Shown in pieces: positions 1-64,000 of a stretch of DNA of 64,000 nucleotides. Position numbers and translations under genes: made by a program. How positions within the stretch are numbered: the first letter of the stretch is position 1; each line of letters opens with the position of its first letter. The notes beneath the pieces are model-generated. The model did no database searches, was not told where the DNA came from, and worked only from the letters and a program-made list of their open reading frames with translations. The stretch covers positions 124,001 through 188,000 of the forward strand of contig NW_026853235.1 of NCBI RefSeq assembly GCF_026571515.1, read 5' to 3'. The stretch comes from Ruditapes philippinarum (lineage: Eukaryota).

Positions 1-198
1 CGTCATAGGAAATAATTATTTAATTATTCTATTCTATTATTTATTTGTTAAGTTTATATCAGAAATAAATGTATTAGTTAATTACTTTATCATTTGTTTC
101 AGAGAATCGCTTTGTTTTATGCTGATGTGTGAAAATAAAAGATATATACTGTATAGAAGCGCATACTCGAGTCTAGTTGTTATCCGAAACCCTTTACA
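1..198 (+). repeat. 5' LTR (3' portion) of the BEL/Pao element
   Basis: Direct repeat of 6728-6925, ending ...CCTTTACA. Confidence 0.93.
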
Positions 199-435
199 AT
201 TCTCGACTAGTCATCGTGATGGACTAGAAGTTTGATATTTGTGGATGAGAAATTACAGATTCATGGAAAAGAAATTACATATATTGACAGAAGAATAAGC
301 GGTATGTGACAGAGGTTTCTAATTACTAAATTTGAAGAAATAAGATAAAGATACTTACTATTAATACAAGTGAATTCGTGTGATGATAAATCAATAACTC
401 TAAAAGTGTTATAAACTATAGAGCAAACAGACTTT

Positions 436-3400
436 ATGAGTGCAAGGAGAACGCGAACAGCACATCTTTCACAACTGATAAAGATTTACAATGAAATTGA
501 AAAACAGATGGTGTCTTATGAAAATACAGAAAAAGTGAAAGAATTATATGACCGTCTATGTAATAGATACGAACTTTTCAAACCAGTACATTTACAATGT
601 ATGGATTTGTGCAAAGATACGGAAACTTTTGAGACTTTAGAAAATAGTTATATAAGCCAGCAAAACAATTTTGTTGAATGTAAGGAACACTATACGGAGT
701 GAATTAAATGTTTAGATTCGGCAGCAGACGATGATAACGTGTTTGTGCGCACGAGAGCTAGTTCGGTACAGTCATCACGTGCAGCTATGCAAAACGCAAA
801 AGCAAAGCGGCTTGTTGCAGAACACCGATTAAAAATGTTGAGAGAAAAACAGAGACTTGAACGGCAGCAAAAGGAAATAGAGAATGAACGAGAACTATTA
901 GAACAGGAGAGCGAGATAGAAATTGCTAGAAATGAGGAGTCAGTTTTTACTGAGAGTAACGAAGAAATTCCAGTAAGTGCACGAATTACGGAACAGACGC
1001 ATCAGGAAAATGAACGTGTCATAGATGTTTCTACTTCCGGTCACACAAATGTACCACGTGATACTTCAGATAGTGCAGGATCTCATGTGTTTTTACAGAA
1101 CAGATTTGATGATGAGTCCGTATCTAAGGTTACAGAACAGTCAAGATTTAATGGTAAGGCAGTCAATACCTTAACTTCCGGTTCGAGTGATAGCAGTAAT
1201 TCAGCATTTGAGAAACTAGCAACAATATTACAAGAAGGGTTTAACTTACCAAAGCCCGAATCATTAACATTTAATGGTTCTGCGATAGATTATTGCAAGT
1301 TTATCAAGAATTTTGAGACAAACTTAGAGGCAAAAGTAAGTGATGATAGACTTAGATTAAGCTACCTTATTCAATATTGTAATGGTGAGGCGAAATCATG
1401 TATTGAAGATTGCGTATTGTTAGATTCTAATGAAGGGTACAGACAAACTAAAGCTATTTTACAGTCACGTTATGGTAGGCCACATGTAATTGCCAGAAAT
1501 TACATTGATAAACTGTTGTATGGCCCTCAAATTAAAGCCTCTGATATTGACGAACTATCTAAGTTAGCATTAGATATGCAGAGATGTCATATGACCCTAT
1601 CCCAATTAGGTTTTGTTTCTGATGTAAATAATTCAGAAAACTTAAGACGAATTGTTAGACGTTTGCCTATGCATATGCGAATCAAGTGGGCAGATATTGC
1701 ACATACAATCTATGAGTGCGGCAAAGAGCCGAGATTCTTTGATTTGTTGAAATTTGTTGAAGAAAGATCACGTGTTGCTTGTTCGGTATATGGTATTGAT
1801 ATTGTTAAAGAAAATGTACCATCCCAAGTAAGAAAACAGCACCATAGTCTGCCTAGTACTTCTGTTAAAGGCAAAATAACTACCTTGTCGTCATATACTG
1901 AAAGTGATATACACAAGAACGAAAGAAAATGTTATTGCTGCTCTGGTTCATGCTTAGATCATGTCATAGATTTAAGAAAATGACTTTAACAGATAGAAAG
2001 AAATATGTTGTTAAGAACAGATTGTGTTTCAATTGTCTTAAACGCAATCACATGTCTAATGAATGTAGGAAAGAAAAATCATGTACTATACCTGATTGTA
2101 GCAGCAAACAATACACATTAGTACATAGCTGGTTCCCGGTAGGTTCTGATAACTCTGTAACGCTACCTTCAATAAATTGTACGGCCACAAATGGCTCATT
2201 TTTTAAAACATGTTTGGGGATTATACCTGTAACTGTTAAGGATAGGGACGGTTACTTCTGTGAAACATATGCCCTGCTTGACGATGGTGCTGACAAAACC
2301 CTGTGTGACGAAAAGCTTATAAGGAAGCTGAATATATCTAGTAGGCCAGTTACTTTCCAGATTTCAACTGTTAATTCAACAAGGAACGCAATACACGGAA
2401 AAGAAGTGGACCTAACAGTGAGCCCTATTTCTGGTGAGAGTGAAGTGAAGCTTCACAATGTTTGGACAGTAAAACAATTTTTCTTATTTCTACGCGATCT
2501 GCAGCTACTGCCGATGATATTAGAAATATACCATATTTAAGTGACTTGAATATTCCGAACGTGAACGTTAATGAAGTCATGTTACTAATTGGCACGGATA
2601 CACCGGTAGCACATATTCCCTAGAGATACGAACCGGAAGTAGTAATGAGCCATATGCAGTGAGAACGCAACTTGGTTGGGCAGTTCGTGGACCAATACCA
2701 TACAATAATTCAAAACATAATAAAACAGACAACAGAAGACCCCAATTAACATTCATTTCGGTCAGTCAAGTGACGCCATACTACAACAACAACTTGAACG
2801 TATGTGGACGTCAGACTTCAATGACGCATCCTATAATGAGAAAAATTCCATGTCAGTTGAAGATAAGAGAGCACTTGGAATTATGGAATCTACACTTTCT
2901 CATGTTAATGGACACTACGAGATGGGATTACCTTGGCGACAGGATGACACAAAATTGCCGAATAATTTAGTGCTTGCGCATGCGCGATTGAACCACCTGA
3001 AAAGAAAACTTTCTCGTGACAACGTGTTAAATGAGATGTATACCAAAACAATGACAGACTATATTGATAAAGGATTCGCAAAAGAAGTGACAAATAAAGA
3101 TACGAACTCTGAACAGATATAGTATTTACCCCACCATCCTGTAGCAAATGTGAATAAGCCCGGAAAAGTGCGTGTTGTATTTGATTGGGCGGCAAAATAT
3201 AAAGGTATTTCATTAAATAGTCAACTTTTACAAGGTCCTGATATGATGAACAGTCTTGTAGGCGTATTAATCAGATTTCGACAAGAAAAGGTAGCTCTTT
3301 CCGCTGACATAGAGGCAATGTTTCACCAGGTATGTGTATGTGAGAAGGACTGTGATGCCCTACGTTTTCTGTGGTGGCCTGGTGGAGATTTATCTATAAC

Positions 3401-6111
3401 ACCCATGACTTATTGTATGAAAGTCCACTTATTTGGAGCAACTTCCTCTCCGAGCTGCGCTGCGTATGCGCTGAGAAGAACTGCCATTGACAATGCAGAG
3501 AGATTTGAACCTGCAGTATTATCAACTGTAAAGAGAAACTTTTACGTAGACCACTGCCTGAAGTCTGTAGAATCTGAAAATAAAGCTGTTAAACTTGCAG
3601 CAGATTTACAGTCCCTGATGTGTTTAGGTGGCTTCAGACTCACAAAGTGGATAAGCAACAGCCGGAGGGTACTTAATACGATTCCGGAATCTGAATGTGC
3701 GCCGACGGTCGTTAGCCTCAACCCTGGAGACGTACTGCCTTGTGATCGTGCGCTAGGCGTCAATTGGAATGTCAATGACGATAAAATAACATTTAAGATT
3801 AAAATAAGCAAAAAACCCTTAACAAGACGCGGAATTCTTTCCATAGTAAGTGCGATTTTTGATCCACTAGGACTTGTATCACCTGTGACGTTGCGTGCTA
3901 AGGCAATTGTACAGAGCCTATATAGGAAGAAGATAGGGTGGGATGAAACCATTCCGCAGAAAGAAATAGAAGATTGGCAACAGTGGATAGCAAATCTACC
4001 ATCGTTAGAAAAAATTAGTATTGACCGTTGTTTCCGTCCAAATTACTTCAGTAAATTGAAGAACGTACAGCTGCATGTGTTCAGCGATGGCTCAGAAACA
4101 GGTTATGGCGCATGCGCATACTTACGATTGACGGATATACAGAATAGAATTTCATGCAGTTTTGTTATTGGTAAATCTAGATTAGCACCAATAAAGCAAA
4201 CAACCATTCCAAGATTAGAGCTGTGCGGAGCTGTAGTAGCATGCCGCCTTTATGCTATGTTGTCAGAAGAACTTGACTTAAAGGTCGACCAAGTTACATT
4301 CTGGACGGATTCTATGATATTACTTGGATATATAAACAACAATAACAGACGATTTAAGACATTCGTCGGAAATAGAATCAGCTACATTCACCAGACTACA
4401 TCCTCTGAGAAGTGGCGTTATGTCGATTCCGGTTTCGAACCCAGCTGATATTGCTTCGAGGGGCATCCATCCAAATGACATTCATGGTCTTAAAATATGG
4501 CTAGAGGGACCAAAATACTCATTACAAGACGAATTGACTTGGCCTAAACTCCCACATAAGCTACAAATTGCAGGTGATGATTCCGAAGTTAAGAGAGAGA
4601 TTATTGTTAATACCACCGCATCGTACACAGGACCTCATATAGAAGACCTCATTAACTATTATTCCGATTGGACAATGTTGCTTAGAGCAGTTGCTTGGTT
4701 ACTGAGATTCATAACATATTGCAGACGACATCACTTGACTTTGAATGAACAACCAAAACGAGGAAATCTTACCGTTTCCGAGATAAAGAACGCAACTTAC
4801 GCTATAGTACGACATATACAGAACTCAAGCTTTAAACAGGAACTGAACGATATTAACAAAGGAAATCCTGTAAAAAGAGACAGTAGATTATCTACATTAA
4901 ACCCCATACTTGTTAATGGACTAATCCGTGTATATGGAAGAAATACCCATAAAGAATATGATACGTGCCCGATTATCCTTCCGCACGATAGTCACGTGAC
5001 AGAATTGATTATTCGTCATTACCATAATTCAAACGGACATGTTAGTAAACAACATGTACTTGCTGAAACACGGACGAAATACTGGATATTAAAGGGACCC
5101 AGTACTATAAAGAAAGTTATCAGAGATTGTTTTATATGTAAGCGACAACACAGTCTACCTCTTAGGCAACAGATGGCGCCCTTGATCAAAGAACAGACGA
5201 CCCTCGATAAACCCCCATTCACCTATGTCGGTGTAGACTACTTCGGCCCTTTGATAGTGAAATCAGGTAGAACTTGGTTAAAAAGATACGGATGTCTCTT
5301 TTGTTGTCTAACTACAAGAGCAGTCCACATCGAAATAGCACACAGTCTAACAACTGATTCTTTCATAGCTGTTTATCAACGCTTTACAAGTCGTCGAGGG
5401 TATCCAGAAAAGCTATATAGCGATAACGGAACGAATCTTGTTAGCGGAGACAAAGAGTTAAAAAGCTCAATAAAACAATGGAACCAGTCTAAAATCGAAC
5501 AACTTCTTGTGCAACATGATGTAGACTGGCACTTTAACCCACCCTATGCCAGTCATATGGGCGGGTCATGGGAACGCTTGATAAGGTCAACGCGTACTAT
5601 TCTCAAAGCTGTTGTGAGAGAACAACTCCTTACAGACGAAAAGTTATTGACCCTGATTGCCGAAACTGAACGAATAATCAACGATAGACCCATAACTAAT
5701 GTAAGCAGTGATCCGAGGGACCTACCGGCACTCACGCCAAACATGCTTCTTTTAATGAAGTCTAATCCTTGTTTACCAGTCGGCATTTTTAACAAAGGAA
5801 GACATCTATAGCAAGAGATGGTGGAGACAAATCCAATATTTAGCGGACATATTTTGGAAGGGTGGGTAAAAGAGTATTTACCAACCCTACAAGCCAGGCA
5901 GAAATGGCAAAGGGAAACTAGAGACGTACATGTAGATGACGTTGTGCTTGTGGTAGACAATAGTGTTCCTAGAGGACAGTGGCCACTAGGCAGAGTAACC
6001 GAAGTCATTAAGGGTAGGGATGGGCATATTCGTAAATGTAAAGTTCAAACTAGGGACTCAGCTATGATAAGGCCAATCACAAAGTTGTGCCTTTTAGAAT
6101 GTTCAGACTAA
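436..6111 (+). pseudogene. BEL/Pao gag-pol polyprotein, broken by stops and frameshifts
   Basis: DUF1759-like gag (FNGSAIDY..F...RLSYLIQYCNGEA); zinc knuckle CFNC..H...C; aspartic protease LLDDGAD; RT ([35 protein letters not shown] in place of YVDD); RNase H LHVFSDGS...PRLEL...FWTDS; integrase GVDYFGP...SDNGTN...WERL; C-terminal RPITKLCLL. Split over at least 8 ORFs. Confidence 0.93.
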
Positions 6112-6351
6112 TTATTGTATTACGCTGAAAATATTTCACAAGATTATGTTAATGTTTAAAAGGATACATACTGTGTATTAAATAGATTGTTTAAACATAA
6201 GCAAGTACTTTAATATAATGCATGATTTATTGCAAATATAATCATTCTAATGAACATGAAGTTCGTTGCAATTTACATTTTTGTATCGATAATATATTGT
6301 TATTTGACATTAAATGATTTTGATGAAATTAAGATATTTCATGGAGGGCAC

Positions 6352-6925
6352 TGTAAGAATCGTTTATTACCGATTCTAATTAAAAAATATAATATATATC
6401 TTACGTTAAGCGTTGTTTGGCGCCAACTTATTTAACGTTACGCGCTGAATAGTTTAGCGCGTCATTTTGACGTAATTGTTTGTTATGAATTTAAAAGGTA
6501 ACTTCCGTTATATGTAGCGGCGTTAAACGTTAAAGCTGAAACTGTATTTTAAAGGTTTCGATGTGAAAGACATTATAGTCGGTATGATAGCTGCTTAAAT
6601 TATTTTGATTTATTTATTTGTTAACGGATAAAAAGAATTTTCTAATGAAGTATTTATTAATTTTAATCAATTGTTACGATTATTTATTTTATGGATTTTA
6701 ACTGTACTTCTGTTTATTAAGATTCTTCGTCATAGGAAATAATTATTTAATTATTATATTCTATTATTTACTTGTTAAGTTTATATCAGAAATGAATGTA
6801 TTAGTTAATTACTTTATCATTTGTTTCAGAGAATCGCTTTGTTTTATGCTGATGTGTGAAAATAAAAGATATATACTGTATAGAAGCGCATACTCGAGTC
6901 TAGTTGTTATCCGAAATCCTTTACA
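6352..6925 (+). repeat. 3' LTR (574 bp) of the BEL/Pao element
   Basis: Begins TGTAAG right after the PPT-like tract, ends TTTACA, and contains AATAAA. Confidence 0.88.
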
Positions 6926-8171
6926 TATGCAATTGATAGAAGAAAGGAACAATTATAAAATAGATATTAAAACAATCTTAGATATTTGCCTGGATTGGTA
7001 TTAAATTGTCGATATACCTAAAATTATCGAAACAAAATATATGCATTGTTGTGTATAATGTTCATTCAATGTATGTTTGCTTTTGTTGTATTTATTATGG
7101 TGTGTTTGCCATATTTATATTTATGTTTGTATTGCCAAAGGCAGGTTTCTGCCGAATTGCAAATAAAATATTGACTTTGACTTTGCTAAATCAGTCAGTT
7201 ATCGCACATAAAATGTTCACTAATTTTTGGACCAAGCTTTCTTAAAAGTTCAGTATAACTATTTCAAATTTGACTTTCTTAAAACATTTTTGACTTTCTT
7301 TCTAGAGGCGTGCAGGTTACTATATACTAGTATGCATAAAATATAAATGAAAACACTCCAGTGATTATAAAGATTTAAAATGTTAATTTAATTATTTTAA
7401 TTCAAATGGTGATGAGGATGTTAATTAAGTAATTTCTTCCTTGCAACTATTTTTCCAGATTTGTTTTTATTTAAATGTGAAATTTAAAAAATTGTTTCAA
7501 CAATTGATGACTAATTGTTAAACATAGGATATCATACGTGTTTTAACAAATTCTATTTCATTTACTATCAATATTTATGTTCAACGGTATTCAGAGCGCT
7601 ACTTTTATAACTTAAAACATAGTAGAACTTCAAGAATTTATATGTATTTTTTCTGTCATCATAATATCGTTTTGTTTCATCCGTTTTTTACTTTGAATTT
7701 TGTATATGTCTGACAAAAAATGTTTAATTTGCTTCAATGTTTATAACAACTTTTTCAATTCCATAATGAACATTTTCAGATTACTTAAGGGCCTTATCTT
7801 TTCAACTGAAAACGTTGCATGCTCCCCGTGGATACACTCTGACACACCAATGTGACATTTTAACATCGATTTGATTCATGGCAAGACGTTCTATACAAAT
7901 ATTGAGGGATTGACCTATAATTGCAATTCTAGGTAATTATTGCATATTTTGTTATATTTCATAGCTTTTAAAATTTCTGCTATCATCAATATATGTACTA
8001 CTTATGTTAATAAAGTTTGGATCATTTTCGGTCATTGTGCATTTTAGTTAAGATGAATTACTCACCATAACTATATCCATACTTGAAAAATTTATCAATT
8101 TACGCTTTTCAAAAGGTGAATGTATCTTAGACTGCTGACATATACAATGTTAGGGTCATATGTAGGTTTAT

Positions 8172-8697
8172 GAGTTTCTGTGTATATATGTGATGATCTT
8201 CAGTAATCATACACTTTGTCTCACTATCAGAGTTTCTGCGTATATATGTGATGATCTTCAGTAAGCATACACTTTATCTCACTATCAGAGTTTCTGCGTA
8301 TATATGTGATGATCTGCATTAATCATACACTTTGTCTTACTATCAGAGTTTCTGCTTATATATGTGATGGTCTTCAGTAATCATACACTTTGTCTCAATA
8401 TCAGAGTTTCTGCGTATATATGTGATGATCTTCAGTAATCATACACTTTGTCTCACTATCAGAGTTTCTGCGTATATATGTGATGGTCTTCAGTAATCAT
8501 ACACTTTGTCTCAATATCAGAGTTTCTGCGTATATATGTGATGATCTTCAGTAATCATACACTTTGTCTCACTATCAGATTTTCTGGGTATATATATGTG
8601 ATGATCTTCAGTAATCATACACTTTGTCTCACTATCAGAGATTCTGCGTATATATATGTGATGATCTTCAGTAATCATACACTTTTTCTCACTATCA
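8172..8697. repeat. Minisatellite, about 58-bp unit x 9
   Basis: Unit GAGTTTCTGCGTATATATGTGATGATCTTCAGTAATCATACACTTTGTCTCACTATCA repeated head to tail. Confidence 0.95.
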
Positions 8698-11034
8698 GGA
8701 GTTTTCCTCAGTTACCACACCTGGTCTGCTGTGCTCAATCCTGACAATGTTGATTGAAGATATATCGAAAAAGTAATATCATGTTTTGATGAAAAAAAAA
8801 ACAAATAATTTTATACATTTATCTCATTCAGTTCATTTCATAATGCACGCGTAAATATGGACTGAAGAAAAGTAGCAAATCTGTAAAACGTATGTCAAAA
8901 TATTGAACCCTAAACGGTTGATATGATAAAATACAGCTTGTAATTATTGTTAAAGAATTTTTCAAGTCAAACCATGTTTATTCTGGTTATTTCACTCCCT
9001 TATTTATATACCCAGAGCCATTTTTGACCAAAACTGGCATGCATTTTCCTTAAACGAGTTTAACAGCAATAATAATTATAAAGCAATACACAAATATTTG
9101 GTGTAATTTTTCCCTTTAATTTTATATAAATCAGGACGGGATTTCAAACATTTCAAGTGTCTTACACACATCCACTTAACACTACAAGTGCCTCTTAATT
9201 ACATACACTTATTATCAAGTGTCCGTTATATTAAACAATGATACCCACGTAATGTAATACCTTCCTTGTTAGTTTTACATTAAATTGTATATTCAGATTG
9301 ATTTCAAGTATTTCAGCCACTTTATATTATTATATACATGAATAAAAAGAAATACTCGGAAAACATCTTGACACTGGAAATAAAATAACAATCAAATGAA
9401 TAAATGTGAAATGTAAAAGTGTTCTCTGTTGCGAGGACAATATATCAAGTGTCGTTTGGGTAGATGAAATTAGATCGGTCAACTTAAAATTTCCTTAAAA
9501 TTCTCTTTCATATGGTACTTATAATACGATTAAGCGAGTTTCTGTCAGGGGTTGAAGGTTACATGGACAAGTTTATAAGCACAGTCGTTACTTAAAAATG
9601 AGTTTAACAGTGGAATAACGTCATCATTGCGGTTGGAAAAATGATTACTTAAGTGCAGTAATTGTATTTGAATCGAGAACTATGCTTTAAAGAACAAGAT
9701 AAAAAATATATTTATATGGAAATTTATAGAATCATAAATTAATATTTAGGCCTAAAGAAAAAAAAACAAAAAAAAAAAAAACAACAGACTTTCATTTATA
9801 AGCATAAACTATTACAACGATTTGAAAGTATTTCTTGAAAATCAGACTGTTGTGTCCGTTATTTTTACTCATGCCGAAGCTTTATCTGCCATGGGGTGCC
9901 AGATTAGTTGCGTGCTATATAATAGCATGCTTTGGATGACGTTATTTCGCCTTTGCGAATAAAGTTTTAATTTTATACGCTGTTGTACAAAAAAAAATCG
10001 GGTGTAATGAGATCAATTTTCCATAGAAAACATGATTTTTACCTAAAAACTGCACAGTGCTAATTTTATCAAGAAATTTTTGCGTCAATTTAGATTTTGC
10101 AGTTCCACGATTATGTCATTTGACCACTATGTTGGAAATGTCATGTCACGGCTCCTATAATAATTTTATTCGGTTAAGTTTAGTAAAACTGTTAGCTGTA
10201 TTTCTTTAATGCTTTTAGATGGATGACTGTTTAATCAGTGAAAATTAATTGATAATACCACAGTGGAACTTGATAAATAACTTAAATTTCAAGTTTTGAA
10301 AAGAGAAAAAAAATCTTATTTCATCTCATTAAAATTACCAATCACCAATTTTTGTATCGTCCGACTCTCCAAGTTATTTTAATTTCATTTCAACAGTCCA
10401 ACCAACTGAAATGTCAATAAATATTGTCAAAGATGTATCGGTAACACTCAATTCCTGAAAATGAGTTGAGAATATTTCTTAATTTACGTTTTCTTGAATT
10501 ATTTAATAAGCGATATTCAGTATCAATAATTGGTCAATCACTATAATTGTTCCTAATCTTTTGAAATGGATAACTTACATGAAAGGGACAATTTCAGCAT
10601 TATGCCACTTTTTTCATTCCAAAATGTCTACAATTTTGATATTTATTTCTGATCTTCCTTATCTATAACCACAGTCTATCTCAAATGGATGTCAGCTTTT
10701 TTGTTTGTTTTTTCCTTATTGTCTTTTCTTGGGGTGGCGGCTGATGGGAGGTCAAGGGCAAGCCGAAGTTCATTTACAATCACGCCATTGGTGATATCAA
10801 CAGACGCTTAGAACATTTATCAGAGTAAGCTTTTTAGCTTTTACAAAATATCTCAGATATATAATTTCTTTTCAATTTTTACACTTGTTTTTCATAAAAT
10901 GAAAGTGGATGAACAACCTGAAATTGAGTTTGTCCTAATCATGTGAACAACATTTTGAAAATATATATTAATATACATAAATAAGAATCCCTTGAAAAAT
11001 TAACACGGAATAATTGAAACCTTTTTGCTCATAA

Positions 11035-11399
11035 NNNNNNNNNNNNNNNNNNNNNNNNNNNNNNNNNNNNNNNNNNNNNNNNNNNNNNNNNNNNNNNNNN
11101 NNNNNNNNNNNNNNNNNNNNNNNNNNNNNNNNNNNNNNNNNNNNNNNNNNNNNNNNNNNNNNNNNNNNNNNNNNNNNNNNNNNNNNNNNNNNNNNNNNNN
11201 NNNNNNNNNNNNNNNNNNNNNNNNNNNNNNNNNNNNNNNNNNNNNNNNNNNNNNNNNNNNNNNNNNNNNNNNNNNNNNNNNNNNNNNNNNNNNNNNNNNN
11301 NNNNNNNNNNNNNNNNNNNNNNNNNNNNNNNNNNNNNNNNNNNNNNNNNNNNNNNNNNNNNNNNNNNNNNNNNNNNNNNNNNNNNNNNNNNNNNNNNNN
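11035..11399. other. Assembly gap (N run)
   Basis: 365 N bases. Confidence 1.
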
Positions 11400-11557
11400 G
11401 ATATGTACATGTTGTTGATGGGACTCGAACCCCGAAGGGTAATACATATTTGAAGAAATCAATCTTATTGCTAAGCCACGGACGGTCTTTTGTATATGTA
11501 TATTATTCCTTTTATGTATGTATATTATTTCAGGAAAGTTAAAACCACTTGAAATGA

Positions 11558-13140
11558 ATAACATAACATAACATAACATAACATACGTTTTATTGTAGTT
11601 AAAGGCCTCCGGCCCACGATACACATAATATTGTACATTTTTATAATAGTTCATTATTTACAAAATAAATGATGCATCAACAATATATAATTCATATACA
11701 TAAAATATTATTCGTGATCAATACTTAAGCGGTAATTATTTACGAATAAGTGAGTAACAAGAGTATTATTATCAACATTAACATGCTGAATTTAAGAATG
11801 TGTTTTAAAGCACGGCAAAGGAACAACTTATTTGTGTTCTTTAAATACTGTTCACTGTATAATTTTGGTATGCATTTAACATCATCTAGTTCTTATTATC
11901 GGTTCCAGTTAGTTAAATTAGGATGTTCCAACATTTTTAATAAACATATTTCTAGTTTCCAAAGCTTTGTATATATAGTTTGCAAGAGCGAAAATGCCCA
12001 ATTCATCGTCACATGACATAATTGAATAAAATAAATTTATGTTTGGTTCACAGTTAAGCCAAGTTTGAATCAAACATTGTGTTCTCAGATCATCATATAA
12101 TTTACATAGGAGCAACATGTGATACTCATCCTCAACATAATGAGCTTTGTTATTTAGACAAATTGGACAATATCTGAATTGTCGGTCAATATTTTGGTGG
12201 CGTCCTTTTTCAATCATTAAATTGTGACCAGAGCATCTAAAGTTCGCCAATTGTCTTTTCAATTTAAATGGCAGATGTATTGACAGATATCTCTCTGTAT
12301 CTAGATGAGATTTAAAGTGCTTATAATAATTGGCTTTGGGTGAGTTTTCTTCTTGCGAGAGGATATTTAGCGTAGCTCGATCGTTGACTCTATCAACCAG
12401 TAATGCCATAAAGTTTGTATGATTTCCAATTTCTTGAGCAATCCACGCATATCCAAACCCATATTCAAACAAAACATCCTTAATACAGGTTACCCATGTT
12501 TTCCTACCGGCCTCGTCTAGTCTGCGTAGCATTAAATAGCATTGTCTTGGATAACGCTCATTTGGCATTTGTAATAGTTTAGTCCAGTATTTTACACATT
12601 TGGTTATATAATGTACTGAAATTGGAGCCCTGCCACATTCGCGGAGCGGGAAAAAGTTAGCTACATTCTGGTTTAGACCACAAATACGTCTGCAAAAGTC
12701 TGTGTGCACTTTCTCAATAATGGCTGAATACTGATAGCCCCAAATTTCTGCACCATAACACAAAATCGGTCGGACTATCGTGTCAAATAATTTAAAAGCG
12801 TCTTTAGGGCTAAAGGTACCAAAGTATCGTTGCTGACTCAGAATACAATACACTGCTTTAGAAGCTTGTTTGGCAAGAGTTGTTCGCGTGAGAGACCAAC
12901 ACAATTTAGGAGTGAAATATAGTCCCAAATATTTATAGTATGAAACCACTTCTAATTTGATGCCATTAAAGTACCAGCGTTCGTAGTTACGCAATGGGCC
13001 ACCGTTTCGAAAAACCATGACTTTAGATTTATCGGTGTTTAATTGTAGTCCACTATTATTGCAAAACATTTCTATGGTATTTATATGTCTTTGTAAGTTT
13101 ATAGCTGTATCTGCAAATGTTGAAACGTCATCGGCAAATA
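11558..13140 (-). mobile_element. 5'-truncated non-LTR retrotransposon (RTE-X-like LINE)
   Basis: Minus strand reads LFADDVSTFAD...LQ (RT catalytic motif) from about 13140. It continues through KSKVMVF, YKYLG, PILCYGAEIWG and a C-terminal CPIC..VEDEYHMLLLC zinc motif, then a 3' UTR, AATAAA and a (TATGT)n tail at 11558-11585. Clade assignment is from motif style. Confidence 0.85.
11918..13069 (-). CDS. C-terminal part of LINE ORF2 (RT thumb plus CCHC zinc motif); N-terminus missing
   Basis: 383-aa open frame with LINE RT motifs. The frame extends upstream to the FADD motif, so the listed Met is not the true start. Confidence 0.8.
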   Translation of the reverse strand: MFCNNSGLQLNTDKSKVMVFRNGGPLRNYERWYFNGIKLEVVSYYKYLGLYFTPKLCWSLTRTTLAKQASKAVYCILSQQRYFGTFSPKDAFKLFDTIVRPILCYGAEIWGYQYSAIIEKVHTDFCRRICGLNQNVANFFPLRECGRAPISVHYITKCVKYWTKLLQMPNERYPRQCYLMLRRLDEAGRKTWVTCIKDVLFEYGFGYAWIAQEIGNHTNFMALLVDRVNDRATLNILSQEENSPKANYYKHFKSHLDTERYLSIHLPFKLKRQLANFRCSGHNLMIEKGRHQNIDRQFRYCPICLNNKAHYVEDEYHMLLLCKLYDDLRTQCLIQTWLNCEPNINLFYSIMSCDDELGIFALANYIYKALETRNMFIKNVGTS

Positions 13141-14605
13141 CTTATTGATCACTAACAAATTTGTTTCTCCTAAATGACATCTCTTAGAATCAGGAGGAAA
13201 AACCTACACAGATGAATGAAATATCATAATGTCCTGATCTTAACCTTGATTAATCTCAGTCTTCTAAATTGTCTTGTGAACTTTTTATTGAATGTCATTT
13301 TTATATTTAGTCTGTGTGTCATACAATGATTGTCGGATATCTTATCTGATAAGATAATATCGATGCCCCGTTTATATGTAGGTTGTTTTATCACAGCCTG
13401 TTCTTTTACATATACCTCTAATTATATAACCATCAACTCTTTTCGCTATTTGTTAAATTTAACGCCGATAGTGTGCCAGTAGTTATCTAGCAGTAATAAG
13501 AAAAAACAAACAAAGAGGTTTTGTTTGAAAATCATATCTTATTATGTTCATGCTTTGTGAAAATGATTGATAATTGTAAGAAAACAAAAGGCACATGGGC
13601 ATCGACATTATATAATAAAAATAGACACCAACAATGTATTGATATAATAGTAGCAATAGAATACTTTCGCATATATTATCTTTACACATTGTTGTTATAA
13701 TAAATGAATACTTTAAAATCAGTTCATATCAAAATGAAACCCAAACTAAACCCGTTTGTCTGTTTATAGATTTCAAAAGTAATTATTAAACACCATAGCG
13801 TTATTGACGTTAAGTTCAATTATAACTATTTCAAGAATAGCGTTTCTGCTTTTAAATGATATATTTTACTAAATGTACTTGATGTGCCGTCAGTCAAGTC
13901 AATGATTATTTCTGAGTTTGTGATGGAATATTCACAGATCAAAATGCTATATATCAGACGTTTAAGTATTTTGCATGTCTTTATCATTTGTAACCGGTTC
14001 AAGACAAAATAAAACAACAAGAAGACTAATCTTACCTCTTAAATATCAACATTTGAAGTTATGTCAACATTGGAAATGAAAAAAAATTAATTGGGTTTTA
14101 AGTAGCGTACCTCCAGAATCTTGTGTTCTTGCTTTTTTTGTTCAATGAAAATTTGGAAATGTATTTAAAAGTAAAAAAACATGTTTTCTGAAATAAGCAG
14201 AGAAAGTTATTAGCACACTGTATATGGCAATCACCTAAAATTACGATAAGGGATAACATATGCAAAAGTAGCCCTTGCTGTGGTAGTCACGCAGTAGCAA
14301 TCTGATGATCAATTATGCACATCGATATATCAATCGTACGCACAAGTCATACGAATTATCTATTTTCTATTTGCCTTATGTTGTCTGATATTTCTAATAC
14401 TGTTATTCATTATCGCCATTATCTTGTTTATGAATGTAGACAAGAGATAAAGAACAACTCTTTAGCACTTACAAAGTGTTTATTTTTTAAATTACCTGAT
14501 GCAAATCTTTATCAATGTCAAAACAAGTGTATTTTATATGTTTTATAATTTAGCCATGAACTTACATGTTTGTGTCAGTATATATTTTTGTTGTTATTGT
14601 TAGAG

Positions 14606-15368
14606 TTAATTTAAAATAATGTTATAATTGTTATGTCCGCGTTGGAGATTATTTAAAATAATGTTATAATTGTTATGTCCGCGTTGGAGATTATTTAAAA
14701 TAATGTTATAATTGTTATGTCCGCGTTGGAGATTATTTAAAATAATGTTATAATTGTTATGTCCGCGTTGGAGATTATTTAAAATAATGTTATAATTGTT
14801 ATGTCCGCGTTGGAGATTATTTAAAATAATGTTATAATTGTTATGTCCACGTTGGAGATTATTTAAAATAATGTTATAATTGTTATGTCCGCATTGGAGA
14901 TTATTTAAAATAATGTTATAATTGTTATGTCCACGTTGGAGATTATTTAAAATAATGTTATAATTGTAATGTCCGCGTTGGAGATAATTTAAAATAATGT
15001 TATAATTGTCATGTCCGCGTGATAGATTATTTAAAATAATGTTATAATTGTTATGCCCGCGTTAGAGATTATTTAAAATAATGTTTTAATTGTTATGTCC
15101 GCGTTGGAGATAATTTAAAATAATGTTATAATTGTTATGTCCGCGTTGGAGATTATTTAAAATAATGTTATAATTTTTATGTCCGCGTGGTAGATTATTT
15201 TAAATAATGTTATAATTGTTTTGTCCCCGTTGGAGATTATTTAAAATAATGTTATAACTGTTATGCCCACGTGGTAGATTATTTAAAATAATGTTGTAAT
15301 TGTTATGTCTCCGTTGGAGATTATTTAAAATAATGTTATAATTGTTATGTCCACGTTGGAGATTATTT
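14606..15368. repeat. Minisatellite, 42-bp unit x about 18
   Basis: Unit TTATTTAAAATAATGTTATAATTGTTATGTCCGCGTTGGAGA. Confidence 0.95.
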
Positions 15369-16007
15369 GGTTTTACTGGTGCTGTCCTATAGTACACAAG
15401 AACGCCATGTTCTTTTTTTGATTGAATATCGATAAATTATTTTGTATAATAATATTATCCAAATGCGTACCATGGTATCCAGAAATATAGCCGTTATTTC
15501 AAAAAGCTCTAATAGTGAGGCAAAGTTTTTAAGAAGGACCACCTAAGTGTTGTAAGCTAGATAATTCAGTAACTACATACTTACAGCAGATTAACTTTAC
15601 ACTTCTTCTTAAAATTGCTTTTACGTTTGCAATATTAATTTAACAAACATTCTTTCATTTTAATGTCAATATAATTTATATATTATATTCTACTTTTACC
15701 GTCGCAAATAAGTTAAATGACTGTTTAAGCAAATACTTATTACACTGAAACATGGCATTTTTATTTTTCTATGTTCATATTATATTCTAGCTTCAACATT
15801 GATTTTGACTGACCCGATTTATCTGATAACGATAAACCAAGGCCAACATTTGGTATGTCATATGACATTAAGCATGTTTCACATTTTCAAATTTAAGTGT
15901 TTGAATTACGCACTCAAGCATACATGGAAATAATCGATTGAAACTGTCATGTTTTCTAACTTGTTTGACTTAGAAATACATGTATATTTATTATTGTAAG
16001 TGAATGG

Positions 16008-16469
16008 TGGCTTATTTGTGCTATTTGTGTATTTCACCCTCGACCCTAAGCGAGACGCGAGGCGAAGTAAAATATATAAAACCTTGCCCAGCGGGTGAAC
16101 GCGGAGCGAGATCTAAGAAATAAAACGGCGAGATTTAATAAGTAAAACGGCGTTTTTTCGCTCCGTGCCCCCGCTTTTTAAAATTGCAAACTTTCGCATT
16201 AGCGGAAACACTCTAAATTAGCGGGGATGCAGGGCGAAGTTTTGTTTATTAAACTTCGCCCGCGCCTCCGCTTATTATTGTTTTCGCTTCGCACCAAACT
16301 ATTGCATTTCTTAACATCTCGCTCCGCGCCCCGAGTTGCGAAGTTATATATTTATTAAACTTTGCATAAGCTCGTTTTCGTTCTGCGCCCTAGCCATTTT
16401 AACTTGTTAATACTCCAGTTTTCATTGGCGTGGTTGTGGAGCGAAAACACGAATGACACAAATCAGCCA
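16008..16469. mobile_element. MITE-like non-autonomous DNA element
   Basis: Imperfect TIRs: TGGCTTATTTGTGCTATTTGTGTATTTC versus reverse complement of the right end TGGCTGATTTGTGTCATTCGTGTTTTC. GC-richer interior with repeated TCGCTCCG-like motifs. Confidence 0.6.
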
Positions 16470-19156
16470 TGCTGTATGCTGGTTTATTGAATAAGAAGTA
16501 AAAGTGAAAGACAAGATCAATAAGGGAAGGTGGCATTCAATAAACGCACCCTTTCACGACCGAGCAACAAACAATATTACCTACAAACAATGCATTATAA
16601 TTATATTCTAGCAACAGTCAACGACATGAAGCACTTTATGTAGAACAATTCAACTCAAGAACAACATCTCTTCAACTAACTCCAATAAACTCAAATAGAG
16701 GCGAAATTCGAGTTTATATACCCATCTGCAAAAATAGACTGACTAAGACCCACTTGCGCAAATCAGACATTTTGCGCGACCTGACTGTTTTTCGACATAT
16801 TTAATTTGCTGACAATGCCTTAAGATTGTTCAAAATGACACACGTGTTTCAGGTGTACATCAAGTTGTGCAATATTCACATAACTTAAAAACATGCACAA
16901 TAATTACATAAATGTACACATGAACTAAATAGCATATTTATTTGTTCATCAACGTAACTAAGTAAACAATGTTTCTGTATAAAGTAAATATATGTGTACT
17001 TAGTCTATCTAACATTTGGAATATTGATACACTAATTTTTATTGACAATTTTGTAAATTATTAACAGCAGAGAAATAAACATAATATTTCTTTATCTAAA
17101 TAATTTAAAAGTTCTGTTTCCATTTACTTTAATAGCTCCAGCTTATGAGATTATTCAGTTAGTTTTTGTTATTGTAATCTAGTAAATCAAGTCCAAAGGA
17201 ATCTAGGCCGAGGCTTCATTATATTGATTGAGGCCTAATTATGCGCATACATGTTGGATTGGATTAAACAAACGATACTATCTAGAAGTCACATTTGTAT
17301 TTGCTTTTTATAAAAGCCACCATCAGGAGCATGTACACGTTGCTGTATATCATTAAAGTGTCCTGTCATACTTACGTGCATGTAAGATATTATTTTGAAA
17401 GTTTGTTTGATTACTAACATACCTTATGACAACAAACCACCGACATCTTAACTTTATTCATTAATGCAATTGACTTACTTTGTCTTTGTCTAATAAATTA
17501 GATGTGTTCTATAGCATACACATATATTACAATTTTCCAACGTCAATTAACCCGGAAGAAAAACATTTGTCCATGTAATGTTTACTCTTCCAAACCGGGT
17601 AAAATGTATATACCACTTGATATTGAAATAATGTTAACGGAAGTTTAACTTAAGAGATGCTTTAAATGCTGAATGTATATTAGTTCACTATTATTTGTGC
17701 GGTGAATGGATGTACAGTTATTTGTTAACCGGTATACTGCAGCTTTTAATATTTTAACGTGACAGGTAAGACAACTTTCAACGTGATTATAGATTTTTGG
17801 ATAGTTTTTGTCTTACGTTTTTTACCGACTGATGCACAAGTTTCCAGTACAGTTATTCTAGATCCAATATGATAAAATTCAATGTATTATACCAAACTAG
17901 GTAAATACTGAAGTAAGTTTTAATTTGGACTACAGCAGCATTATGTTATGTTTTTTTTGTATTGAATAAGGCTACGTTAAATGTATTTTAAAGTTATGTC
18001 CAATATAGAATCTAACTTGTTAACCTTCCGAGAACACAGGGATATCTGGAATGTAGGAATTTGTCAAAAGGCCTTGTTTTCGTTATATTTTTCTTCAAAA
18101 TGATAGATACTACATTTTGATACGCGACTTTCTCTAATAAATGAGACCACACGAAAAGAATCAGGACTGGGGGAGGGCGCAAGGTTTTCAATACACTCTC
18201 ACGTAGTGAATGTGCACAAACATACCAACAGTTTGCTTGAAAAAAAAAACGAGATATCAAATTTTGAACGCATTCAAGAATCATCATTGCAACCGAGATT
18301 TACAATACCAAAAAGTGGTCAAAGACAGTCAGAAGTCGCAATCCAATTTTATCCACGAATCATAAATCATAAATAATTTGCAAATACGAGGGTAATCTGA
18401 TATGATCTTGAACTGCGTTTTATACGGAAATTGTCATAAACGTTTGTTTTTTTACGCAAAAAAAATATGTGCGGAAGTGTAAATCGAGAATATTTAGTTG
18501 TTTTGTGTAAATGTGCTATAATTTAACAGAAGAGAATTGCTGCAGTTTTACTTTTACTAAAATAAGTCACTTAAGTCAAAATCAATCAAATTTAATTTAA
18601 TTTCATCAATATTTACCTGATTATCATGCTTCTTTCAACATCTTAAGATGTCACATATCTTAGGCTACCTTTAATCAAAATTGCATTTTTGATAAAAGAG
18701 TTTAATAATAAAAGAAGGCATAACTGTTTCGGTTTATTTTTTCTTTCATAAATTTATAAAAATCAGGAAGGGAATTCCATAACTTCTTACTCACACATCC
18801 ACTACACAGAACAAGTGATTTTTTGATTATATTCTCTTAATTGGAGTTTCTGTTTCATAAAACAATGGTATTCCTGTGATATGATATCTTCTTTTTTTCC
18901 TATTAACATATAAGTGTTTAACTTCAAATTATTTATTTCAACATGTTACTTTGTATTTAGAGAATAATTGGCAACAGATTGTCGTGGAAATACAATACTA
19001 GCATAACGATTAAATGTAATAATTGTTTAATTGTTTAAAGAAAGTATCACTTGAAGTGTTTCCTGTTACAAGAACAGCATAACAAGTGTCGTTTAAATAA
19101 ATGAAATTAGATTTGTGTTGTTGCAACTCTATTTCAGATAATTCAACGACTGAAAA

Positions 19157-22100
19157 ATGGAGGTATCTGGCAAGAAACTTCGTAATTATTGCAAACCCTG
19201 TGAGCAACTTAAGACGTCAACATTCTCAGATGGTTTCTGTTCACAATGTGCAGAAGAAATGTGCCAAAGATGTTTTGATACTCACAAACAATTCAAGCTT
19301 AACCGGGGACATATACTTGTCCAATCAGTCGAGGCTAAATCAAAATGCAAAGAAACACCAACTTTCGATAATTGTACTAAACATCTCAACGAAGATATTA
19401 AGTTTTTCTGTCCCGAACATGACCAAGTAGGTTGCGGCGATTGTATGGTAATTTCCCATAAAACCTGTAAAGTGGAGTATATACTAGAACAAATCGATGG
19501 ATATAAAGACAATGAAGAGTTCATAAAGTTGACGAAGGACATAGAGAAGTATGACAGTGAAGCAAAAACTATGTTAGGAAGCATCAGAAGCAACAAGGAC
19601 CATGTAAAAGATATCAACAAAAAATTTGCTCTTGATGTCAACATATTCAGGGATGAAATGATTGCACATATCACGAAACTTTCTGATGCAATGCTAAAAT
19701 ATGGAGATGATATTATGGCAGCTGACATGAAAAAGATCGAAAACCTGGAAGAAGAAAACAAACGCCTTGTTGATGAAACAAATGGTATGAGAGACACATT
19801 ACAATCAGAAGTTGATCAGCCTTACAAATTGTTCATCAGTTCCTTGTCATACAAACAAAATCTCCATCTCGTCCGAGACCAGCTAGAAAGAATCAAAGCG
19901 AACAATAAGATCGAAACGTACGACTTCATGCCTGACTGTAATCTCGAACAGTTGATGAAAACTTGTAAACAACTAGGAGTGATGCATAAGCCTAACGAAT
20001 CTGGTGCAGGTTAGCTTCTAACTTTCGAAGTAATTTTTGATGATACATGTTTAAACAAGATAACCATTTTATACTAATAATGTGTGTCATATCAATAAAA
20101 CGCCTTATATAAAACATGTTCTCAGAATTAACATTTGTTATATTCATTTATGGTTTATATAAAGGAATTATTTTAATGTTATACATGTTATACAGTAGCT
20201 TCTAATCCCGAGTGTTAATACACGTTCTTATAATTATTTTGTAAACTAATGTATTCATTTTGCTTCTCTTCTTATTTCATAAACAGCACTTAGAGAAAAA
20301 ACAGTAAAAGCAAACAGAGCAACACCGATGACAAAGGATCAATGTTCACAAACAATTCAAGTGACAAAGGATCAATGTTCACAAACAAATCAAGTGAGTA
20401 CCCTATATTATTTGAGTGTGTTGAAACTTTCATTTGTATTTTTTCCAAACGACTTATCCAATCATCACGAAATCAAAATATATTGTAAATGAAAAGAGTG
20501 TTTATATTATATAAATAATAATTACTAATTTCGCGTTATATTTTGTTTTCAGTCATTGCTGGACAGACAACTTGTTTGCAAAAACCTCATCATTGACGGA
20601 GACTTAATCAGGTGACATAAAACATCTAATTTCAAAGTAACTTAATATTTGTAATCTATATGCAATTATTTCAAAATAGAAATGTTTTACAAAACTTTGT
20701 TTAATTGAAGGAAATCTTTACCTGCTTTGATAAATCCGAATGATTTCTTTTCTTTTACAGTTGTGCTGTAAAAGCAAAAGACGACTGTGGTTTATTTATT
20801 GACAAATACACAGTTAGTTGTGATGATTTAGCTACCTTTGAAATCGAGATTGTGAGCATTGGTAGAGGCGGATATATAGGTAACAGTTTGCAACGTTCGA
20901 TCAAATGTAGTTTAATAATTAGTTTTGTACCATAATACTGCTAAAGGAATTAAAGAAGAGTCGTCAAAATTTTCATTACCTTCAGATAGACTTTTGGGCA
21001 TATCATGTTTATGATAAATACCAGTGATACCTTATCGTCAAGAACCAAAAACAAATGAATGCTATTTCAAAATATGTAACTATAATAGTAAATATATGAA
21101 GGAGTATTAAGTTAAATATTCATTTTCATATGTAAATACTTTCTGAAAATTAATTTATAATCTGCCATCAATACATAACTAGGAAATTTTGAAGAATATA
21201 AATATCTGGAGGCAAAGAGATTCCACGGAAATATTAGTCACGACAAATTTACAAGAGAGTTGCTATAGTTTGTTTTATTTTTATTAATAATATTTTTTCA
21301 TTTTATCAGAGTATCAATAGCATTATTTTTCAAGGAACACCGTGGCTCTTTTTTATTACATAATTATTCAATTAGTCATAAATTACGTTAAATAAATGTG
21401 TCTTACAGTAAACGTAAACCATTTAAGATTTACTTGATTGATTAATTTATTTTTTTATTTATTATTTATTTATTTATATAAATTTATTGATTAAATAATT
21501 AATTAATATTATTTATATAATTAATAATTAATTATTATTAATTTATTCATTATGTACAAGTGTACACTTAATTTTTTTTATTTATTTATGTTGTTCTAAT
21601 TCAAAGTTTAATACTTATCAAATTGGATAACTCTTCATTGACTTTTACAATAAAATAATACATATAATATAATTTCATTCTAGCTATCGGTGTGGTACCG
21701 GATGACTATCCAAATAATCTTCTACCTGGATTTGGAAAAGATTCCCGTGGATACAATTCAGATGGCAAGTATGTGTTTATTGTTTTTCTGTTAGAACATA
21801 CTCTTACCTTCGCTTTTAAATATGTATGTGATTGAATAGAATAGAAAATTAAATAAATTTATAACTAAGCCAAGTTCTGTCTAGACCCCAATGCTTCCAA
21901 ATCTGTAAAACAAGGTCAATTAAATACATGTTTTATTACTTGCGCCGTTTTCATATTGTCAGTCTTTTATGCATATACACAGACGGAAATGCAATGCATT
22001 GATAGGGTTGACGTGATTCCATCAGACATATAGAAGACCTTTTGAATGATAGAAATCATGTCTAAAATTTTTGTTTCGTTTCTTGATATTCTAATTAGAG

Positions 22101-25100
22101 TTTGTTTATAGTGGTTGGCAAAAGGTTTGCCAAATAAAAACATGTTCATGTATTAAAAGTATAGCATGTCATATAGTATTTAATTAAATGATTTATTTAT
22201 AAATATTTCACAGGAGATGCACCCAAGTTCCGAACAATAAATGAATATTATTTTATTTTACTATTTTGTTTTTATAAAGACGACATTTACTTGAATGTGG
22301 TACATTCAGTGAATAATATCGCTCGATCATATTGTTATGTTCATGTGATTTTATAAACATTAAGTTGTGGAAATTTTGCAAATCATTTTATCAACGTATG
22401 CACATTTCACATGAAATTTTACAATTCCATATGATCAGATGTTTGTTTTAAATATTAAATTTTGCCTATCATATAAAATATGTTTGAGTACGGTAACATT
22501 TAAGCGGTATTTCTGTCTGACTCAAATAATGTTCTTCAAATGGAAATCAGTATGATTGTAAAACTATCATCTTCATCAAATATTTTATTGATATAAAATA
22601 TTTATTTAAGTGAAGTTCTGCTGATACATAACATGTAAGTTCATGCAAATAATTTGAATATAGTAATAGTTTTAATGAACTCTTTTAATAATTATTTACT
22701 CGTAACAATATCATTAACCATAATGTGAACAAATAATTTAGCTGTTTGTCTTTCTTATTCAAAGTCTGTAACTAAAATGAAATTCTTACTTAATCAGCGA
22801 TTTCACATCACATGCCGAAATGTCTTTTTTAAGGACATGCTGTACCTTCAAATTGGCAAGCAAAATAAAAATATAGAAGAATTAAAATATTTCAATCTTT
22901 GCAAAGATTTGTTATAATTATTCAAATTTTCTAGTTTGTTACTGTCTATTTTGTGTAATATTCAGTTCCTCTTGGTTATTTAAATGAAAATGAGAATGTC
23001 TTTTAATTTATTGAAATTGGGCACCTTTAAATTACAGTCAAACTCTAGATATTCATTTGCATGTTGAAGAATTGTTGTCTGCTGGTTGGTTCATGACCAG
23101 ATGGTAAATAATAGTTTGTCAGGTTTGTTTCCAACTCAGGGCTTAACTATTACACCAGATATATATCCTAGTTATATACATTGATTTTCCCACATGTGAA
23201 ATACATTATGTGGACAATGTTTCTCGACCACTCGCTAATGTTTTACAAAGAGGAATATGCAATGAATGCTTGTACACAATAATCATTCATCATTTGTCAA
23301 TTCTATAATAGACTCAAGTCATTCACTATGGTATAAAATAGTGTTTTTTCATTTATTTAATAATTGTCGGCAATGAATTACAAATATGTTCTATGAATAT
23401 CCTGTTCCGTCATCCTCCAGATTATATAACGAACGAACGTTTTGCAAAGCGTTTAGTAAACGGACATTTTTTAACTAAAACGTTTTAAAGAAATTTCAAA
23501 TACCATTCAAAAAAGTCGCATTTAATGTTTTCGACACCCTGTACACTTTATAGGTAGATTTGCTGTATTAATTAACTTGTTTTTAATTGAAGGTTTGAGA
23601 CATTTACCAAGTCAAGTTATATGATATATCAAAATTACCTTAATTGACATTTTATTTTTCAAATTGTTTAAAGATTTTCGGTCTATGAAGCCTAAGCGAT
23701 CATCATTTCCTTTGAAATTTGGGTCTTCCTGTGCAAGCCCAAATCGAAAATTTTACGAACATTTCTTGTCCAATATTCTGTCTGTCTTACATGGGAAAAT
23801 GCCTTCTGCAAATTGTTCATTGTTGTTTTAAAAAAACCCGGTATTTGAGGTTCTGTTTTCACCGGATAATTCCCCCTTTTGGGTTTCTATCAACCATTTA
23901 TAAGCGTTTACTGTGATGATTTGTACGGATTAAAATTACATAACTTAAATATTATTACGGATTTTGCTTGTCTTTAAAACGCCATTTCTTGGGCTTAGAA
24001 ACACTGGGTAACACCGCACTATCACTCTGAACCCACTGTTTTTTTTTTTAATAAAATTGCCCAAATTTTAATTACAATTTTTTGAATTATAATAGCATCA
24101 TTCGAATGAATCAGAATGAGGCTTTTAGTTTGCGCTTTTTCATGTTTATTTTATTCTTGACTTGGATTTTAATTTAACTTTTAAAAAAACTGTCCCAGAA
24201 TCTGCGTGCGGCCGCATATGTATTACTTAGTTACAGAATCGCATGACAAAGTTTGTACATTATACCAAATATATTTATAGTTATATATATTCTTAAAAAT
24301 TTACGTTCCGTTTTTAATGTATGGTTTAGATATTTAATTTAAACTACACATGGTAATTTCAAAAGTTTTATAATCACTCTGGATCATCCTCGTTTACCCT
24401 TTGATTCAAGGCTATTTTCATTATTCTTTCGAAAACAAACTTGAAATTGGGAAAAAGTATTTTCTAGTTTGGTAAACTAAACTATAAAAACGATATTAAC
24501 GTAACACATTTTGTGATAAGGGATTTATTAATTTTACACAAATTTACTATTTTGTCAATTATTAATGATAATAATTTACAGGTCATTGTTAAATCCATAT
24601 ACACATTTTATAGTTTGATGTATCTTAAATAGTGATAACGTACACATCTTTGAAAAAAAGTATATAAACAAGTTTTATAGTTTGATATATTTTAAATAAT
24701 AATAGCGTTCTATTCGGTGTTAAGACCATGTCTATTTAAATAAATAAAACATTTGGATATTCACTTGTTTAGACTGTTTAAACCAAGCTCCGAGACAGTT
24801 GAAGGAAAGCTATTGTAACGTGATAGAATATTTACAAAAAAACATAAGGTAGTACTTGTTTGCACACTACATCAACAAAAAACAACAATAACGGATATAT
24901 GCAAACAGAAACTTCGCATTATTTATGTTTTGTTGTAACTAAGAATATATTTCCCACCAAAACAGACGAAGCTATCAGTTGAATCTGAATAATTAAACCC
25001 ATTAGATCTCAGTAAAAAAACCAACTTAATTTTAGTGTCTTATCCTTCTACAAACGTTTTCTGATATAACAAATGTTGTATTTTTTCCTTTTGTATTTTG

Positions 25101-27627
25101 AAAATGTTGTTCTTGTTTTTCCTCTTTTATTTACTGTGAATTATTACCAAAGTTCGAAGTAGTGAAATATATCAAACACATACTTTACTGTTATATTAAT
25201 ATTAATCAATATAACGCATTTATAAATAAGAAGCGTTTGTATGATGGCTATTTTTGTAGATCCAAAAACTTTGTTCTGCCATCAAGCGACATGGAAACAT
25301 GTACCTTACTATTGAATCCTCCCATATCAACAGTTTCATCTTTTGTTTCAATCAGTGTACACGATCTGTACATTTGAAAAGAATGTGTGCTATTTCACAA
25401 TGAATGTGCCTGTCAATCATTTTCATTATAAATGTTTACCATTCTTTCAAAATATGTCCTTTATATGTGCTCCACTGTTTAAAAGAAACTATACAATTGT
25501 CGAGTTGTGTCATTGTTTGTTCGGGCTTACAGATGCAAAGTCTGTATTTGACCCAATATACGTTTGTACACCTTTATACTAGTCCAATTGTGGCTAGTAT
25601 TGTATTCAGTAATGTATACAATAAAACCATTAGAGTAAATGACTAATAGCAAGATTTTGTGTCTACATTAAATTGCATTTTCTGCATCGTTTAAAATTTC
25701 AAATTTGTTCAAATTATAGCCCTTGGTTGATTTTTTCATTAGATAGGAAATACTCCAAGAATCTTCTTCTTGATAACTGCAAGGGCTAAATCCCACGCTT
25801 TTTAACATGAACCGTAGTCAGATCCCCCCCCCCCATTTCTCTTAATTTCAACGAAAATTAGTATTTACACGATATCAGATATAATAATTCGATAAATCCA
25901 ATTGTATGAATTACAGACAACTACAACATGTTTGAAGAAGTTCATAGATTTATAAAACAGCCCTTTCATTATCTGAAACACGATAACTTCTAATAGCACA
26001 ATCTCCAAATAGATAAATGTTCATTAATTGATGGCAAATCATTAAACTGAAATAAACAAAGAAATGAGTTTTTAAAACTTTAACTAAGAAATGAGCTATT
26101 AAAACTTTAACTCAACATTTCAGTTACTTTTGGTAAAGGACTGTAATCTCGATATACAGAATTATTTAGAGCTATTCATATGTTCACGTAAATATGATCT
26201 TGATTATATATTTTGCTTAAAGATAATGTAGCGGTTTTCTGTTAAACAACGTTTTCAAAAAGGACTTCTTACTGCTACAAATATCTCAATAAATTATGTT
26301 TTATATACCATATAGATGCTACACTGTACCATGTAAATTATGAATTGCATACACGCAATTACTTTTTTGAATTACAAAACTTTTCAAATGAATAAGGGAT
26401 TTCATAGCTGTAGCTGCTAAATCTAGCAATATTAAAGAAGCTATGTCTATGCAATATTATAAACGGAAGCTTTACGATGATAAGTAATATTAAAGGAACT
26501 CGACTTAAATTGTTTGACATGAATTGGATTGTTCGATAATAGTTTTAAGTAGGTTTACGTAATTAAATTGTTTGCAAAATTGCAAATAGTTTCCTTGCTC
26601 CCTTTTTTCAAGAATGTAAATTCGTATTATAAACATGGCCCACGACTGAAAAGCGTTGCAATTCTTCTCACTTAAATTGGTTTTTAAATACCTCACAAAT
26701 ACGATTTTTAATTTATTTCTGAGAATTTATCTAAATTGTTTTGCATATATATTTCTGTATTGAGTGTCCAAGCTGATCTATGTAAGACCTCGATGGAATT
26801 CCTGTAATATGAATAAAGATAAATATTACATGCACGAAACGTTTTATTTTACTATCCACTTTTAAAGATGGTAAATATATTCACTAGTTAGATTATATTA
26901 TACCAGGCCTTGTATTGTGTATGTTTGTTGCATTTTTAGTACGTGTCATAAGATGTCCATAATTATCTTCATTAAGGATGTATTTTTTTTAGATATTTAT
27001 TTTTTAATGTCACATCATACTTAACGTGTCAAACTGGTGTTTTTATCAAAACCATGTTATTATGTTATGGCGTCTGTAATAACAAAAGCAAAAACAATAT
27101 CTGAAATGAGAAGAATATTTATCCACGATTAAATGTGTATGTTATTTAACAAGAACGAATAACATAATTCTTACATTATTGTTGAGCATCCACTCATATA
27201 CATACAACTTGAACATAATATACAAAGTATGATCATAAATTGATTGTAGTTTTGTCAAAATTTATTCACTGTGAATAGAGTTATTTGTTTCATTTCCTAG
27301 ACAATCCTAGTTATTTTGTTGTTGTTTTTTTCTTGGCACACACAATAATGAGCTTAATTGACAAATAGCATCACAGTGATCTAACTACTAACAACAATGT
27401 ATTTTAATTCAGTATCAATGTAAAGTATTATGAAAAAAAACAAACTAAAAACTACAAAAAAACTTTTATGTTATAAAAGCACTGCTTAGAGATAAGAGTC
27501 CTATTTTTGACAAACTTTATTCTCAAACATGTTATCTAAAATGTATTTTAAGGGTGTTCATGGGAAGTAAATCCGGTGAAAAATATGGAAACAAGTGGAA
27601 AGTCGGCGATCGAATCGAAGTTCAAAT
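19157..27627 (+). CDS. Host multi-exon gene: B-box x2 / coiled-coil / SPRY (RING-less TRIM-like, SPRYD3-type SPRY). Coding exons 19157-20009, 20287-20393, 20553-20611, 20761-20879, 21684-21768, 27553-27627; the gene continues downstream
   Basis: Exon 1 has CKPC..FCSQCAEEMCQRC...H...H and CTKH...FFCPEHDQVGCGDC..SH B-boxes followed by a coiled coil. All introns are GT-AG and the phases match (1,0,2,1,2). The spliced product reads TFEIEIVSIGRGGYIAIGVVPDDYPNNLLPGFGKDSRGYNSDGKVFMGSKSGEKYGNKWKVGDRIEVQ, a SPRY signature. Confidence 0.88.
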
Positions 27628-28654
27628 GTAAGTATTAAGTAGTGTTTGCGATGTTCGTTTGTAATTATTTGTTTCATAAAGATTTACAAAGACGATTCAT
27701 TTTGTAAATATTACATAAAACATTGCCGTTAAACGTTTGATATAAAACTTAATAATTAAGGTATGACATGCAATTTCTGATATTCAAGCAGTTGACATAA
27801 TTGATCCATATTTTATATTTGTTTATATTCTTGTCAAATACGGATATACCATCAATCTACATTCCAATGGTTAATTTAAAGATATGTTTAACACTTTATC
27901 ACTTTAAAAAAAATCTAAAGGTGATACAACATTTATACAAAGTAAAAATGTTATTATGATTTTCCCGAAAGTAAAATGTGTGTTACATTGAAAACACACA
28001 TTATTCAATTTTTACCGTATTGTATTGAATGTACCGTTTCAAAATCGGTAATTTAAAACATGCAACATCATGCTTCAAAATTAAGCAAAAACAGTTTTAA
28101 AATTATTTAAGTATTTCCATCAAATTCAAATAAGTTCTTTATTTTACCGTGTGTATACCGTTCGTATACGCTAGTCCAATCAGTAGCTAAGTAGCAGAAA
28201 CCACTATTTGTTGGTGTTAGTGTTTTATACAGAATAATAATGCTTATTTTATCACATAGTTATAACTATAAAATAATTACCCAATCTTCATAGATGCTTC
28301 ATACGTGCAAGCTTGCTGAGCTGGTATTTAAAATCCGATGGTTTCTTCAGTTGTTATGTCACGAATAAAATTGCTATTCTTGCATACAAATAGAACTCTG
28401 GTTCTGAAAATACGCAGTAAAGTCCTCTTTTTTCGTCTACAAAAACTGATATACATTTCCCGTGCGAGTACCATATCATTTGATACTTTAATTGATAATC
28501 AATCACCATTTTAGCCAGCTTTTCAAGCATGGTGCCCCGTGACGCATCTATTAAAAACATAAAACATCAGTGAGTGCTCGCGTGATGGTATGCGGTTATG
28601 CATTTATTGTTCTCCGTTTATCTATACCTGCAAAGGCTGTGTGACGTCATGTGA

Positions 28655-28849
28655 GTTTGCGACCAGCATGGATCCAGACCAGCCTGCGCCTCCATGCAGT
28701 CTGAATAGGATCCATGCTGTTCGCTATCTGTTTCTCTACGTGTAATAGACTTGGTAAGCGAACAGCATGTATCCTGATCAGACTGCGCGGTTCTGGATCC
28801 ATGCTGGTTGAAAACCCATTATGTTGGATGTGTCATGACGAAGCTCATT
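28655..28849. mobile_element. Palindromic MITE, left-truncated; same family as 30552-30748
   Basis: Shares TTTGCGACCAGCATGGATCCAGA...GGATCCATGCTGTTCGCT...GTCATGAC..GCTCA with the copy at 30552. Confidence 0.8.
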
Positions 28850-29578
28850 TATATCAGTTCTAATTCACGTATTTCAATTTTGATGAACTGTGTATGTGCA
28901 TAATGATCGTGTAAAAGCTTAACCAGAGAGTTCAGTTTTAGCTAAGCGGATTTTATTTTGATTTGAGTAACTATGTAATAAATTATGTAACAACACAACA
29001 AATGTTTGTTAACTCTACCGTTTTACCACAAATTAACGTTCACTTTAACGTTCCGTTTTTCGGCTGCATCTGTCTTACAATTTAATCGAAGATTAAACCT
29101 CCATTAAAATTTTACAAAGGGATCATTGAAACGGTTTTGTAGAAATATTTATTTTATGCAGTGACAGTCATATGGATTGAACTCAAAGTATCAATATGGA
29201 TGAAGAGTAGATTACATGTAGCTATAAAGATTTATTATATTACATGGCGTCGTTTTAATTGTTGAAATGTATTTAAAATATTACAAAACTTTTCTTTTTT
29301 TGTGTGTGGGGGGGGGCGATTTGTTCCGGTAAAAAAAAAAACAATGGTATATAAAACGAATGAAAGAGGGTATTTTAATTGTACGTGTGTGTTAAAACAT
29401 TTACTGTGAATGTTGTTCTGTAAAACATATTGCATTACTCTTTTCTAACTGTAAATGAGTATTGTGAGATATCGTATAAAAATATTCAAAACGCGAACAG
29501 AATATATTAATATTATTTGTTTTCCGTTTTTTTTAATTCATTCTTCATATACATATAACATTTATTTGTTTCTGACAG

Positions 29579-29644
29579 ATCTCCAACAATTTTCATTACA
29601 AGATGTCCTCAATCAACTCACAATGCAAATACTCATTGGTCAAA
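29579..29644 (+). CDS. Candidate exon 7 of the B-box/SPRY gene (66 nt, phase 2 to 2)
   Basis: Polypyrimidine tract plus CAG acceptor, open in the required phase (ISPTIFITRCPQSTHNANTHWS), weak donor GTTCGT. Confidence 0.4.
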
Positions 29645-30551
29645 GTTCGTTACTGTAAAATACGTTATGCTCTATGTAATTTGGAGGGAATTTGTTTTAC
29701 TAAATAAACAAAGAGAATAATTTTTTTAGTATGTTCAGCAGGTAGCATATAATTACACGTTTCCAGCAACATGTATGTCAAAAGGTATATGCTTAAAAAA
29801 CACAATCAGGTCTTTTTAAGCCACCCCTTTTTAGGTTTGACCACCTTTCAATACACGCTTGCCATGTCCATTGACCGTATCTCGGAGTTTATTGTTTTTT
29901 TTTTAATTCCAGGTTTCCAAGAATGTGTCACTTGCAAGTTTTAAGAAATAAATATCCAGTTCAAAAGCATATGAATATAATCTCAAAGTCCAATAGACCT
30001 AATAAAAAAAGAGCAAAGCATTTGAAGATAAATCATTCATTGTTTTACTAAAATGCACACATAATGAATATCGTTTTTCAATCTAACATACTTATAAGAC
30101 AGAGAAATGATTAAATATGTTTCCCTCAATTAGAGACAATAAGATTAGTTGTTATTTTCCTGACATTTTTTCGTTTATTGATATCATACATGACTTCATT
30201 TGAGTGTACGCATTCTTTTTTATACCGTTTACTAATAAGACCCTGTTATACACGTAAAAAAACAACACCAACACTTAATAGATATACTAAGCAAGATTTC
30301 GTCCAGCAGTAAGCAGAATTTAAGAATTTTACATATTAACATATAAAACTCATATATTGATATGATATGTTAAAGCTATCATTAAGATCACATGATAGCT
30401 ATATATCTTAAAACAATTCACTTCGCTATTACCTATCATCTAATACTAGGTTCTCAAGCATTTAAAAGTTTTCTCAAGTAGTAAATATCACGGTTTCTTT
30501 TCTGCTCCATGCTTATCTTTCCACATTTTTATAACAAAATTTTAAGGTAAT

Positions 30552-30748
30552 AAATGAGCCGCGTCATGACAAAACCAACATAGTGGATTTGCGACCAGCA
30601 TGGATCCAGATCAGCCTGCACCTCAGCGCAGTCTGATCAGGATCCATGCTGTTCGCTATCAGTTTCTCTACTTGTAATAGGGTTTGTAAGCGAACAGCAT
30701 GGATCCTGCAGACGCACTATGATGGTTTTGTCATGACACGGCTCAAAT
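30552..30748. mobile_element. Palindromic MITE
   Basis: TIRs TGAGCCGCGTCATGACAAAACCA / TGGTTTTGTCATGACACGGCTCA. Absent from the paralogous block near 57670, which shows the empty site. Confidence 0.88.
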
Positions 30749-32901
30749 GTATTGTTATTCTTAAATCATTATTGTTCTATAAGACATTACCACTTAACAA
30801 AATTTATGAGTTCAATACAGAAAGGTTTTAAGTCGTAATTAGAACTTGACTGAGTGTACAGATTGGTAATTATTTACATAACTCATTATATTAAAACGCA
30901 CACACTTGAAAAACTGTAGTAAATTGTTAGCCGATAAATTAGTTCTCATGAACAGAAATTGATATTCGCAGAACATTTGCAGCTATTTTATTAATACTTA
31001 AAACGGTAGTAAGGGTATCTCATTTCTATCAGTCTTTCACGTGTTATAATTATCTTATCTTTTATTCTTTCTACATGAAATGTGTGAAGAAAGCCAACTT
31101 CGTTGTGTGGAGAATCGTTTGATAATCCCGATGGTTTCTGCAGTTATTATATTATTACGAATGAAACACGCATTAGCGCTATTCTTGCATGCAAATTCAA
31201 CTCTGGCTCGGAAAATTTTAATTAAGCACTTTTGTATTTATTTATTTTTTTTTTTCGTTTACAAAACTGGATTATTTTTTCCTGTGGAAGTTGAATGTAA
31301 TTTGATAGTTTTAATTTGATAGTTTATAACCGGGACAATCACTCTAGCTTCCTATTAAAAGCGTTAAATATCAGGCCTCCTCACGTGATTTTATGTGGTA
31401 ATACCTTAATTTTGCCCCATATATTTATACTTGCTTTAGTTGTACTACCTCTCTGACTTTTACACGCACTGATTTAAGGTATTAGCACCCTAATGCATTA
31501 CCTCCGCTTTGAAGAGTATTCAAATAGGCTATAAGTACTGTTAACTACATTGAAAATGAGGGCAATGGGTTCAATCCCCAGAAGGGTCAACTTTTTTTTT
31601 TTCTTTTTTTCTTTTAACATTATTTATGTATCTCTCATGTCCCATTTGGAAAGAAAAAAGTGTTTTATTTTTATTTTTTTTATTTTTTAGGTATTTATTG
31701 GCTAAATTATGCTAAATCTAGTAATAAATATGGTACCTGATATTTTCAAAGTGTAATATAATCAAAACTAGACGGTAAAAGTATTTCATATTTTACAAGA
31801 TCAACCAATATACTTTTTTTAATAATTTAGGGAAACTTTGAAAACAGGCACTCACTCGGGTAAATTTTAAGAATTTTTTAAATTAGGCTCCCTAAGTAGA
31901 AAAATGGTCAGACACGTGGTAAAAATGTGTGGGGTAGGGTAACATTTTTATACAGATTTCATAAATTTTAAGTAGAAACCATATTTTGCTTAAATTATTT
32001 GGATTGTTAGCTGAATGGTACTATTTGTTTCTTACCAAAAATTAATGGGAAAACATTTTTCATTAGAATGTTATTGCAGATTATTTAAAGGTTTCTACTT
32101 TCTAAAAAAGGGCCCTGATAACATCCTAGCTTGAGTTCAGAAACGTGGCCATAACTTGATTTCCGTACGGTAAACTTTAAGGTATACATCTGACCTATGA
32201 TGTCAATTTTTTAGTTCCTGATAGTACCCATTAGGGTCCTTATATCTTAAGTTGTCATAAAAGGTAATAGTTAATAAGCTATTTTTAAAGAACAATCTCA
32301 ATAGTAAGTAGTGTTGCCAACAACGTGTTGCTACAGTAATTACAAAGTAGTATATCGAGATGATGGGTGTAACCTTGCTCACGGTAACTGAATTAAATTG
32401 AAGAAAGGAACACAATTTCAATAGAATCGTGCTTAAGAATACCTATTATATTTTCCAGAATATGATATGTTGAACTACTGATAGTCCTGAAGTCTTAAAA
32501 GAAATAAAACAGTTGGTAAATTAGTTCAGAATTATTAAATATGAAGGCATTTCTCTGCACTGTTCTGTTGTACAAAGTTGAGCCACCATATTGAGTAAAA
32601 TAGCCTTGAGTAGAATTATGTCGATGCAAATCACACGTATCTTGTCTAATACTATTAACCGTATGTAGATTGTATTGCATGTCTGTTGTTTATTATACGT
32701 ATAGATCTTCTTAAGATTATGTTCAATTACATATGCGCTATTTATACATGTTATGATTCGCCAAACTAATTATTTTTACTATTTACCCCATTGACGGTAT
32801 CAAATTGAAATTCACTTATTTCATGATCGATGTGTTTGAATAAAAACAATAACTGTAATTAGATAATTATTCTTATCATTCTTTATTTTGTTTATTTTCA
32901 G

Positions 32902-32910
32902 TTACGATCT
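32902..32910 (+). CDS. Candidate 9-nt micro-exon of the B-box/SPRY gene
   Basis: ttttattttcAG|TTACGATCT|GTAAGT; frame-preserving; a paralogous micro-exon lies at 58561-58572. Confidence 0.45.
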
Positions 32911-34156
32911 GTAAGTTTAATTGCAACATTTATTCTACTTCAAACAACAAATCAAAAAGATGACTCTTAAATGTCTTTTGTGATTAATGCTTCCGAGATA
33001 TCACTTTGTTTTCAGATTTTTATACTTCACAACCGCAGGTGTCAAGTGGGCTGTGTGGCAACTGTAAACAGTTGTCCCGTACTTCACTTCAGTGTTGTTA
33101 TATTTTTCTTGTCCTTCGGGATCATTGATGCCAGCACTAGTAAGTTTTGAGAATTGAGTACCGCTTCAGTCGGTGCTAGGCGGCGTGAGGCATGTTGCAC
33201 GTTTCAAGTATCCCTCGTGTCAAGCCGAGTCTGCAATTCTCCTGTAATATTGTTGTGATTAATGCTTCCGAGGGATCACTTTGTTTCCAGATGTATGTAT
33301 CATAACATTAATGATACAATTTACTAGGCACATGGTCATGAGATTTTAGGGTTATGTAGTTTGTTTAACATTATGAATACTACTTGATTTAAACATTTTA
33401 AAAAATGTTTAATGGCGATGTCTTTTAAATACATATATAATTACAGACGTATAGCATTGAGTTATTTGATATTCAGATACCATTTATTTGACCCCATATC
33501 GCTTTGTCGGAAGATACGATTCGTTGAAACGAAAACACACAACATAAAGAATACAAGCAACATAATAGTTAATATTTACAATCAGTAGCAGATGTCAATC
33601 ATGATATGGTTGTTTTTGAATAAATTGTAACTGTACGTTATGTTAAACATTATGTATCGTTTTATCAATGGTATCAACATTTGACAGAAAACATTAAGAT
33701 CAACAGTTTTAAATATTATATATATGCTGATAATTGTGTGTAATTCAAACACACAAAAGCTGTTCATTAAATTAAAAAAGCCATGTTTGATTGTGCTACA
33801 ACATTATATATATTGACTTTTTGTTGTTGTTTCAAAATTGTGTAGGACCAACACTCTTTATCATCTTTTTATCTTCATCTTAAAGGGACTCCACTGACTC
33901 CACTGAAGTTTAAAAGCCAGAAACATAAGTTTGATTTTCTTACATGAATGAGCTTGGGCAGTTTAAACAGAAATTTATACAAAAATAGTTACGAAATATA
34001 CTTTTTAGTTTGATATAAGTGTGAACAGCCTTTAAACACTTTCATTTTGGGTTATTTTTTTACGATTTGAATGAATATTCTGGAAAACGAAGTGCGCCAA
34101 CGAACTGAACTTTGCCACACAGATTAGTGGTGTAAACCTACATCAGATTGTACATT

Positions 34157-34490
34157 AGTAGTATAGTCGTTACTTTAGCCCCACGAGGCTGTGACGGCCG
34201 TGTTGACAATATTACATAATACGTCATTAATCTTAAAGGTATTACATTATTGCCCTTATTAAAGATTAAGGAGTATGCAGTGTCCTGACAGTTTTACAGA
34301 ATTCAATTGACAATATTACATCATGTATGTGACATGTCATATCAAAAATATTACGATTAGGTGTGGTTATACTGAACAGATTAAACATTTGGATGCATTA
34401 AGTAAAAGGTCGTTTATTTCCTTTTTACTTCCGTTTCCTGGTAATTCATATTTAAATGCTTAGGAAGAGCTAATAATTACAGTTCACTTT
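34157..34490 (+). repeat. Left terminal inverted repeat of the Polinton
   Basis: The first 30 bp differ from the reverse complement of the right end by 1 base. Looser similarity continues to about 34490, including TTTACTTCCGTTTCCTG...TATTTAAATG. Confidence 0.88.
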
Positions 34491-34528
34491 CAACCTGCTC
34501 AGTGTTTGTATCACACTTTGGTGAAATA

Positions 34529-35029
34529 ATGAACTCTAGTAACCGATGTAAATTGCATGTGTTTTGCGATGTTTATGTGACTATAAGTGACTACAAAAAT
34601 ATCACATACGTACATATGAGGTACTACGACGGAAAATACCCCACGAAAAAGGGTGTTGCTATGCCACTATTACGTTGGAAAACATTGGTGCAACTGATAC
34701 CGAAAATACAGGAAAATCGCAATGCCGATCAATCTGCTTTTGAACATTTAGGAGGTAATTGTTATATTAGCATTACGGATGATATACCTGGTATCGACAT
34801 AAGAGACTTCTGGATGCCCGAGGGAGAATTGAAAATTAAAGCAACAAAACGGGGAGTGCATTTTAGTCAAGAGGATTTTGATAAACTTGTTGATCTGATC
34901 CCACGCATTAACGGTTATATACCCGAGTTTGATGAAATCAAATTGTATGTCGAGAATGACGACCATCAAAACCAGCAGGGAGCCCTACGATGTAAAGAAT
35001 GTAATCCGAACGAATATCACATGTGGTGA
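34529..35029 (+). CDS. Tandem double PC4/Sub1-like (p15 coactivator, ssDNA-binding) domain protein
   Basis: Two PC4-like repeats: YVTISDYKNITYVHMRYYDGKYPTKKGVAMPLLRWKTL and YISITDDIPGIDIRDFWMPEGELKIKATKRGVHFSQEDFDKL. C-terminal H...CxxC. First ATG at 34529. Confidence 0.8.
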   Translation: MNSSNRCKLHVFCDVYVTISDYKNITYVHMRYYDGKYPTKKGVAMPLLRWKTLVQLIPKIQENRNADQSAFEHLGGNCYISITDDIPGIDIRDFWMPEGELKIKATKRGVHFSQEDFDKLVDLIPRINGYIPEFDEIKLYVENDDHQNQQGALRCKECNPNEYHMW

Positions 35030-35434
35030 ATACACAGAGACACTTTATATTAACATATCATAAGAACTTTGTAATATAAGTGATTATATTTTGTTTTATT
35101 GTTAAACGATAAATGTAAAAAATGAAATAAATATACGAAATGTCTATGTGTTGTTAGTGTTCAATAACGTGTGTCCATCATCATCATCACCTATAAGATC
35201 TGTAAATAGATATGAAATTAATAAATGATACACCATAAAAACAATTCACTTATGTATATATCATTATGTTACTAATAAATGAGATATTGTACAGTGGAAC
35301 CTCTATTAACGATTCTTTCATATATTAAGTATCTGAAACAATAAAACTACTTTAGAAATTGATGCTTTCTGACAGAAATAACTCTTTTTTAGGAAATATA
35401 TTTTAACTGTTGTACATGTGATTAGTTTACTTAC

Positions 35435-36390
35435 CTGTACAATAGGCCGACCTGTAGAATTGACACATATTCTGTATTTAGCAGTGTAGTCCAGGTCTTT
35501 GTAAATTGCATGAATATGATAATTGGCTATTGAGGCCGTCGCAAGCGTGACCGCATAAAAAATGTCACCATGGTCCTCGTTTTCATTTGCTGAACAAAAA
35601 ACCCCAGGAAATGTCCAAATTCATGCACAAATGCACCCAGACATTCCTCTAGGTACTTCATTGAATGTAAGTTGATGACGATTTCGCAGAAGTCTTCGTT
35701 TAGTTTCTCTGTCGAAGCATATTCTTCAGAATTATTTGAATCATTGACAAAAATGATTTTTATACACTTAAACTTTGTTTGGCACAAACCAAAATGATAC
35801 AAAAAATATTTTAGCAGTTTGTCTATGGAATAAACTATAAGAGGTATATTGAAATCCGACCAACTTGTATATAAGTCGTCCACTTCTGTTGCAGACACAT
35901 CTGCACAAAATGTCGTCACAACAGCATTTGTATCATATTCGACGTAAGAAAATTGTCCCCGACTTTCTAATATTTTTGTATTATTCTCTTCTTTGATGTG
36001 ATAATAAATTTTTAAGTCCTTTAATGTGTTATCACCTTCTCCCAGATTAGACAATTCGTCGACAGCCATTCCTATTGTCAGACGAATATCTGTATTGAAG
36101 TATGGCTCTATAAAAACAAACGAAAATATATATTAAAATTATGAATCAAATTAAAACGTTTACATGCGCTATTACCTCAAACACTTCAGTTTTTCAAACG
36201 ATATAACCAAAAGCACTTAAATAAATGAGTTAAAGAAAGTAAAGATTGATTTATCATGAAAACACAAATTATTCAATTAAACGGTATATAGAGAGCGGTT
36301 TTAAACAGTAAAAGTATTTACCAATGCGAGACGTATTACTGCTAGTGTAATATCTGTTTTCAGAATTTTCGACTTCACGGCTCTGACCTG
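35435..36390 (-). pseudogene. SprT-like zinc metalloprotease, spliced, frameshifted
   Basis: FVHEFGHFLG (HExxH). A shift in the T run at about 35595 restores ...NEDHGDIF, giving the third His ligand. The exon is bounded by an AG at about 36108 and GTAAGT at about 35435, with a phase-compatible 66-nt upstream exon at about 36322-36387. Confidence 0.6.
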
Positions 36391-36902
36391 AATGAAAATA
36401 AAACAGACCTGTAAAGTTTTCATTAATTTATTTAAAAACTGTATAAAGCACATTTCCTTACATTGAAAACAAGACGTATGCGGATACAATACATTTATAA
36501 ATACTAAATATTCAATTTCGAATTATTGTTATGTTTACACAATGACGAAAAACATTGAAGACGACAAACATTTTATAATATCCTCACGTGTAACTTTTAA
36601 AGTATTATATATACTTTAAAAGACGCATCACTAAACAAGTAACACAAGAAAAAAGCTCTTTTCTTAAAAATTGGATTGATAATAAAGAAATTATAAAAAT
36701 CATAATATTACAATACTATTCATATAAATAATTTGCATATTGTGTCTCTTATTTTAGACAATAATATCCTTTGCTTTAAAAAACAAAATACAATGCTACT
36801 TACCCATTGCAATCATGTTTTAAAATGTATTCTTCTGATTCGAGAAGGCGTTTGATAATTTTCGCTAATTCGGACTTTTCATTCTGTACTAATTTTCTAG
36901 AC

Positions 36903-37020
36903 GAACTTCCGTATATTATATCACTTCCGTATTCAATTTCGCCTATATATTAAGTTATAGATCTTGTTAAGGTATCACTTGTCAGCTACTAAGCCAGTGG
37001 ACACTGAGATTCTGGTAAGT
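36903..37020 (+). promoter_or_regulatory. Candidate promoter: paired ACTTCCG (ETS-like) sites, TATA-like tract, short leader, splice donor
   Basis: ACTTCCGTATATTATATCACTTCCGTATT...CTATATATAAG, then GTAAGT at about 37015. A near copy lies at 38186-38302. Confidence 0.45.
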
Positions 37021-37187
37021 TGATATTTTCTATTTATTTTAATTTATTTCGTTACTGTTCTGGAAATGTGTGTACTTCGTTTAAATGTTATTTATTTTTT
37101 ATTTATAAATTGCAGACGGATGCAAAGATTTTATAGCATATTAGGAAATTATAGTGTACTTAAACCTATCTGCAAGAGTCTCTTATT

Positions 37188-38060
37188 GTGTCGTTGACCG
37201 GTCAAAAATAATATAGAAGTGATAGGTTATTGTTATATTAGTAAAAGTTCGTGTGGCACCGCCTTCTGAGAGTCTGCGAGTGTCTCTGAATGTGTCGCAG
37301 ACCGGTCAAAAATAGTATAGAACTAATACATGTTATAATAGGAGTCAAACTTCGTATGGCACCGCCTCCTGATAGTCTGCGAGTGTCTCTAAATGTGTCG
37401 CAGACCGGTCAAAAATAGCATAGAACTAATATGTGTTATAATAGGACTAAAACTTCGTATGGCACCGCCTCCTGATAGTCTGTGAGTGTCTCTAAATGTG
37501 CCGCAGACCGGTTAAAATAGTATAAAACTGATAGGTCATTGTTACAGGTGTAAAACCTTGTGTGGCACCGCCTCCTGATAGTCTGCGAGTGTCTCTAAAT
37601 GTGTCGCAGGCCGGTCAAAATAGCATAGAACTGATAGGTCATTGTTATAGGAGTAAAACTTCGTGTGGCACCGCCTCCTGATAGTCTGCGAGTGTCTCTG
37701 AATGTGTTGCAGACCGGCCAAAATAGCATAAAACTGATAGGTCATTGTTATATTAGTAAAACTTCGTGTGGCACCGCCTCCTGATAGTCTGCGAGTGTCT
37801 CTAAATGTGTCGCAGACCGGTCAAAATAGCATAGAACTGATAGGTTATTGTTATATTAGTAAACGTTCGTGTGGCACCGCCTCCTGATAGTCTGCGAGTG
37901 TCTCTGAATGTGTCGCAAACCGGTCAAAAATAGCATAGAACTAATATGTGTTATAATAGGACTAAAACTTCGTATTGCACCGCCTCCTGATAGTCTGCGA
38001 GTGTCTATAAATGTGTCGCAGACCGGTCAAATATAGTCTAGAGCTGATAAGGGTTGTTAT
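37188..38060. repeat. Internal tandem array of the Polinton, 103-bp unit x about 8.5, with an interrupted palindrome in each full unit
   Basis: GACCGGTC or a close variant recurs at 37197, 37300, 37403, 37506, 37609, 37712, 37815, about 37919 and 38021. The unit consensus includes GTCTGCGA-N15-TCGCAGAC. Confidence 0.93.
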
Positions 38061-38185
38061 AAGAATAAAAATATTATTTTGACGTACCCTTTTCGAGTGC
38101 TTCCGGAAGTGTTGTAGACAGGCGAGAGTAGTTTGGATTGTACAACTTAAAAAGCCCCTTTGGCACTTCCTTGTTTTCAAAGGTT

Positions 38186-38302
38186 ACTTCCGTGTATTAT
38201 GTCACTTCCGTGTTAATTTTCTCGATATATATGTATCAAATTTAATTTTACTCTGCATTTTATCTGGACAGTGATGTGAAGATCATGAGACATCAGGTAA
38301 GA
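38186..38302 (+). promoter_or_regulatory. Candidate pPolB promoter and non-coding leader exon
   Basis: ACTTCCGTGTATTATGTCACTTCCGTG...GATATATATG, donor CAG|GTAAGA at about 38297, acceptor TTTCAG at about 38597, ATG at 38719. Confidence 0.45.
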
Positions 38303-38718
38303 TTTTAAACTTTAATGGTTATTTTTTTTATTCACTTAATTTTATAAACTTTATAACATGTTAAACTTTATATTTAAAGATACTACTGATATTTCGAAAA
38401 TGCACATATGATATAGCTTTTAAAGCTTAAAAATATGTGTTATTGCAATAAAAGCGGTGAAATGTTAAATGCTTACAGACCAGATGAAATGGTTTGAATC
38501 CTATAACTGATGTCAATGATGGAAACACTCTTCAGACACCCCCCCCCTTTTTTTTTTTGGAGCGTTTCTAATTTTGGTGTTCTTTTCTTTATTTCAGATA
38601 TAAAAATTCCAAGAGAGACAGTCAAGTTACAGAACTTAACTTAGCTACGATTCCGTGTGTCTGTCGTGAAGAATACTGAAGAATAAAAATTTCAGACTTC
38701 CTGATGTAGTTCATTCTG

Positions 38719-41700
38719 ATGAACAACGACATGGAAAGCATTTATAAAACATTTGAAGTTTTGATAAATTCTTTTACAAATGCTGATGAATTACATAACT
38801 TTGTGACAACTTTAGGACTACAGGATATTCCGTCAGCAAGATTTCGATTGTTCCAGTTGAGAAATCCCGAGTACGATGAGAACTTTGTAAACGAAGAGTT
38901 AAGTAGTATTTTTCAACATTTAGAAGGAACTGCTGAACATAACAACGTTGACTTGGAGTTGGCCCTTGAGTATGTAAAAGAGCAAGAAGGCTTTGAAAAA
39001 TTAGTTAAGTCACCATCATGTTTCGACAAAGAAACGAATGAAATGGCAATGGCATCTACTGAAACTGACAAGTGGGAACCCTCAGTACAAGTAGGGTCTG
39101 GGGAAGAACCGCAACCGGGTCCGTCGTATAGATCCAGTCCCCACCCTGCTCTTCAATATACAATTAGAAAAAAATCGGAAAAAACATATGCCAAATATGC
39201 GGCAGTGGATCGAACTTATCAGGTAAAATTAAACGCCCAGCATAAAGGACAAAAGTTACAAGATACACGACAAGGACTCTACCAGATGTTTGACGAAGTG
39301 TTGGACCACGCCCGGGGAAATTTGAAGGGAAACGATTTAGGAAGAGTTGTCTTACATCACGAATCACTTAACAATTCGATTATTGTCCCTCTACAATCCT
39401 GGGATCAGCTTAATGCTAACACAGTGATGGAGACAGTAGAGAAAGAACTGAACAGCAATGAAGCTTTAGCAATTGATGAAAGCTTTGATATTTCAGTTGG
39501 TTCCATTGATTTACCAAAAGGAAGTGGGAGTTCACGTCTCAGAATTACCAAACTTACAGGAAAGAACAATTCCCTCGTGTTAAAGAAATCCATTGTTACA
39601 ATCGAAAATAAAGACATGTTATGTATGTCTAGAGCAATTGCTGTTAGCTGGGCGAAACTGAAAATATGTAGTCCGGACGAATGGAAAGAGATAGCTAAAA
39701 ACAGACAAAAGAAGAGCAATTTACAACTTATTTTACAACACCGAAAAGTTCCAGACAGTTATTTGAAGAAACGTAGGGAGAAAAAAAGAGATGAACAACG
39801 ACAATTAGCTGTGGCTATTAGCCAGTTGGCTGGAATAGCCTTAGACAGACCAGCGAGTTTAAATGATGTAATGGCTTTTGAAGAAGTACTGAGGGTGCGT
39901 GTAATGGTGATCAGTGCAAGGCTTGGCAACAAGTTTATTACAAGTCCAAGTACCGACGAACGACCATGCATTTACATTTATTTAATGAACGACAACCATT
40001 TTCACGCCATTACATCAATTACAGGTTTCTTTTGCGCCAACTACTTTTGCAACCGCTGCCTCAAACATTACGACCATAAAGAAAGACATGGATGTAAAAC
40101 GCATTGTATAATATGCAAAAGTGATGGATGCGTAATAACAGAAACATCCGTAGTCTGCACTAACTGTAATATGAGCTGTAGATCTCCAGATTGCTATAAA
40201 CGACATTTAAAGACACCCGTACACAACAAAGGAAAATATAAAGGAAAGCCCAGAGGTCCGTCCCAGTGCGAAAAATGGTGGAAATGTCCAGTCTGTTATA
40301 AAGTTGTGAACAGAGAAAAAAAGACAAAAAGAAGAACATCAGTGTGGAGAGTACTATTGTTCTTCATGTCAAAAATTTGTTTTTGAAGATCATTTATGTT
40401 ATATAAGAGCTATGCCAGCTAAAGAAGATTTCAATCCAAGATTTATATTTTTTTATTTTGAATGTACGCAAGACCAAATTTTAGAATGTCAGGAGGGATA
40501 AATCGTTACCAAGAAACCAGATTGTAGAGACTGTCAACCAGAACAGAAGTGTAAAGCCTGCTCCAAATATCGCCACTGTAAAACATCGTCGTGCGGAAAA
40601 GCCATACATCGACCCAATTTCCTCGTAGCTCACTCAGTATGTCCAGATTGTATTGATAAGCCTTTAACGCCAAAATCCGTCTGTAATAAATGTGGAACAC
40701 GTTGCGAAGAATGTGACAGCACTAACCTATTCGATGAAGAAGATACAGAGCCATGCCATGAAAAGTGCGGGTTCAGGGAAGTTATATTTGAGGGTGAAGA
40801 CACTGCTGAAAAGTTTGGCGAGTGGTTATTTTCTGATCAGCACCGACATTTTAAAGCCGTGGCTCACAATATGAAAGGTTATGATGGCTATTTCCTTCTT
40901 GAATACCTTATCAACCAATCAGTACGACCAGACAAAATTATCTATAACGGTTCCAAAATTATGTACATGTGTGTAGAGAAAGGGTTACATATTAAAGTTT
41001 TAGACAGTCTAAATTTTCTACCCATGAAATTATCGGCATTACCCAAAACCTTTGGATTACAAGAATTAAAGAAAAGCTGGTTTCCTCATTTCTTCAACAC
41101 AAGGGAAAATCAACAGTATGTAGGACCCTACCCGAAACCCAAATTTTACGGTGTTGATTTCATGTCCACAAATGAAAGAAAAGAATTTTTGCAGTGGCAC
41201 CTGACTAAAGAGGGTGAGCTGTTTGAATTAAGAAAACAAATACTTGAATACTGTAGAAGTGATGTGGATATTTTGAGACAAGCCTGTCTTAAGTTTAGAC
41301 ACTTATTAATGACAGCTACCGGTAAGCAAGAAGATATAATCAGTGACAAAGGAAAGTTGAAAACGGTTTGGGTGGGTGCTATAGATCCTTTTGACTATGT
41401 AACTATAGCATCCGTATGCATGAACATGTACAGAACTAAATTTTTAGAAGAAAAGTGGAAGGTCAAGTTAGACAAAGAGAGTAAATGGACTCCCGCTCAA
41501 GTCACTGACGGGAAATTATACGTTTATCACCAGAACAAATGGATCGGAGAGGACGACCTAAAAGACAATAAAATTGATCATAAAGAATTTGTTTCAACCA
41601 AAATAGCAAAAATCCCTTCCAGCGGTTACAGAGATCAATACAGTAAAGTTTCCATACAGTGCTTAGAATGGATAGCCAGCCATGAAGAAATCTATATCCA

Positions 41701-43391
41701 ACACGCTTTAAATGTCGGCGAAAAAGGTCTAACCGGAACACGTTATAAATTAGATGGTTACTGCGTAGAGACCAATACAGCCAATGAATTCCATGGGTGT
41801 GTTTTTCATGGGTGTCCTACTTGCTTTCCAGAAGATCGGGAGGGGACCTTTCACCCCCAAACAAAACAGTCCATGAAGGAACTCTATGCTTTCACGATGA
41901 AAAAAGAAACATTTCATAGAATGCCAGGGAATAAAGTATGTCTGTATTTGGGAACATTAATTTCACGAACAGCTAGAACAAAACACCGAACTGAAAATAT
42001 TTATAGACAATTTAGATTTGACGGACAGATTAGATCCACGGAAAAGTTTCTTTGGATGTAGAACCAATGCCAGTCAACTTTACTACAATGTCCAAGAGGA
42101 TGAAACATATAATACGTTGACTTCACAAGCTTATACCCCTGGGTTAACAAGTATTGTGAATATCCTGTTGGTCATCCGAAAATCATTGTTAAAGATTTTC
42201 AAAATATAAGTCAGTACTTTGGCATTGCAAAAGTTAAGATTTTACCACCAACAGACCTTTATCATCCTGTTTTACCGTACAGATCCAACGGAAAACTGAA
42301 ATTTCCACTCTGTAAGATCTGCGCAGATACCGAAAATCAAGATGACTGCACATGTTCGGACGAAGACAGAACGTTAACTGGCACCTGGTGTACACCTGAA
42401 TTACAGACAGCAGTAAGGCTAGGTTACAAAATTATGAAAATGTACGAAGTATACCACTGGGAAGAAACCACCAAATATGATTCCTCCACAAGAGAAGGGG
42501 GTCTGTTCGCTAAATACATTAACACCTTTCTTAAGTTTAAGCAAGAGGCAAGCGGTCCACCTGATTGGATTAAGAACGAAGAAGATTTATCTAAATACAT
42601 ACAGCAATATTTTGAAAAAGAAGGTGTTTCATTGAAGGTGGAAGAGATCATAAAGAACCCTGGATTAAGAGCATTGGCAAAATTATGCCTAAATAGCTTT
42701 TGGGGCAAGTTTGGACAGCAGCTAAACATGCGACAGACTAACTTTTTTCACAAAACAGAAGTCAGTGAGTTTTTTCAACTGTTTTCCGATACGATGAAAC
42801 AACCGCAAAACTTTCACATTCTCTCAAACGAAATTCTTCAAATGGAATGGACTTACAAAAACGATTGTCAGCCCGAAGATAATAAAACGAACATATACCT
42901 GGCCACCTTTACCACATGCTGGGCTAGACTCAAACTCTACAGCATGTTGGAAGTGTTAAACAGAAGAGTCCTGTATTACGATACAGACAGTGTCATATAT
43001 GTGAGTAGAAAAGGACAATATGATCCACCTTTAGGAGATTACTTGGGTGAATTAACAGACGAATTAAATAGTGACGTATACATTGTAGAGTTTGTGTCAG
43101 GAGGGCCAAAAAACTATGCTTATAAAACCAATAAAAAAAGAATTGTGTAAAGTGAGAGGGTTCACGCTTAATTTCACAAATAGTCAATTAATCAATTTTC
43201 AAAGTGTTAAAACCATTGTGACAAATCCAAAATGTTGTAAAACTATCGTAGTGACAAACCCGAGTAAAATTTGCAGAGACAAACGAAAAAGAAAACTGGT
43301 TAATAGGGAAGAGCAAAAAACGTATCAAATGGTGTATACTAAACGTAGAATATTAGACAATTATGATACTATACCATACGGATATCGATAG
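38719..43391 (+). pseudogene. polB: Protein-primed family B DNA polymerase (pPolB) with Cys-rich N-terminal region and VSR-like nuclease insert; several frameshifts and stops
   Basis: Exonuclease motifs AHNMKGYDGYF, DSLNFLPMKL, FPHFFN, YCRSDVDIL. Insert IQHALNVGE..YKLDGY..EFHGCVFHGC. Polymerase motifs YVDFTSLYP (about 42112-42140), KLCLNSFWGKFG, YYDTDSVIY, KNYAY, KVRGFTLN. Confidence 0.95.
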
Positions 43392-43727
43392 AAAGTAATT
43401 GAATGTGATAAATATGTCAATACTGTTACTTGTTTTTTGTTTGCACAGTTTATGTTATGTACTTGTTGTTTTGTTTTTTGCAGCAGTTGCTCCTAAATTT
43501 GTACGTTTGCATATAAATTCCTCGCTGGTACGTTTCAGTTTTTGTCACTAGCCTTACATGTTTTGCCGGTAATATTATTTATTTTGTCATAACTGTTAAC
43601 ATCTGTGTTACGGATGATTTAAGAAATACAATGTCACTCTCGTATTTATAAATGTTTAACTGAAGTATGTAAGAACAGGTCATTTTTGACTCATTTTGTT
43701 ACGTCTGTTAATAAGAACGTAAAATAA

Positions 43728-44006
43728 ATGAATACTCCAGAAACACATGAATCCGGAAGGGAATCTTTTATTTATTTTCCCAAATCCAATGAAGAAAGTC
43801 GATCAAGCGAGGAAAGGTGGCATTTGTTAGGTACTTGTGTACCCAAAGCCGAAATCGTTTATTTTTGCCAAATGATCATTGTGTACATCATTATCATTAC
43901 CTCGATCGTAAACCTGTCGCTCAGAAACGGCTCCCCAGAACTTTGGATTAGTCTTCTCAGCAGCTGTATCGGTTACGTCTTGCCGAGTCCTAAGATCAAG
44001 AAATAA
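43728..44006 (+). CDS. Small two-TM membrane protein of the Polinton
   Basis: Hydrophobic segments IVYFCQMIIVYIIIITSIVNL and LWISLLSSCIGYVLPSP. Its stop overlaps the ATPase start (TAATG). Confidence 0.7.
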   Translation: MNTPETHESGRESFIYFPKSNEESRSSEERWHLLGTCVPKAEIVYFCQMIIVYIIIITSIVNLSLRNGSPELWISLLSSCIGYVLPSPKIKK

Positions 44007-44914
44007 TGAAGTCTGCATTACCGTTTAAGCCTTGTTCCAGTATATGTATTAGTGGTCAAACCGGAAGTGGAAAAACGCAATGGGTGTATAGGTTTTTGAA
44101 AAACTTGAAGGATATGTATTCTGAAGATCCTCCTTCACACATATTATACTGTTACGGTATACATCAAGACTTATTTGACACGATGGAACAATTCATTCCA
44201 CATTTTGACAGTAAACAGGGTCTACCAACAGCTGAGCAACTGGATGACTTTACCCGGGACAAGAGACATAAGCTGATCATTGTCGATGATCTTATGCACG
44301 AAGTGATGAAACATAAAGATATGGAATTGTTATTTACTCAAGGCTGTCATCATAAGAGGGTTTCTGTCATACTAATTACACAAAACTTGTATCCAGGTGG
44401 TAAACACGCCAGAACTATCGCCTTAAATACCTGGTACATTGTACTAATGAAAAATTTAAGAGATGTCTCGCAGGTAGGAACATTAGGGAGACAAATGTAC
44501 CCTGGAAAAACGAAAGGTTTCATGAAAGCCTATGAAGACGCATTAGAAACGAAGCACGGTTCTTTTTTGGTAGATATGAGCCCACACGCTGAGGAGAGGT
44601 ATCGTCTGAGGACCAATATATTTCCGGGAGAGGATTCCAGTAAGAAGAAGGAAGTTAAAACTTGTAAGAGTAACCATGGTGGAACTCATCAGACAGCAAC
44701 GTCATTTTTTACAACTATTGGTGCAAACATTCCCAGCGCAAAGGAAAGTATTGTTAAGCACGATTACCAGACAACAACTGAAGTCTCTTGCTCAAATTGC
44801 ATACAACGTTCTTCGATTTACTATTGTTATGTATGCAACATATTACATGTATATAGTTTGTATCTGACCAGTTGGTATTTCCAATATTATCATTGTTCTA
44901 TTTTTAGAACATAA
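44006..44914 (+). CDS. A32/FtsK-like genome packaging ATPase; the tail beyond about 44650 is probably spurious read-through
   Basis: Walker A GQTGSGKT, Walker B LIIVDDL, HHKRVSVILITQNLY, RTIALN, RLRTNIFP. Confidence 0.93.
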   Translation: MKSALPFKPCSSICISGQTGSGKTQWVYRFLKNLKDMYSEDPPSHILYCYGIHQDLFDTMEQFIPHFDSKQGLPTAEQLDDFTRDKRHKLIIVDDLMHEVMKHKDMELLFTQGCHHKRVSVILITQNLYPGGKHARTIALNTWYIVLMKNLRDVSQVGTLGRQMYPGKTKGFMKAYEDALETKHGSFLVDMSPHAEERYRLRTNIFPGEDSSKKKEVKTCKSNHGGTHQTATSFFTTIGANIPSAKESIVKHDYQTTTEVSCSNCIQRSSIYYCYVCNILHVYSLYLTSWYFQYYHCSIFRT

Positions 44915-45642
44915 ACTACATGTATGTACTAGAACTTTAATAACTGTTGTAGAAAACTCATGCATTATATTTAGATAGAAATTTCTGGAATGAAATTTAT
45001 TATTGGTGAAGTTGCTAGATTATGATTACTGTAGTAAATGGAAGACTATTCTAGAAACTTCTTAGTTAATATATATAAGGAGACATTTTTCATTACTCTT
45101 ATCTTTAAGTCATCAGTTACCTTTTAAGTCATCAATATATTTGGAGTATTTTACAACTTGGATATTAAGTGATTTATTGGAGCTTGGATTATTTTAAAAT
45201 AGTTAAAATTATTCTTGTGGATTTTATTGTGGGAATTTATTCTAAAGTGTTCTTGGATTTTACTTGGATTTAAATGTGCTATTCAAAAAAGGATCATTCC
45301 AGGATCAGACTAGACATTTGAGATTTCATTTTTATTTGGACTTCAGGTATTTGTAAACATAATTTGTTATTTTATTTTTCTTTAATAATTTTTCTGTAAT
45401 AAATTTGTTATTGTTACAAGTTTGTTGCTGGCTTTTCTTTCTTGTTACGCCTGGCTCGTAACACTATAAAACTGACGTCATCCGAAAAAGTCCGTCTTAA
45501 ACGACAGAGACGTTTTATTTACCTGCTGGGAAACAAGAAGATTGGATTTCAAAAGAAAAAGGAAGCTATCAGAGACAATCAAAGAACTACATATACTTTG
45601 GTTAAAATTACCTCAGTGTATTTAGAACCCCTATTGCAATAA
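44676..45642 (+). pseudogene. Basic core-like Polinton protein interrupted by a solo LTR
   Basis: Removing 44825-45467 joins MVELIRQQRHFLQLL...IAYNVLRFTI to KLTSSEKVRLKRQRRFIYLLGNKK... in frame. Confidence 0.8.
44825..45463. mobile_element. Solo LTR (639 bp); 4-bp TSD suggests Gypsy type
   Basis: TGTTAT...GTAACA termini, CTAT duplicated at 44821-44824 and 45464-45467, internal TATA-like tract and AATAAA. Confidence 0.85.
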
Positions 45643-45863
45643 TGGACAAGTACATTTTGATCCCCTATGACAAATACCAACGCCTATTTCAGCCTAAGTA
45701 CAATGGGTCTGGAGAAGTAAAGGATGATGACAAGACCGAAATTATTCCTAAAATCTTTTTACCACCACCTGGAGAACGTGACAAGAAAATGAAAAGAAAG
45801 CATGTAAAGAAACCAAAAATGACTTATACGGACAGTGTTAAATCTATAAACTGGTTGTATTAA
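45642..45863 (+). CDS. Small Polinton protein of unknown function (73 aa)
   Basis: Start overlaps the upstream stop (TAATG). MDKYILIPYDKYQRL...PPPG...INWLY, followed by AATAAA. Confidence 0.6.
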   Translation: MDKYILIPYDKYQRLFQPKYNGSGEVKDDDKTEIIPKIFLPPPGERDKKMKRKHVKKPKMTYTDSVKSINWLY

Positions 45864-45935
45864 GAAACAACAACGAAGTTCTTTTGTAGTTATCTCTTTT
45901 ATTACTGTATACAAAATAAACGAATACAAATTTTA

Positions 45936-46358
45936 TTATTTGTTTTTATTTACAATGTTGTTAACGTACTGATCATTCAGTGCCCGGTTATACACATTAA
46001 AAGGTTGTACAATGTCCTTCATTTTTATATTCGCATATCTTGTCATGACGTAATACACGCAATAAAGTCCGCAGGTATCTGATTTAGAGTCTTGAATCGG
46101 ATCACATATCATCCAGTACTTGTTTGTTAATACGGTTTCAAACCCCACCTTGTAGTCACTAGGCAGTTTACTGAGAGAATCAAAGAATTCGTAAGGTCCT
46201 CTCCTTGGAAAGTAAAAGGTGACCCAATGTTTTCCGGGTCCATCGCTCGTATCCGTATTAGCAATTACAAATTGTCCCTTTTTAGCGCGTAATTGGTCAG
46301 CCGCACATACTGTTACTGGGTATCCTACGAGTAAACGTTCTAGTTCTAAATTATTCAT
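45936..46358 (-). CDS. Adenain-like cysteine protease (virion maturation)
   Basis: NTDTSDGPGKHWV (His), EFFDS (Asp), Q...SDTCGLYC (Gln, Cys). Confidence 0.92.
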   Translation of the reverse strand: MNNLELERLLVGYPVTVCAADQLRAKKGQFVIANTDTSDGPGKHWVTFYFPRRGPYEFFDSLSKLPSDYKVGFETVLTNKYWMICDPIQDSKSDTCGLYCVYYVMTRYANIKMKDIVQPFNVYNRALNDQYVNNIVNKNK

Positions 46359-47609
46359 TTCACGTACACGGCTTTAGCTTTATCGATATTGAGTACCTCG
46401 GGGAAAGTGGCGTACATAATCAAGGTGACACTCTCTGGTAAAGCCTCAGTGAACTTAAGTTCTAGACGGCAATGTCCCTTCCTTTTTGTATTGAATGAAT
46501 AGTAAGGGTCTATATCAAGAGCGTACAAGCAGTATCCATTCTTGTAATTTTCTTTGGAAATGTTGAGATCGTTTCTGTAGAGAGCTAATGTTCTGTAACA
46601 GTCCACGTAGTGATTGGCCGTATAATTTGGTTGCATCGGCTGACAAGGTAAAGAATGTCCATCGACGTAGAGTCCTACAAAACTGCAGTTTGTAATGTTT
46701 AAAGTTGAATGGGTTCTGTGTGTAATCACCATTAAACGCCGCGCTAGAGACTAGACCTACTATCAGTTTACTTGGTACTAAACCTTGGAATATATCATCT
46801 GCGCTGTAACTGAACTGGCCAGAGGCAATAGCTGTGGTTTTGATCTCTGTGCGTAAGTAAGTGTATATGGCTGGTGTATCTTGAATGAGCTTCTCACGCG
46901 CTATTATTACGCTACTAGTGAGTCGCTGAATGCAGAGTCTGAAATAAGCATCCACTATTTTCACTCGGTAATCTGGACTGATAGCGTCAGTGATGATTCT
47001 AAATGCATCTCGACTAGGATGGAGTTTTATACCGACAGAGACTACGTTGATGAGTAGTTTTGACTGTTGAAACAAATCAATATGTAATGGTCCTTCCATA
47101 TCCACAATCTTACTACCTTTAGTAAGCACGTATCTCATAAATAGTCCACTATTACTGCCCGTTTTACCATCATTGGTACCAACGTCACCCGTATCTTTAA
47201 AGAAGAGTTGACTGGTCAACAAGTTCACCTGCATATTTTCGTTGGACTGTAAAATCGTGTCTATGTAAGCTTTGTAGGGATAATTGATTCCTGTGTGTGA
47301 TAAAGGCGTTTGCTGCAGAGACACATCGACCTGACTGAATATAGTGTGTAAAGGTAGATTGATTGGCCCCACCACCTCGTCTGGGTTTATTGCACTGCCA
47401 TCGCCTTTGACAATTTGAATTTTTAGGTTTAGCACGCTCCTTTTCAGATCCATATAAGCCGAAGACTGGCCCGGTATATTGAATTCGAGAGCGGACGCAT
47501 TTGTCACTTGATTTACTGGCCGGTATGTGATCCATTCTCTCGATTGCAATGACGGGTCTGCAGGGGGTGAAACGAACAAGGACAACTCTTCTTGGTGATA
47601 ATCTTCCAT
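46355..47609 (-). pseudogene. Major capsid protein (double jelly-roll), one frameshift near 46690
   Basis: EELSLF...YRPV...LEFNIPG..AYMDL...LHTIFSQVDV...YPYKAYI...GPLHIDLF...NPFNFKHY, then in the second frame ISKENYKNGYCLYALD...RLELKFTEALPESVTLIMYA. Confidence 0.9.
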
Positions 47610-47690
47610 GTTCTTTAGAACTGAAATTCGGGACCGACAAAGTTAGGTCTCCTTTGCTTAGATGGTTTGCAGGTGAGCACTGTGGTATTC

Positions 47691-47990
47691 TTACGCTTTT
47701 TTTGGTCCTATCTTACTTTGGCCTTCTTGTTCAGCCTTAATACGTCTGACCTCAGACACGGCAATTTCTGTCGCCTGTGCAACGGGTGATACCAGTTTTA
47801 ATGGCGGTGCCTGCTTCATTTCGGTCAGTTTTCTAAGATGATTACCGCTACCGACGATGTAACGGCCTCTGTGATCGGGTCTTACATAACCCTCACTCAT
47901 ATCCTTGAAATGTTGATACCATTTCTCTGGGTCGGGAACATATGGTACCCATTTCATTTGTTTATAATCGTATACTTCTATGGAGCCCAT
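47691..47990 (-). CDS. Small Polinton protein of unknown function (99 aa)
   Basis: Intact ORF between mCP and MCP: WVPYVPDPEKWYQHF...IVGSG...VSPVAQA, with a basic tail. Confidence 0.65.
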   Translation of the reverse strand: MGSIEVYDYKQMKWVPYVPDPEKWYQHFKDMSEGYVRPDHRGRYIVGSGNHLRKLTEMKQAPPLKLVSPVAQATEIAVSEVRRIKAEQEGQSKIGPKKA

Positions 47991-48409
47991 ATTTTCTTAA
48001 AATGTAAAACGCAGTGAAGATCGTTCGATTTGAATTCAACTGGGTATAAATCTTCGTCTCTCAAATACAAATTCAGCGTGTTGAAATGATTCGCTGCCAC
48101 TGGTACGTATATCGGATGCGTGTATTCTACAGCTTGAAGTTTTTTGTATCTGGTGCCCACTTCGATATTTCTAAGTATGGATATTTGCGTGTTTCTGACG
48201 TAAGTTTGCTCCACCAAATCGCAGCATAAATACAGTCTTTTACTTTGAGGTGTAAAATCGCAGGTGAGAGAAATTTCTGTTAAGGCACAGGTCCAACGTC
48301 CTTCCAACGTATACGACTTGGGAAACTGAATATAAAAGTCTGATGGATTGTTGTTCTTACGTATGTTCTGAGAATATGCACTGTTAAGATAAAGATAAAA
48401 GTCGGACAT
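47978..48409 (-). CDS. Minor capsid protein (penton, single jelly-roll)
   Basis: MSDFYLYLNS...NNPSDF..FPKSYTLEGRWTCALTEI...LYLCCDLVE...ILRNI...YVPV...LRDE...CVLHFK. ATG at 48409. Confidence 0.85.
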   Translation of the reverse strand: MSDFYLYLNSAYSQNIRKNNNPSDFYIQFPKSYTLEGRWTCALTEISLTCDFTPQSKRLYLCCDLVEQTYVRNTQISILRNIEVGTRYKKLQAVEYTHPIYVPVAANHFNTLNLYLRDEDLYPVEFKSNDLHCVLHFKKIWAP

Positions 48410-48449
48410 GTTTGTTTTGTTTTTTATATTTATGCGAGTCTTTGCTTTC

Positions 48450-48797
48450 TTACGCTTCTCTGGTGGATCTGACTTCGTCCAGGATAGTATCAAAGAGGTA
48501 TGGAGGTCTTAACAACACGGTTACCAGAGTGTGATGACGTCTTATCAACGATTTCTTTCTAGTCTGTGACACGTGTCTGGAAGCCAAGGACCGTAGCAAA
48601 AGTCGTCTTCTTTCAATTAATTGAACGTCTCTTCTCAAGGGATTAATGGTTCCATTCACCAATCTCTTGGCCACTTGAGCTATAGCCTTCATTTGACTAA
48701 CCGTCATATTGGTGATCATATTTTTTCTGGCAGTTATAGTGGCATCCTTTAAGTGGAGAAGATAATTGAGTTTACGGTACACCTGAGACTGGTTCAT
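48450..48797 (-). CDS. Basic core-like Polinton protein; apparent paralog of 44676-45642
   Basis: Shared pattern L..L.......RK.ll...T..Q.K..AQ.A......TI......L.R.R.....L......Q.KK..IR; Arg/Lys-rich. Confidence 0.7.
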   Translation of the reverse strand: MNQSQVYRKLNYLLHLKDATITARKNMITNMTVSQMKAIAQVAKRLVNGTINPLRRDVQLIERRRLLLRSLASRHVSQTRKKSLIRRHHTLVTVLLRPPYLFDTILDEVRSTREA

Positions 48798-49344
48798 GGT
48801 TGATTTCTCTTAACATCAACTCCTTCTTACGCGTGTACTGTTCCAGTTCAACGAGTACAGGATAGACCACGTCATCGATCTGTGAGAGAAATTTAATTCC
48901 CGTTATAACCACCTTACCACTGTGGAAACAACAAAAGTTCATGTTATCCCTCTTAAGGTTAAGAGCTGGAAAGAGGTCCGGTTCATACATCACATGTCTT
49001 TCCGCTGCTAACTGTTTTAAATCTAGCGATGAACTTAAAGTATGACAGCAAGATACGGTTAAACACTTGATGCTTGTTAACTTGACTTGTAAGCCAAGTT
49101 TTTGAAGTTTTCTGGCGTATCGTCGTAAACGTAATCGCCCTTCCTTAACGCTGGCTGCTTTTCCATTACAGTTGAAACTGCCATTAGAAAACACTAAACA
49201 GTTTCCACCGATGGTTTTGTGTTGCCAAATAAGTCCGGGAAATTTTCTTGGCTCGTACCTCGCATTTGAAATGCGGTAACATAAATGTCGCAAGTTGATA
49301 GGACAGAATTATTTGGCACTGGTTACAACGTTTGTGATGATCAT
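48772..49344 (-). pseudogene. Divergent minimal TATA-binding protein (TBP) homolog; one premature TAA at 49309-49311
   Basis: MIITNVVTSAK*FCPINL...ARYEPRKFPGLIW...CLVFSNG...RRYARKLQKLGL...LDLKQLA...MYEPDLFPAL...CFHSGKVVITG. Both TBP core repeats are present. Confidence 0.92.
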
Positions 49345-49421
49345 AACTGGTTAATAGCTAACCTTTAAGTGAAAGTAAACAGTCAATTTATTACCTATAA
49401 ACTGAGGTAAAAATCACGTGA

Positions 49422-50530
49422 CTAGGAGTACTGTGTTACTTCTGTTTCCGGGATCCAGCTGTCGTATTTTTAGGCCAATGCAACCACCTGACCATTACCT
49501 CACGCTGATTGTTTCGAGTCCTTTTCTTCAGTATTTTTTCAATATGGTATGCTGTCGTCTCATCCACACTAACCGCTTGTAGTTCATGCTCATAAAATGT
49601 ACCGTCTATCAATTCACCGTCCCAGTTCACCAGTCTGTAGATTGGTAGATCCTGTCTTCTATAACGCGTTTTAATTTTAAAGATTTCACAAGTCCATTTC
49701 TAAGAATATTCCCGATCAAACACGTTTCGCACGTGTGACACACGTACTGTTTGACCTATTTTAAAGTTGTATCTTATTCTTCTCTGCTTCAGCTTTATTT
49801 CCTTTGGTTCTCAGTAAGTACTGCTGCAGCCGGCTTTTTCCTTCAGTCTCTACACTAATGCTTGCAGGATGGGTCCCCAAACTACGATTTAATGTATGAT
49901 TATAACTATGTATCATATTTTGAAAAACTTCTATATAGAGCTGTGTTTTGTTTTTCAGCATATATCTGAAAATCTTATGTTTGATTGTCTTAATAAATCT
50001 CTCGGCATAATTAGCTTTGGTTTCGGTGTTCAGGGCATACAAATGATGTACATGTTGACCTTGTAAATATCTTTTTACGTCCTTGCTTCTAAACTCCATT
50101 CCTCTGTCTGTGCGGATGGTATTTGGTTTCCGTGAGTTTGAAAGTATCTGTGCTAAAGCTAAAACTACCTGACTTCCCTTTTTAGTTTTGATGGGTTGGG
50201 CCTGAGCATAACGGGAAAAATATCTATGGCCACAAAGATGTCTTTATAACCGTCATTTTGTTTTGACACGTCACTCATATCCATTAAGTCCAAATCCCAC
50301 TGACTATCAACCCCGTTCACAATCACTCTAGAACGTTTGAAACGACGCCTGGCCCCTCTTGTCAAAGAATAGGATTCTTGATCTTGTAACCATTTTCGTA
50401 TTTTATGTCTCCCGATGTTATATATATTCTCCTTCTTCACGTATTAATATAATTTCTCAGGACCACCGAAACTAGCTGAATGTTTCGGGTCAAAGTACAA
50501 AGATGACAAATAATGCCTCCAGTTTGTCAT
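49422..50530 (-). pseudogene. Retroviral-like (DDE) integrase with C-terminal chromodomain; multiple lesions
   Basis: YFDPKHSASFGG, QWDLDLMDM, IDIF, RTDRGMEF, AERFIKTIK, YNHT, GTFYEHELQ; chromodomain YHIEKILKKR...VRWLHWP..YDSWIP. Confidence 0.93.
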
Positions 50531-50630
50531 GTTTTTATCTTTGCACAATTTTAACTAATTCTTACACAACTGAAATATCTTATATGCATTACAAAGTCAT
50601 ATTCTAATATTTACAACAAAGAAAATTAAA

Positions 50631-50789
50631 TTATAAAACAGTTGCAGTCCTATTTTCATCCATATTAATTCCTAAAACTTCAAATAATCTTTCAACAACT
50701 TCGATGGCTTCTTGCTTTAACTGTCTATATCTTAACCACCATTCAAAGTCTCTAAACAGTGACAAAATAACAAATGCAAAACCAATCAT
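50631..50789 (-). CDS. Possible 52-aa ORF with hydrophobic N-terminus
   Basis: MIGFAFVILSLFRDFEWWLRYRQLKQEAIEVVERLFEVLGINMDENRTATVL; starts 2 nt after the BIR gene stop. Confidence 0.35.
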   Translation of the reverse strand: MIGFAFVILSLFRDFEWWLRYRQLKQEAIEVVERLFEVLGINMDENRTATVL

Positions 50790-50791
50790 GA

Positions 50792-51205
50792 TTAATAGCG
50801 ATTAAAATGTTTTCCTATAAATAAATTAGATCCAGTAGAACTGTTTGATTCCGGTGCAGTTCCAAAACCGAAGGTATTGTTACAAATTCCATGTAATGTG
50901 ACAATTCTATCACCACTCTTGTACCCAGTCATTCTCAGATAGATACACTCTGGAGACCAATTTGCGTGTTCTTCCCAATGTTCGTCTTTCGGTTCCTAGG
51001 ACATCAAGTTTATGCCACAGGCAAAACACATAACTTTATCGACATTACCTGTATAATAAAATCCCGCTTTGGTTAACGCTTCTTTACCCTGTTTTATTTG
51101 TTTCGACCAGTGTTCAAACGTTACCAGCCGATCATCATAAAACTTCATGTCTAGCTTGAAAAACATTGATGATCTCACTGAATCGCTTTTGGTAAAAAAA
51201 TTCAT
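50792..51205 (-). pseudogene. Single-BIR inhibitor-of-apoptosis-like protein; conserved Trp codon replaced by TAG at 50996-50998
   Basis: RLVTFEHW...LTKAGFYYTGNVDKVMCFACGINLMS*EPKDEHWEEHANWSPEC, i.e. the CX2C...HX6C BIR signature. Confidence 0.92.
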
Positions 51206-51289
51206 ATCAGTAAATCAATGTTCTTAAAACGTGTCAAATCTATAAGTTTTATACCTCATCAAAGCACGAACAGACACCAAGTAATTTGA

Positions 51290-51538
51290 AAATGTTACTG
51301 TAGCTATTAACTTTCCTCAAACATTTAAATACGAATGATCAGGAAACGGAAGTAAAAGAAAGTAAACAACCCTTTACCTAACATGTCAAACGTTTAACCT
51401 GTATTGTATACACATACGTAATCGTAATATTATCCGCTAGGTCTTGTCTCATTAATGACGTAATAGTGTCGATCAAATTATGCAATCTGTCAATATGGCC
51501 GCCACAGGTCGTGGGGCGAAAGTAACGACTATACTACT
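51290..51538 (-). repeat. Right terminal inverted repeat of the Polinton
   Basis: Reverse complement aligns to 34157-34490; ends ACTACT followed by the TSD. Confidence 0.88.
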
Positions 51539-53534
51539 TACATTTATCCGGAAAAAAATATGTTCAGTCCCGTCAAAAATCTTCATTGGAGTCCCTTTAA
51601 TCTTAAATCGATTTCGTTTTAAATCTAAATCTAAATCATTACTTCTTAAGTTACTTGCAATACAACTTTAAAATGATTAATAATTTGCAAACAAATTGGG
51701 GCTGCCGCGATAGGAGGTTTTATTTCTAAATTGGTTCATGCAAAACATGATAAGATCATCAAGAGATACATTCAGACTAATTTTCATAATATGTTTCTTA
51801 CCTTCCAACACTGATAAAAGAATAAAGTTATACCTTTTTTTCCTTCACTAATGTCATAACGTTGTGTTCCTAATGATCTATATCATCCATTAAATACATG
51901 TAATAAATTCAACACAACAATGGTTTTAATCCCATTTTTGACAATTTAAAACAGGTGACATTTCGGCAATTTATTATGTCTTAAACAAAGGACACAAACA
52001 TATAATTATATTGTTACAGAAATAGACAACATTAAAAAATACGTTTTCCAATTAATTGCAATGATCATGTTAAATAAAATGATATTGTTTTACCCTGTCC
52101 GTCCCAAGATTAGTAAGATATTGACAGTGATTTTCTCAATATTTTAAGAATGGTAATAAGGATAGCGTTACCATTTCTCATAATTTGTCGCTTGTTCTTT
52201 CTACAATAAATGTCTCATCTATGAAGTAAAAATATGCTTATATGTTTCGGACATAGTGTTAAAAAAGTACTTAAACATTCTACTGTCCGTCAGACACCAT
52301 TCATCACTACATTTGCATGCAGAACAATATAATCACTAACAAAGATAGTTATTGGTGTAATCAAATGAGAGTGCCGCTATACAAATTTAATAGTTTACTA
52401 TGTCAGTACTTAGGACGGTTGCGTATATCTGCCATTCCCGCTATATCGATTTTTCTTGAACCGTATATGTCTATAGCAAAATATCTACTCATGTGAACAA
52501 AAGGGTATTTTCACTAAATGCATTTAAGTTGCATTCCTATACTCAAGTATTCTACTAACTTAATACGCAGGGGAAATATAGATTGTGTATAAAGTAATGA
52601 AGATGTTATTTATTTTACCAACTGCCTTTTGTGAATTACTTCGTACTTTTTTGCTGCATACTGCATTGCATTTGCTTTGCCTTAATTAATATAACAAATA
52701 TGTTTCAAAATAAAAGAAATGAAGATCCCTCAAGAGTAATTATAATACGAAAATACCGATTAATATTTAGCTACATATTTTACCCTTTAATTACGTACAA
52801 TATTAAAGGATTTTTAATACTTGCAACAATATATTCACGCTGAAGAAAATGCGTTTATTATTGCTGTCGTTATATCACGAACAAAAGGTGAAATAGCACA
52901 ATTTTAGTATAAAAGGATGTTTTTTTATTCCTTTTTTCCGAACATTTGTACTGATTTGAAGCTGATGTGTTGGTTCTACAAACCGAACTGTCAAAATGTG
53001 TTGCTGATTACGTCTTGATATAACAAATACAATATAGCATATTAATTATTATGATAATTAGTGAATGTAACTATGCTGAGTCTATAATACCCTAATCTTA
53101 TAAAAAAAAAGATTAATACGCTTAAAGTATAAATTTTCTATAGAGTTTTTGCTATTTATACATGTTTAATTAATTGACTATCTGAAATTAAATTATATAA
53201 GTCTTCACAACCCTTTATGTATTAAAATATAAATATTAGGAAGATCAATTCAGTGTAACTTAGTTACCCTTTTTTATCATTTTACTGTGTTTATTGTTTA
53301 TTTGTTTGTTTGTGTGTGTGTTTTTTGGACGCTAGGATTGAGTACAATATCTTTCGAACACTTTTTTATTTAAGTTTTAAAAAGGTAAATATTTCTTTGT
53401 TTTCAAATGCATACTCTAAAATGTTTACGTGATTTATAAACTTATATGAACGTCATAATTTACTTTTTATCAATTATGTGTTTCCTTAAACTATTTTTTT
53501 TTAAATTGTTTTTAAACTTTGATCGTATGTTTAA

Positions 53535-54017
53535 AGGGTTATTCAGGCAAAATAATGACAAAAATATTAAAATGATCTTATGTACTCAAATCACGCTAAA
53601 ATGCCTTTTCTGGAAGTTTCAGCCTGAATTTCTGTTTAAGTTCTATATATGTTGGGTTTGAAGCGTAAATATATCTATATATAATGAACAAAATTTAGAC
53701 GTCAATAGAATCACCAAATAGTTTTTAAACAAGTCAGTTGACTTGAACAAACCCTTGCAGTTACAGATATTGTGGATATTGTATGATTGAAGCAAGCCTA
53801 AGTCATTCATTTCCAGAGTTCACTTTGACAACTATTGTGAAATGCTAGCGCTCTAACCTGACCCACGCGGGTCAAGTTAGGAAACCACCATTTTATTCTT
53901 TATATTGAGAAAAGTTTTGTTCCTTTGACTGTCTAAAGTATTCATTTTGAGTGCATTTCCAGAGTAATGAATGAAAAATTCAAAACTAAGAAATTAAAAT
54001 TTTGCCTGTGTCTCCCT
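53535..54017. mobile_element. TTAA-flanked MITE (Kolobok-like termini)
   Basis: TTAA|AGGGTTATTCAGGCAAAAT versus reverse complement of the right end TTAA|AGGGAGACACAGGCAAAAT. Confidence 0.65.
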
Positions 54018-54816
54018 TTAACATTAAACAAATGGATAAGGTTTGTTATAGAATAACATGTTGTTCAACATTATGTATTCACCTTGACAAAAACATTTAA
54101 GGATATGTTCACTTGTGATGTCATTAAAATAGGATTAACGACACGTAGCATATTGTGTTTCTATACAAGTATATGTAATGTTTTACCCAGAAATAATGTG
54201 CTGGAACGAATAAAAAATGTGTATAAAATGCTACTAACATGTGAAAGTAAAAAATGTACAAACGGATTTAAACTATAATCATGTGCTGATATTATGTTTA
54301 ATACCCACGATTCTGAACTGATTTTATACAGTCATGTTACTTTACCTGAATAACTACGTCATGAAATTCATAAAACCCTGTGATGATTTTGTTACCACAT
54401 TGTATTCATTGAATTTGTGTTATTGTTACAAATTGTATCAGATACAGTGATTAATATACAAATCTGATTATTGGTCGGCTTGTGCTTGGAAGTAACAAGC
54501 TTTACTATTTTTTGTTTCAAACACTTGTGACCGGAAAGAAAAAAAAATGTAATTTTATCACTAGACATGTTTATGTGTCTTAATGTGTTTTGAGATGTGT
54601 TGTTAAATAACATGAATATTTTCTTGCATTTCTGCATTGCAAGTCTTGTCAAATTGATCGTTTCTTTTTGATATTTGTTGTCTTTTTTGCTGGAATCATC
54701 GTGTTGACATTGTAAATAATGAATGAAAATCTAATGTAAATCTATACCGCATTGACAATGTAAGAATCACGTGAAAGGCCATTCAACACATAGACTGGCA
54801 TTTCACTTTCTGTCAA

Positions 54817-56931
54817 CCCTTTCTCTCAGAGCATATTGTGAAAAATGGCCGTGTTCACTGAAAAGCCTCCTGTTACAAGTTCAAACTGCTATGAAACTAT
54901 GAAAAATGCTTCAATACTAATCAAACTTGGCACAAATGTTGACTGGCCATTGCCTTTGTAACGACATGCTCAGTCTTAAATTTCCTGTTACCATGACAAC
55001 GAGGGGACATCTCAAAATTGCCAAAAATCACTATTTTGCCTCGATTTTTTTCCATCAAAATTTATTTCAAAGTGCTGCAACTTCTCAAGGGATTGAGATA
55101 GAGTCAAAGGCTTTTCAGCGTTGGTTACACGTTACCTTATGGTCGACTTGGGGTCATTTTTAGCCTTTCACAAGTCCATAATTTTCTTGGCGATGAGGGG
55201 GAATCCGCCCCCCTTCAAACCCCGCAAACAGAAGGGGGCACATCCCTCGTCTGGCAACCCTCTGATGTATCTTTTGGATGGGTCGCCGCGCCGAATAGGT
55301 GCTCACTTTTTTAGCAACCTTTGTCAAACGAAAACATGACTGTGTTCGGGGCCCAAATCGTACATTTTTTCACTATTTCAGGCCTAAAAAAAGGCGGGAG
55401 GTCGAAAGTGCGTTGTTTCGCGTATATATGAGTAAAGGGTTAACAAAAAAAGATGAAAAACTTTGGAATCACCCAGAATCTAGTTTTTCCATGTTAACAT
55501 GTGGTCTGTCACCTAATTTTGGTGAAAAATTGTTGTTTTGAAACATTTATATTTTTATAGTTAACCCTTTCCCTCATCAGCATATTGTGAAAAATGGCCG
55601 TTTTCACTGAAAAGCCTCCTGTTACAATTTCAAACTGCTATGAAACTATGAAAAATGCTTCAATACTAATCAAACTTGGCACAAATGTTGACTGGCCATT
55701 GCCTTTGTAACGACATGCTCAGTCTTAAATTTCCTGTTAGAATGGCAACGAGGGGACATCTCAAAATTGCCAAAAATCACTATTTTGCCACGATTTTTTT
55801 CCATCAAAATTTATTCCAAAGTGCTGCAACTTCTCAAGGGATTGAGATAGAGTCAAAAGCTTTTCAGGGTTTGTTACACGTTACCTAATGATCGACCAGG
55901 GGACATTTTTAGCCTCTCACAAGTTCAAAATTTTCTTGGCGATGAGGGGGACTCCTCCCCCATTCAAATCCCAAACAGAAGGGGGCACATCCCTCTTCTG
56001 GAAACCCTCTGATGTATCTTTTGGATGGGGGCGGCGCCGAAAAAGTGCTTACTTTTTTAGCAACATTTCTCAAACGAAAACATGTGTTTGGGGCCCAAAT
56101 AGGACTTTTCTTCACTATTTCAGGCCTAAAAGGGGGGGGGGGTCGAAAGTGCGTTGTTTCGCGTATATATGAGGTAAAGGGTTAACAAAAAATGACGAAA
56201 AACTTTGGAATCACCCAGAATCTAGGTTTTCCATGTTAACATGTGGTCTGTCACCTAATTTTGGTGAAAAATTGTTGTTTTAAAACATTTATAATTTTTA
56301 TAGTTAACCCTTTCCCTCATCAGCATATTGTGAAAAATGGCCGTTTTCACTGAAAAGCCTCCTGTTTCAAGTTCAAACTGCTATGAAACTATGAAAAATG
56401 CTTTAATACTAATCAAACTTGGCACAAATATTGACTGGACCATTGCCTTTGTAACGACATGCTCAGTCTTTAATTTCCTGTTACCATGGCAACGAGGGGA
56501 CATCTCAAAATTGCCAAAAATCACTATTTTTGCCTCGATTTTTTTCCATCAAAATTTATTTTAACGTGCTGCAACTTTTCAAGGGATTGAGATAGAGTCA
56601 AAGGCTTTTCAGCGTTGGTTACACGTTACCTTATGATCGATCTGGGGTCATTTTTAGCCTCTCACAAGTCCAAAATTTCTTGGCGATGAGGGTGAATCCG
56701 CCCCCCTTCAAACCCCAAAAACAGAAGGGGGCACATGCCCTATCTGGCAACCCCCTGATGTATCTTTTAGATGGGATGGGGGCGGCGCCGAAAATGTGCT
56801 CCATTTTTTAGCAACATTTCTCAAACGACAACATGTGTTTTGGGCCCAAATAGGACATTTTTTCACTATTTTAGGCCTAAAAAGGGGCGCGGTGGAAAGT
56901 GCGTTGTTTCGCGTATATATGAGGTAAAGGG
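54817..56931. repeat. Tandem array of three piggyBac-like MITEs (54817-55439, 55565-56181, 56308-56931) with a shared spacer of about 125 bp
   Basis: Units read (TTAA)CCCTTTCCCTCAT...ATGAGGTAAAGGG(TTAA), with the first unit slightly degenerate at both ends. Period 748 and 743 bp. Confidence 0.88.
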
Positions 56932-57081
56932 TTAAAGGAACTCAAAGTTATCTTATTCGAATAAATGTATAAAAGTGTAACTTTAGCATATTGGGTATTC
57001 CGTCATTGTCAAATTAATCATATATATTTTTATGATTCAAATGAATGACCAAAAAGTGTAGAAATACAAGAGGAATTTAAT

Positions 57082-58920
57082 TATGTTCAGCAGGTAGGAT
57101 AGAATCACCCAGTTCCAGCAAAATGTATGTCAAAAGGTATAGGTCTAACACTAAATCAGGTTTTTTGAGCCATCCTTTTCAGGTTTGCCCACTGTTCACT
57201 ACACGTTGACCGTATCTCAGAGTTTATTGTTTTTTTTTCTGAATTTCAGTTTCCATGAATTTGTCACTTGCAAGGTTTAAGAAATAAATATCAAGTTTGT
57301 TTGTGCTGTTAAAGAAACATGCAGAAATCGAGTTCAAAAGCATAGGAATATAATCTTAAAGCCCGATAGGCTTAATAAAAATAGAGCAAAGCATTTGAAG
57401 ATAAAACATGCATTGTTTTACTAAAATGCACACAAAATGAATATCGCTTTTCAGTCTAACATACTTATTAGAATCATAAATATATTATAGCTATAATAAA
57501 AATCACATGATAGCTATTTATTTTAGAATAATTCACTTCGCTATTGCTTATCATCTAATACTAGGCTATCAAGCATTTAATAGTTTTCTCCTGTTGTAAA
57601 TATCACGAGTTTCTTTCTGTTTTATGCTTATCTTTCCACATTTTTATACCGAACTTAAAAGGTAATTAATGTATTGTTACTCATATATCATTATTCTTCT
57701 GTAAAACATTACTATGTTTAACAAAATATTAAGAGTTCAATACAGAAATGTTTTTAGTCGCACATACTTGTAAAACTGTAGTAAATGATAATCCAACGAA
57801 TAAGTTCTCATTAACAGAAATTTATATTTGCAACATTTGCAGCTATTTTAGTAATACTTAAAATAGTAGGTTGGGTGTCTCGTTTCTATCAGTCTTTACC
57901 TGTTTTATTTTATCTTTTATTCGTTCTACATTAAACAGGTTAAGAAAGTCAAATACGGTGTGGGGAGGGTCATTTGATAATTTCGAATGAAAGGATGCAT
58001 AAGCTCTATTCTTGCATCTTGCTCAGATTTTTTTTCGTATACAAAAACTGGATAACATTTTCCTGTGCAAGTGGAATGTTATTTGATAATTTTAATTTGA
58101 TAATGAAATAACCGGGATCATCACTCTAGCTACCTATTTAAAACGTAAAATATCAGGCGTGCTCAAATGATTTTATGCGGTAATGCATTTCTTTTACCCC
58201 TAATATCTATACTTGCTTTAGTTGTACGACTTCTCTCACGCTAACAATAATAACGAAGTAGTAGATCAAGATGAAGGGTGTAACCATGCTCACGGTAACT
58301 GAATTTAGGTAATATTGAGTAAAATAGCTTTGAGTAGAATTATGTCGATGCAAATCACAAGTATCTTATCTAACAGTATTAACCGTATGTAGATTATAGT
58401 GCATGTCTGTTATTTATTATACGTATAGATCTACTTAACCCAAATAAATAAACACACAAACAATATACTTCCCTACTGCCATGATCGATGTGTTTGAATT
58501 TAAAAATATATATGTAATTCGATAATTATTCTTATCATTCTTTATTTTGTTACTTTTCAGATACGAAAATAAGTAAGTATAATTTTAACATTTCTTTTAC
58601 TTAAATAAACAAATCAGTAAGATGCCTGTTAAATTGCTTTATATATAAAAACATATTTAAATGATATAATGTACTAGACAAATGGTCAAGAGATTTTTAT
58701 GGTTATGTAATAATTTGCAAACGAATTTGGGCTGCCGAAAAAAGAGGTTTTATTTATATATTGATTTATGCATAACATGATACATTCATTAAGAGATACA
58801 TTCAGACTAAATTTCATAAGTGTTATGTGTTTCTTAAATTTAACACTGATAAAAAATAAATTATGATTTGTTAAAAATGATCATTTCCGCCACTGATGTC
58901 ATAGCATTATGTTCCTCATT
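57082..58920 (+). repeat. Copy 2 of the local duplication, lacking the insertions seen in copy 1
   Basis: Reads ...GGTTATGT|AATAATTTGCAAAC contiguously at about 58708, whereas copy 1 is split between about 33358 and 51679. Confidence 0.88.
58561..58572 (+). CDS. Candidate 12-nt micro-exon; paralog of 32902-32910
   Basis: tacttttcAG|ATACGAAAATAA|GTAAGT; multiple of 3 and stop-free in phase 2. Confidence 0.4.
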   Translation: MRK

Positions 58921-60939
58921 ACTTGTTTATACAAGCATTATTTTAGATTATTCATGTGAGAGACATAAAAAAACTTCAATTCCAATCACATTTTCCGTAT
59001 TACATGTATTGCAGTATTCGACATCATTATCTAAACTCGTGTATACATAATACCAAACTATGATATTAAATTAAAGTGAATAATTATTACATACTCGTTA
59101 TCCTAACTTCTCCAATTGCTGTAAATTAAATTGGCCATTATTTAAACTTTATAATATATTTGTATATCAATAAGTCACAACATAAATATTCCAGTAATGA
59201 CTTTAAGGTCATTGGCCAACGTGTTCACGTTCCAATTTTAGTATTAAATAATGTAACAAAATCATAAATAAGTTTATCTTTCACAATGTACGCGTAACTG
59301 CCTTAGAACAACGCTTACAAAGTCCAGAATCACACACATATTAGTTGCTGCCTGTTTTTCAAGTTCGACCTCAAACAGGAAACGATGTAAATTAATATCC
59401 TTTTGTAATATATTTATTCGTCTTAAAAAGGTAAAGGAAATCCCTGATGATGATTCATTTTTTATCATCGTTGAATCTGGTTTCAACATAGTTTGCATTT
59501 TTCATTTACAAGAAGCAGCAAAACATTTGATGAATTAAAGCGACTATTTTCTTGAATATTCACGCTCATGTAGCAAGCAGGACGTTGTGAAAATTAATAA
59601 ATTATCATAAGAAAACAAATATGATCGATTATGTTTTTGATTGGATGCTTATCTTAATGCTACTGACAGTACCAGAATCATTATGCAATAAGGTTGGACG
59701 AAAGTGTTTAATGCAGTTCTAATTTTCTAATAACCAAAATGTAGCATTTATCATTCAGATCTAATTCTATACTTGATTGGGTCGTAGTAGACATGAATGA
59801 CTGGTCTGATTTACTCCTACAGAATGTTGTATTCACAAATTGTTAAACATAATCAGGAGGATCTTCTTAGATATCGAATAGAACACACTATGGAAAAATA
59901 TGGAAAAAAAAGACATGTACATTTATAGAACATTTTTTTAAATTTAACGTATCTAGTCATCTGGCTTACATTTACTATGTTTACTAATGTCAGTTATATA
60001 AAATGTTGTTGCTCATTAAGAGTTTTATAACAATTAAGATATATCATTTTATATTTCATCGACGAATGTTGCTATAATGCTGACAATGATGTCCCACAAT
60101 GTTATGTGTCTAAGACGTGTATTTTATAAATTAAATATTAACTTGAAGATATAAAACATTAAAAGATGTGTTTTACTAACTGTTACTTAATCGGGGAAAC
60201 AAACAGAATAAATATTAGCGATTTATAGTTTAAAATAAAGCTAACATCATGCTTCGGATTAACTTTTCTGCTGTATGCCTCCATATGAGCTTAATATATT
60301 AGGAATAATAAAAACATTGAAGCACTAAGTTATTTTTTTACAATTAATGAGTTTATTCACAATATTTCTTCTGCGTTATTAACGCAGTTACCGAATTGCA
60401 ATTACCTTTCACATAACTTGATTGATCACTTCACAATATCTTACTTTAAATTTTCAAAATGTTAATGAAAATTAGCATGAATCTGAAGGCATTGATATTT
60501 GTTGTACATCTGGTATTTTACTACTTTGGCTCTCTATTTTATAAATAATTTCGTAATTAAAGTTGAAATTTTCAGAGTAAATCACATCTATTTTGACAGG
60601 AACAGTTCGATTTAATTTATGAATTAGGAATAATCAATTCATACGGTTTAACGGCATTGTGCTTGCTTAATAATATTCAAGGAATTAAACAAGTGGCTAA
60701 TTTGAGAAGAATATATCAAGAAATGCAATAGAAAATAACTTAATCAAAGAACATGTTGTTCATACTACTGACATATTCAAAGCCACGAATGATTTCATTT
60801 CTACCCAATGCCACTGGTTTTATCATGTCATCTATTTGAGCATCTTATATCTCGAGAACAGTATAAAAAAAATTAAGTGCCGTCATCTAGGCTGACCAGC
60901 ATTAGTACGATCCATATATTGCTCCGAAATAGAAATCTA

Positions 60940-61480
60940 AATGCGACATTTAGTCACCGCACTGTCTTATTATTTCTGTCATACGGAAAACATAGTGTCG
61001 ATGCATTTATGACGCAATTAACATTTGTTGTATAATTTTAAAGCTTTCAATATATACAGGTTCTTTATTTTCACCAAAGGACGCCATTAAAGCTTTATGG
61101 TATTTTGGTTTTAAAAAATAACGAATGAATTATTGTCAGTATATAATATTGTGTAATTTTCAATATGATGTCATATATTTGGAGAAAAAAATGTAATTCA
61201 ATAAAGGTATAGTATTGCAAAGAATAAATGTGACATGCAGTCACCGCACTCGTAATAGAAGTCCGTAGTATCGATGCATTCGATGACGAAATAAATATCT
61301 TGTTTTGTATTATTTAAAAGCTTTTATGCCAGATCCTTGCAAAATGTCCAAGCTGAAAATGTATGCTGAAAATACTGATACAATTACTTCAATAATGGTT
61401 TTAACCAAAGGACACCATCAAAGCATTACGTTGTTTTGTAAAACGATAAAGAGAAAGTTATTGTCACTAGATACTACAAT
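60940..61480. repeat. Old degenerate tandem duplication (about 290-310-bp period)
   Basis: AGTCACCGCACT, TCGATGCATT, AAAGCTTT and ACCAAAGGAC each occur twice in the same order. Confidence 0.6.
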
Positions 61481-62059
61481 GACAATTTAAGAAAAATATA
61501 AAACACTCATTATAAAAATTTACTTTTTCTTTGAAGAAAGAAATTGAAACAAATGACGGTTAAATGTTGCAACAGTAGCACATTTTAATATTAATTATTG
61601 AGGCGATTATGTCATTCCTAAATATCATAAGTTAAAGGAGATAGAAGCCTCATAGCAAAATATAATATAAGTTAACTATTTCTAGAAACTAAAATTAGAT
61701 CACTTTATAATATATTGTGAAAGAAAAGATGAAGTATTGGTATAACAAAATGCAACTATTATTTAAACATGATAATGAAGAGCACGACACACATCACATT
61801 TTAATAACTCGTGAAACAGTCAAGCAATGTTTTGTATCAAAGACATTGAAATTATAAATGTAAAGGGGGTTCTATATTTTTAAGAGTAAACGTTAATTGT
61901 AATTTCATTTTTTGATTACGAAAATCGGATAAGTAATTCAAATCACTTGTAATTTTAAATGAAAATAGAAAAACGAAATCAAATACTGAGAAAATGATTT
62001 GATTTATTTTTACTTATACCTATATCGTTAAAGAAAAACTTTAATATGATGATGTTATA

Positions 62060-62810
62060 CGAGGGCTGCTCAAAAGTTCATGGACTGCGGCTCTGTTGTT
62101 CACATTTTTTTAATTTTCGTACACGATTTTACAAAAGACAAATAATGGAACATGTTCTTAACATGCAGTGAAGAAATCAACACAATATGTTTACAAATAA
62201 CAATTCTGTGAAAATTACAAATAACAAGGGGTACGCGATCCGGTGCACGCTAATGGTAAAACAAACAAAATGAGGATCGTGACGTGAAAATTTAAATTAA
62301 AAATGTCACCCGCGTCATTGCTTCTGAAAGTAAATTTTCGAGTGTTCAAAGTCTCCCAATCATATAACGATAACCATTTTTTCTGTGTGTTATGAGAAGC
62401 AAGAAAGAAAACGGTCACCTTTTCGGTCCATTTTTCGTATAAGGGCCTCGAGAGCCGACCAGTTTTAGCTCTTTATTTCAATTTTTGTAGTAATCTCGGC
62501 ACTTAACGGACAGTGTTATCAAGTTGATACATTTATTAATTGGTGGTTTATAATATCTAAAATATTCTTGAAATTTAATTATTTGGTCACAATTGCATGT
62601 GTAGACCTAATGCAGAAATTAAACATGCCGGACAGCCCGCAAACCTTTCATACTGTACATCCTCCTGTAGAACTTTTGCAATTGACGTTACAAACGTCCT
62701 GACAATTCGCCACTTTCTCCCTTGCCCCTTTCTGTCTTTGGTCATGTATTTGCCGTTTTTGAATCGCTTGCGCCAGTAGAAACTGATTTTTGATAGATAT
62801 TTTGTCACGT
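62060..62810 (-). mobile_element. Mariner-family transposon fossil
   Basis: TA|CGAGGGCTGCTCAAAAGTT mariner-type TIR at 62058. Minus-strand remnants in the right order: YWRKRFKNG...D...GR, (W>stop)VPRLL, and IT..KKWLSLYDWET (degenerate TGDEKW..YDPET). Confidence 0.65.
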
Positions 62811-62928
62811 GATCTTAAAGTATGAAGACATGGGTTTTACAGTCAGTAATTTTTGTAAAATAAAATGCAAATTAAAAGTTGTATGGACTTAATTTTTGAT
62901 GGATTAGTATGATATTGTGTTGTTTCAC

Positions 62929-64000
62929 ATGCCGCTGAAAGGAAAGCAACAAAATAAAAAGGAAAATAGAAAAAATAAATGTAAAGAGATTTCACCTTTG
63001 TTAGAACAGACATGTACACATAACACAGAGCGTGTAGACAATGGACAAACCGGTTTTGCCAGTTTACCTACCAGTTTACTTGTGTTAACTAACAGAGATA
63101 GTTATGACGTAAACAATCAAAACAAAAGAAAGAAACAACATAGTGACACATTTGTATGCGATACACCAACAGTAAGTAAAATAAATAGTGAAATGAGTAC
63201 TAATGGAACTTTTCAACAATCATTTACTGGCCAATTATTGCAGTCACCTCAGTATCAGTATAATCAACAATATCTTGGTCCACTACCGCCAGGTACACCG
63301 ATGATGAATCAAGGTACAAATCAAACTCCACCATGGGTATAGCTATGATGGAAACTATGAACTCCCGTCTTGATAAGATCGACTCCCGACTTGATAAAAT
63401 TTACAATATTGAAAAAGTAGTAAACTCAATGTGTTTGAAGCTCAATGATCTAGATATTAAGATAAAAAGTATAGAGTCGCGAGTTTGCGATGTAGAAAAC
63501 AACAGTACATTTATTAGTGAAAAGTATGATAAGCATTATCAGCTAACAGAATTAGCGTCAACTAAAGATAGTGTAAAGACCATGCAAAAATCATGTGACA
63601 CGTTAAATTCTACAATCAAAACATTACGTGAAACCCAGGAAGAACTTAGAACACGCATCTTGGACAACGAATTTAGAAATATGAAGGACAATCTAATATT
63701 TTATGGCTTACCGGAAGTACATACCACATCACCGGAAGCAGCCATGTTATTAACAAGTACCTCTACAAGTAACACTGACCAAAATATTAATGTTCCGCCA
63801 CAAACATATGATACAGCAACAGACCCTAATTCATGTGCCTCTATTGTAAAAGAATTTATTAAAAATATATTAAAAATCAGTACTGAGAAAGAGTTTGATA
63901 GAGCCCATCGCCTTGGTACACTAACCAAACCCGAAAATCTAAGACCGATTGTTGTGAAATTTCACAAGTATAGTCACAGAGAAATAGTAAGTAATACAGC
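62929..64000 (+). pseudogene. ORF1 of a non-LTR retrotransposon (coiled coil plus L1/Tnp22-type RRM), frameshift at about 63340, runs off the window
   Basis: The frame from 63345 is open to the window end: heptad region, RNMKDNLIFYGLPE, FDRAHRLG, RPIVVKFHKYSHRE. Confidence 0.8.

Follow-up and report, generated by a model that had tools for sequence, protein, structure and literature searches.

Polintons (Mavericks) are recognised at their ends by TIRs ending in (AGT)2 and by a 6-bp target duplication, and their particles remain unseen (both from an excerpt of PMC8097293). IAP homologs have been reported in adintoviruses, and IAP labels stand beside the Mytilus and Pinctada maps (PMC8502044). 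The sole mention of TBP in that paper is in the Fig. 5 legend, within the part devoted to non-animal datasets; the word 'promoter' does not occur, and 'PC4' is absent from the searchable supplement. An 'SSDBP' label on its Hydra and Stylophora maps could denote a PC4-like gene. The beta- and gammaherpesviruses have a viral TBP (ORF24 of KSHV, BcRF1 of EBV and UL87 of HCMV) and TATT late promoters (PMC4893493, in excerpt). Here we describe a bivalve Polinton that carries a TBP gene together with a conserved box upstream of its late genes.

Element structure and gene content

The window analysed is a 64,000-nucleotide stretch of Ruditapes philippinarum contig NW_026853235.1, in which the element spans 17,382 bp (34157..51538; Table 1). 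Both ends start with AGTAGT (at 34157 and 51538) and are flanked by a 6-bp duplication, TACATT. Pfam matches within the element include pPolB, rve with a chromodomain, an A32-type ATPase, a C5 protease, TBP, two PC4 domains and a BIR. The (AGT)2 TIR ends, the 6-bp duplication, the pair of pPolB and rve integrase, and the packaging ATPase with an adenain-like protease place the element among the Polintons/Mavericks. The two TIR arms match each other imperfectly, over 64 bp at 86% and over 243 bp at 75%. We ruled out decay of the clam copy as the source of this asymmetry, since both ends are ~98% matched by contigs of another individual.

Frameshifts, stops or an inserted repeat affect polB, MCP, the integrase, TBP, BIR, the ORF of the 121-aa family and the 107-aa core-like gene, and the ATPase ORF overruns its usual end. 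The clam copy thus falls outside the intact Polinton/Maverick class, in which all conserved ORFs are open. The contigs of runs X2 and X6 cross the site without the 643-bp repeat. The element is an integrated member, now decayed, of a Polinton (Maverick) family of bivalves. An earlier note on this DNA had called it complete with an intact target-site duplication; the ends and the duplication bear this out, but many genes are broken and the element is not intact. The replication and integration module it described is present, with pPolB and rve integrase both recognised by Pfam and both broken in this copy.

The same note listed a full virion module, of which the ATPase and the C5 protease are recognised by Pfam, the former at 22-23 bits for Pox_A32 (cut-off 22.8) and the latter at 21 bits for Peptidase_C5 (cut-off 21.3), with visible His/Asp/Cys motifs. 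MCP and penton had no sequence match in Pfam, NCBIfam, PHROG or PDB and are only probable capsid genes. These calls rest on position, length, the NCBI name 'F54H12.2-like', which we take to designate a Maverick capsid, and the penton-gene-MCP layout, which is the published arrangement.

Table 1. Features of the element and its flanks, in window positions
Feature	Position	Strand	Basis
Left target-site duplication TACATT	34151..34156	.	
Left TIR, AGTAGT end, imperfect arm reaching PC4x2 start	34157..34535	+	
Tandem PC4 gene (PC4x2), open, 166 aa	34529..35029	+	Pfam PF02229 E 2e-13, two stretches; alignment
HExxH zincin-like metallopeptidase gene, apparent frameshift past motif	35321..36069	-	
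103-bp tandem array, 8.7 copies	37169..38070	.	
pPolB, broken	38665..43391	+	Pfam PF03175
Late box TGTAAGAA ahead of membrane-protein/ATPase pair	43668..43675	+	
92-aa hydrophobic ORF, two helices; stop overlaps ATPase start	43728..44006	+	
A32/FtsK-type packaging ATPase, lesion close to C-terminus	44006..44660	+	Pfam
Late box AGTAAGAA ahead of 107-aa core-like gene, with another at 44664	44639..44646	+	
Basic 107-aa core-like gene, split by insert	44676..45639	+	
643-bp high-copy host repeat (MITE-like), inserted in clam copy	44820..45462	.	
73-aa basic ORF coupled to core-like gene	45642..45863	+	
Adenain-like C5 cysteine protease, open	45936..46358	-	Pfam PF00770 E 3e-4, just below cut-off
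Probable MCP, frameshift-broken	46355..47609	-	Position, 417 aa in sisters, NCBI name
Late box CGTAAGAA ahead of MCP	47688..47695	-	
Truncated ORF of the conserved 121-aa family, lying between penton and MCP	47691..47990	-	
Probable penton (minor capsid), 143 aa, open	47978..48409	-	Position, one gene from MCP
Late box CGTAAGAA ahead of penton; overlaps orf115 stop codon	48447..48454	-	
orf115, basic 115-aa ORF, open	48450..48797	-	
Late box CGTAAGAA ahead of orf115, within final TBP codons	48824..48831	-	
TBP of the element, consisting of the core domain; 175 aa in relatives	48820..49344	-	Pfam PF00352 E 1e-24
rve integrase with chromodomain, broken	49425..50530	-	Pfam
Late box TGTAAGAA ahead of integrase	50559..50566	-	
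Single-BIR gene without RING, in-frame stop within domain	50795..51205	-	Pfam PF00653
Right TIR	51150..51538	-	
Right target-site duplication TACATT	51539..51544	.	

A box upstream of the late genes

The box (C/T)GTAAGAA precedes 6/6 lead late genes of the clam copy and 0/4 coupled genes, 0/4 early genes and 0/6 in antisense; the six lead genes were picked after the motif had been seen, in a split that agrees with the stop-start overlaps. Boxes were scored on the sense strand up to 110 nt upstream, with a background of 4%. In 5000 random draws, none gave any 7-mer reaching 6/6, and the eight sense and zero antisense boxes compare with 1.9 expected from shuffles.

Sister copies have the box in 58/59 cases, being near-copies, and the close metagenomic clade has it in 17/21. 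The farther clade gave 1/25 for GTAAGA and 16/25 for TAAGA[AG], where the GA following TAA is invariant only through the search pattern used. Among TBP-less Polintons of the clam genome, GTAAGA was found in 0/21 and TAAGA[AG] in 2/21; these controls were read for 10 kb on each side of the ATPase, with their ends not located, and their contigs had no TBP hit in a Pfam search of the whole genome. The box persists through changes in gene order (loci L074 and L076). It occurs at the 3' end of TBP in two different reading frames, which indicates that the constraint acts on the DNA. The integrase has no box in 6/16 representative elements.

In 41/42 box-bearing genes, a box lies 30 nt or more from the ATG. 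Eighteen boxes fall at 30-39 nt and two at 20-29 nt, with a floor near 33 nt, and second boxes sit 9-22 nt from the ATG. A TCAKT initiator follows 3/64 late boxes, versus 12/29 early TATA boxes (26-34 nt downstream). The spacing from the ATG and the distribution among elements suggest that the box is likely a TATA-like late promoter element of TBP-bearing Polintons. The claim that the element has its own early/late transcription control is supported by this late-gene box, which tracks with TBP; expression and binding stand as predictions. Runs X23 and X24, labelled RNA-Seq, were rejected as transcript evidence, as they resemble proximity-ligation DNA: 57-76% of reads continue into unlike sequence, loose ends lie at GATC and there is no strand bias. 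There were no start-site pile-ups. X11 and X17 are contigs for which an RNA origin is a guess.

The same box is carried by TBP-less satellite elements of 7.5-8.3 kb, which are without polymerase, integrase, capsid or TBP, and it would therefore need to act in trans. By analogy with phage satellites, these elements may use the box to switch on the packaging ATPase and the protease that they encode, and may hijack helper particles, which we suggest tentatively.

The element TBP

The model of the element TBP (pLDDT 95) has a TM of 0.90 to human TBP, and both Pfam and the model support a two-repeat saddle fold with four intercalating Phe, at ~31% identity to cellular TBP. The acidic TFIIB loop is retained, as E/D in the clam copy and E/E in sisters. 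The equivalents of yeast N159, V161, V122, T124, I194, V203 and L205 are all substituted (N159T, V161S, V122N, T124N, I194N, V203N/H and L205C), and the symmetrical Asn/Val/Thr minor-groove face for TATAWAW is absent. In yeast TBP, N159, V161, V122 and T124 belong to the DNA face. The three TBPm3 positions, which permit G at TATA position 2, are I194, V203 and L205 (PMC1636458). The clade with C or S at 205 uses GTAAGA, and the farther clade mostly ATAAGA. The link between residue and box is loose, because loci L082 and L083 carry the small Ser at 205 yet use an ATAAGA box. In the model, the element TBP keeps the fold and the TFIIB loop with its DNA face rebuilt, and it is predicted to bind DNA and TFIIB.

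In the clam copy, TBP is interrupted early by an in-frame stop and has lost its own stop codon. We found 104 homologs of TBP, among which the bivalve names cover four genera, and a scan of viral contigs with a TBP relative returned no loci. A branch of the MCP tree (89/97) separates the TBP-bearing elements from the others, and the integrase tree requires two changes. TBP and the box track one clade, and co-inheritance in place of coupling is possible.

Accessory genes

The earlier note had joined TBP, the two PC4 domains, BIR and a SprT-like protease into a four-gene accessory module. The two PC4 domains, TBP and BIR are indeed present by Pfam. TBP occurs in 10/10 fetched sister copies and BIR and PC4x2 in 9/10 each. 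PC4x2 also accompanies TBP at 20/26 metagenomic TBP loci, directly upstream in 18, counts that leave out the weak matches L100 and L101. Judged by dN/dS between sister subgroups (TBP 0.12-0.16, PC4x2 0.05-0.12, BIR 0.13-0.29), TBP, PC4x2 and BIR evolve under purifying selection, and values so far under 1 led us to reject the idea that the frameshifts mark these genes as neutral cargo.

Identity of the clam copy to its sisters is 34-40% for PC4x2, 43-45% for BIR, 66-74% for TBP and about 86% for MCP. Going by these values, its PC4x2 and BIR derive from lineages other than those of its TBP and MCP; our PC4 tree is a quick version. The single module does not hold, given these separate origins, the location of PC4x2 at the element end opposite to TBP and the single match of the HExxH gene in the genome. 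As for whether the set was already catalogued, IAP genes were, and TBP only in the figure legend mentioned above.

The PC4x2 chain consists of two PC4 C-terminal domains and an extra Cys/His tail at the C-terminus, and it begins directly at the first domain. In the cellular PC4 coactivator, an N-terminal regulatory region is Ser/acidic and Lys-rich. Because this region is missing from PC4x2, a role as an ssDNA-binding replication protein would be as likely as one as a coactivator. The BIR domain, above the Pfam cut-off in a sister, has Cys/Cys/His/Cys zinc ligands and no RING, and it is also found in TBP-less Polintons of the clam genome.

The HExxH gene had no second match in the clam genome, was not found in the sister subfamily and is limited to the subfamily of the clam copy. 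A word search returned only the clam copy's own gene model. HMMER found one genuine partial homolog (P0226); two other matches were dropped as chance, repeat-driven hits. Pfam gave no SprT match, and neither NCBIfam, PHROGs nor Foldseek yielded a clear hit. The protein model, which is of low confidence (pLDDT 45), has a zincin-like fold and aligns with Wss1 (Z 4.7, rmsd 3.0, 86 aligned) in a tie with aminopeptidase N, HtpX and Ste24. Of the proposed SprT-like protease, the HExxH motif and, at low confidence, a zincin-like product stand; SprT identity is unproven. We infer that the gene is exchangeable terminal cargo.

Discussion

The altered element TBP probably binds the box and would bring in host TFIIB and Pol II, switching on the virion and integrase genes late. 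The best reading, by analogy with the herpesvirus viral TBP, is that TBP and box would form a one-protein early-to-late switch. Host factors would first read the early TBP, PC4x2 and BIR promoters (ordinary TATA plus TCA(T/G)T). pPolB would then replicate the excised linear genome, and PC4x2, mimicking a PC4 dimer in a single chain, would coat displaced strands and may aid the viral TBP. This TBP would next read the variant box ~30 nt upstream of the start site. The resulting messages would have short leaders and carry two genes, the second of them translated via stop-start coupling, and BIR would dampen apoptosis. With some reserve, we put forward a wider possibility for the animal Polintons of this clade, an autonomous early-late programme in which the DNA face of one captured and re-tuned TBP co-evolves with a private box code (GTAAGA versus ATAAGA) and satellites copy that code to hijack particles.

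The box could instead be an initiator motif that a large DNA virus acting as helper reads with its late polymerase; TBP would then have another role, for instance as a decoy for host factors. The GTAAG/ATAAG core contains TAAG, the baculovirus late motif, and late boxes that have no host-type initiator downstream could themselves be the initiator. Furthermore, TBP-less satellites have the box, and virophages, which use late promoters of giant viruses, are described, in excerpted sources, as having helper-matched promoters. We nevertheless consider this explanation unlikely, since autonomous TBP-less Polintons of the same host are without the box, the floor in box-ATG distance is what a TATA-like box predicts and box position 2 shifts with TBP clade.

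It is less probable still that the box acts on RNA, as a 5' splice site (U1, GTAAG), or through another element protein such as orf115, the core-like protein or PC4x2. GTAAGA does resemble the splice-donor consensus, and the second boxes are too near the ATG for a TATA box. However, the ATAAGA/CTAAGA boxes of the farther clade have no GT, on which ground we rejected the splice-donor reading, and TBP-less elements have orf115-like, core-like and weak PC4-like genes but no box. That TBP, PC4x2 and BIR are passively captured host genes and the motif a product of chance is highly improbable and largely refuted: TBP and BIR are broken in the clam copy and terminal genes are exchanged between subfamilies, but dN/dS is well under 1, the TBP homologs are numerous across bivalve genera and the motif exceeds shuffles.

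To our knowledge, animal Polintons have no RNA polymerase of their own and no known helper. If true, the one-protein switch would offer a candidate answer to how animal Polintons time their capsid genes, and it would be both a minimal late switch separate from that of herpesviruses and a naturally occurring example of TBP specificity being reprogrammed. The switch would predict transcript starts and which copies are expressible. Some bivalve 'TBP-like 1' genes would then be viral, and the same may hold for some single-BIR IAPs that lack introns and have been attributed to retroposition.

Comparison with known systems

The Beta-type adintoviruses (Starrett et al. 2021, PMC8502044) share ends, 6-bp duplication and core genes with the element, whose gene order resembles the labels, and by labels only, of Fig. 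S2 panel B in that paper. Beta adintoviruses are marked by a Beta-class PolB with an OTU domain, a Beta hexon/penton cluster, GasderminX and Cupiennin. Like PC4/Sub1, PC4x2 has the C-terminal ssDNA-binding domain, but with two domains in one chain and a Cys/His tail; like viral BIR proteins, the element BIR has the zinc ligands, but as a single BIR without RING.

TBP-like proteins of Nucleocytoviricota and VLTF3 in coral polintoviruses are likewise viral basal or late transcription factors. Giant-virus TBPs act with a viral polymerase and are at most 20% identical to the element TBP, a weaker match than cellular TBP. With cellular TBP and yeast TBPm3, the element TBP shares the fold, four Phe, the acidic loop and changes at the three TBPm3 positions. 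It differs from them in having no N-terminal extension, no introns and far more DNA-face changes, with residues other than those of TBPm3. The herpesviruses are alike in that a virus without its own polymerase has a TBP-like protein and a variant TATA box marking late genes, a marking that in the element is an association. They differ in using a six-protein complex with a large TBP mimic that binds Pol II directly, genes for which are absent among the element ORFs; the element has one 175-aa TBP.

The element is a degraded Polinton/Maverick copy

The element inside the window is a degraded Polinton/Maverick copy. AGTAGT stands at either end and TACATT flanks both; the same end motif and a 6-bp duplication define Mavericks in the accessible text of PMC8097293. 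The TIR arms (64 bp at 86% plus 243 bp at 75% identity) extend to the start of PC4x2, a tandem two-domain PC4 gene, on the left and to the region upstream of BIR on the right. Pfam matches comprised PC4 twice, pPolB, A32 ATPase, C5 protease, TBP, rve with a chromodomain, and BIR, while the capsid (MCP) and penton genes are putative, assigned from position and NCBI name only. The gene list of an earlier note was mostly right. Its description of a "complete" four-gene module was not, because seven genes are broken relative to the ORFs of a sister copy (polB, the basic 107-aa core-like gene, MCP, the 121-aa ORF, TBP, integrase and BIR) and the terminal genes have been exchanged. An apparent break in the 92-aa ORF was an artefact of a longer query.

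Contigs of sequencing run X2 span most of the element at ~98% identity and end exactly at both of its ends, so other individuals also carry the subfamily, probably at different sites. This assembly contains no close second copy of the element's left end. In runs X2 and X6, DNA depth over window positions 46484-48899 exceeded that of the remaining element by several-fold to 40-fold, which suggests a high-copy derivative sharing that part. Runs X23 and X24, RNA-Seq by label, showed GATC junctions and mostly chimeric reads, resembling Hi-C. The 103-bp array with its palindrome is a possible origin or enhancer.

Features of the window and of related loci (L, fetched loci; C, contigs of the clam assembly G000)
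Feature	Location	Strand	Remarks
Polinton/Maverick element	window 34157-51538		17,382 bp
103-bp tandem array	window 37169-38070		inside element, upstream of polB; contains GACCGGTC palindrome
High-copy repeat insert	window 44820-45462		643 bp; skipped by contigs of runs X2, X6
Bel/Pao-type LTR retrotransposon	window 1-6925		gag, RT, integrase ORFs; 198-bp direct repeats 1-198, 6728-6925
LINE reverse-transcriptase tail	window 11918-13141	-	named by eye
B-box/coiled-coil host-like ORF	window 19154-20014	+	named by eye
Tandem arrays	window 8114-8698; 14455-15468; 54802-56942		58 bp; 42 bp; about 747 bp
Satellites	C7548, C1382, C13508, C11664 (L044-L049, L064-L065); also C5835, C7050
Palindromic derivatives	L066 1998-7973; L067 2354-7498		PC4x2 and BIR in both arms, integrase fragment between
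Second PC4-like gene type	L040 9156-9680; L043 362-862; L093 5654-6073; L095 4682-5212		140-177 aa, one weak domain; in TBP-less and TBP-bearing Polintons

Terminal genes were swapped between subfamilies

A genome search with TBP gave 44 matches; apart from the window's own copy, the ten top-ranked ones were taken as sisters. Their TBP (66-74% identity) and MCP (about 75-87%) lie in unchanged positions. Between 3 and all 13 of 13 genes are open per sister, and two sisters show both ends and 6-bp duplications. BIR and PC4x2 were each detected in nine of the ten. The sisters' PC4x2 adjoins BIR at the right end and has 34-40% identity to that of the window, which forms a long separate branch in a quick PC4 tree. 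The window's BIR is 74-78% identical to a third subfamily versus 43-45% to the sisters, and nothing else in the genome matches the HExxH ORF. These differences indicate that terminal genes were swapped between subfamilies; TBP, two PC4 domains, BIR and a SprT-like protein, previously proposed as one accessory module, do not form such a unit.

The dN/dS ratios in three sister pairs (TBP 0.12-0.16, PC4x2 0.05-0.12, BIR 0.13-0.29) were similar to those of core genes and show the three genes to be under purifying selection. PC4x2 joins two PC4 C-terminal domains to a Cys/His tail and lacks the regulatory N-terminus. Since PC4 acts as a dimer, the encoded protein resembles a dimer fused into one chain. 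It may serve as an ssDNA-binding protein needed for protein-primed replication, a TBP helper, or both. The BIR gene encodes one BIR and no RING. For the HExxH protein, the sole named match is an identical R. philippinarum gene model and one partial homolog was found; its poor structural model best matched zinc metallopeptidases (Z 4-5.7), including Wss1.

TBP and PC4x2 are linked in a wider family

The element TBP has 104 homologs, the named ones coming from Mercenaria, Pinctada, Tegillarca and Mytilus. A metagenome scan yielded 28 loci, of which 26 have a clear TBP. PC4x2 was present in 20 of these 26, immediately upstream of TBP in 18, and the six loci lacking it are short or partial contigs. 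TBP-less elements also carry weak single PC4-like genes. In a midpoint-rooted MCP tree of 21 rows, all 16 TBP-bearing elements made up one side of a branch (support 89/97), and the integrase tree (24 rows) required two changes for the TBP distribution.

A conserved box precedes late genes

In the window, (C/T)GTAAGAA, a candidate late promoter, precedes the gene that opens each late unit (92-aa ORF, core-like, integrase, orf115, penton and MCP). The box is absent before the coupled genes, whose starts overlap or adjoin the preceding stop (ATPase, orf73, orf121 and protease). Counting GTAAGA within 110 nt, with the lead set defined after the motif had been seen, we found it before 6/6 lead, 0/4 coupled and 0/4 early genes of the window copy. 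Among the sisters, mutually non-independent copies, the counts were 58/59, 0/38 and 2/37, and in the close metagenomic clade 17/21, 0/6 and 0/12. Lead genes of the far clade had GTAAGA in 1/25 cases and TAAGA[AG] in 16/25; ten TBP-less Polinton loci had 0/21 and 2/21, respectively. The background rate of GTAAGA is 2-5%, and no 7-mer attained 6/6 in 5000 random sets. The minus-strand late block contains eight sense and no antisense sites (1.9 expected, at most six in 100 shuffles). Across 17 representative elements, where the orf115 row of L085 duplicates the core-like gene, the box precedes 42 of 49 genes, 41 of the 42 at least 30 nt from the ATG (peak 33-49 nt). At the TBP 3' end the box encodes Arg-Lys-Lys in clam elements and provides the stop codon in nine metagenomic elements, with a variant in a tenth. 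This difference in coding role means that it is preserved as DNA.

We propose that the element TBP probably binds the box in a TATA-like way. The initiator TCA(G/T)T follows 12/29 early TATA boxes versus 3/64 late boxes, which counts against this; alternatively, the box could be an initiator for the late polymerase of a helper virus. The TATA preceding TBP is degenerate in the window copy. A CACGTG E-box lies ahead of the TBP promoter in the window, the sisters and several metagenomic loci.

Satellite elements share the box. All six long-frame ATPase matches fetched belong to this separate element type, and the ATPase search gave about 40 similar rows. The four satellites studied are non-autonomous and 7.5-8.3 kb long; they end in AGTAGT and show 6-bp duplications. 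They encode a 450-aa ATPase with a zinc-finger-like N-terminus, orf121, a protease and sometimes BIR, and contain no MCP, integrase, polB or TBP gene. TAAGA[AG] lies ahead of 14 of 18 satellite genes. A box in TBP-less satellites is consistent with a helper's TBP acting in trans, or with recognition by a helper-virus polymerase.

The DNA face of the element TBP and comparison with known systems

A Mercenaria relative, 72% identical to the window's TBP, has a predicted fold (pLDDT 95) that matches human TBP at TM 0.90; its match to viral TBPs is far poorer. Residues were placed through alignment to human TBP and are named by what we take to be their yeast equivalents. F99, F116, F190, F207, N69, V71, E186 and E188 (D in the window) are retained, and substitutions occur at N159, V161, V122, T124, I194, V203 and L205. 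At I194, V203 and L205, the GTAAGA clade has N/V, H/N/T and C/S, and the ATAAGA clade mostly M, H and T/N, with loci L082/L083 as an exception to the residue-box correspondence; the putative link is a correlation over two clades only. In the accessible text of PMC1636458, these three (TBPm3) positions let yeast TBP take G at position 2.

A literature search outside Repbase and most subscription papers found no description of animal Polintons whose TBP is paired with a matching late box. It included parts of 10.1101/697771, 10.1101/2025.04.19.649669, PMC11131425, 10.64898/2026.06.19.733378, PMC12220804, PMC10294476, PMC11296320, PMC11161782, PMC8917759, PMC13159474, PMC4028283 and PMC4893493. 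The accessible portion of Starrett 2021 (PMC8502044) describes adintovirus IAP homologs and has a TBP label in Fig. 5; its figures and GenBank records may annotate TBP or PC4 in bivalve elements. What merits testing in this element is the pairing of TBP and late box, together with the linkage to PC4x2 and the satellites sharing the box.

Follow-up and report, generated by a model that had tools for sequence, protein, structure and literature searches.

TBP mimics are known from beta- and gammaherpesviruses, among them BcRF1 of EBV and UL87 of HCMV. ORF24 of KSHV is described in the available text of PMC12529657 as a large multi-domain protein that has five other viral activators beside it, binds Pol II directly and reads TATTWAA. 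TBP folds are also encoded by Nucleocytoviricota and mirusviruses (matches in BFVD; a core gene of mirusviruses in the available part of PMC10132985), which, unlike Polintons, encode their own RNA polymerase. Altered specificity has been engineered in TBPm3 (I194F, V203T, L205V), which reads TGTA according to the accessible portion of PMC1636458; in the same source, an A-to-G change at position 2 abolishes binding by wild-type TBP, and positions 3 and 6 tolerate a G. In agreement with the original prediction that TBP is not part of the canonical Polinton core, no TBP stands among the Polinton genes in the accessible text of Krupovic 2014 (PMC4028283). The available text of Starrett 2021 (PMC8502044) has a 'TBP' label in a figure legend on MELD viruses and elements akin to them, without any text on TBP there, and the extracted text of its Fig. 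S2 bivalve maps has no such label. Beyond these legends, we found neither a Polinton TBP nor the word YGTAAGAA described in the freely accessible literature searched. Animal Polinton virions are still largely unobserved, as stated in the accessible part of PMC8097293.

The window, by which we mean the whole 64,000-nucleotide stretch of DNA analysed here, holds a Polinton with a TBP gene of its own. With the Polintons, Mavericks and adintoviruses of Krupovic 2014 (PMC4028283) and Starrett 2021 (PMC8502044), as far as their accessible text goes, it shares pPolB, RVE integrase, ATPase, protease, capsid genes, TIRs, a 6-bp TSD and a length of 17 kb. The TBP shares with cellular TBP, TRF2/TBPL1 and archaeal TBP (PF00352) the two-repeat saddle (TM 0.80), the four Phe positions, N69, T215, the TFIIB stirrup and the basic helix, but lacks an N-terminal extension and introns, is only about 30% identical and falls in a separate clade. 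Its BFVD matches reach at most 23% identity, below cellular TBP (29%). Likeness to KSHV ORF24 (PMC12529657, available text) lies in a hydrophobic-to-Asn trend on the DNA face, a non-TATA word that would be late, and the prospective use of host Pol II; in contrast to ORF24, the Polinton protein is a bare core of 172-176 aa that keeps the TFIIB stirrup, is carried by a 14-17 kb element without RNA polymerase and goes with the word YGTAAGAA, and the likeness between the two is known at the level of the fold. The combination that marks herpesvirus vTBPs (an N-terminal Pol II-binding domain, a C-terminal DNA-binding domain, partner activators and a TATT word) was not found. If the model below holds, the Polinton TBP would by analogy work like a herpesvirus late TBP mimic without being a member of that group. 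TBPm3 resembles it in that the three positions altered there are also replaced in the family (63 of 63 members) and that the partner word has G at position 2; it differs from TBPm3 in being natural, in mostly using other residues, in the extra changes at V122, T124, N159 and V161, and in that its specificity is predicted. New here is a YGTAAGAA word tied to TBP-bearing Polintons. The earlier proposal of altered TATA specificity and a late-gene switch thereby gains a candidate promoter word found only in TBP-bearing elements.

The element and its genes

The element and its boundaries are as follows.

34157..51538, no strand assigned: Polinton/Maverick element, 17,382 bp; pPolB, MCP, integrase and TBP all broken
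34151..34156, + strand: target-site duplication TACATT, 6 bp, second copy at 51539-51544
34157..34493, + strand: left terminal inverted repeat, partner at 51286-51538, 76-86% alike

The TBP ORF had been placed in a TIR/TSD-bounded element, and these bounds were recovered: the element starts with AGTAGT and finishes with ACTACT between two TACATT copies, one on either flank. AGTAGT ends and 6-bp duplications were also present in the three sister elements checked. RNA reads that stem from other copies of the host repeat around the element join the flanks with one TACATT, and these joints therefore represent the empty site. Both the AG...CT-ended TIRs with a 6-bp TSD and the gene set (pPolB, RVE integrase, A32-like ATPase, adenain-like protease, double-jelly-roll MCP) are those of a Polinton. 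The family is likely from bivalve genomes, and the window's copy is a dead fossil of the TBP/word system. Its genes are listed here.

34529..35029, + strand: PC4-like protein with a pair of PC4 domains (a family of ssDNA-binding proteins and Pol II cofactors), Pfam PF02229 E 2e-13
38719..43388, + strand: protein-primed DNA polymerase B in four pieces, Pfam PF03175; an intact relative of 1555 aa is in metagenome locus L033
43728..44006, + strand: orf92, a small conserved protein containing a hydrophobic stretch; the start of the ATPase overlaps its stop
44006..44914, + strand: A32-like packaging ATPase, Pfam PF04665 E 1e-4, slightly below the Pfam cut-off; homology up to about codon 210
44676..45639, + strand: orf107, interrupted by a host repeat at about 44865-45400
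45936..46358, - strand: adenain-like cysteine protease, Pfam PF00770 E 3e-4, slightly below the Pfam cut-off
46355..47609, - strand: double-jelly-roll major capsid protein, frameshifted; named from a low-confidence model of sister copy L055
47978..48409, - strand: putative minor capsid (penton) protein of 143 aa, so called for its position and size only
48450..48797, - strand: orf115, small basic conserved protein that fits no known family
48772..49344, - strand: viral TBP, two core repeats without N-terminal extension; stop at codon 12
49439..50530, - strand: RVE integrase with chromodomain, in three pieces; the intact L033 relative has rve (E 1e-14) and Chromo

Sequence searches with the MCP gave no match. 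The protein of sister copy L055 is 70% identical to the window's, and although its structure model is of low confidence (pLDDT 54), the top nine structural matches of that model are all viral double-jelly-roll capsid or scaffold proteins, the best at Z 9.7 and rmsd 7.6 over 307 aligned residues. Family searches with the 143-aa ORF two genes upstream of the MCP, the putative minor capsid protein, were without match. The two-domain PC4 gene accompanies TBP: it lies directly upstream in 8 of 13 metagenome loci (L031, L032, L034, L037-L039, L041, L042) and near the integrase in five sister copies, and stands at the opposite end in the window copy. The element's PC4 may be an ssDNA-binding protein, a Pol II cofactor or both.

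Several further features were seen along the element. An ORF of 180 aa at 35527-36069 (- strand) with an HEFGH (HEXXH) motif and a weak Metallopep match (E 0.03) is absent from the sister elements examined and is possible zinc-peptidase cargo. Near the integrase end, 50999-51214 (- strand) is a remnant of a gene that we take to be BIR/IAP-like from its motif. Genes of this kind occur in TBP-bearing and TBP-less Polintons alike (L049, L052, L057, L060, L067, L072), and an IAP label stands on the Mytilus and Pinctada maps in the available text of Starrett 2021 (PMC8502044). The host repeat within orf107 (44865-45400) is the only stretch inside the element with substantial RNA reads, which come from other copies of the repeat. 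Compared with the main sister family, the window copy looks mosaic at 48772-50530: synonymous sites of TBP are saturated, and dS is 0.45-0.78 for orf115 and the minor capsid gene; protein identity to the sisters is 60-74% for integrase and TBP and 86-91% for the capsid N-terminus. These sequence comparisons suggest an exchange of the integrase-TBP block between lineages. Outside the element, the window has on its + strand a frameshifted BEL/Pao LTR retrotransposon at 787-5811 (DUF1759 gag, protease, Peptidase_A17, integrase) and, at 19157-20014, an intronless TRIM-like ORF of 285 aa that contains a B-box zinc finger (E 9e-8). An ORF of 383 aa at 11918-13069 (- strand) gave no match in Pfam. 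Short palindromic or inverted repeats of MITE-like character are clustered at 28652-28852 and 30548-30745, on either side of about 1.7 kb.

TBP as a part of a Polinton lineage

The intronless ORF of about 190 codons with one premature stop was confirmed at 190 codons, the stop being codon 12 (49309-49311). With that stop entered as X, both TBP core repeats were found in a Pfam search (PF00352, E 2.9e-28, 98 bits against a cut-off of 22.9, in two stretches), and the best sequence matches in PDB are human TBP cores (E 1.4e-21). Structure prediction agreed with the HMM on a TBP fold (AlphaFold2 from a 63-row alignment, pLDDT 91, pTM 0.79), and the top Foldseek match of the model is human TBP (1c9b_B, TM 0.80, rmsd 2.1 A, 29% identity). 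The four intercalating Phe (F35, F52, F125, F140), the acidic TFIIB stirrup YEPDLF and the basic helix RRYARKLQKLG are all present in the window copy, as had been read from it. Other parts of the original prediction were too narrow or too general. The repeat-2 Asn is indeed Thr and the repeat-1 Thr is Asn, but the DNA face is altered at more than these two positions. The overlap with the next ORF exists in the window copy only, and sister genes end about 19 nt before the next ATG; since the window frame continues 15 codons beyond the stop of its sisters, whose natural length is 172-176 aa, the overlap is peculiar to this decayed copy.

Linkage of TBP to Polinton genes was proposed from this one copy and holds across the lineage. 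There are 44 TBP matches in the same genome, and an integrase match lies within 1.5 kb in 30 of the 30 loci examined (26 distinct), most of which also share orf115 and the capsid module, arranged alike; the TBP frame of 174-175 aa is open in 10 copies besides the window's. In metagenome loci, Polinton genes stand beside TBP in 13 of 13 cases, the integrase in 10 of 13, and a Tegillarca gene model fuses TBP with an rve integrase. TBP was found in none of ten more distant Polinton loci, and two decayed copies of the lineage itself had no TBP match. dN/dS is not near 1: values are 0.07-0.33 in the 20 listed pairs with dS below 1.5, similar to those of the neighbouring capsid-module genes, and between lineages dS is saturated at a dN of 0.20-0.47. 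TBP is thus a fixed, selected part of a Polinton lineage.

A search with the single sequence gave 104 protein relatives and a profile search 305 at E<=1e-5, of which the best 120 were listed; the nearest named homologues are from Mercenaria, Mytilus, Pinctada, Tegillarca and Crassostrea. Trees were built from 127 of 165 sequences, the 38 with fewer than 145 matched positions being excluded, and from a subset of 69 of the 127, and were rooted on two three-repeat, probably archaeal, proteins. In the 127-sequence tree, 91 compact TBPs with a median length of 173 aa fall into one clade (FastTree support 0.973), and in the 69-sequence tree, where supports are SH-aLRT/aBayes, all 39 chosen members stand together (SH-aLRT 98), apart from host TBP and TRF2. 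The viral TBP is therefore not nested in host TBP, to which identity is about 31-35% (30% to host TRF2), and host TBP and host TRF2 are separate, intron-containing genes. TRF2/TBPL1 has lost the intercalating Phe. The viral TBP keeps them, and TRF2 forms a clade of its own (support 100), so the viral protein is not of that class. The Polinton context was checked in the sub-branch of the 91-member clade that holds the window copy and is presumed for the other branches. We infer that TBP was captured by the lineage and that the capture is old.

ESM Atlas matches were to TBP clusters only. Scans of IMG/VR with queries P0003, A1, P0265 and P0289 found no family member, their one weak match (L063) being a phage-like contig without a listed TBP ORF. 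An IMG/VR match to P0369 (L085) was set aside as its contig carries an ordinary cellular-type TBP, and a single 13-residue match in a GTDB scan was rejected as chance.

The candidate promoter word and the DNA face of the protein

The word C/TGTAAGAA (YGTAAGAA) before capsid, packaging and integrase genes is exclusive to TBP-bearing elements among the Polintons examined. Its sites in the window are the following.

50559..50566, - strand: TGTAAGAA, 36 nt before the integrase ATG (50530)
48824..48831, - strand: CGTAAGAA, 34 nt before the orf115 ATG, inside the 3' end of the TBP gene
48447..48454, - strand: CGTAAGAA, 45 nt upstream of the ATG of the putative minor capsid gene
47688..47695, - strand: CGTAAGAA, 86 nt before the major capsid ATG
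43668..43675, + strand: TGTAAGAA, 60 nt upstream of orf92, which leads the orf92-ATPase pair
44663..44670, + strand: TGTAAGAG, 13 nt before orf107; a further GTAAGA core at 44640

YGTAAGAA stands before all 42 starts of orf92, orf107, orf115 and the minor and major capsid genes in TBP-bearing elements and before none of 27 in TBP-less Polintons of the same genome, for a five-gene list chosen after the upstream DNA had been viewed. An unbiased scan of the 100 nt upstream of every ORF of at least 80 aa, independent of that choice, returned CGTAAGA as the top 7-mer; in six TBP-bearing elements, 23 of 61 ORFs had YGTAAGA ahead of them, on the sense strand only (0 antisense), against 0 of 82 ORFs in seven TBP-less Polintons. 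As the elements are related, such word counts are not independent trials, and with about six TBP-bearing lineages against about five TBP-less families the link between TBP and word is one lineage-level contrast. Of the integrase starts, 11 of 15 in TBP-bearing elements and 0 of 9 in TBP-less ones are preceded by the word. It preceded 1 of 34 TBP, PC4 and polB starts, and none of 27 starts of ATPase, protease, orf97 and orf86; all four of these genes start on or overlap the end of the preceding gene and so would be second cistrons. When four TBP-bearing elements are pooled, CGTAAGA heads the list of enriched 7-mers (30 occurrences against 5.8 expected), and its count of 11 in the decayed window copy alone is inside the shuffle range (mean 6, maximum 15). 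Some words are still retained in the two decayed lineage copies that have no TBP match. A de novo search for a common word in TBP-less Polintons gave nothing comparable.

The copy of the word farthest from the ATG is at least 33 nt away in 52 of 53 starts, mostly at 33-60 nt, as would suit a site placed upstream in the manner of TATA. In many units there is a second copy just 7-19 nt ahead of the ATG, a distance too short for it to act as a TATA at that ATG. Of 55 sites, 22 are in non-coding DNA, 21 inside an ORF and 12 on a stop codon; that the word is kept in all these contexts alike indicates that the constraint acts on DNA. No clear sharp initiator was seen about 30 nt downstream of the word, with pyrimidine-A at 23, 21 and 21 of 80 sites at +30, +32 and +34 versus 19 at +18, counts that are confounded by ATG context. 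The polB, PC4 and TBP genes often have ordinary signals: a strict TATA-box pattern occurs before polB in 4 of 6 cases, PC4 in 4 of 10 and TBP in 8 of 18, and where a TATA box and a TCAKT initiator occur together before these genes, 9 of 12 pairs are spaced +28 to +34. In the window copy, a clean TATA is missing upstream of the TBP gene. One TBP-less Polinton family (C1829, C2745; L079-L082) has a canonical TATAAAA before internal genes, including its orf107 homologue and integrase, in places that YGTAAGAA occupies in the TBP-bearing family. An E-box/CRE-like GTCACGTGA lies immediately upstream of the TBP gene's TATA region (49345-49460 in the window; also in most sister copies and several of the metagenome loci L031-L043) and is a candidate host-factor site for control of the presumed switch gene.

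Compared with TATAAAAG, YGTAAGAA has G at positions 2 and 6. Residues are numbered here as in yeast TBP, from alignments with PDB sequences. The residues of a canonical TATA reader (N159, T124, V122, V161, I194, V203, L205) are replaced in all 63 family members. At the TBPm3 positions the changes are I194 to N/M, V203 to N/H/T and L205 to C/S/T/I, among others; these are mostly residues other than those of TBPm3, with V203T itself in 8 of 63. Elsewhere on the DNA face, V122 is N/Q in 60 members, T124 N/Q in 61, N159 T in 63 and V161 S/T in 63; V122 is the residue that we take to face word position 6. Over the larger clade, N159 is T/S/A/C in 89 of 91 members and N in 36 of 36 sequences outside it, and V161 is never V within it. 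N69, F99 and F116 are invariant in the 63 members, F190 and T215 are each kept in 62, and the four intercalating Phe are present in 63, 63, 62 and 43, the fourth being His in 18. In the TFIIB stirrup (E186/E188/L189), E or D occupies both acidic positions and L or I the third in 63 of 63, and the Y139 helix is kept. Among the arginines on the DNA backbone, R105 is Q in 57 of 63 and R98 is variable. The DNA face has thus been remodelled and then held constant, with the protein-contact faces retained.

Proposed function of the word and competing explanations

The viral TBP probably binds YGTAAGAA instead of a TATA box and probably recruits host Pol II to the capsid, packaging and integrase units, a reading drawn from sequence that we hold with reasonable but incomplete confidence. 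The restriction of the word to TBP-bearing elements makes TBP a likely activator of those genes, acting through a private signal in their promoters. In an early phase, host TBP would transcribe polB, PC4 and the viral TBP from ordinary TATA and initiator promoters. In a late phase, the viral TBP would bind YGTAAGAA, whose G at position 2 should make it a poor site for host TBP, and bend the DNA with its kept phenylalanines; by means of the TFIIB stirrup and the basic helix on the TFIIA side it would then assemble a pre-initiation complex, placed about 30 nt ahead of short leaders. With a little more confidence than doubt, we extend this to a broad clade of animal Polintons that would have evolved an orthogonal TBP-promoter pair, in which a bare 175-aa TBP reads YGTAAGAA and runs a late programme on host Pol II, and branches with different DNA-face residues read different words. 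Three RNA runs (X22-X24) had zero reads on the window TBP and almost none on any element gene, so the elements are silent in those samples; in two RNA runs, 4 and 9 reads fell over 5.2 kb of a sister copy. Runs X20 and X21, labelled RNA-seq, were not used: they are unstranded, cover non-coding DNA evenly and have GATC at loose ends, and thus look like proximity-ligation DNA.

The word could alternatively be an initiator-type start read by another machine (the polymerase of a co-infecting large DNA virus, another element or a host factor), with TBP having another role and merely being co-inherited. GTAAG contains TAAG, which is needed for initiation by the baculovirus polymerase in the accessible text of PMC9786725; virophages sharing helper promoters offer a parallel, second copies 7-19 nt before ATGs would suit a start site, and the missing initiator at +30 points the same way. 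We nevertheless regard this as unlikely, given that the word is strictly YGTAAGAA, 8 bp long like a TBP site, rather than DTAAG; that one copy keeps the distance of at least 33 nt in 52 of 53 starts; that all examined TBP-less Polintons of the same host, equally free to use a helper, are without it; and that the altered TBP residues fall where the word departs from TATA. It is also quite improbable that the viral TBP has no DNA word of its own and acts as a decoy or host-shutoff factor, titrating TFIIA/TFIIB/TFIIIB or NC2/Mot1, or as a self-regulator on the element's ordinary TATA promoters. The kept stirrup and basic helix would serve such a role, and so would the changed backbone arginines (R105 to Q in 57 of 63, R98 variable) and the His at the fourth Phe in 18 of 63, but a decoy needs no invariant remodelled DNA face (N69, F99, F116 and N159T are invariant) and leaves the co-occurring word unexplained.

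GTAAG is also the core of a splice donor. An RNA-processing signal unrelated to TBP, be it a 5' splice donor/U1-binding site or a stop/reinitiation context, would agree with the strand-specificity of the word and with the use of its TAA as an ORF stop in 12 of 55 sites. This explanation is very improbable: judged against the general donor consensus, the C/T that stands ahead of GT in 55 of 58 sites and the A at +6 do not look like a donor; splicing from a donor right before the ATG would take the start away; at 43 of 55 sites there is no stop; and TBP-less Polintons go without the word. That the window copy is intronless and has a stop might recall a host TBP retrocopy inserted in a single element and decaying neutrally, a notion to which we give practically no weight. 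The protein is about 31% identical to host TBP and 30% to TRF2 in a clade of its own, it occurs at the same position in many copies and other genomes, and its dN/dS is far below 1; linkage in own-genome and metagenome loci, dN/dS and the separate clade together rule this reading out.

If the viral TBP does read YGTAAGAA, TBP and its private word would directly answer how elements without an RNA polymerase time capsid and integrase expression, and active elements would be recognisable by transcripts starting about 30 nt after the word. The pair would then have converged, in minimal form, on the late-gene TBP mimic of herpesviruses; no smaller switch for viral late transcription would be known, and engineered TBPm3 would have a counterpart in nature. 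With such a natural TBP of altered specificity, the structural rules behind TATA recognition could be put to the test, or an orthogonal promoter system could be set up; the branches of the clade would be a natural library of TBP specificity codes, and the endogenous elements would have a staged, virus-like life cycle. In the genomes of oysters and clams, multi-copy genes annotated as 'TATA-box-binding protein 2-like' or as 'TBP-like 1' are likely to be Polinton genes, not host paralogues. Finally, the fungal assembly of Piedraia hortae (P0401) holds a divergent TBP of 220 aa outside both the Polinton clade and ordinary fungal-type TBPs, which could be another element-borne TBP.
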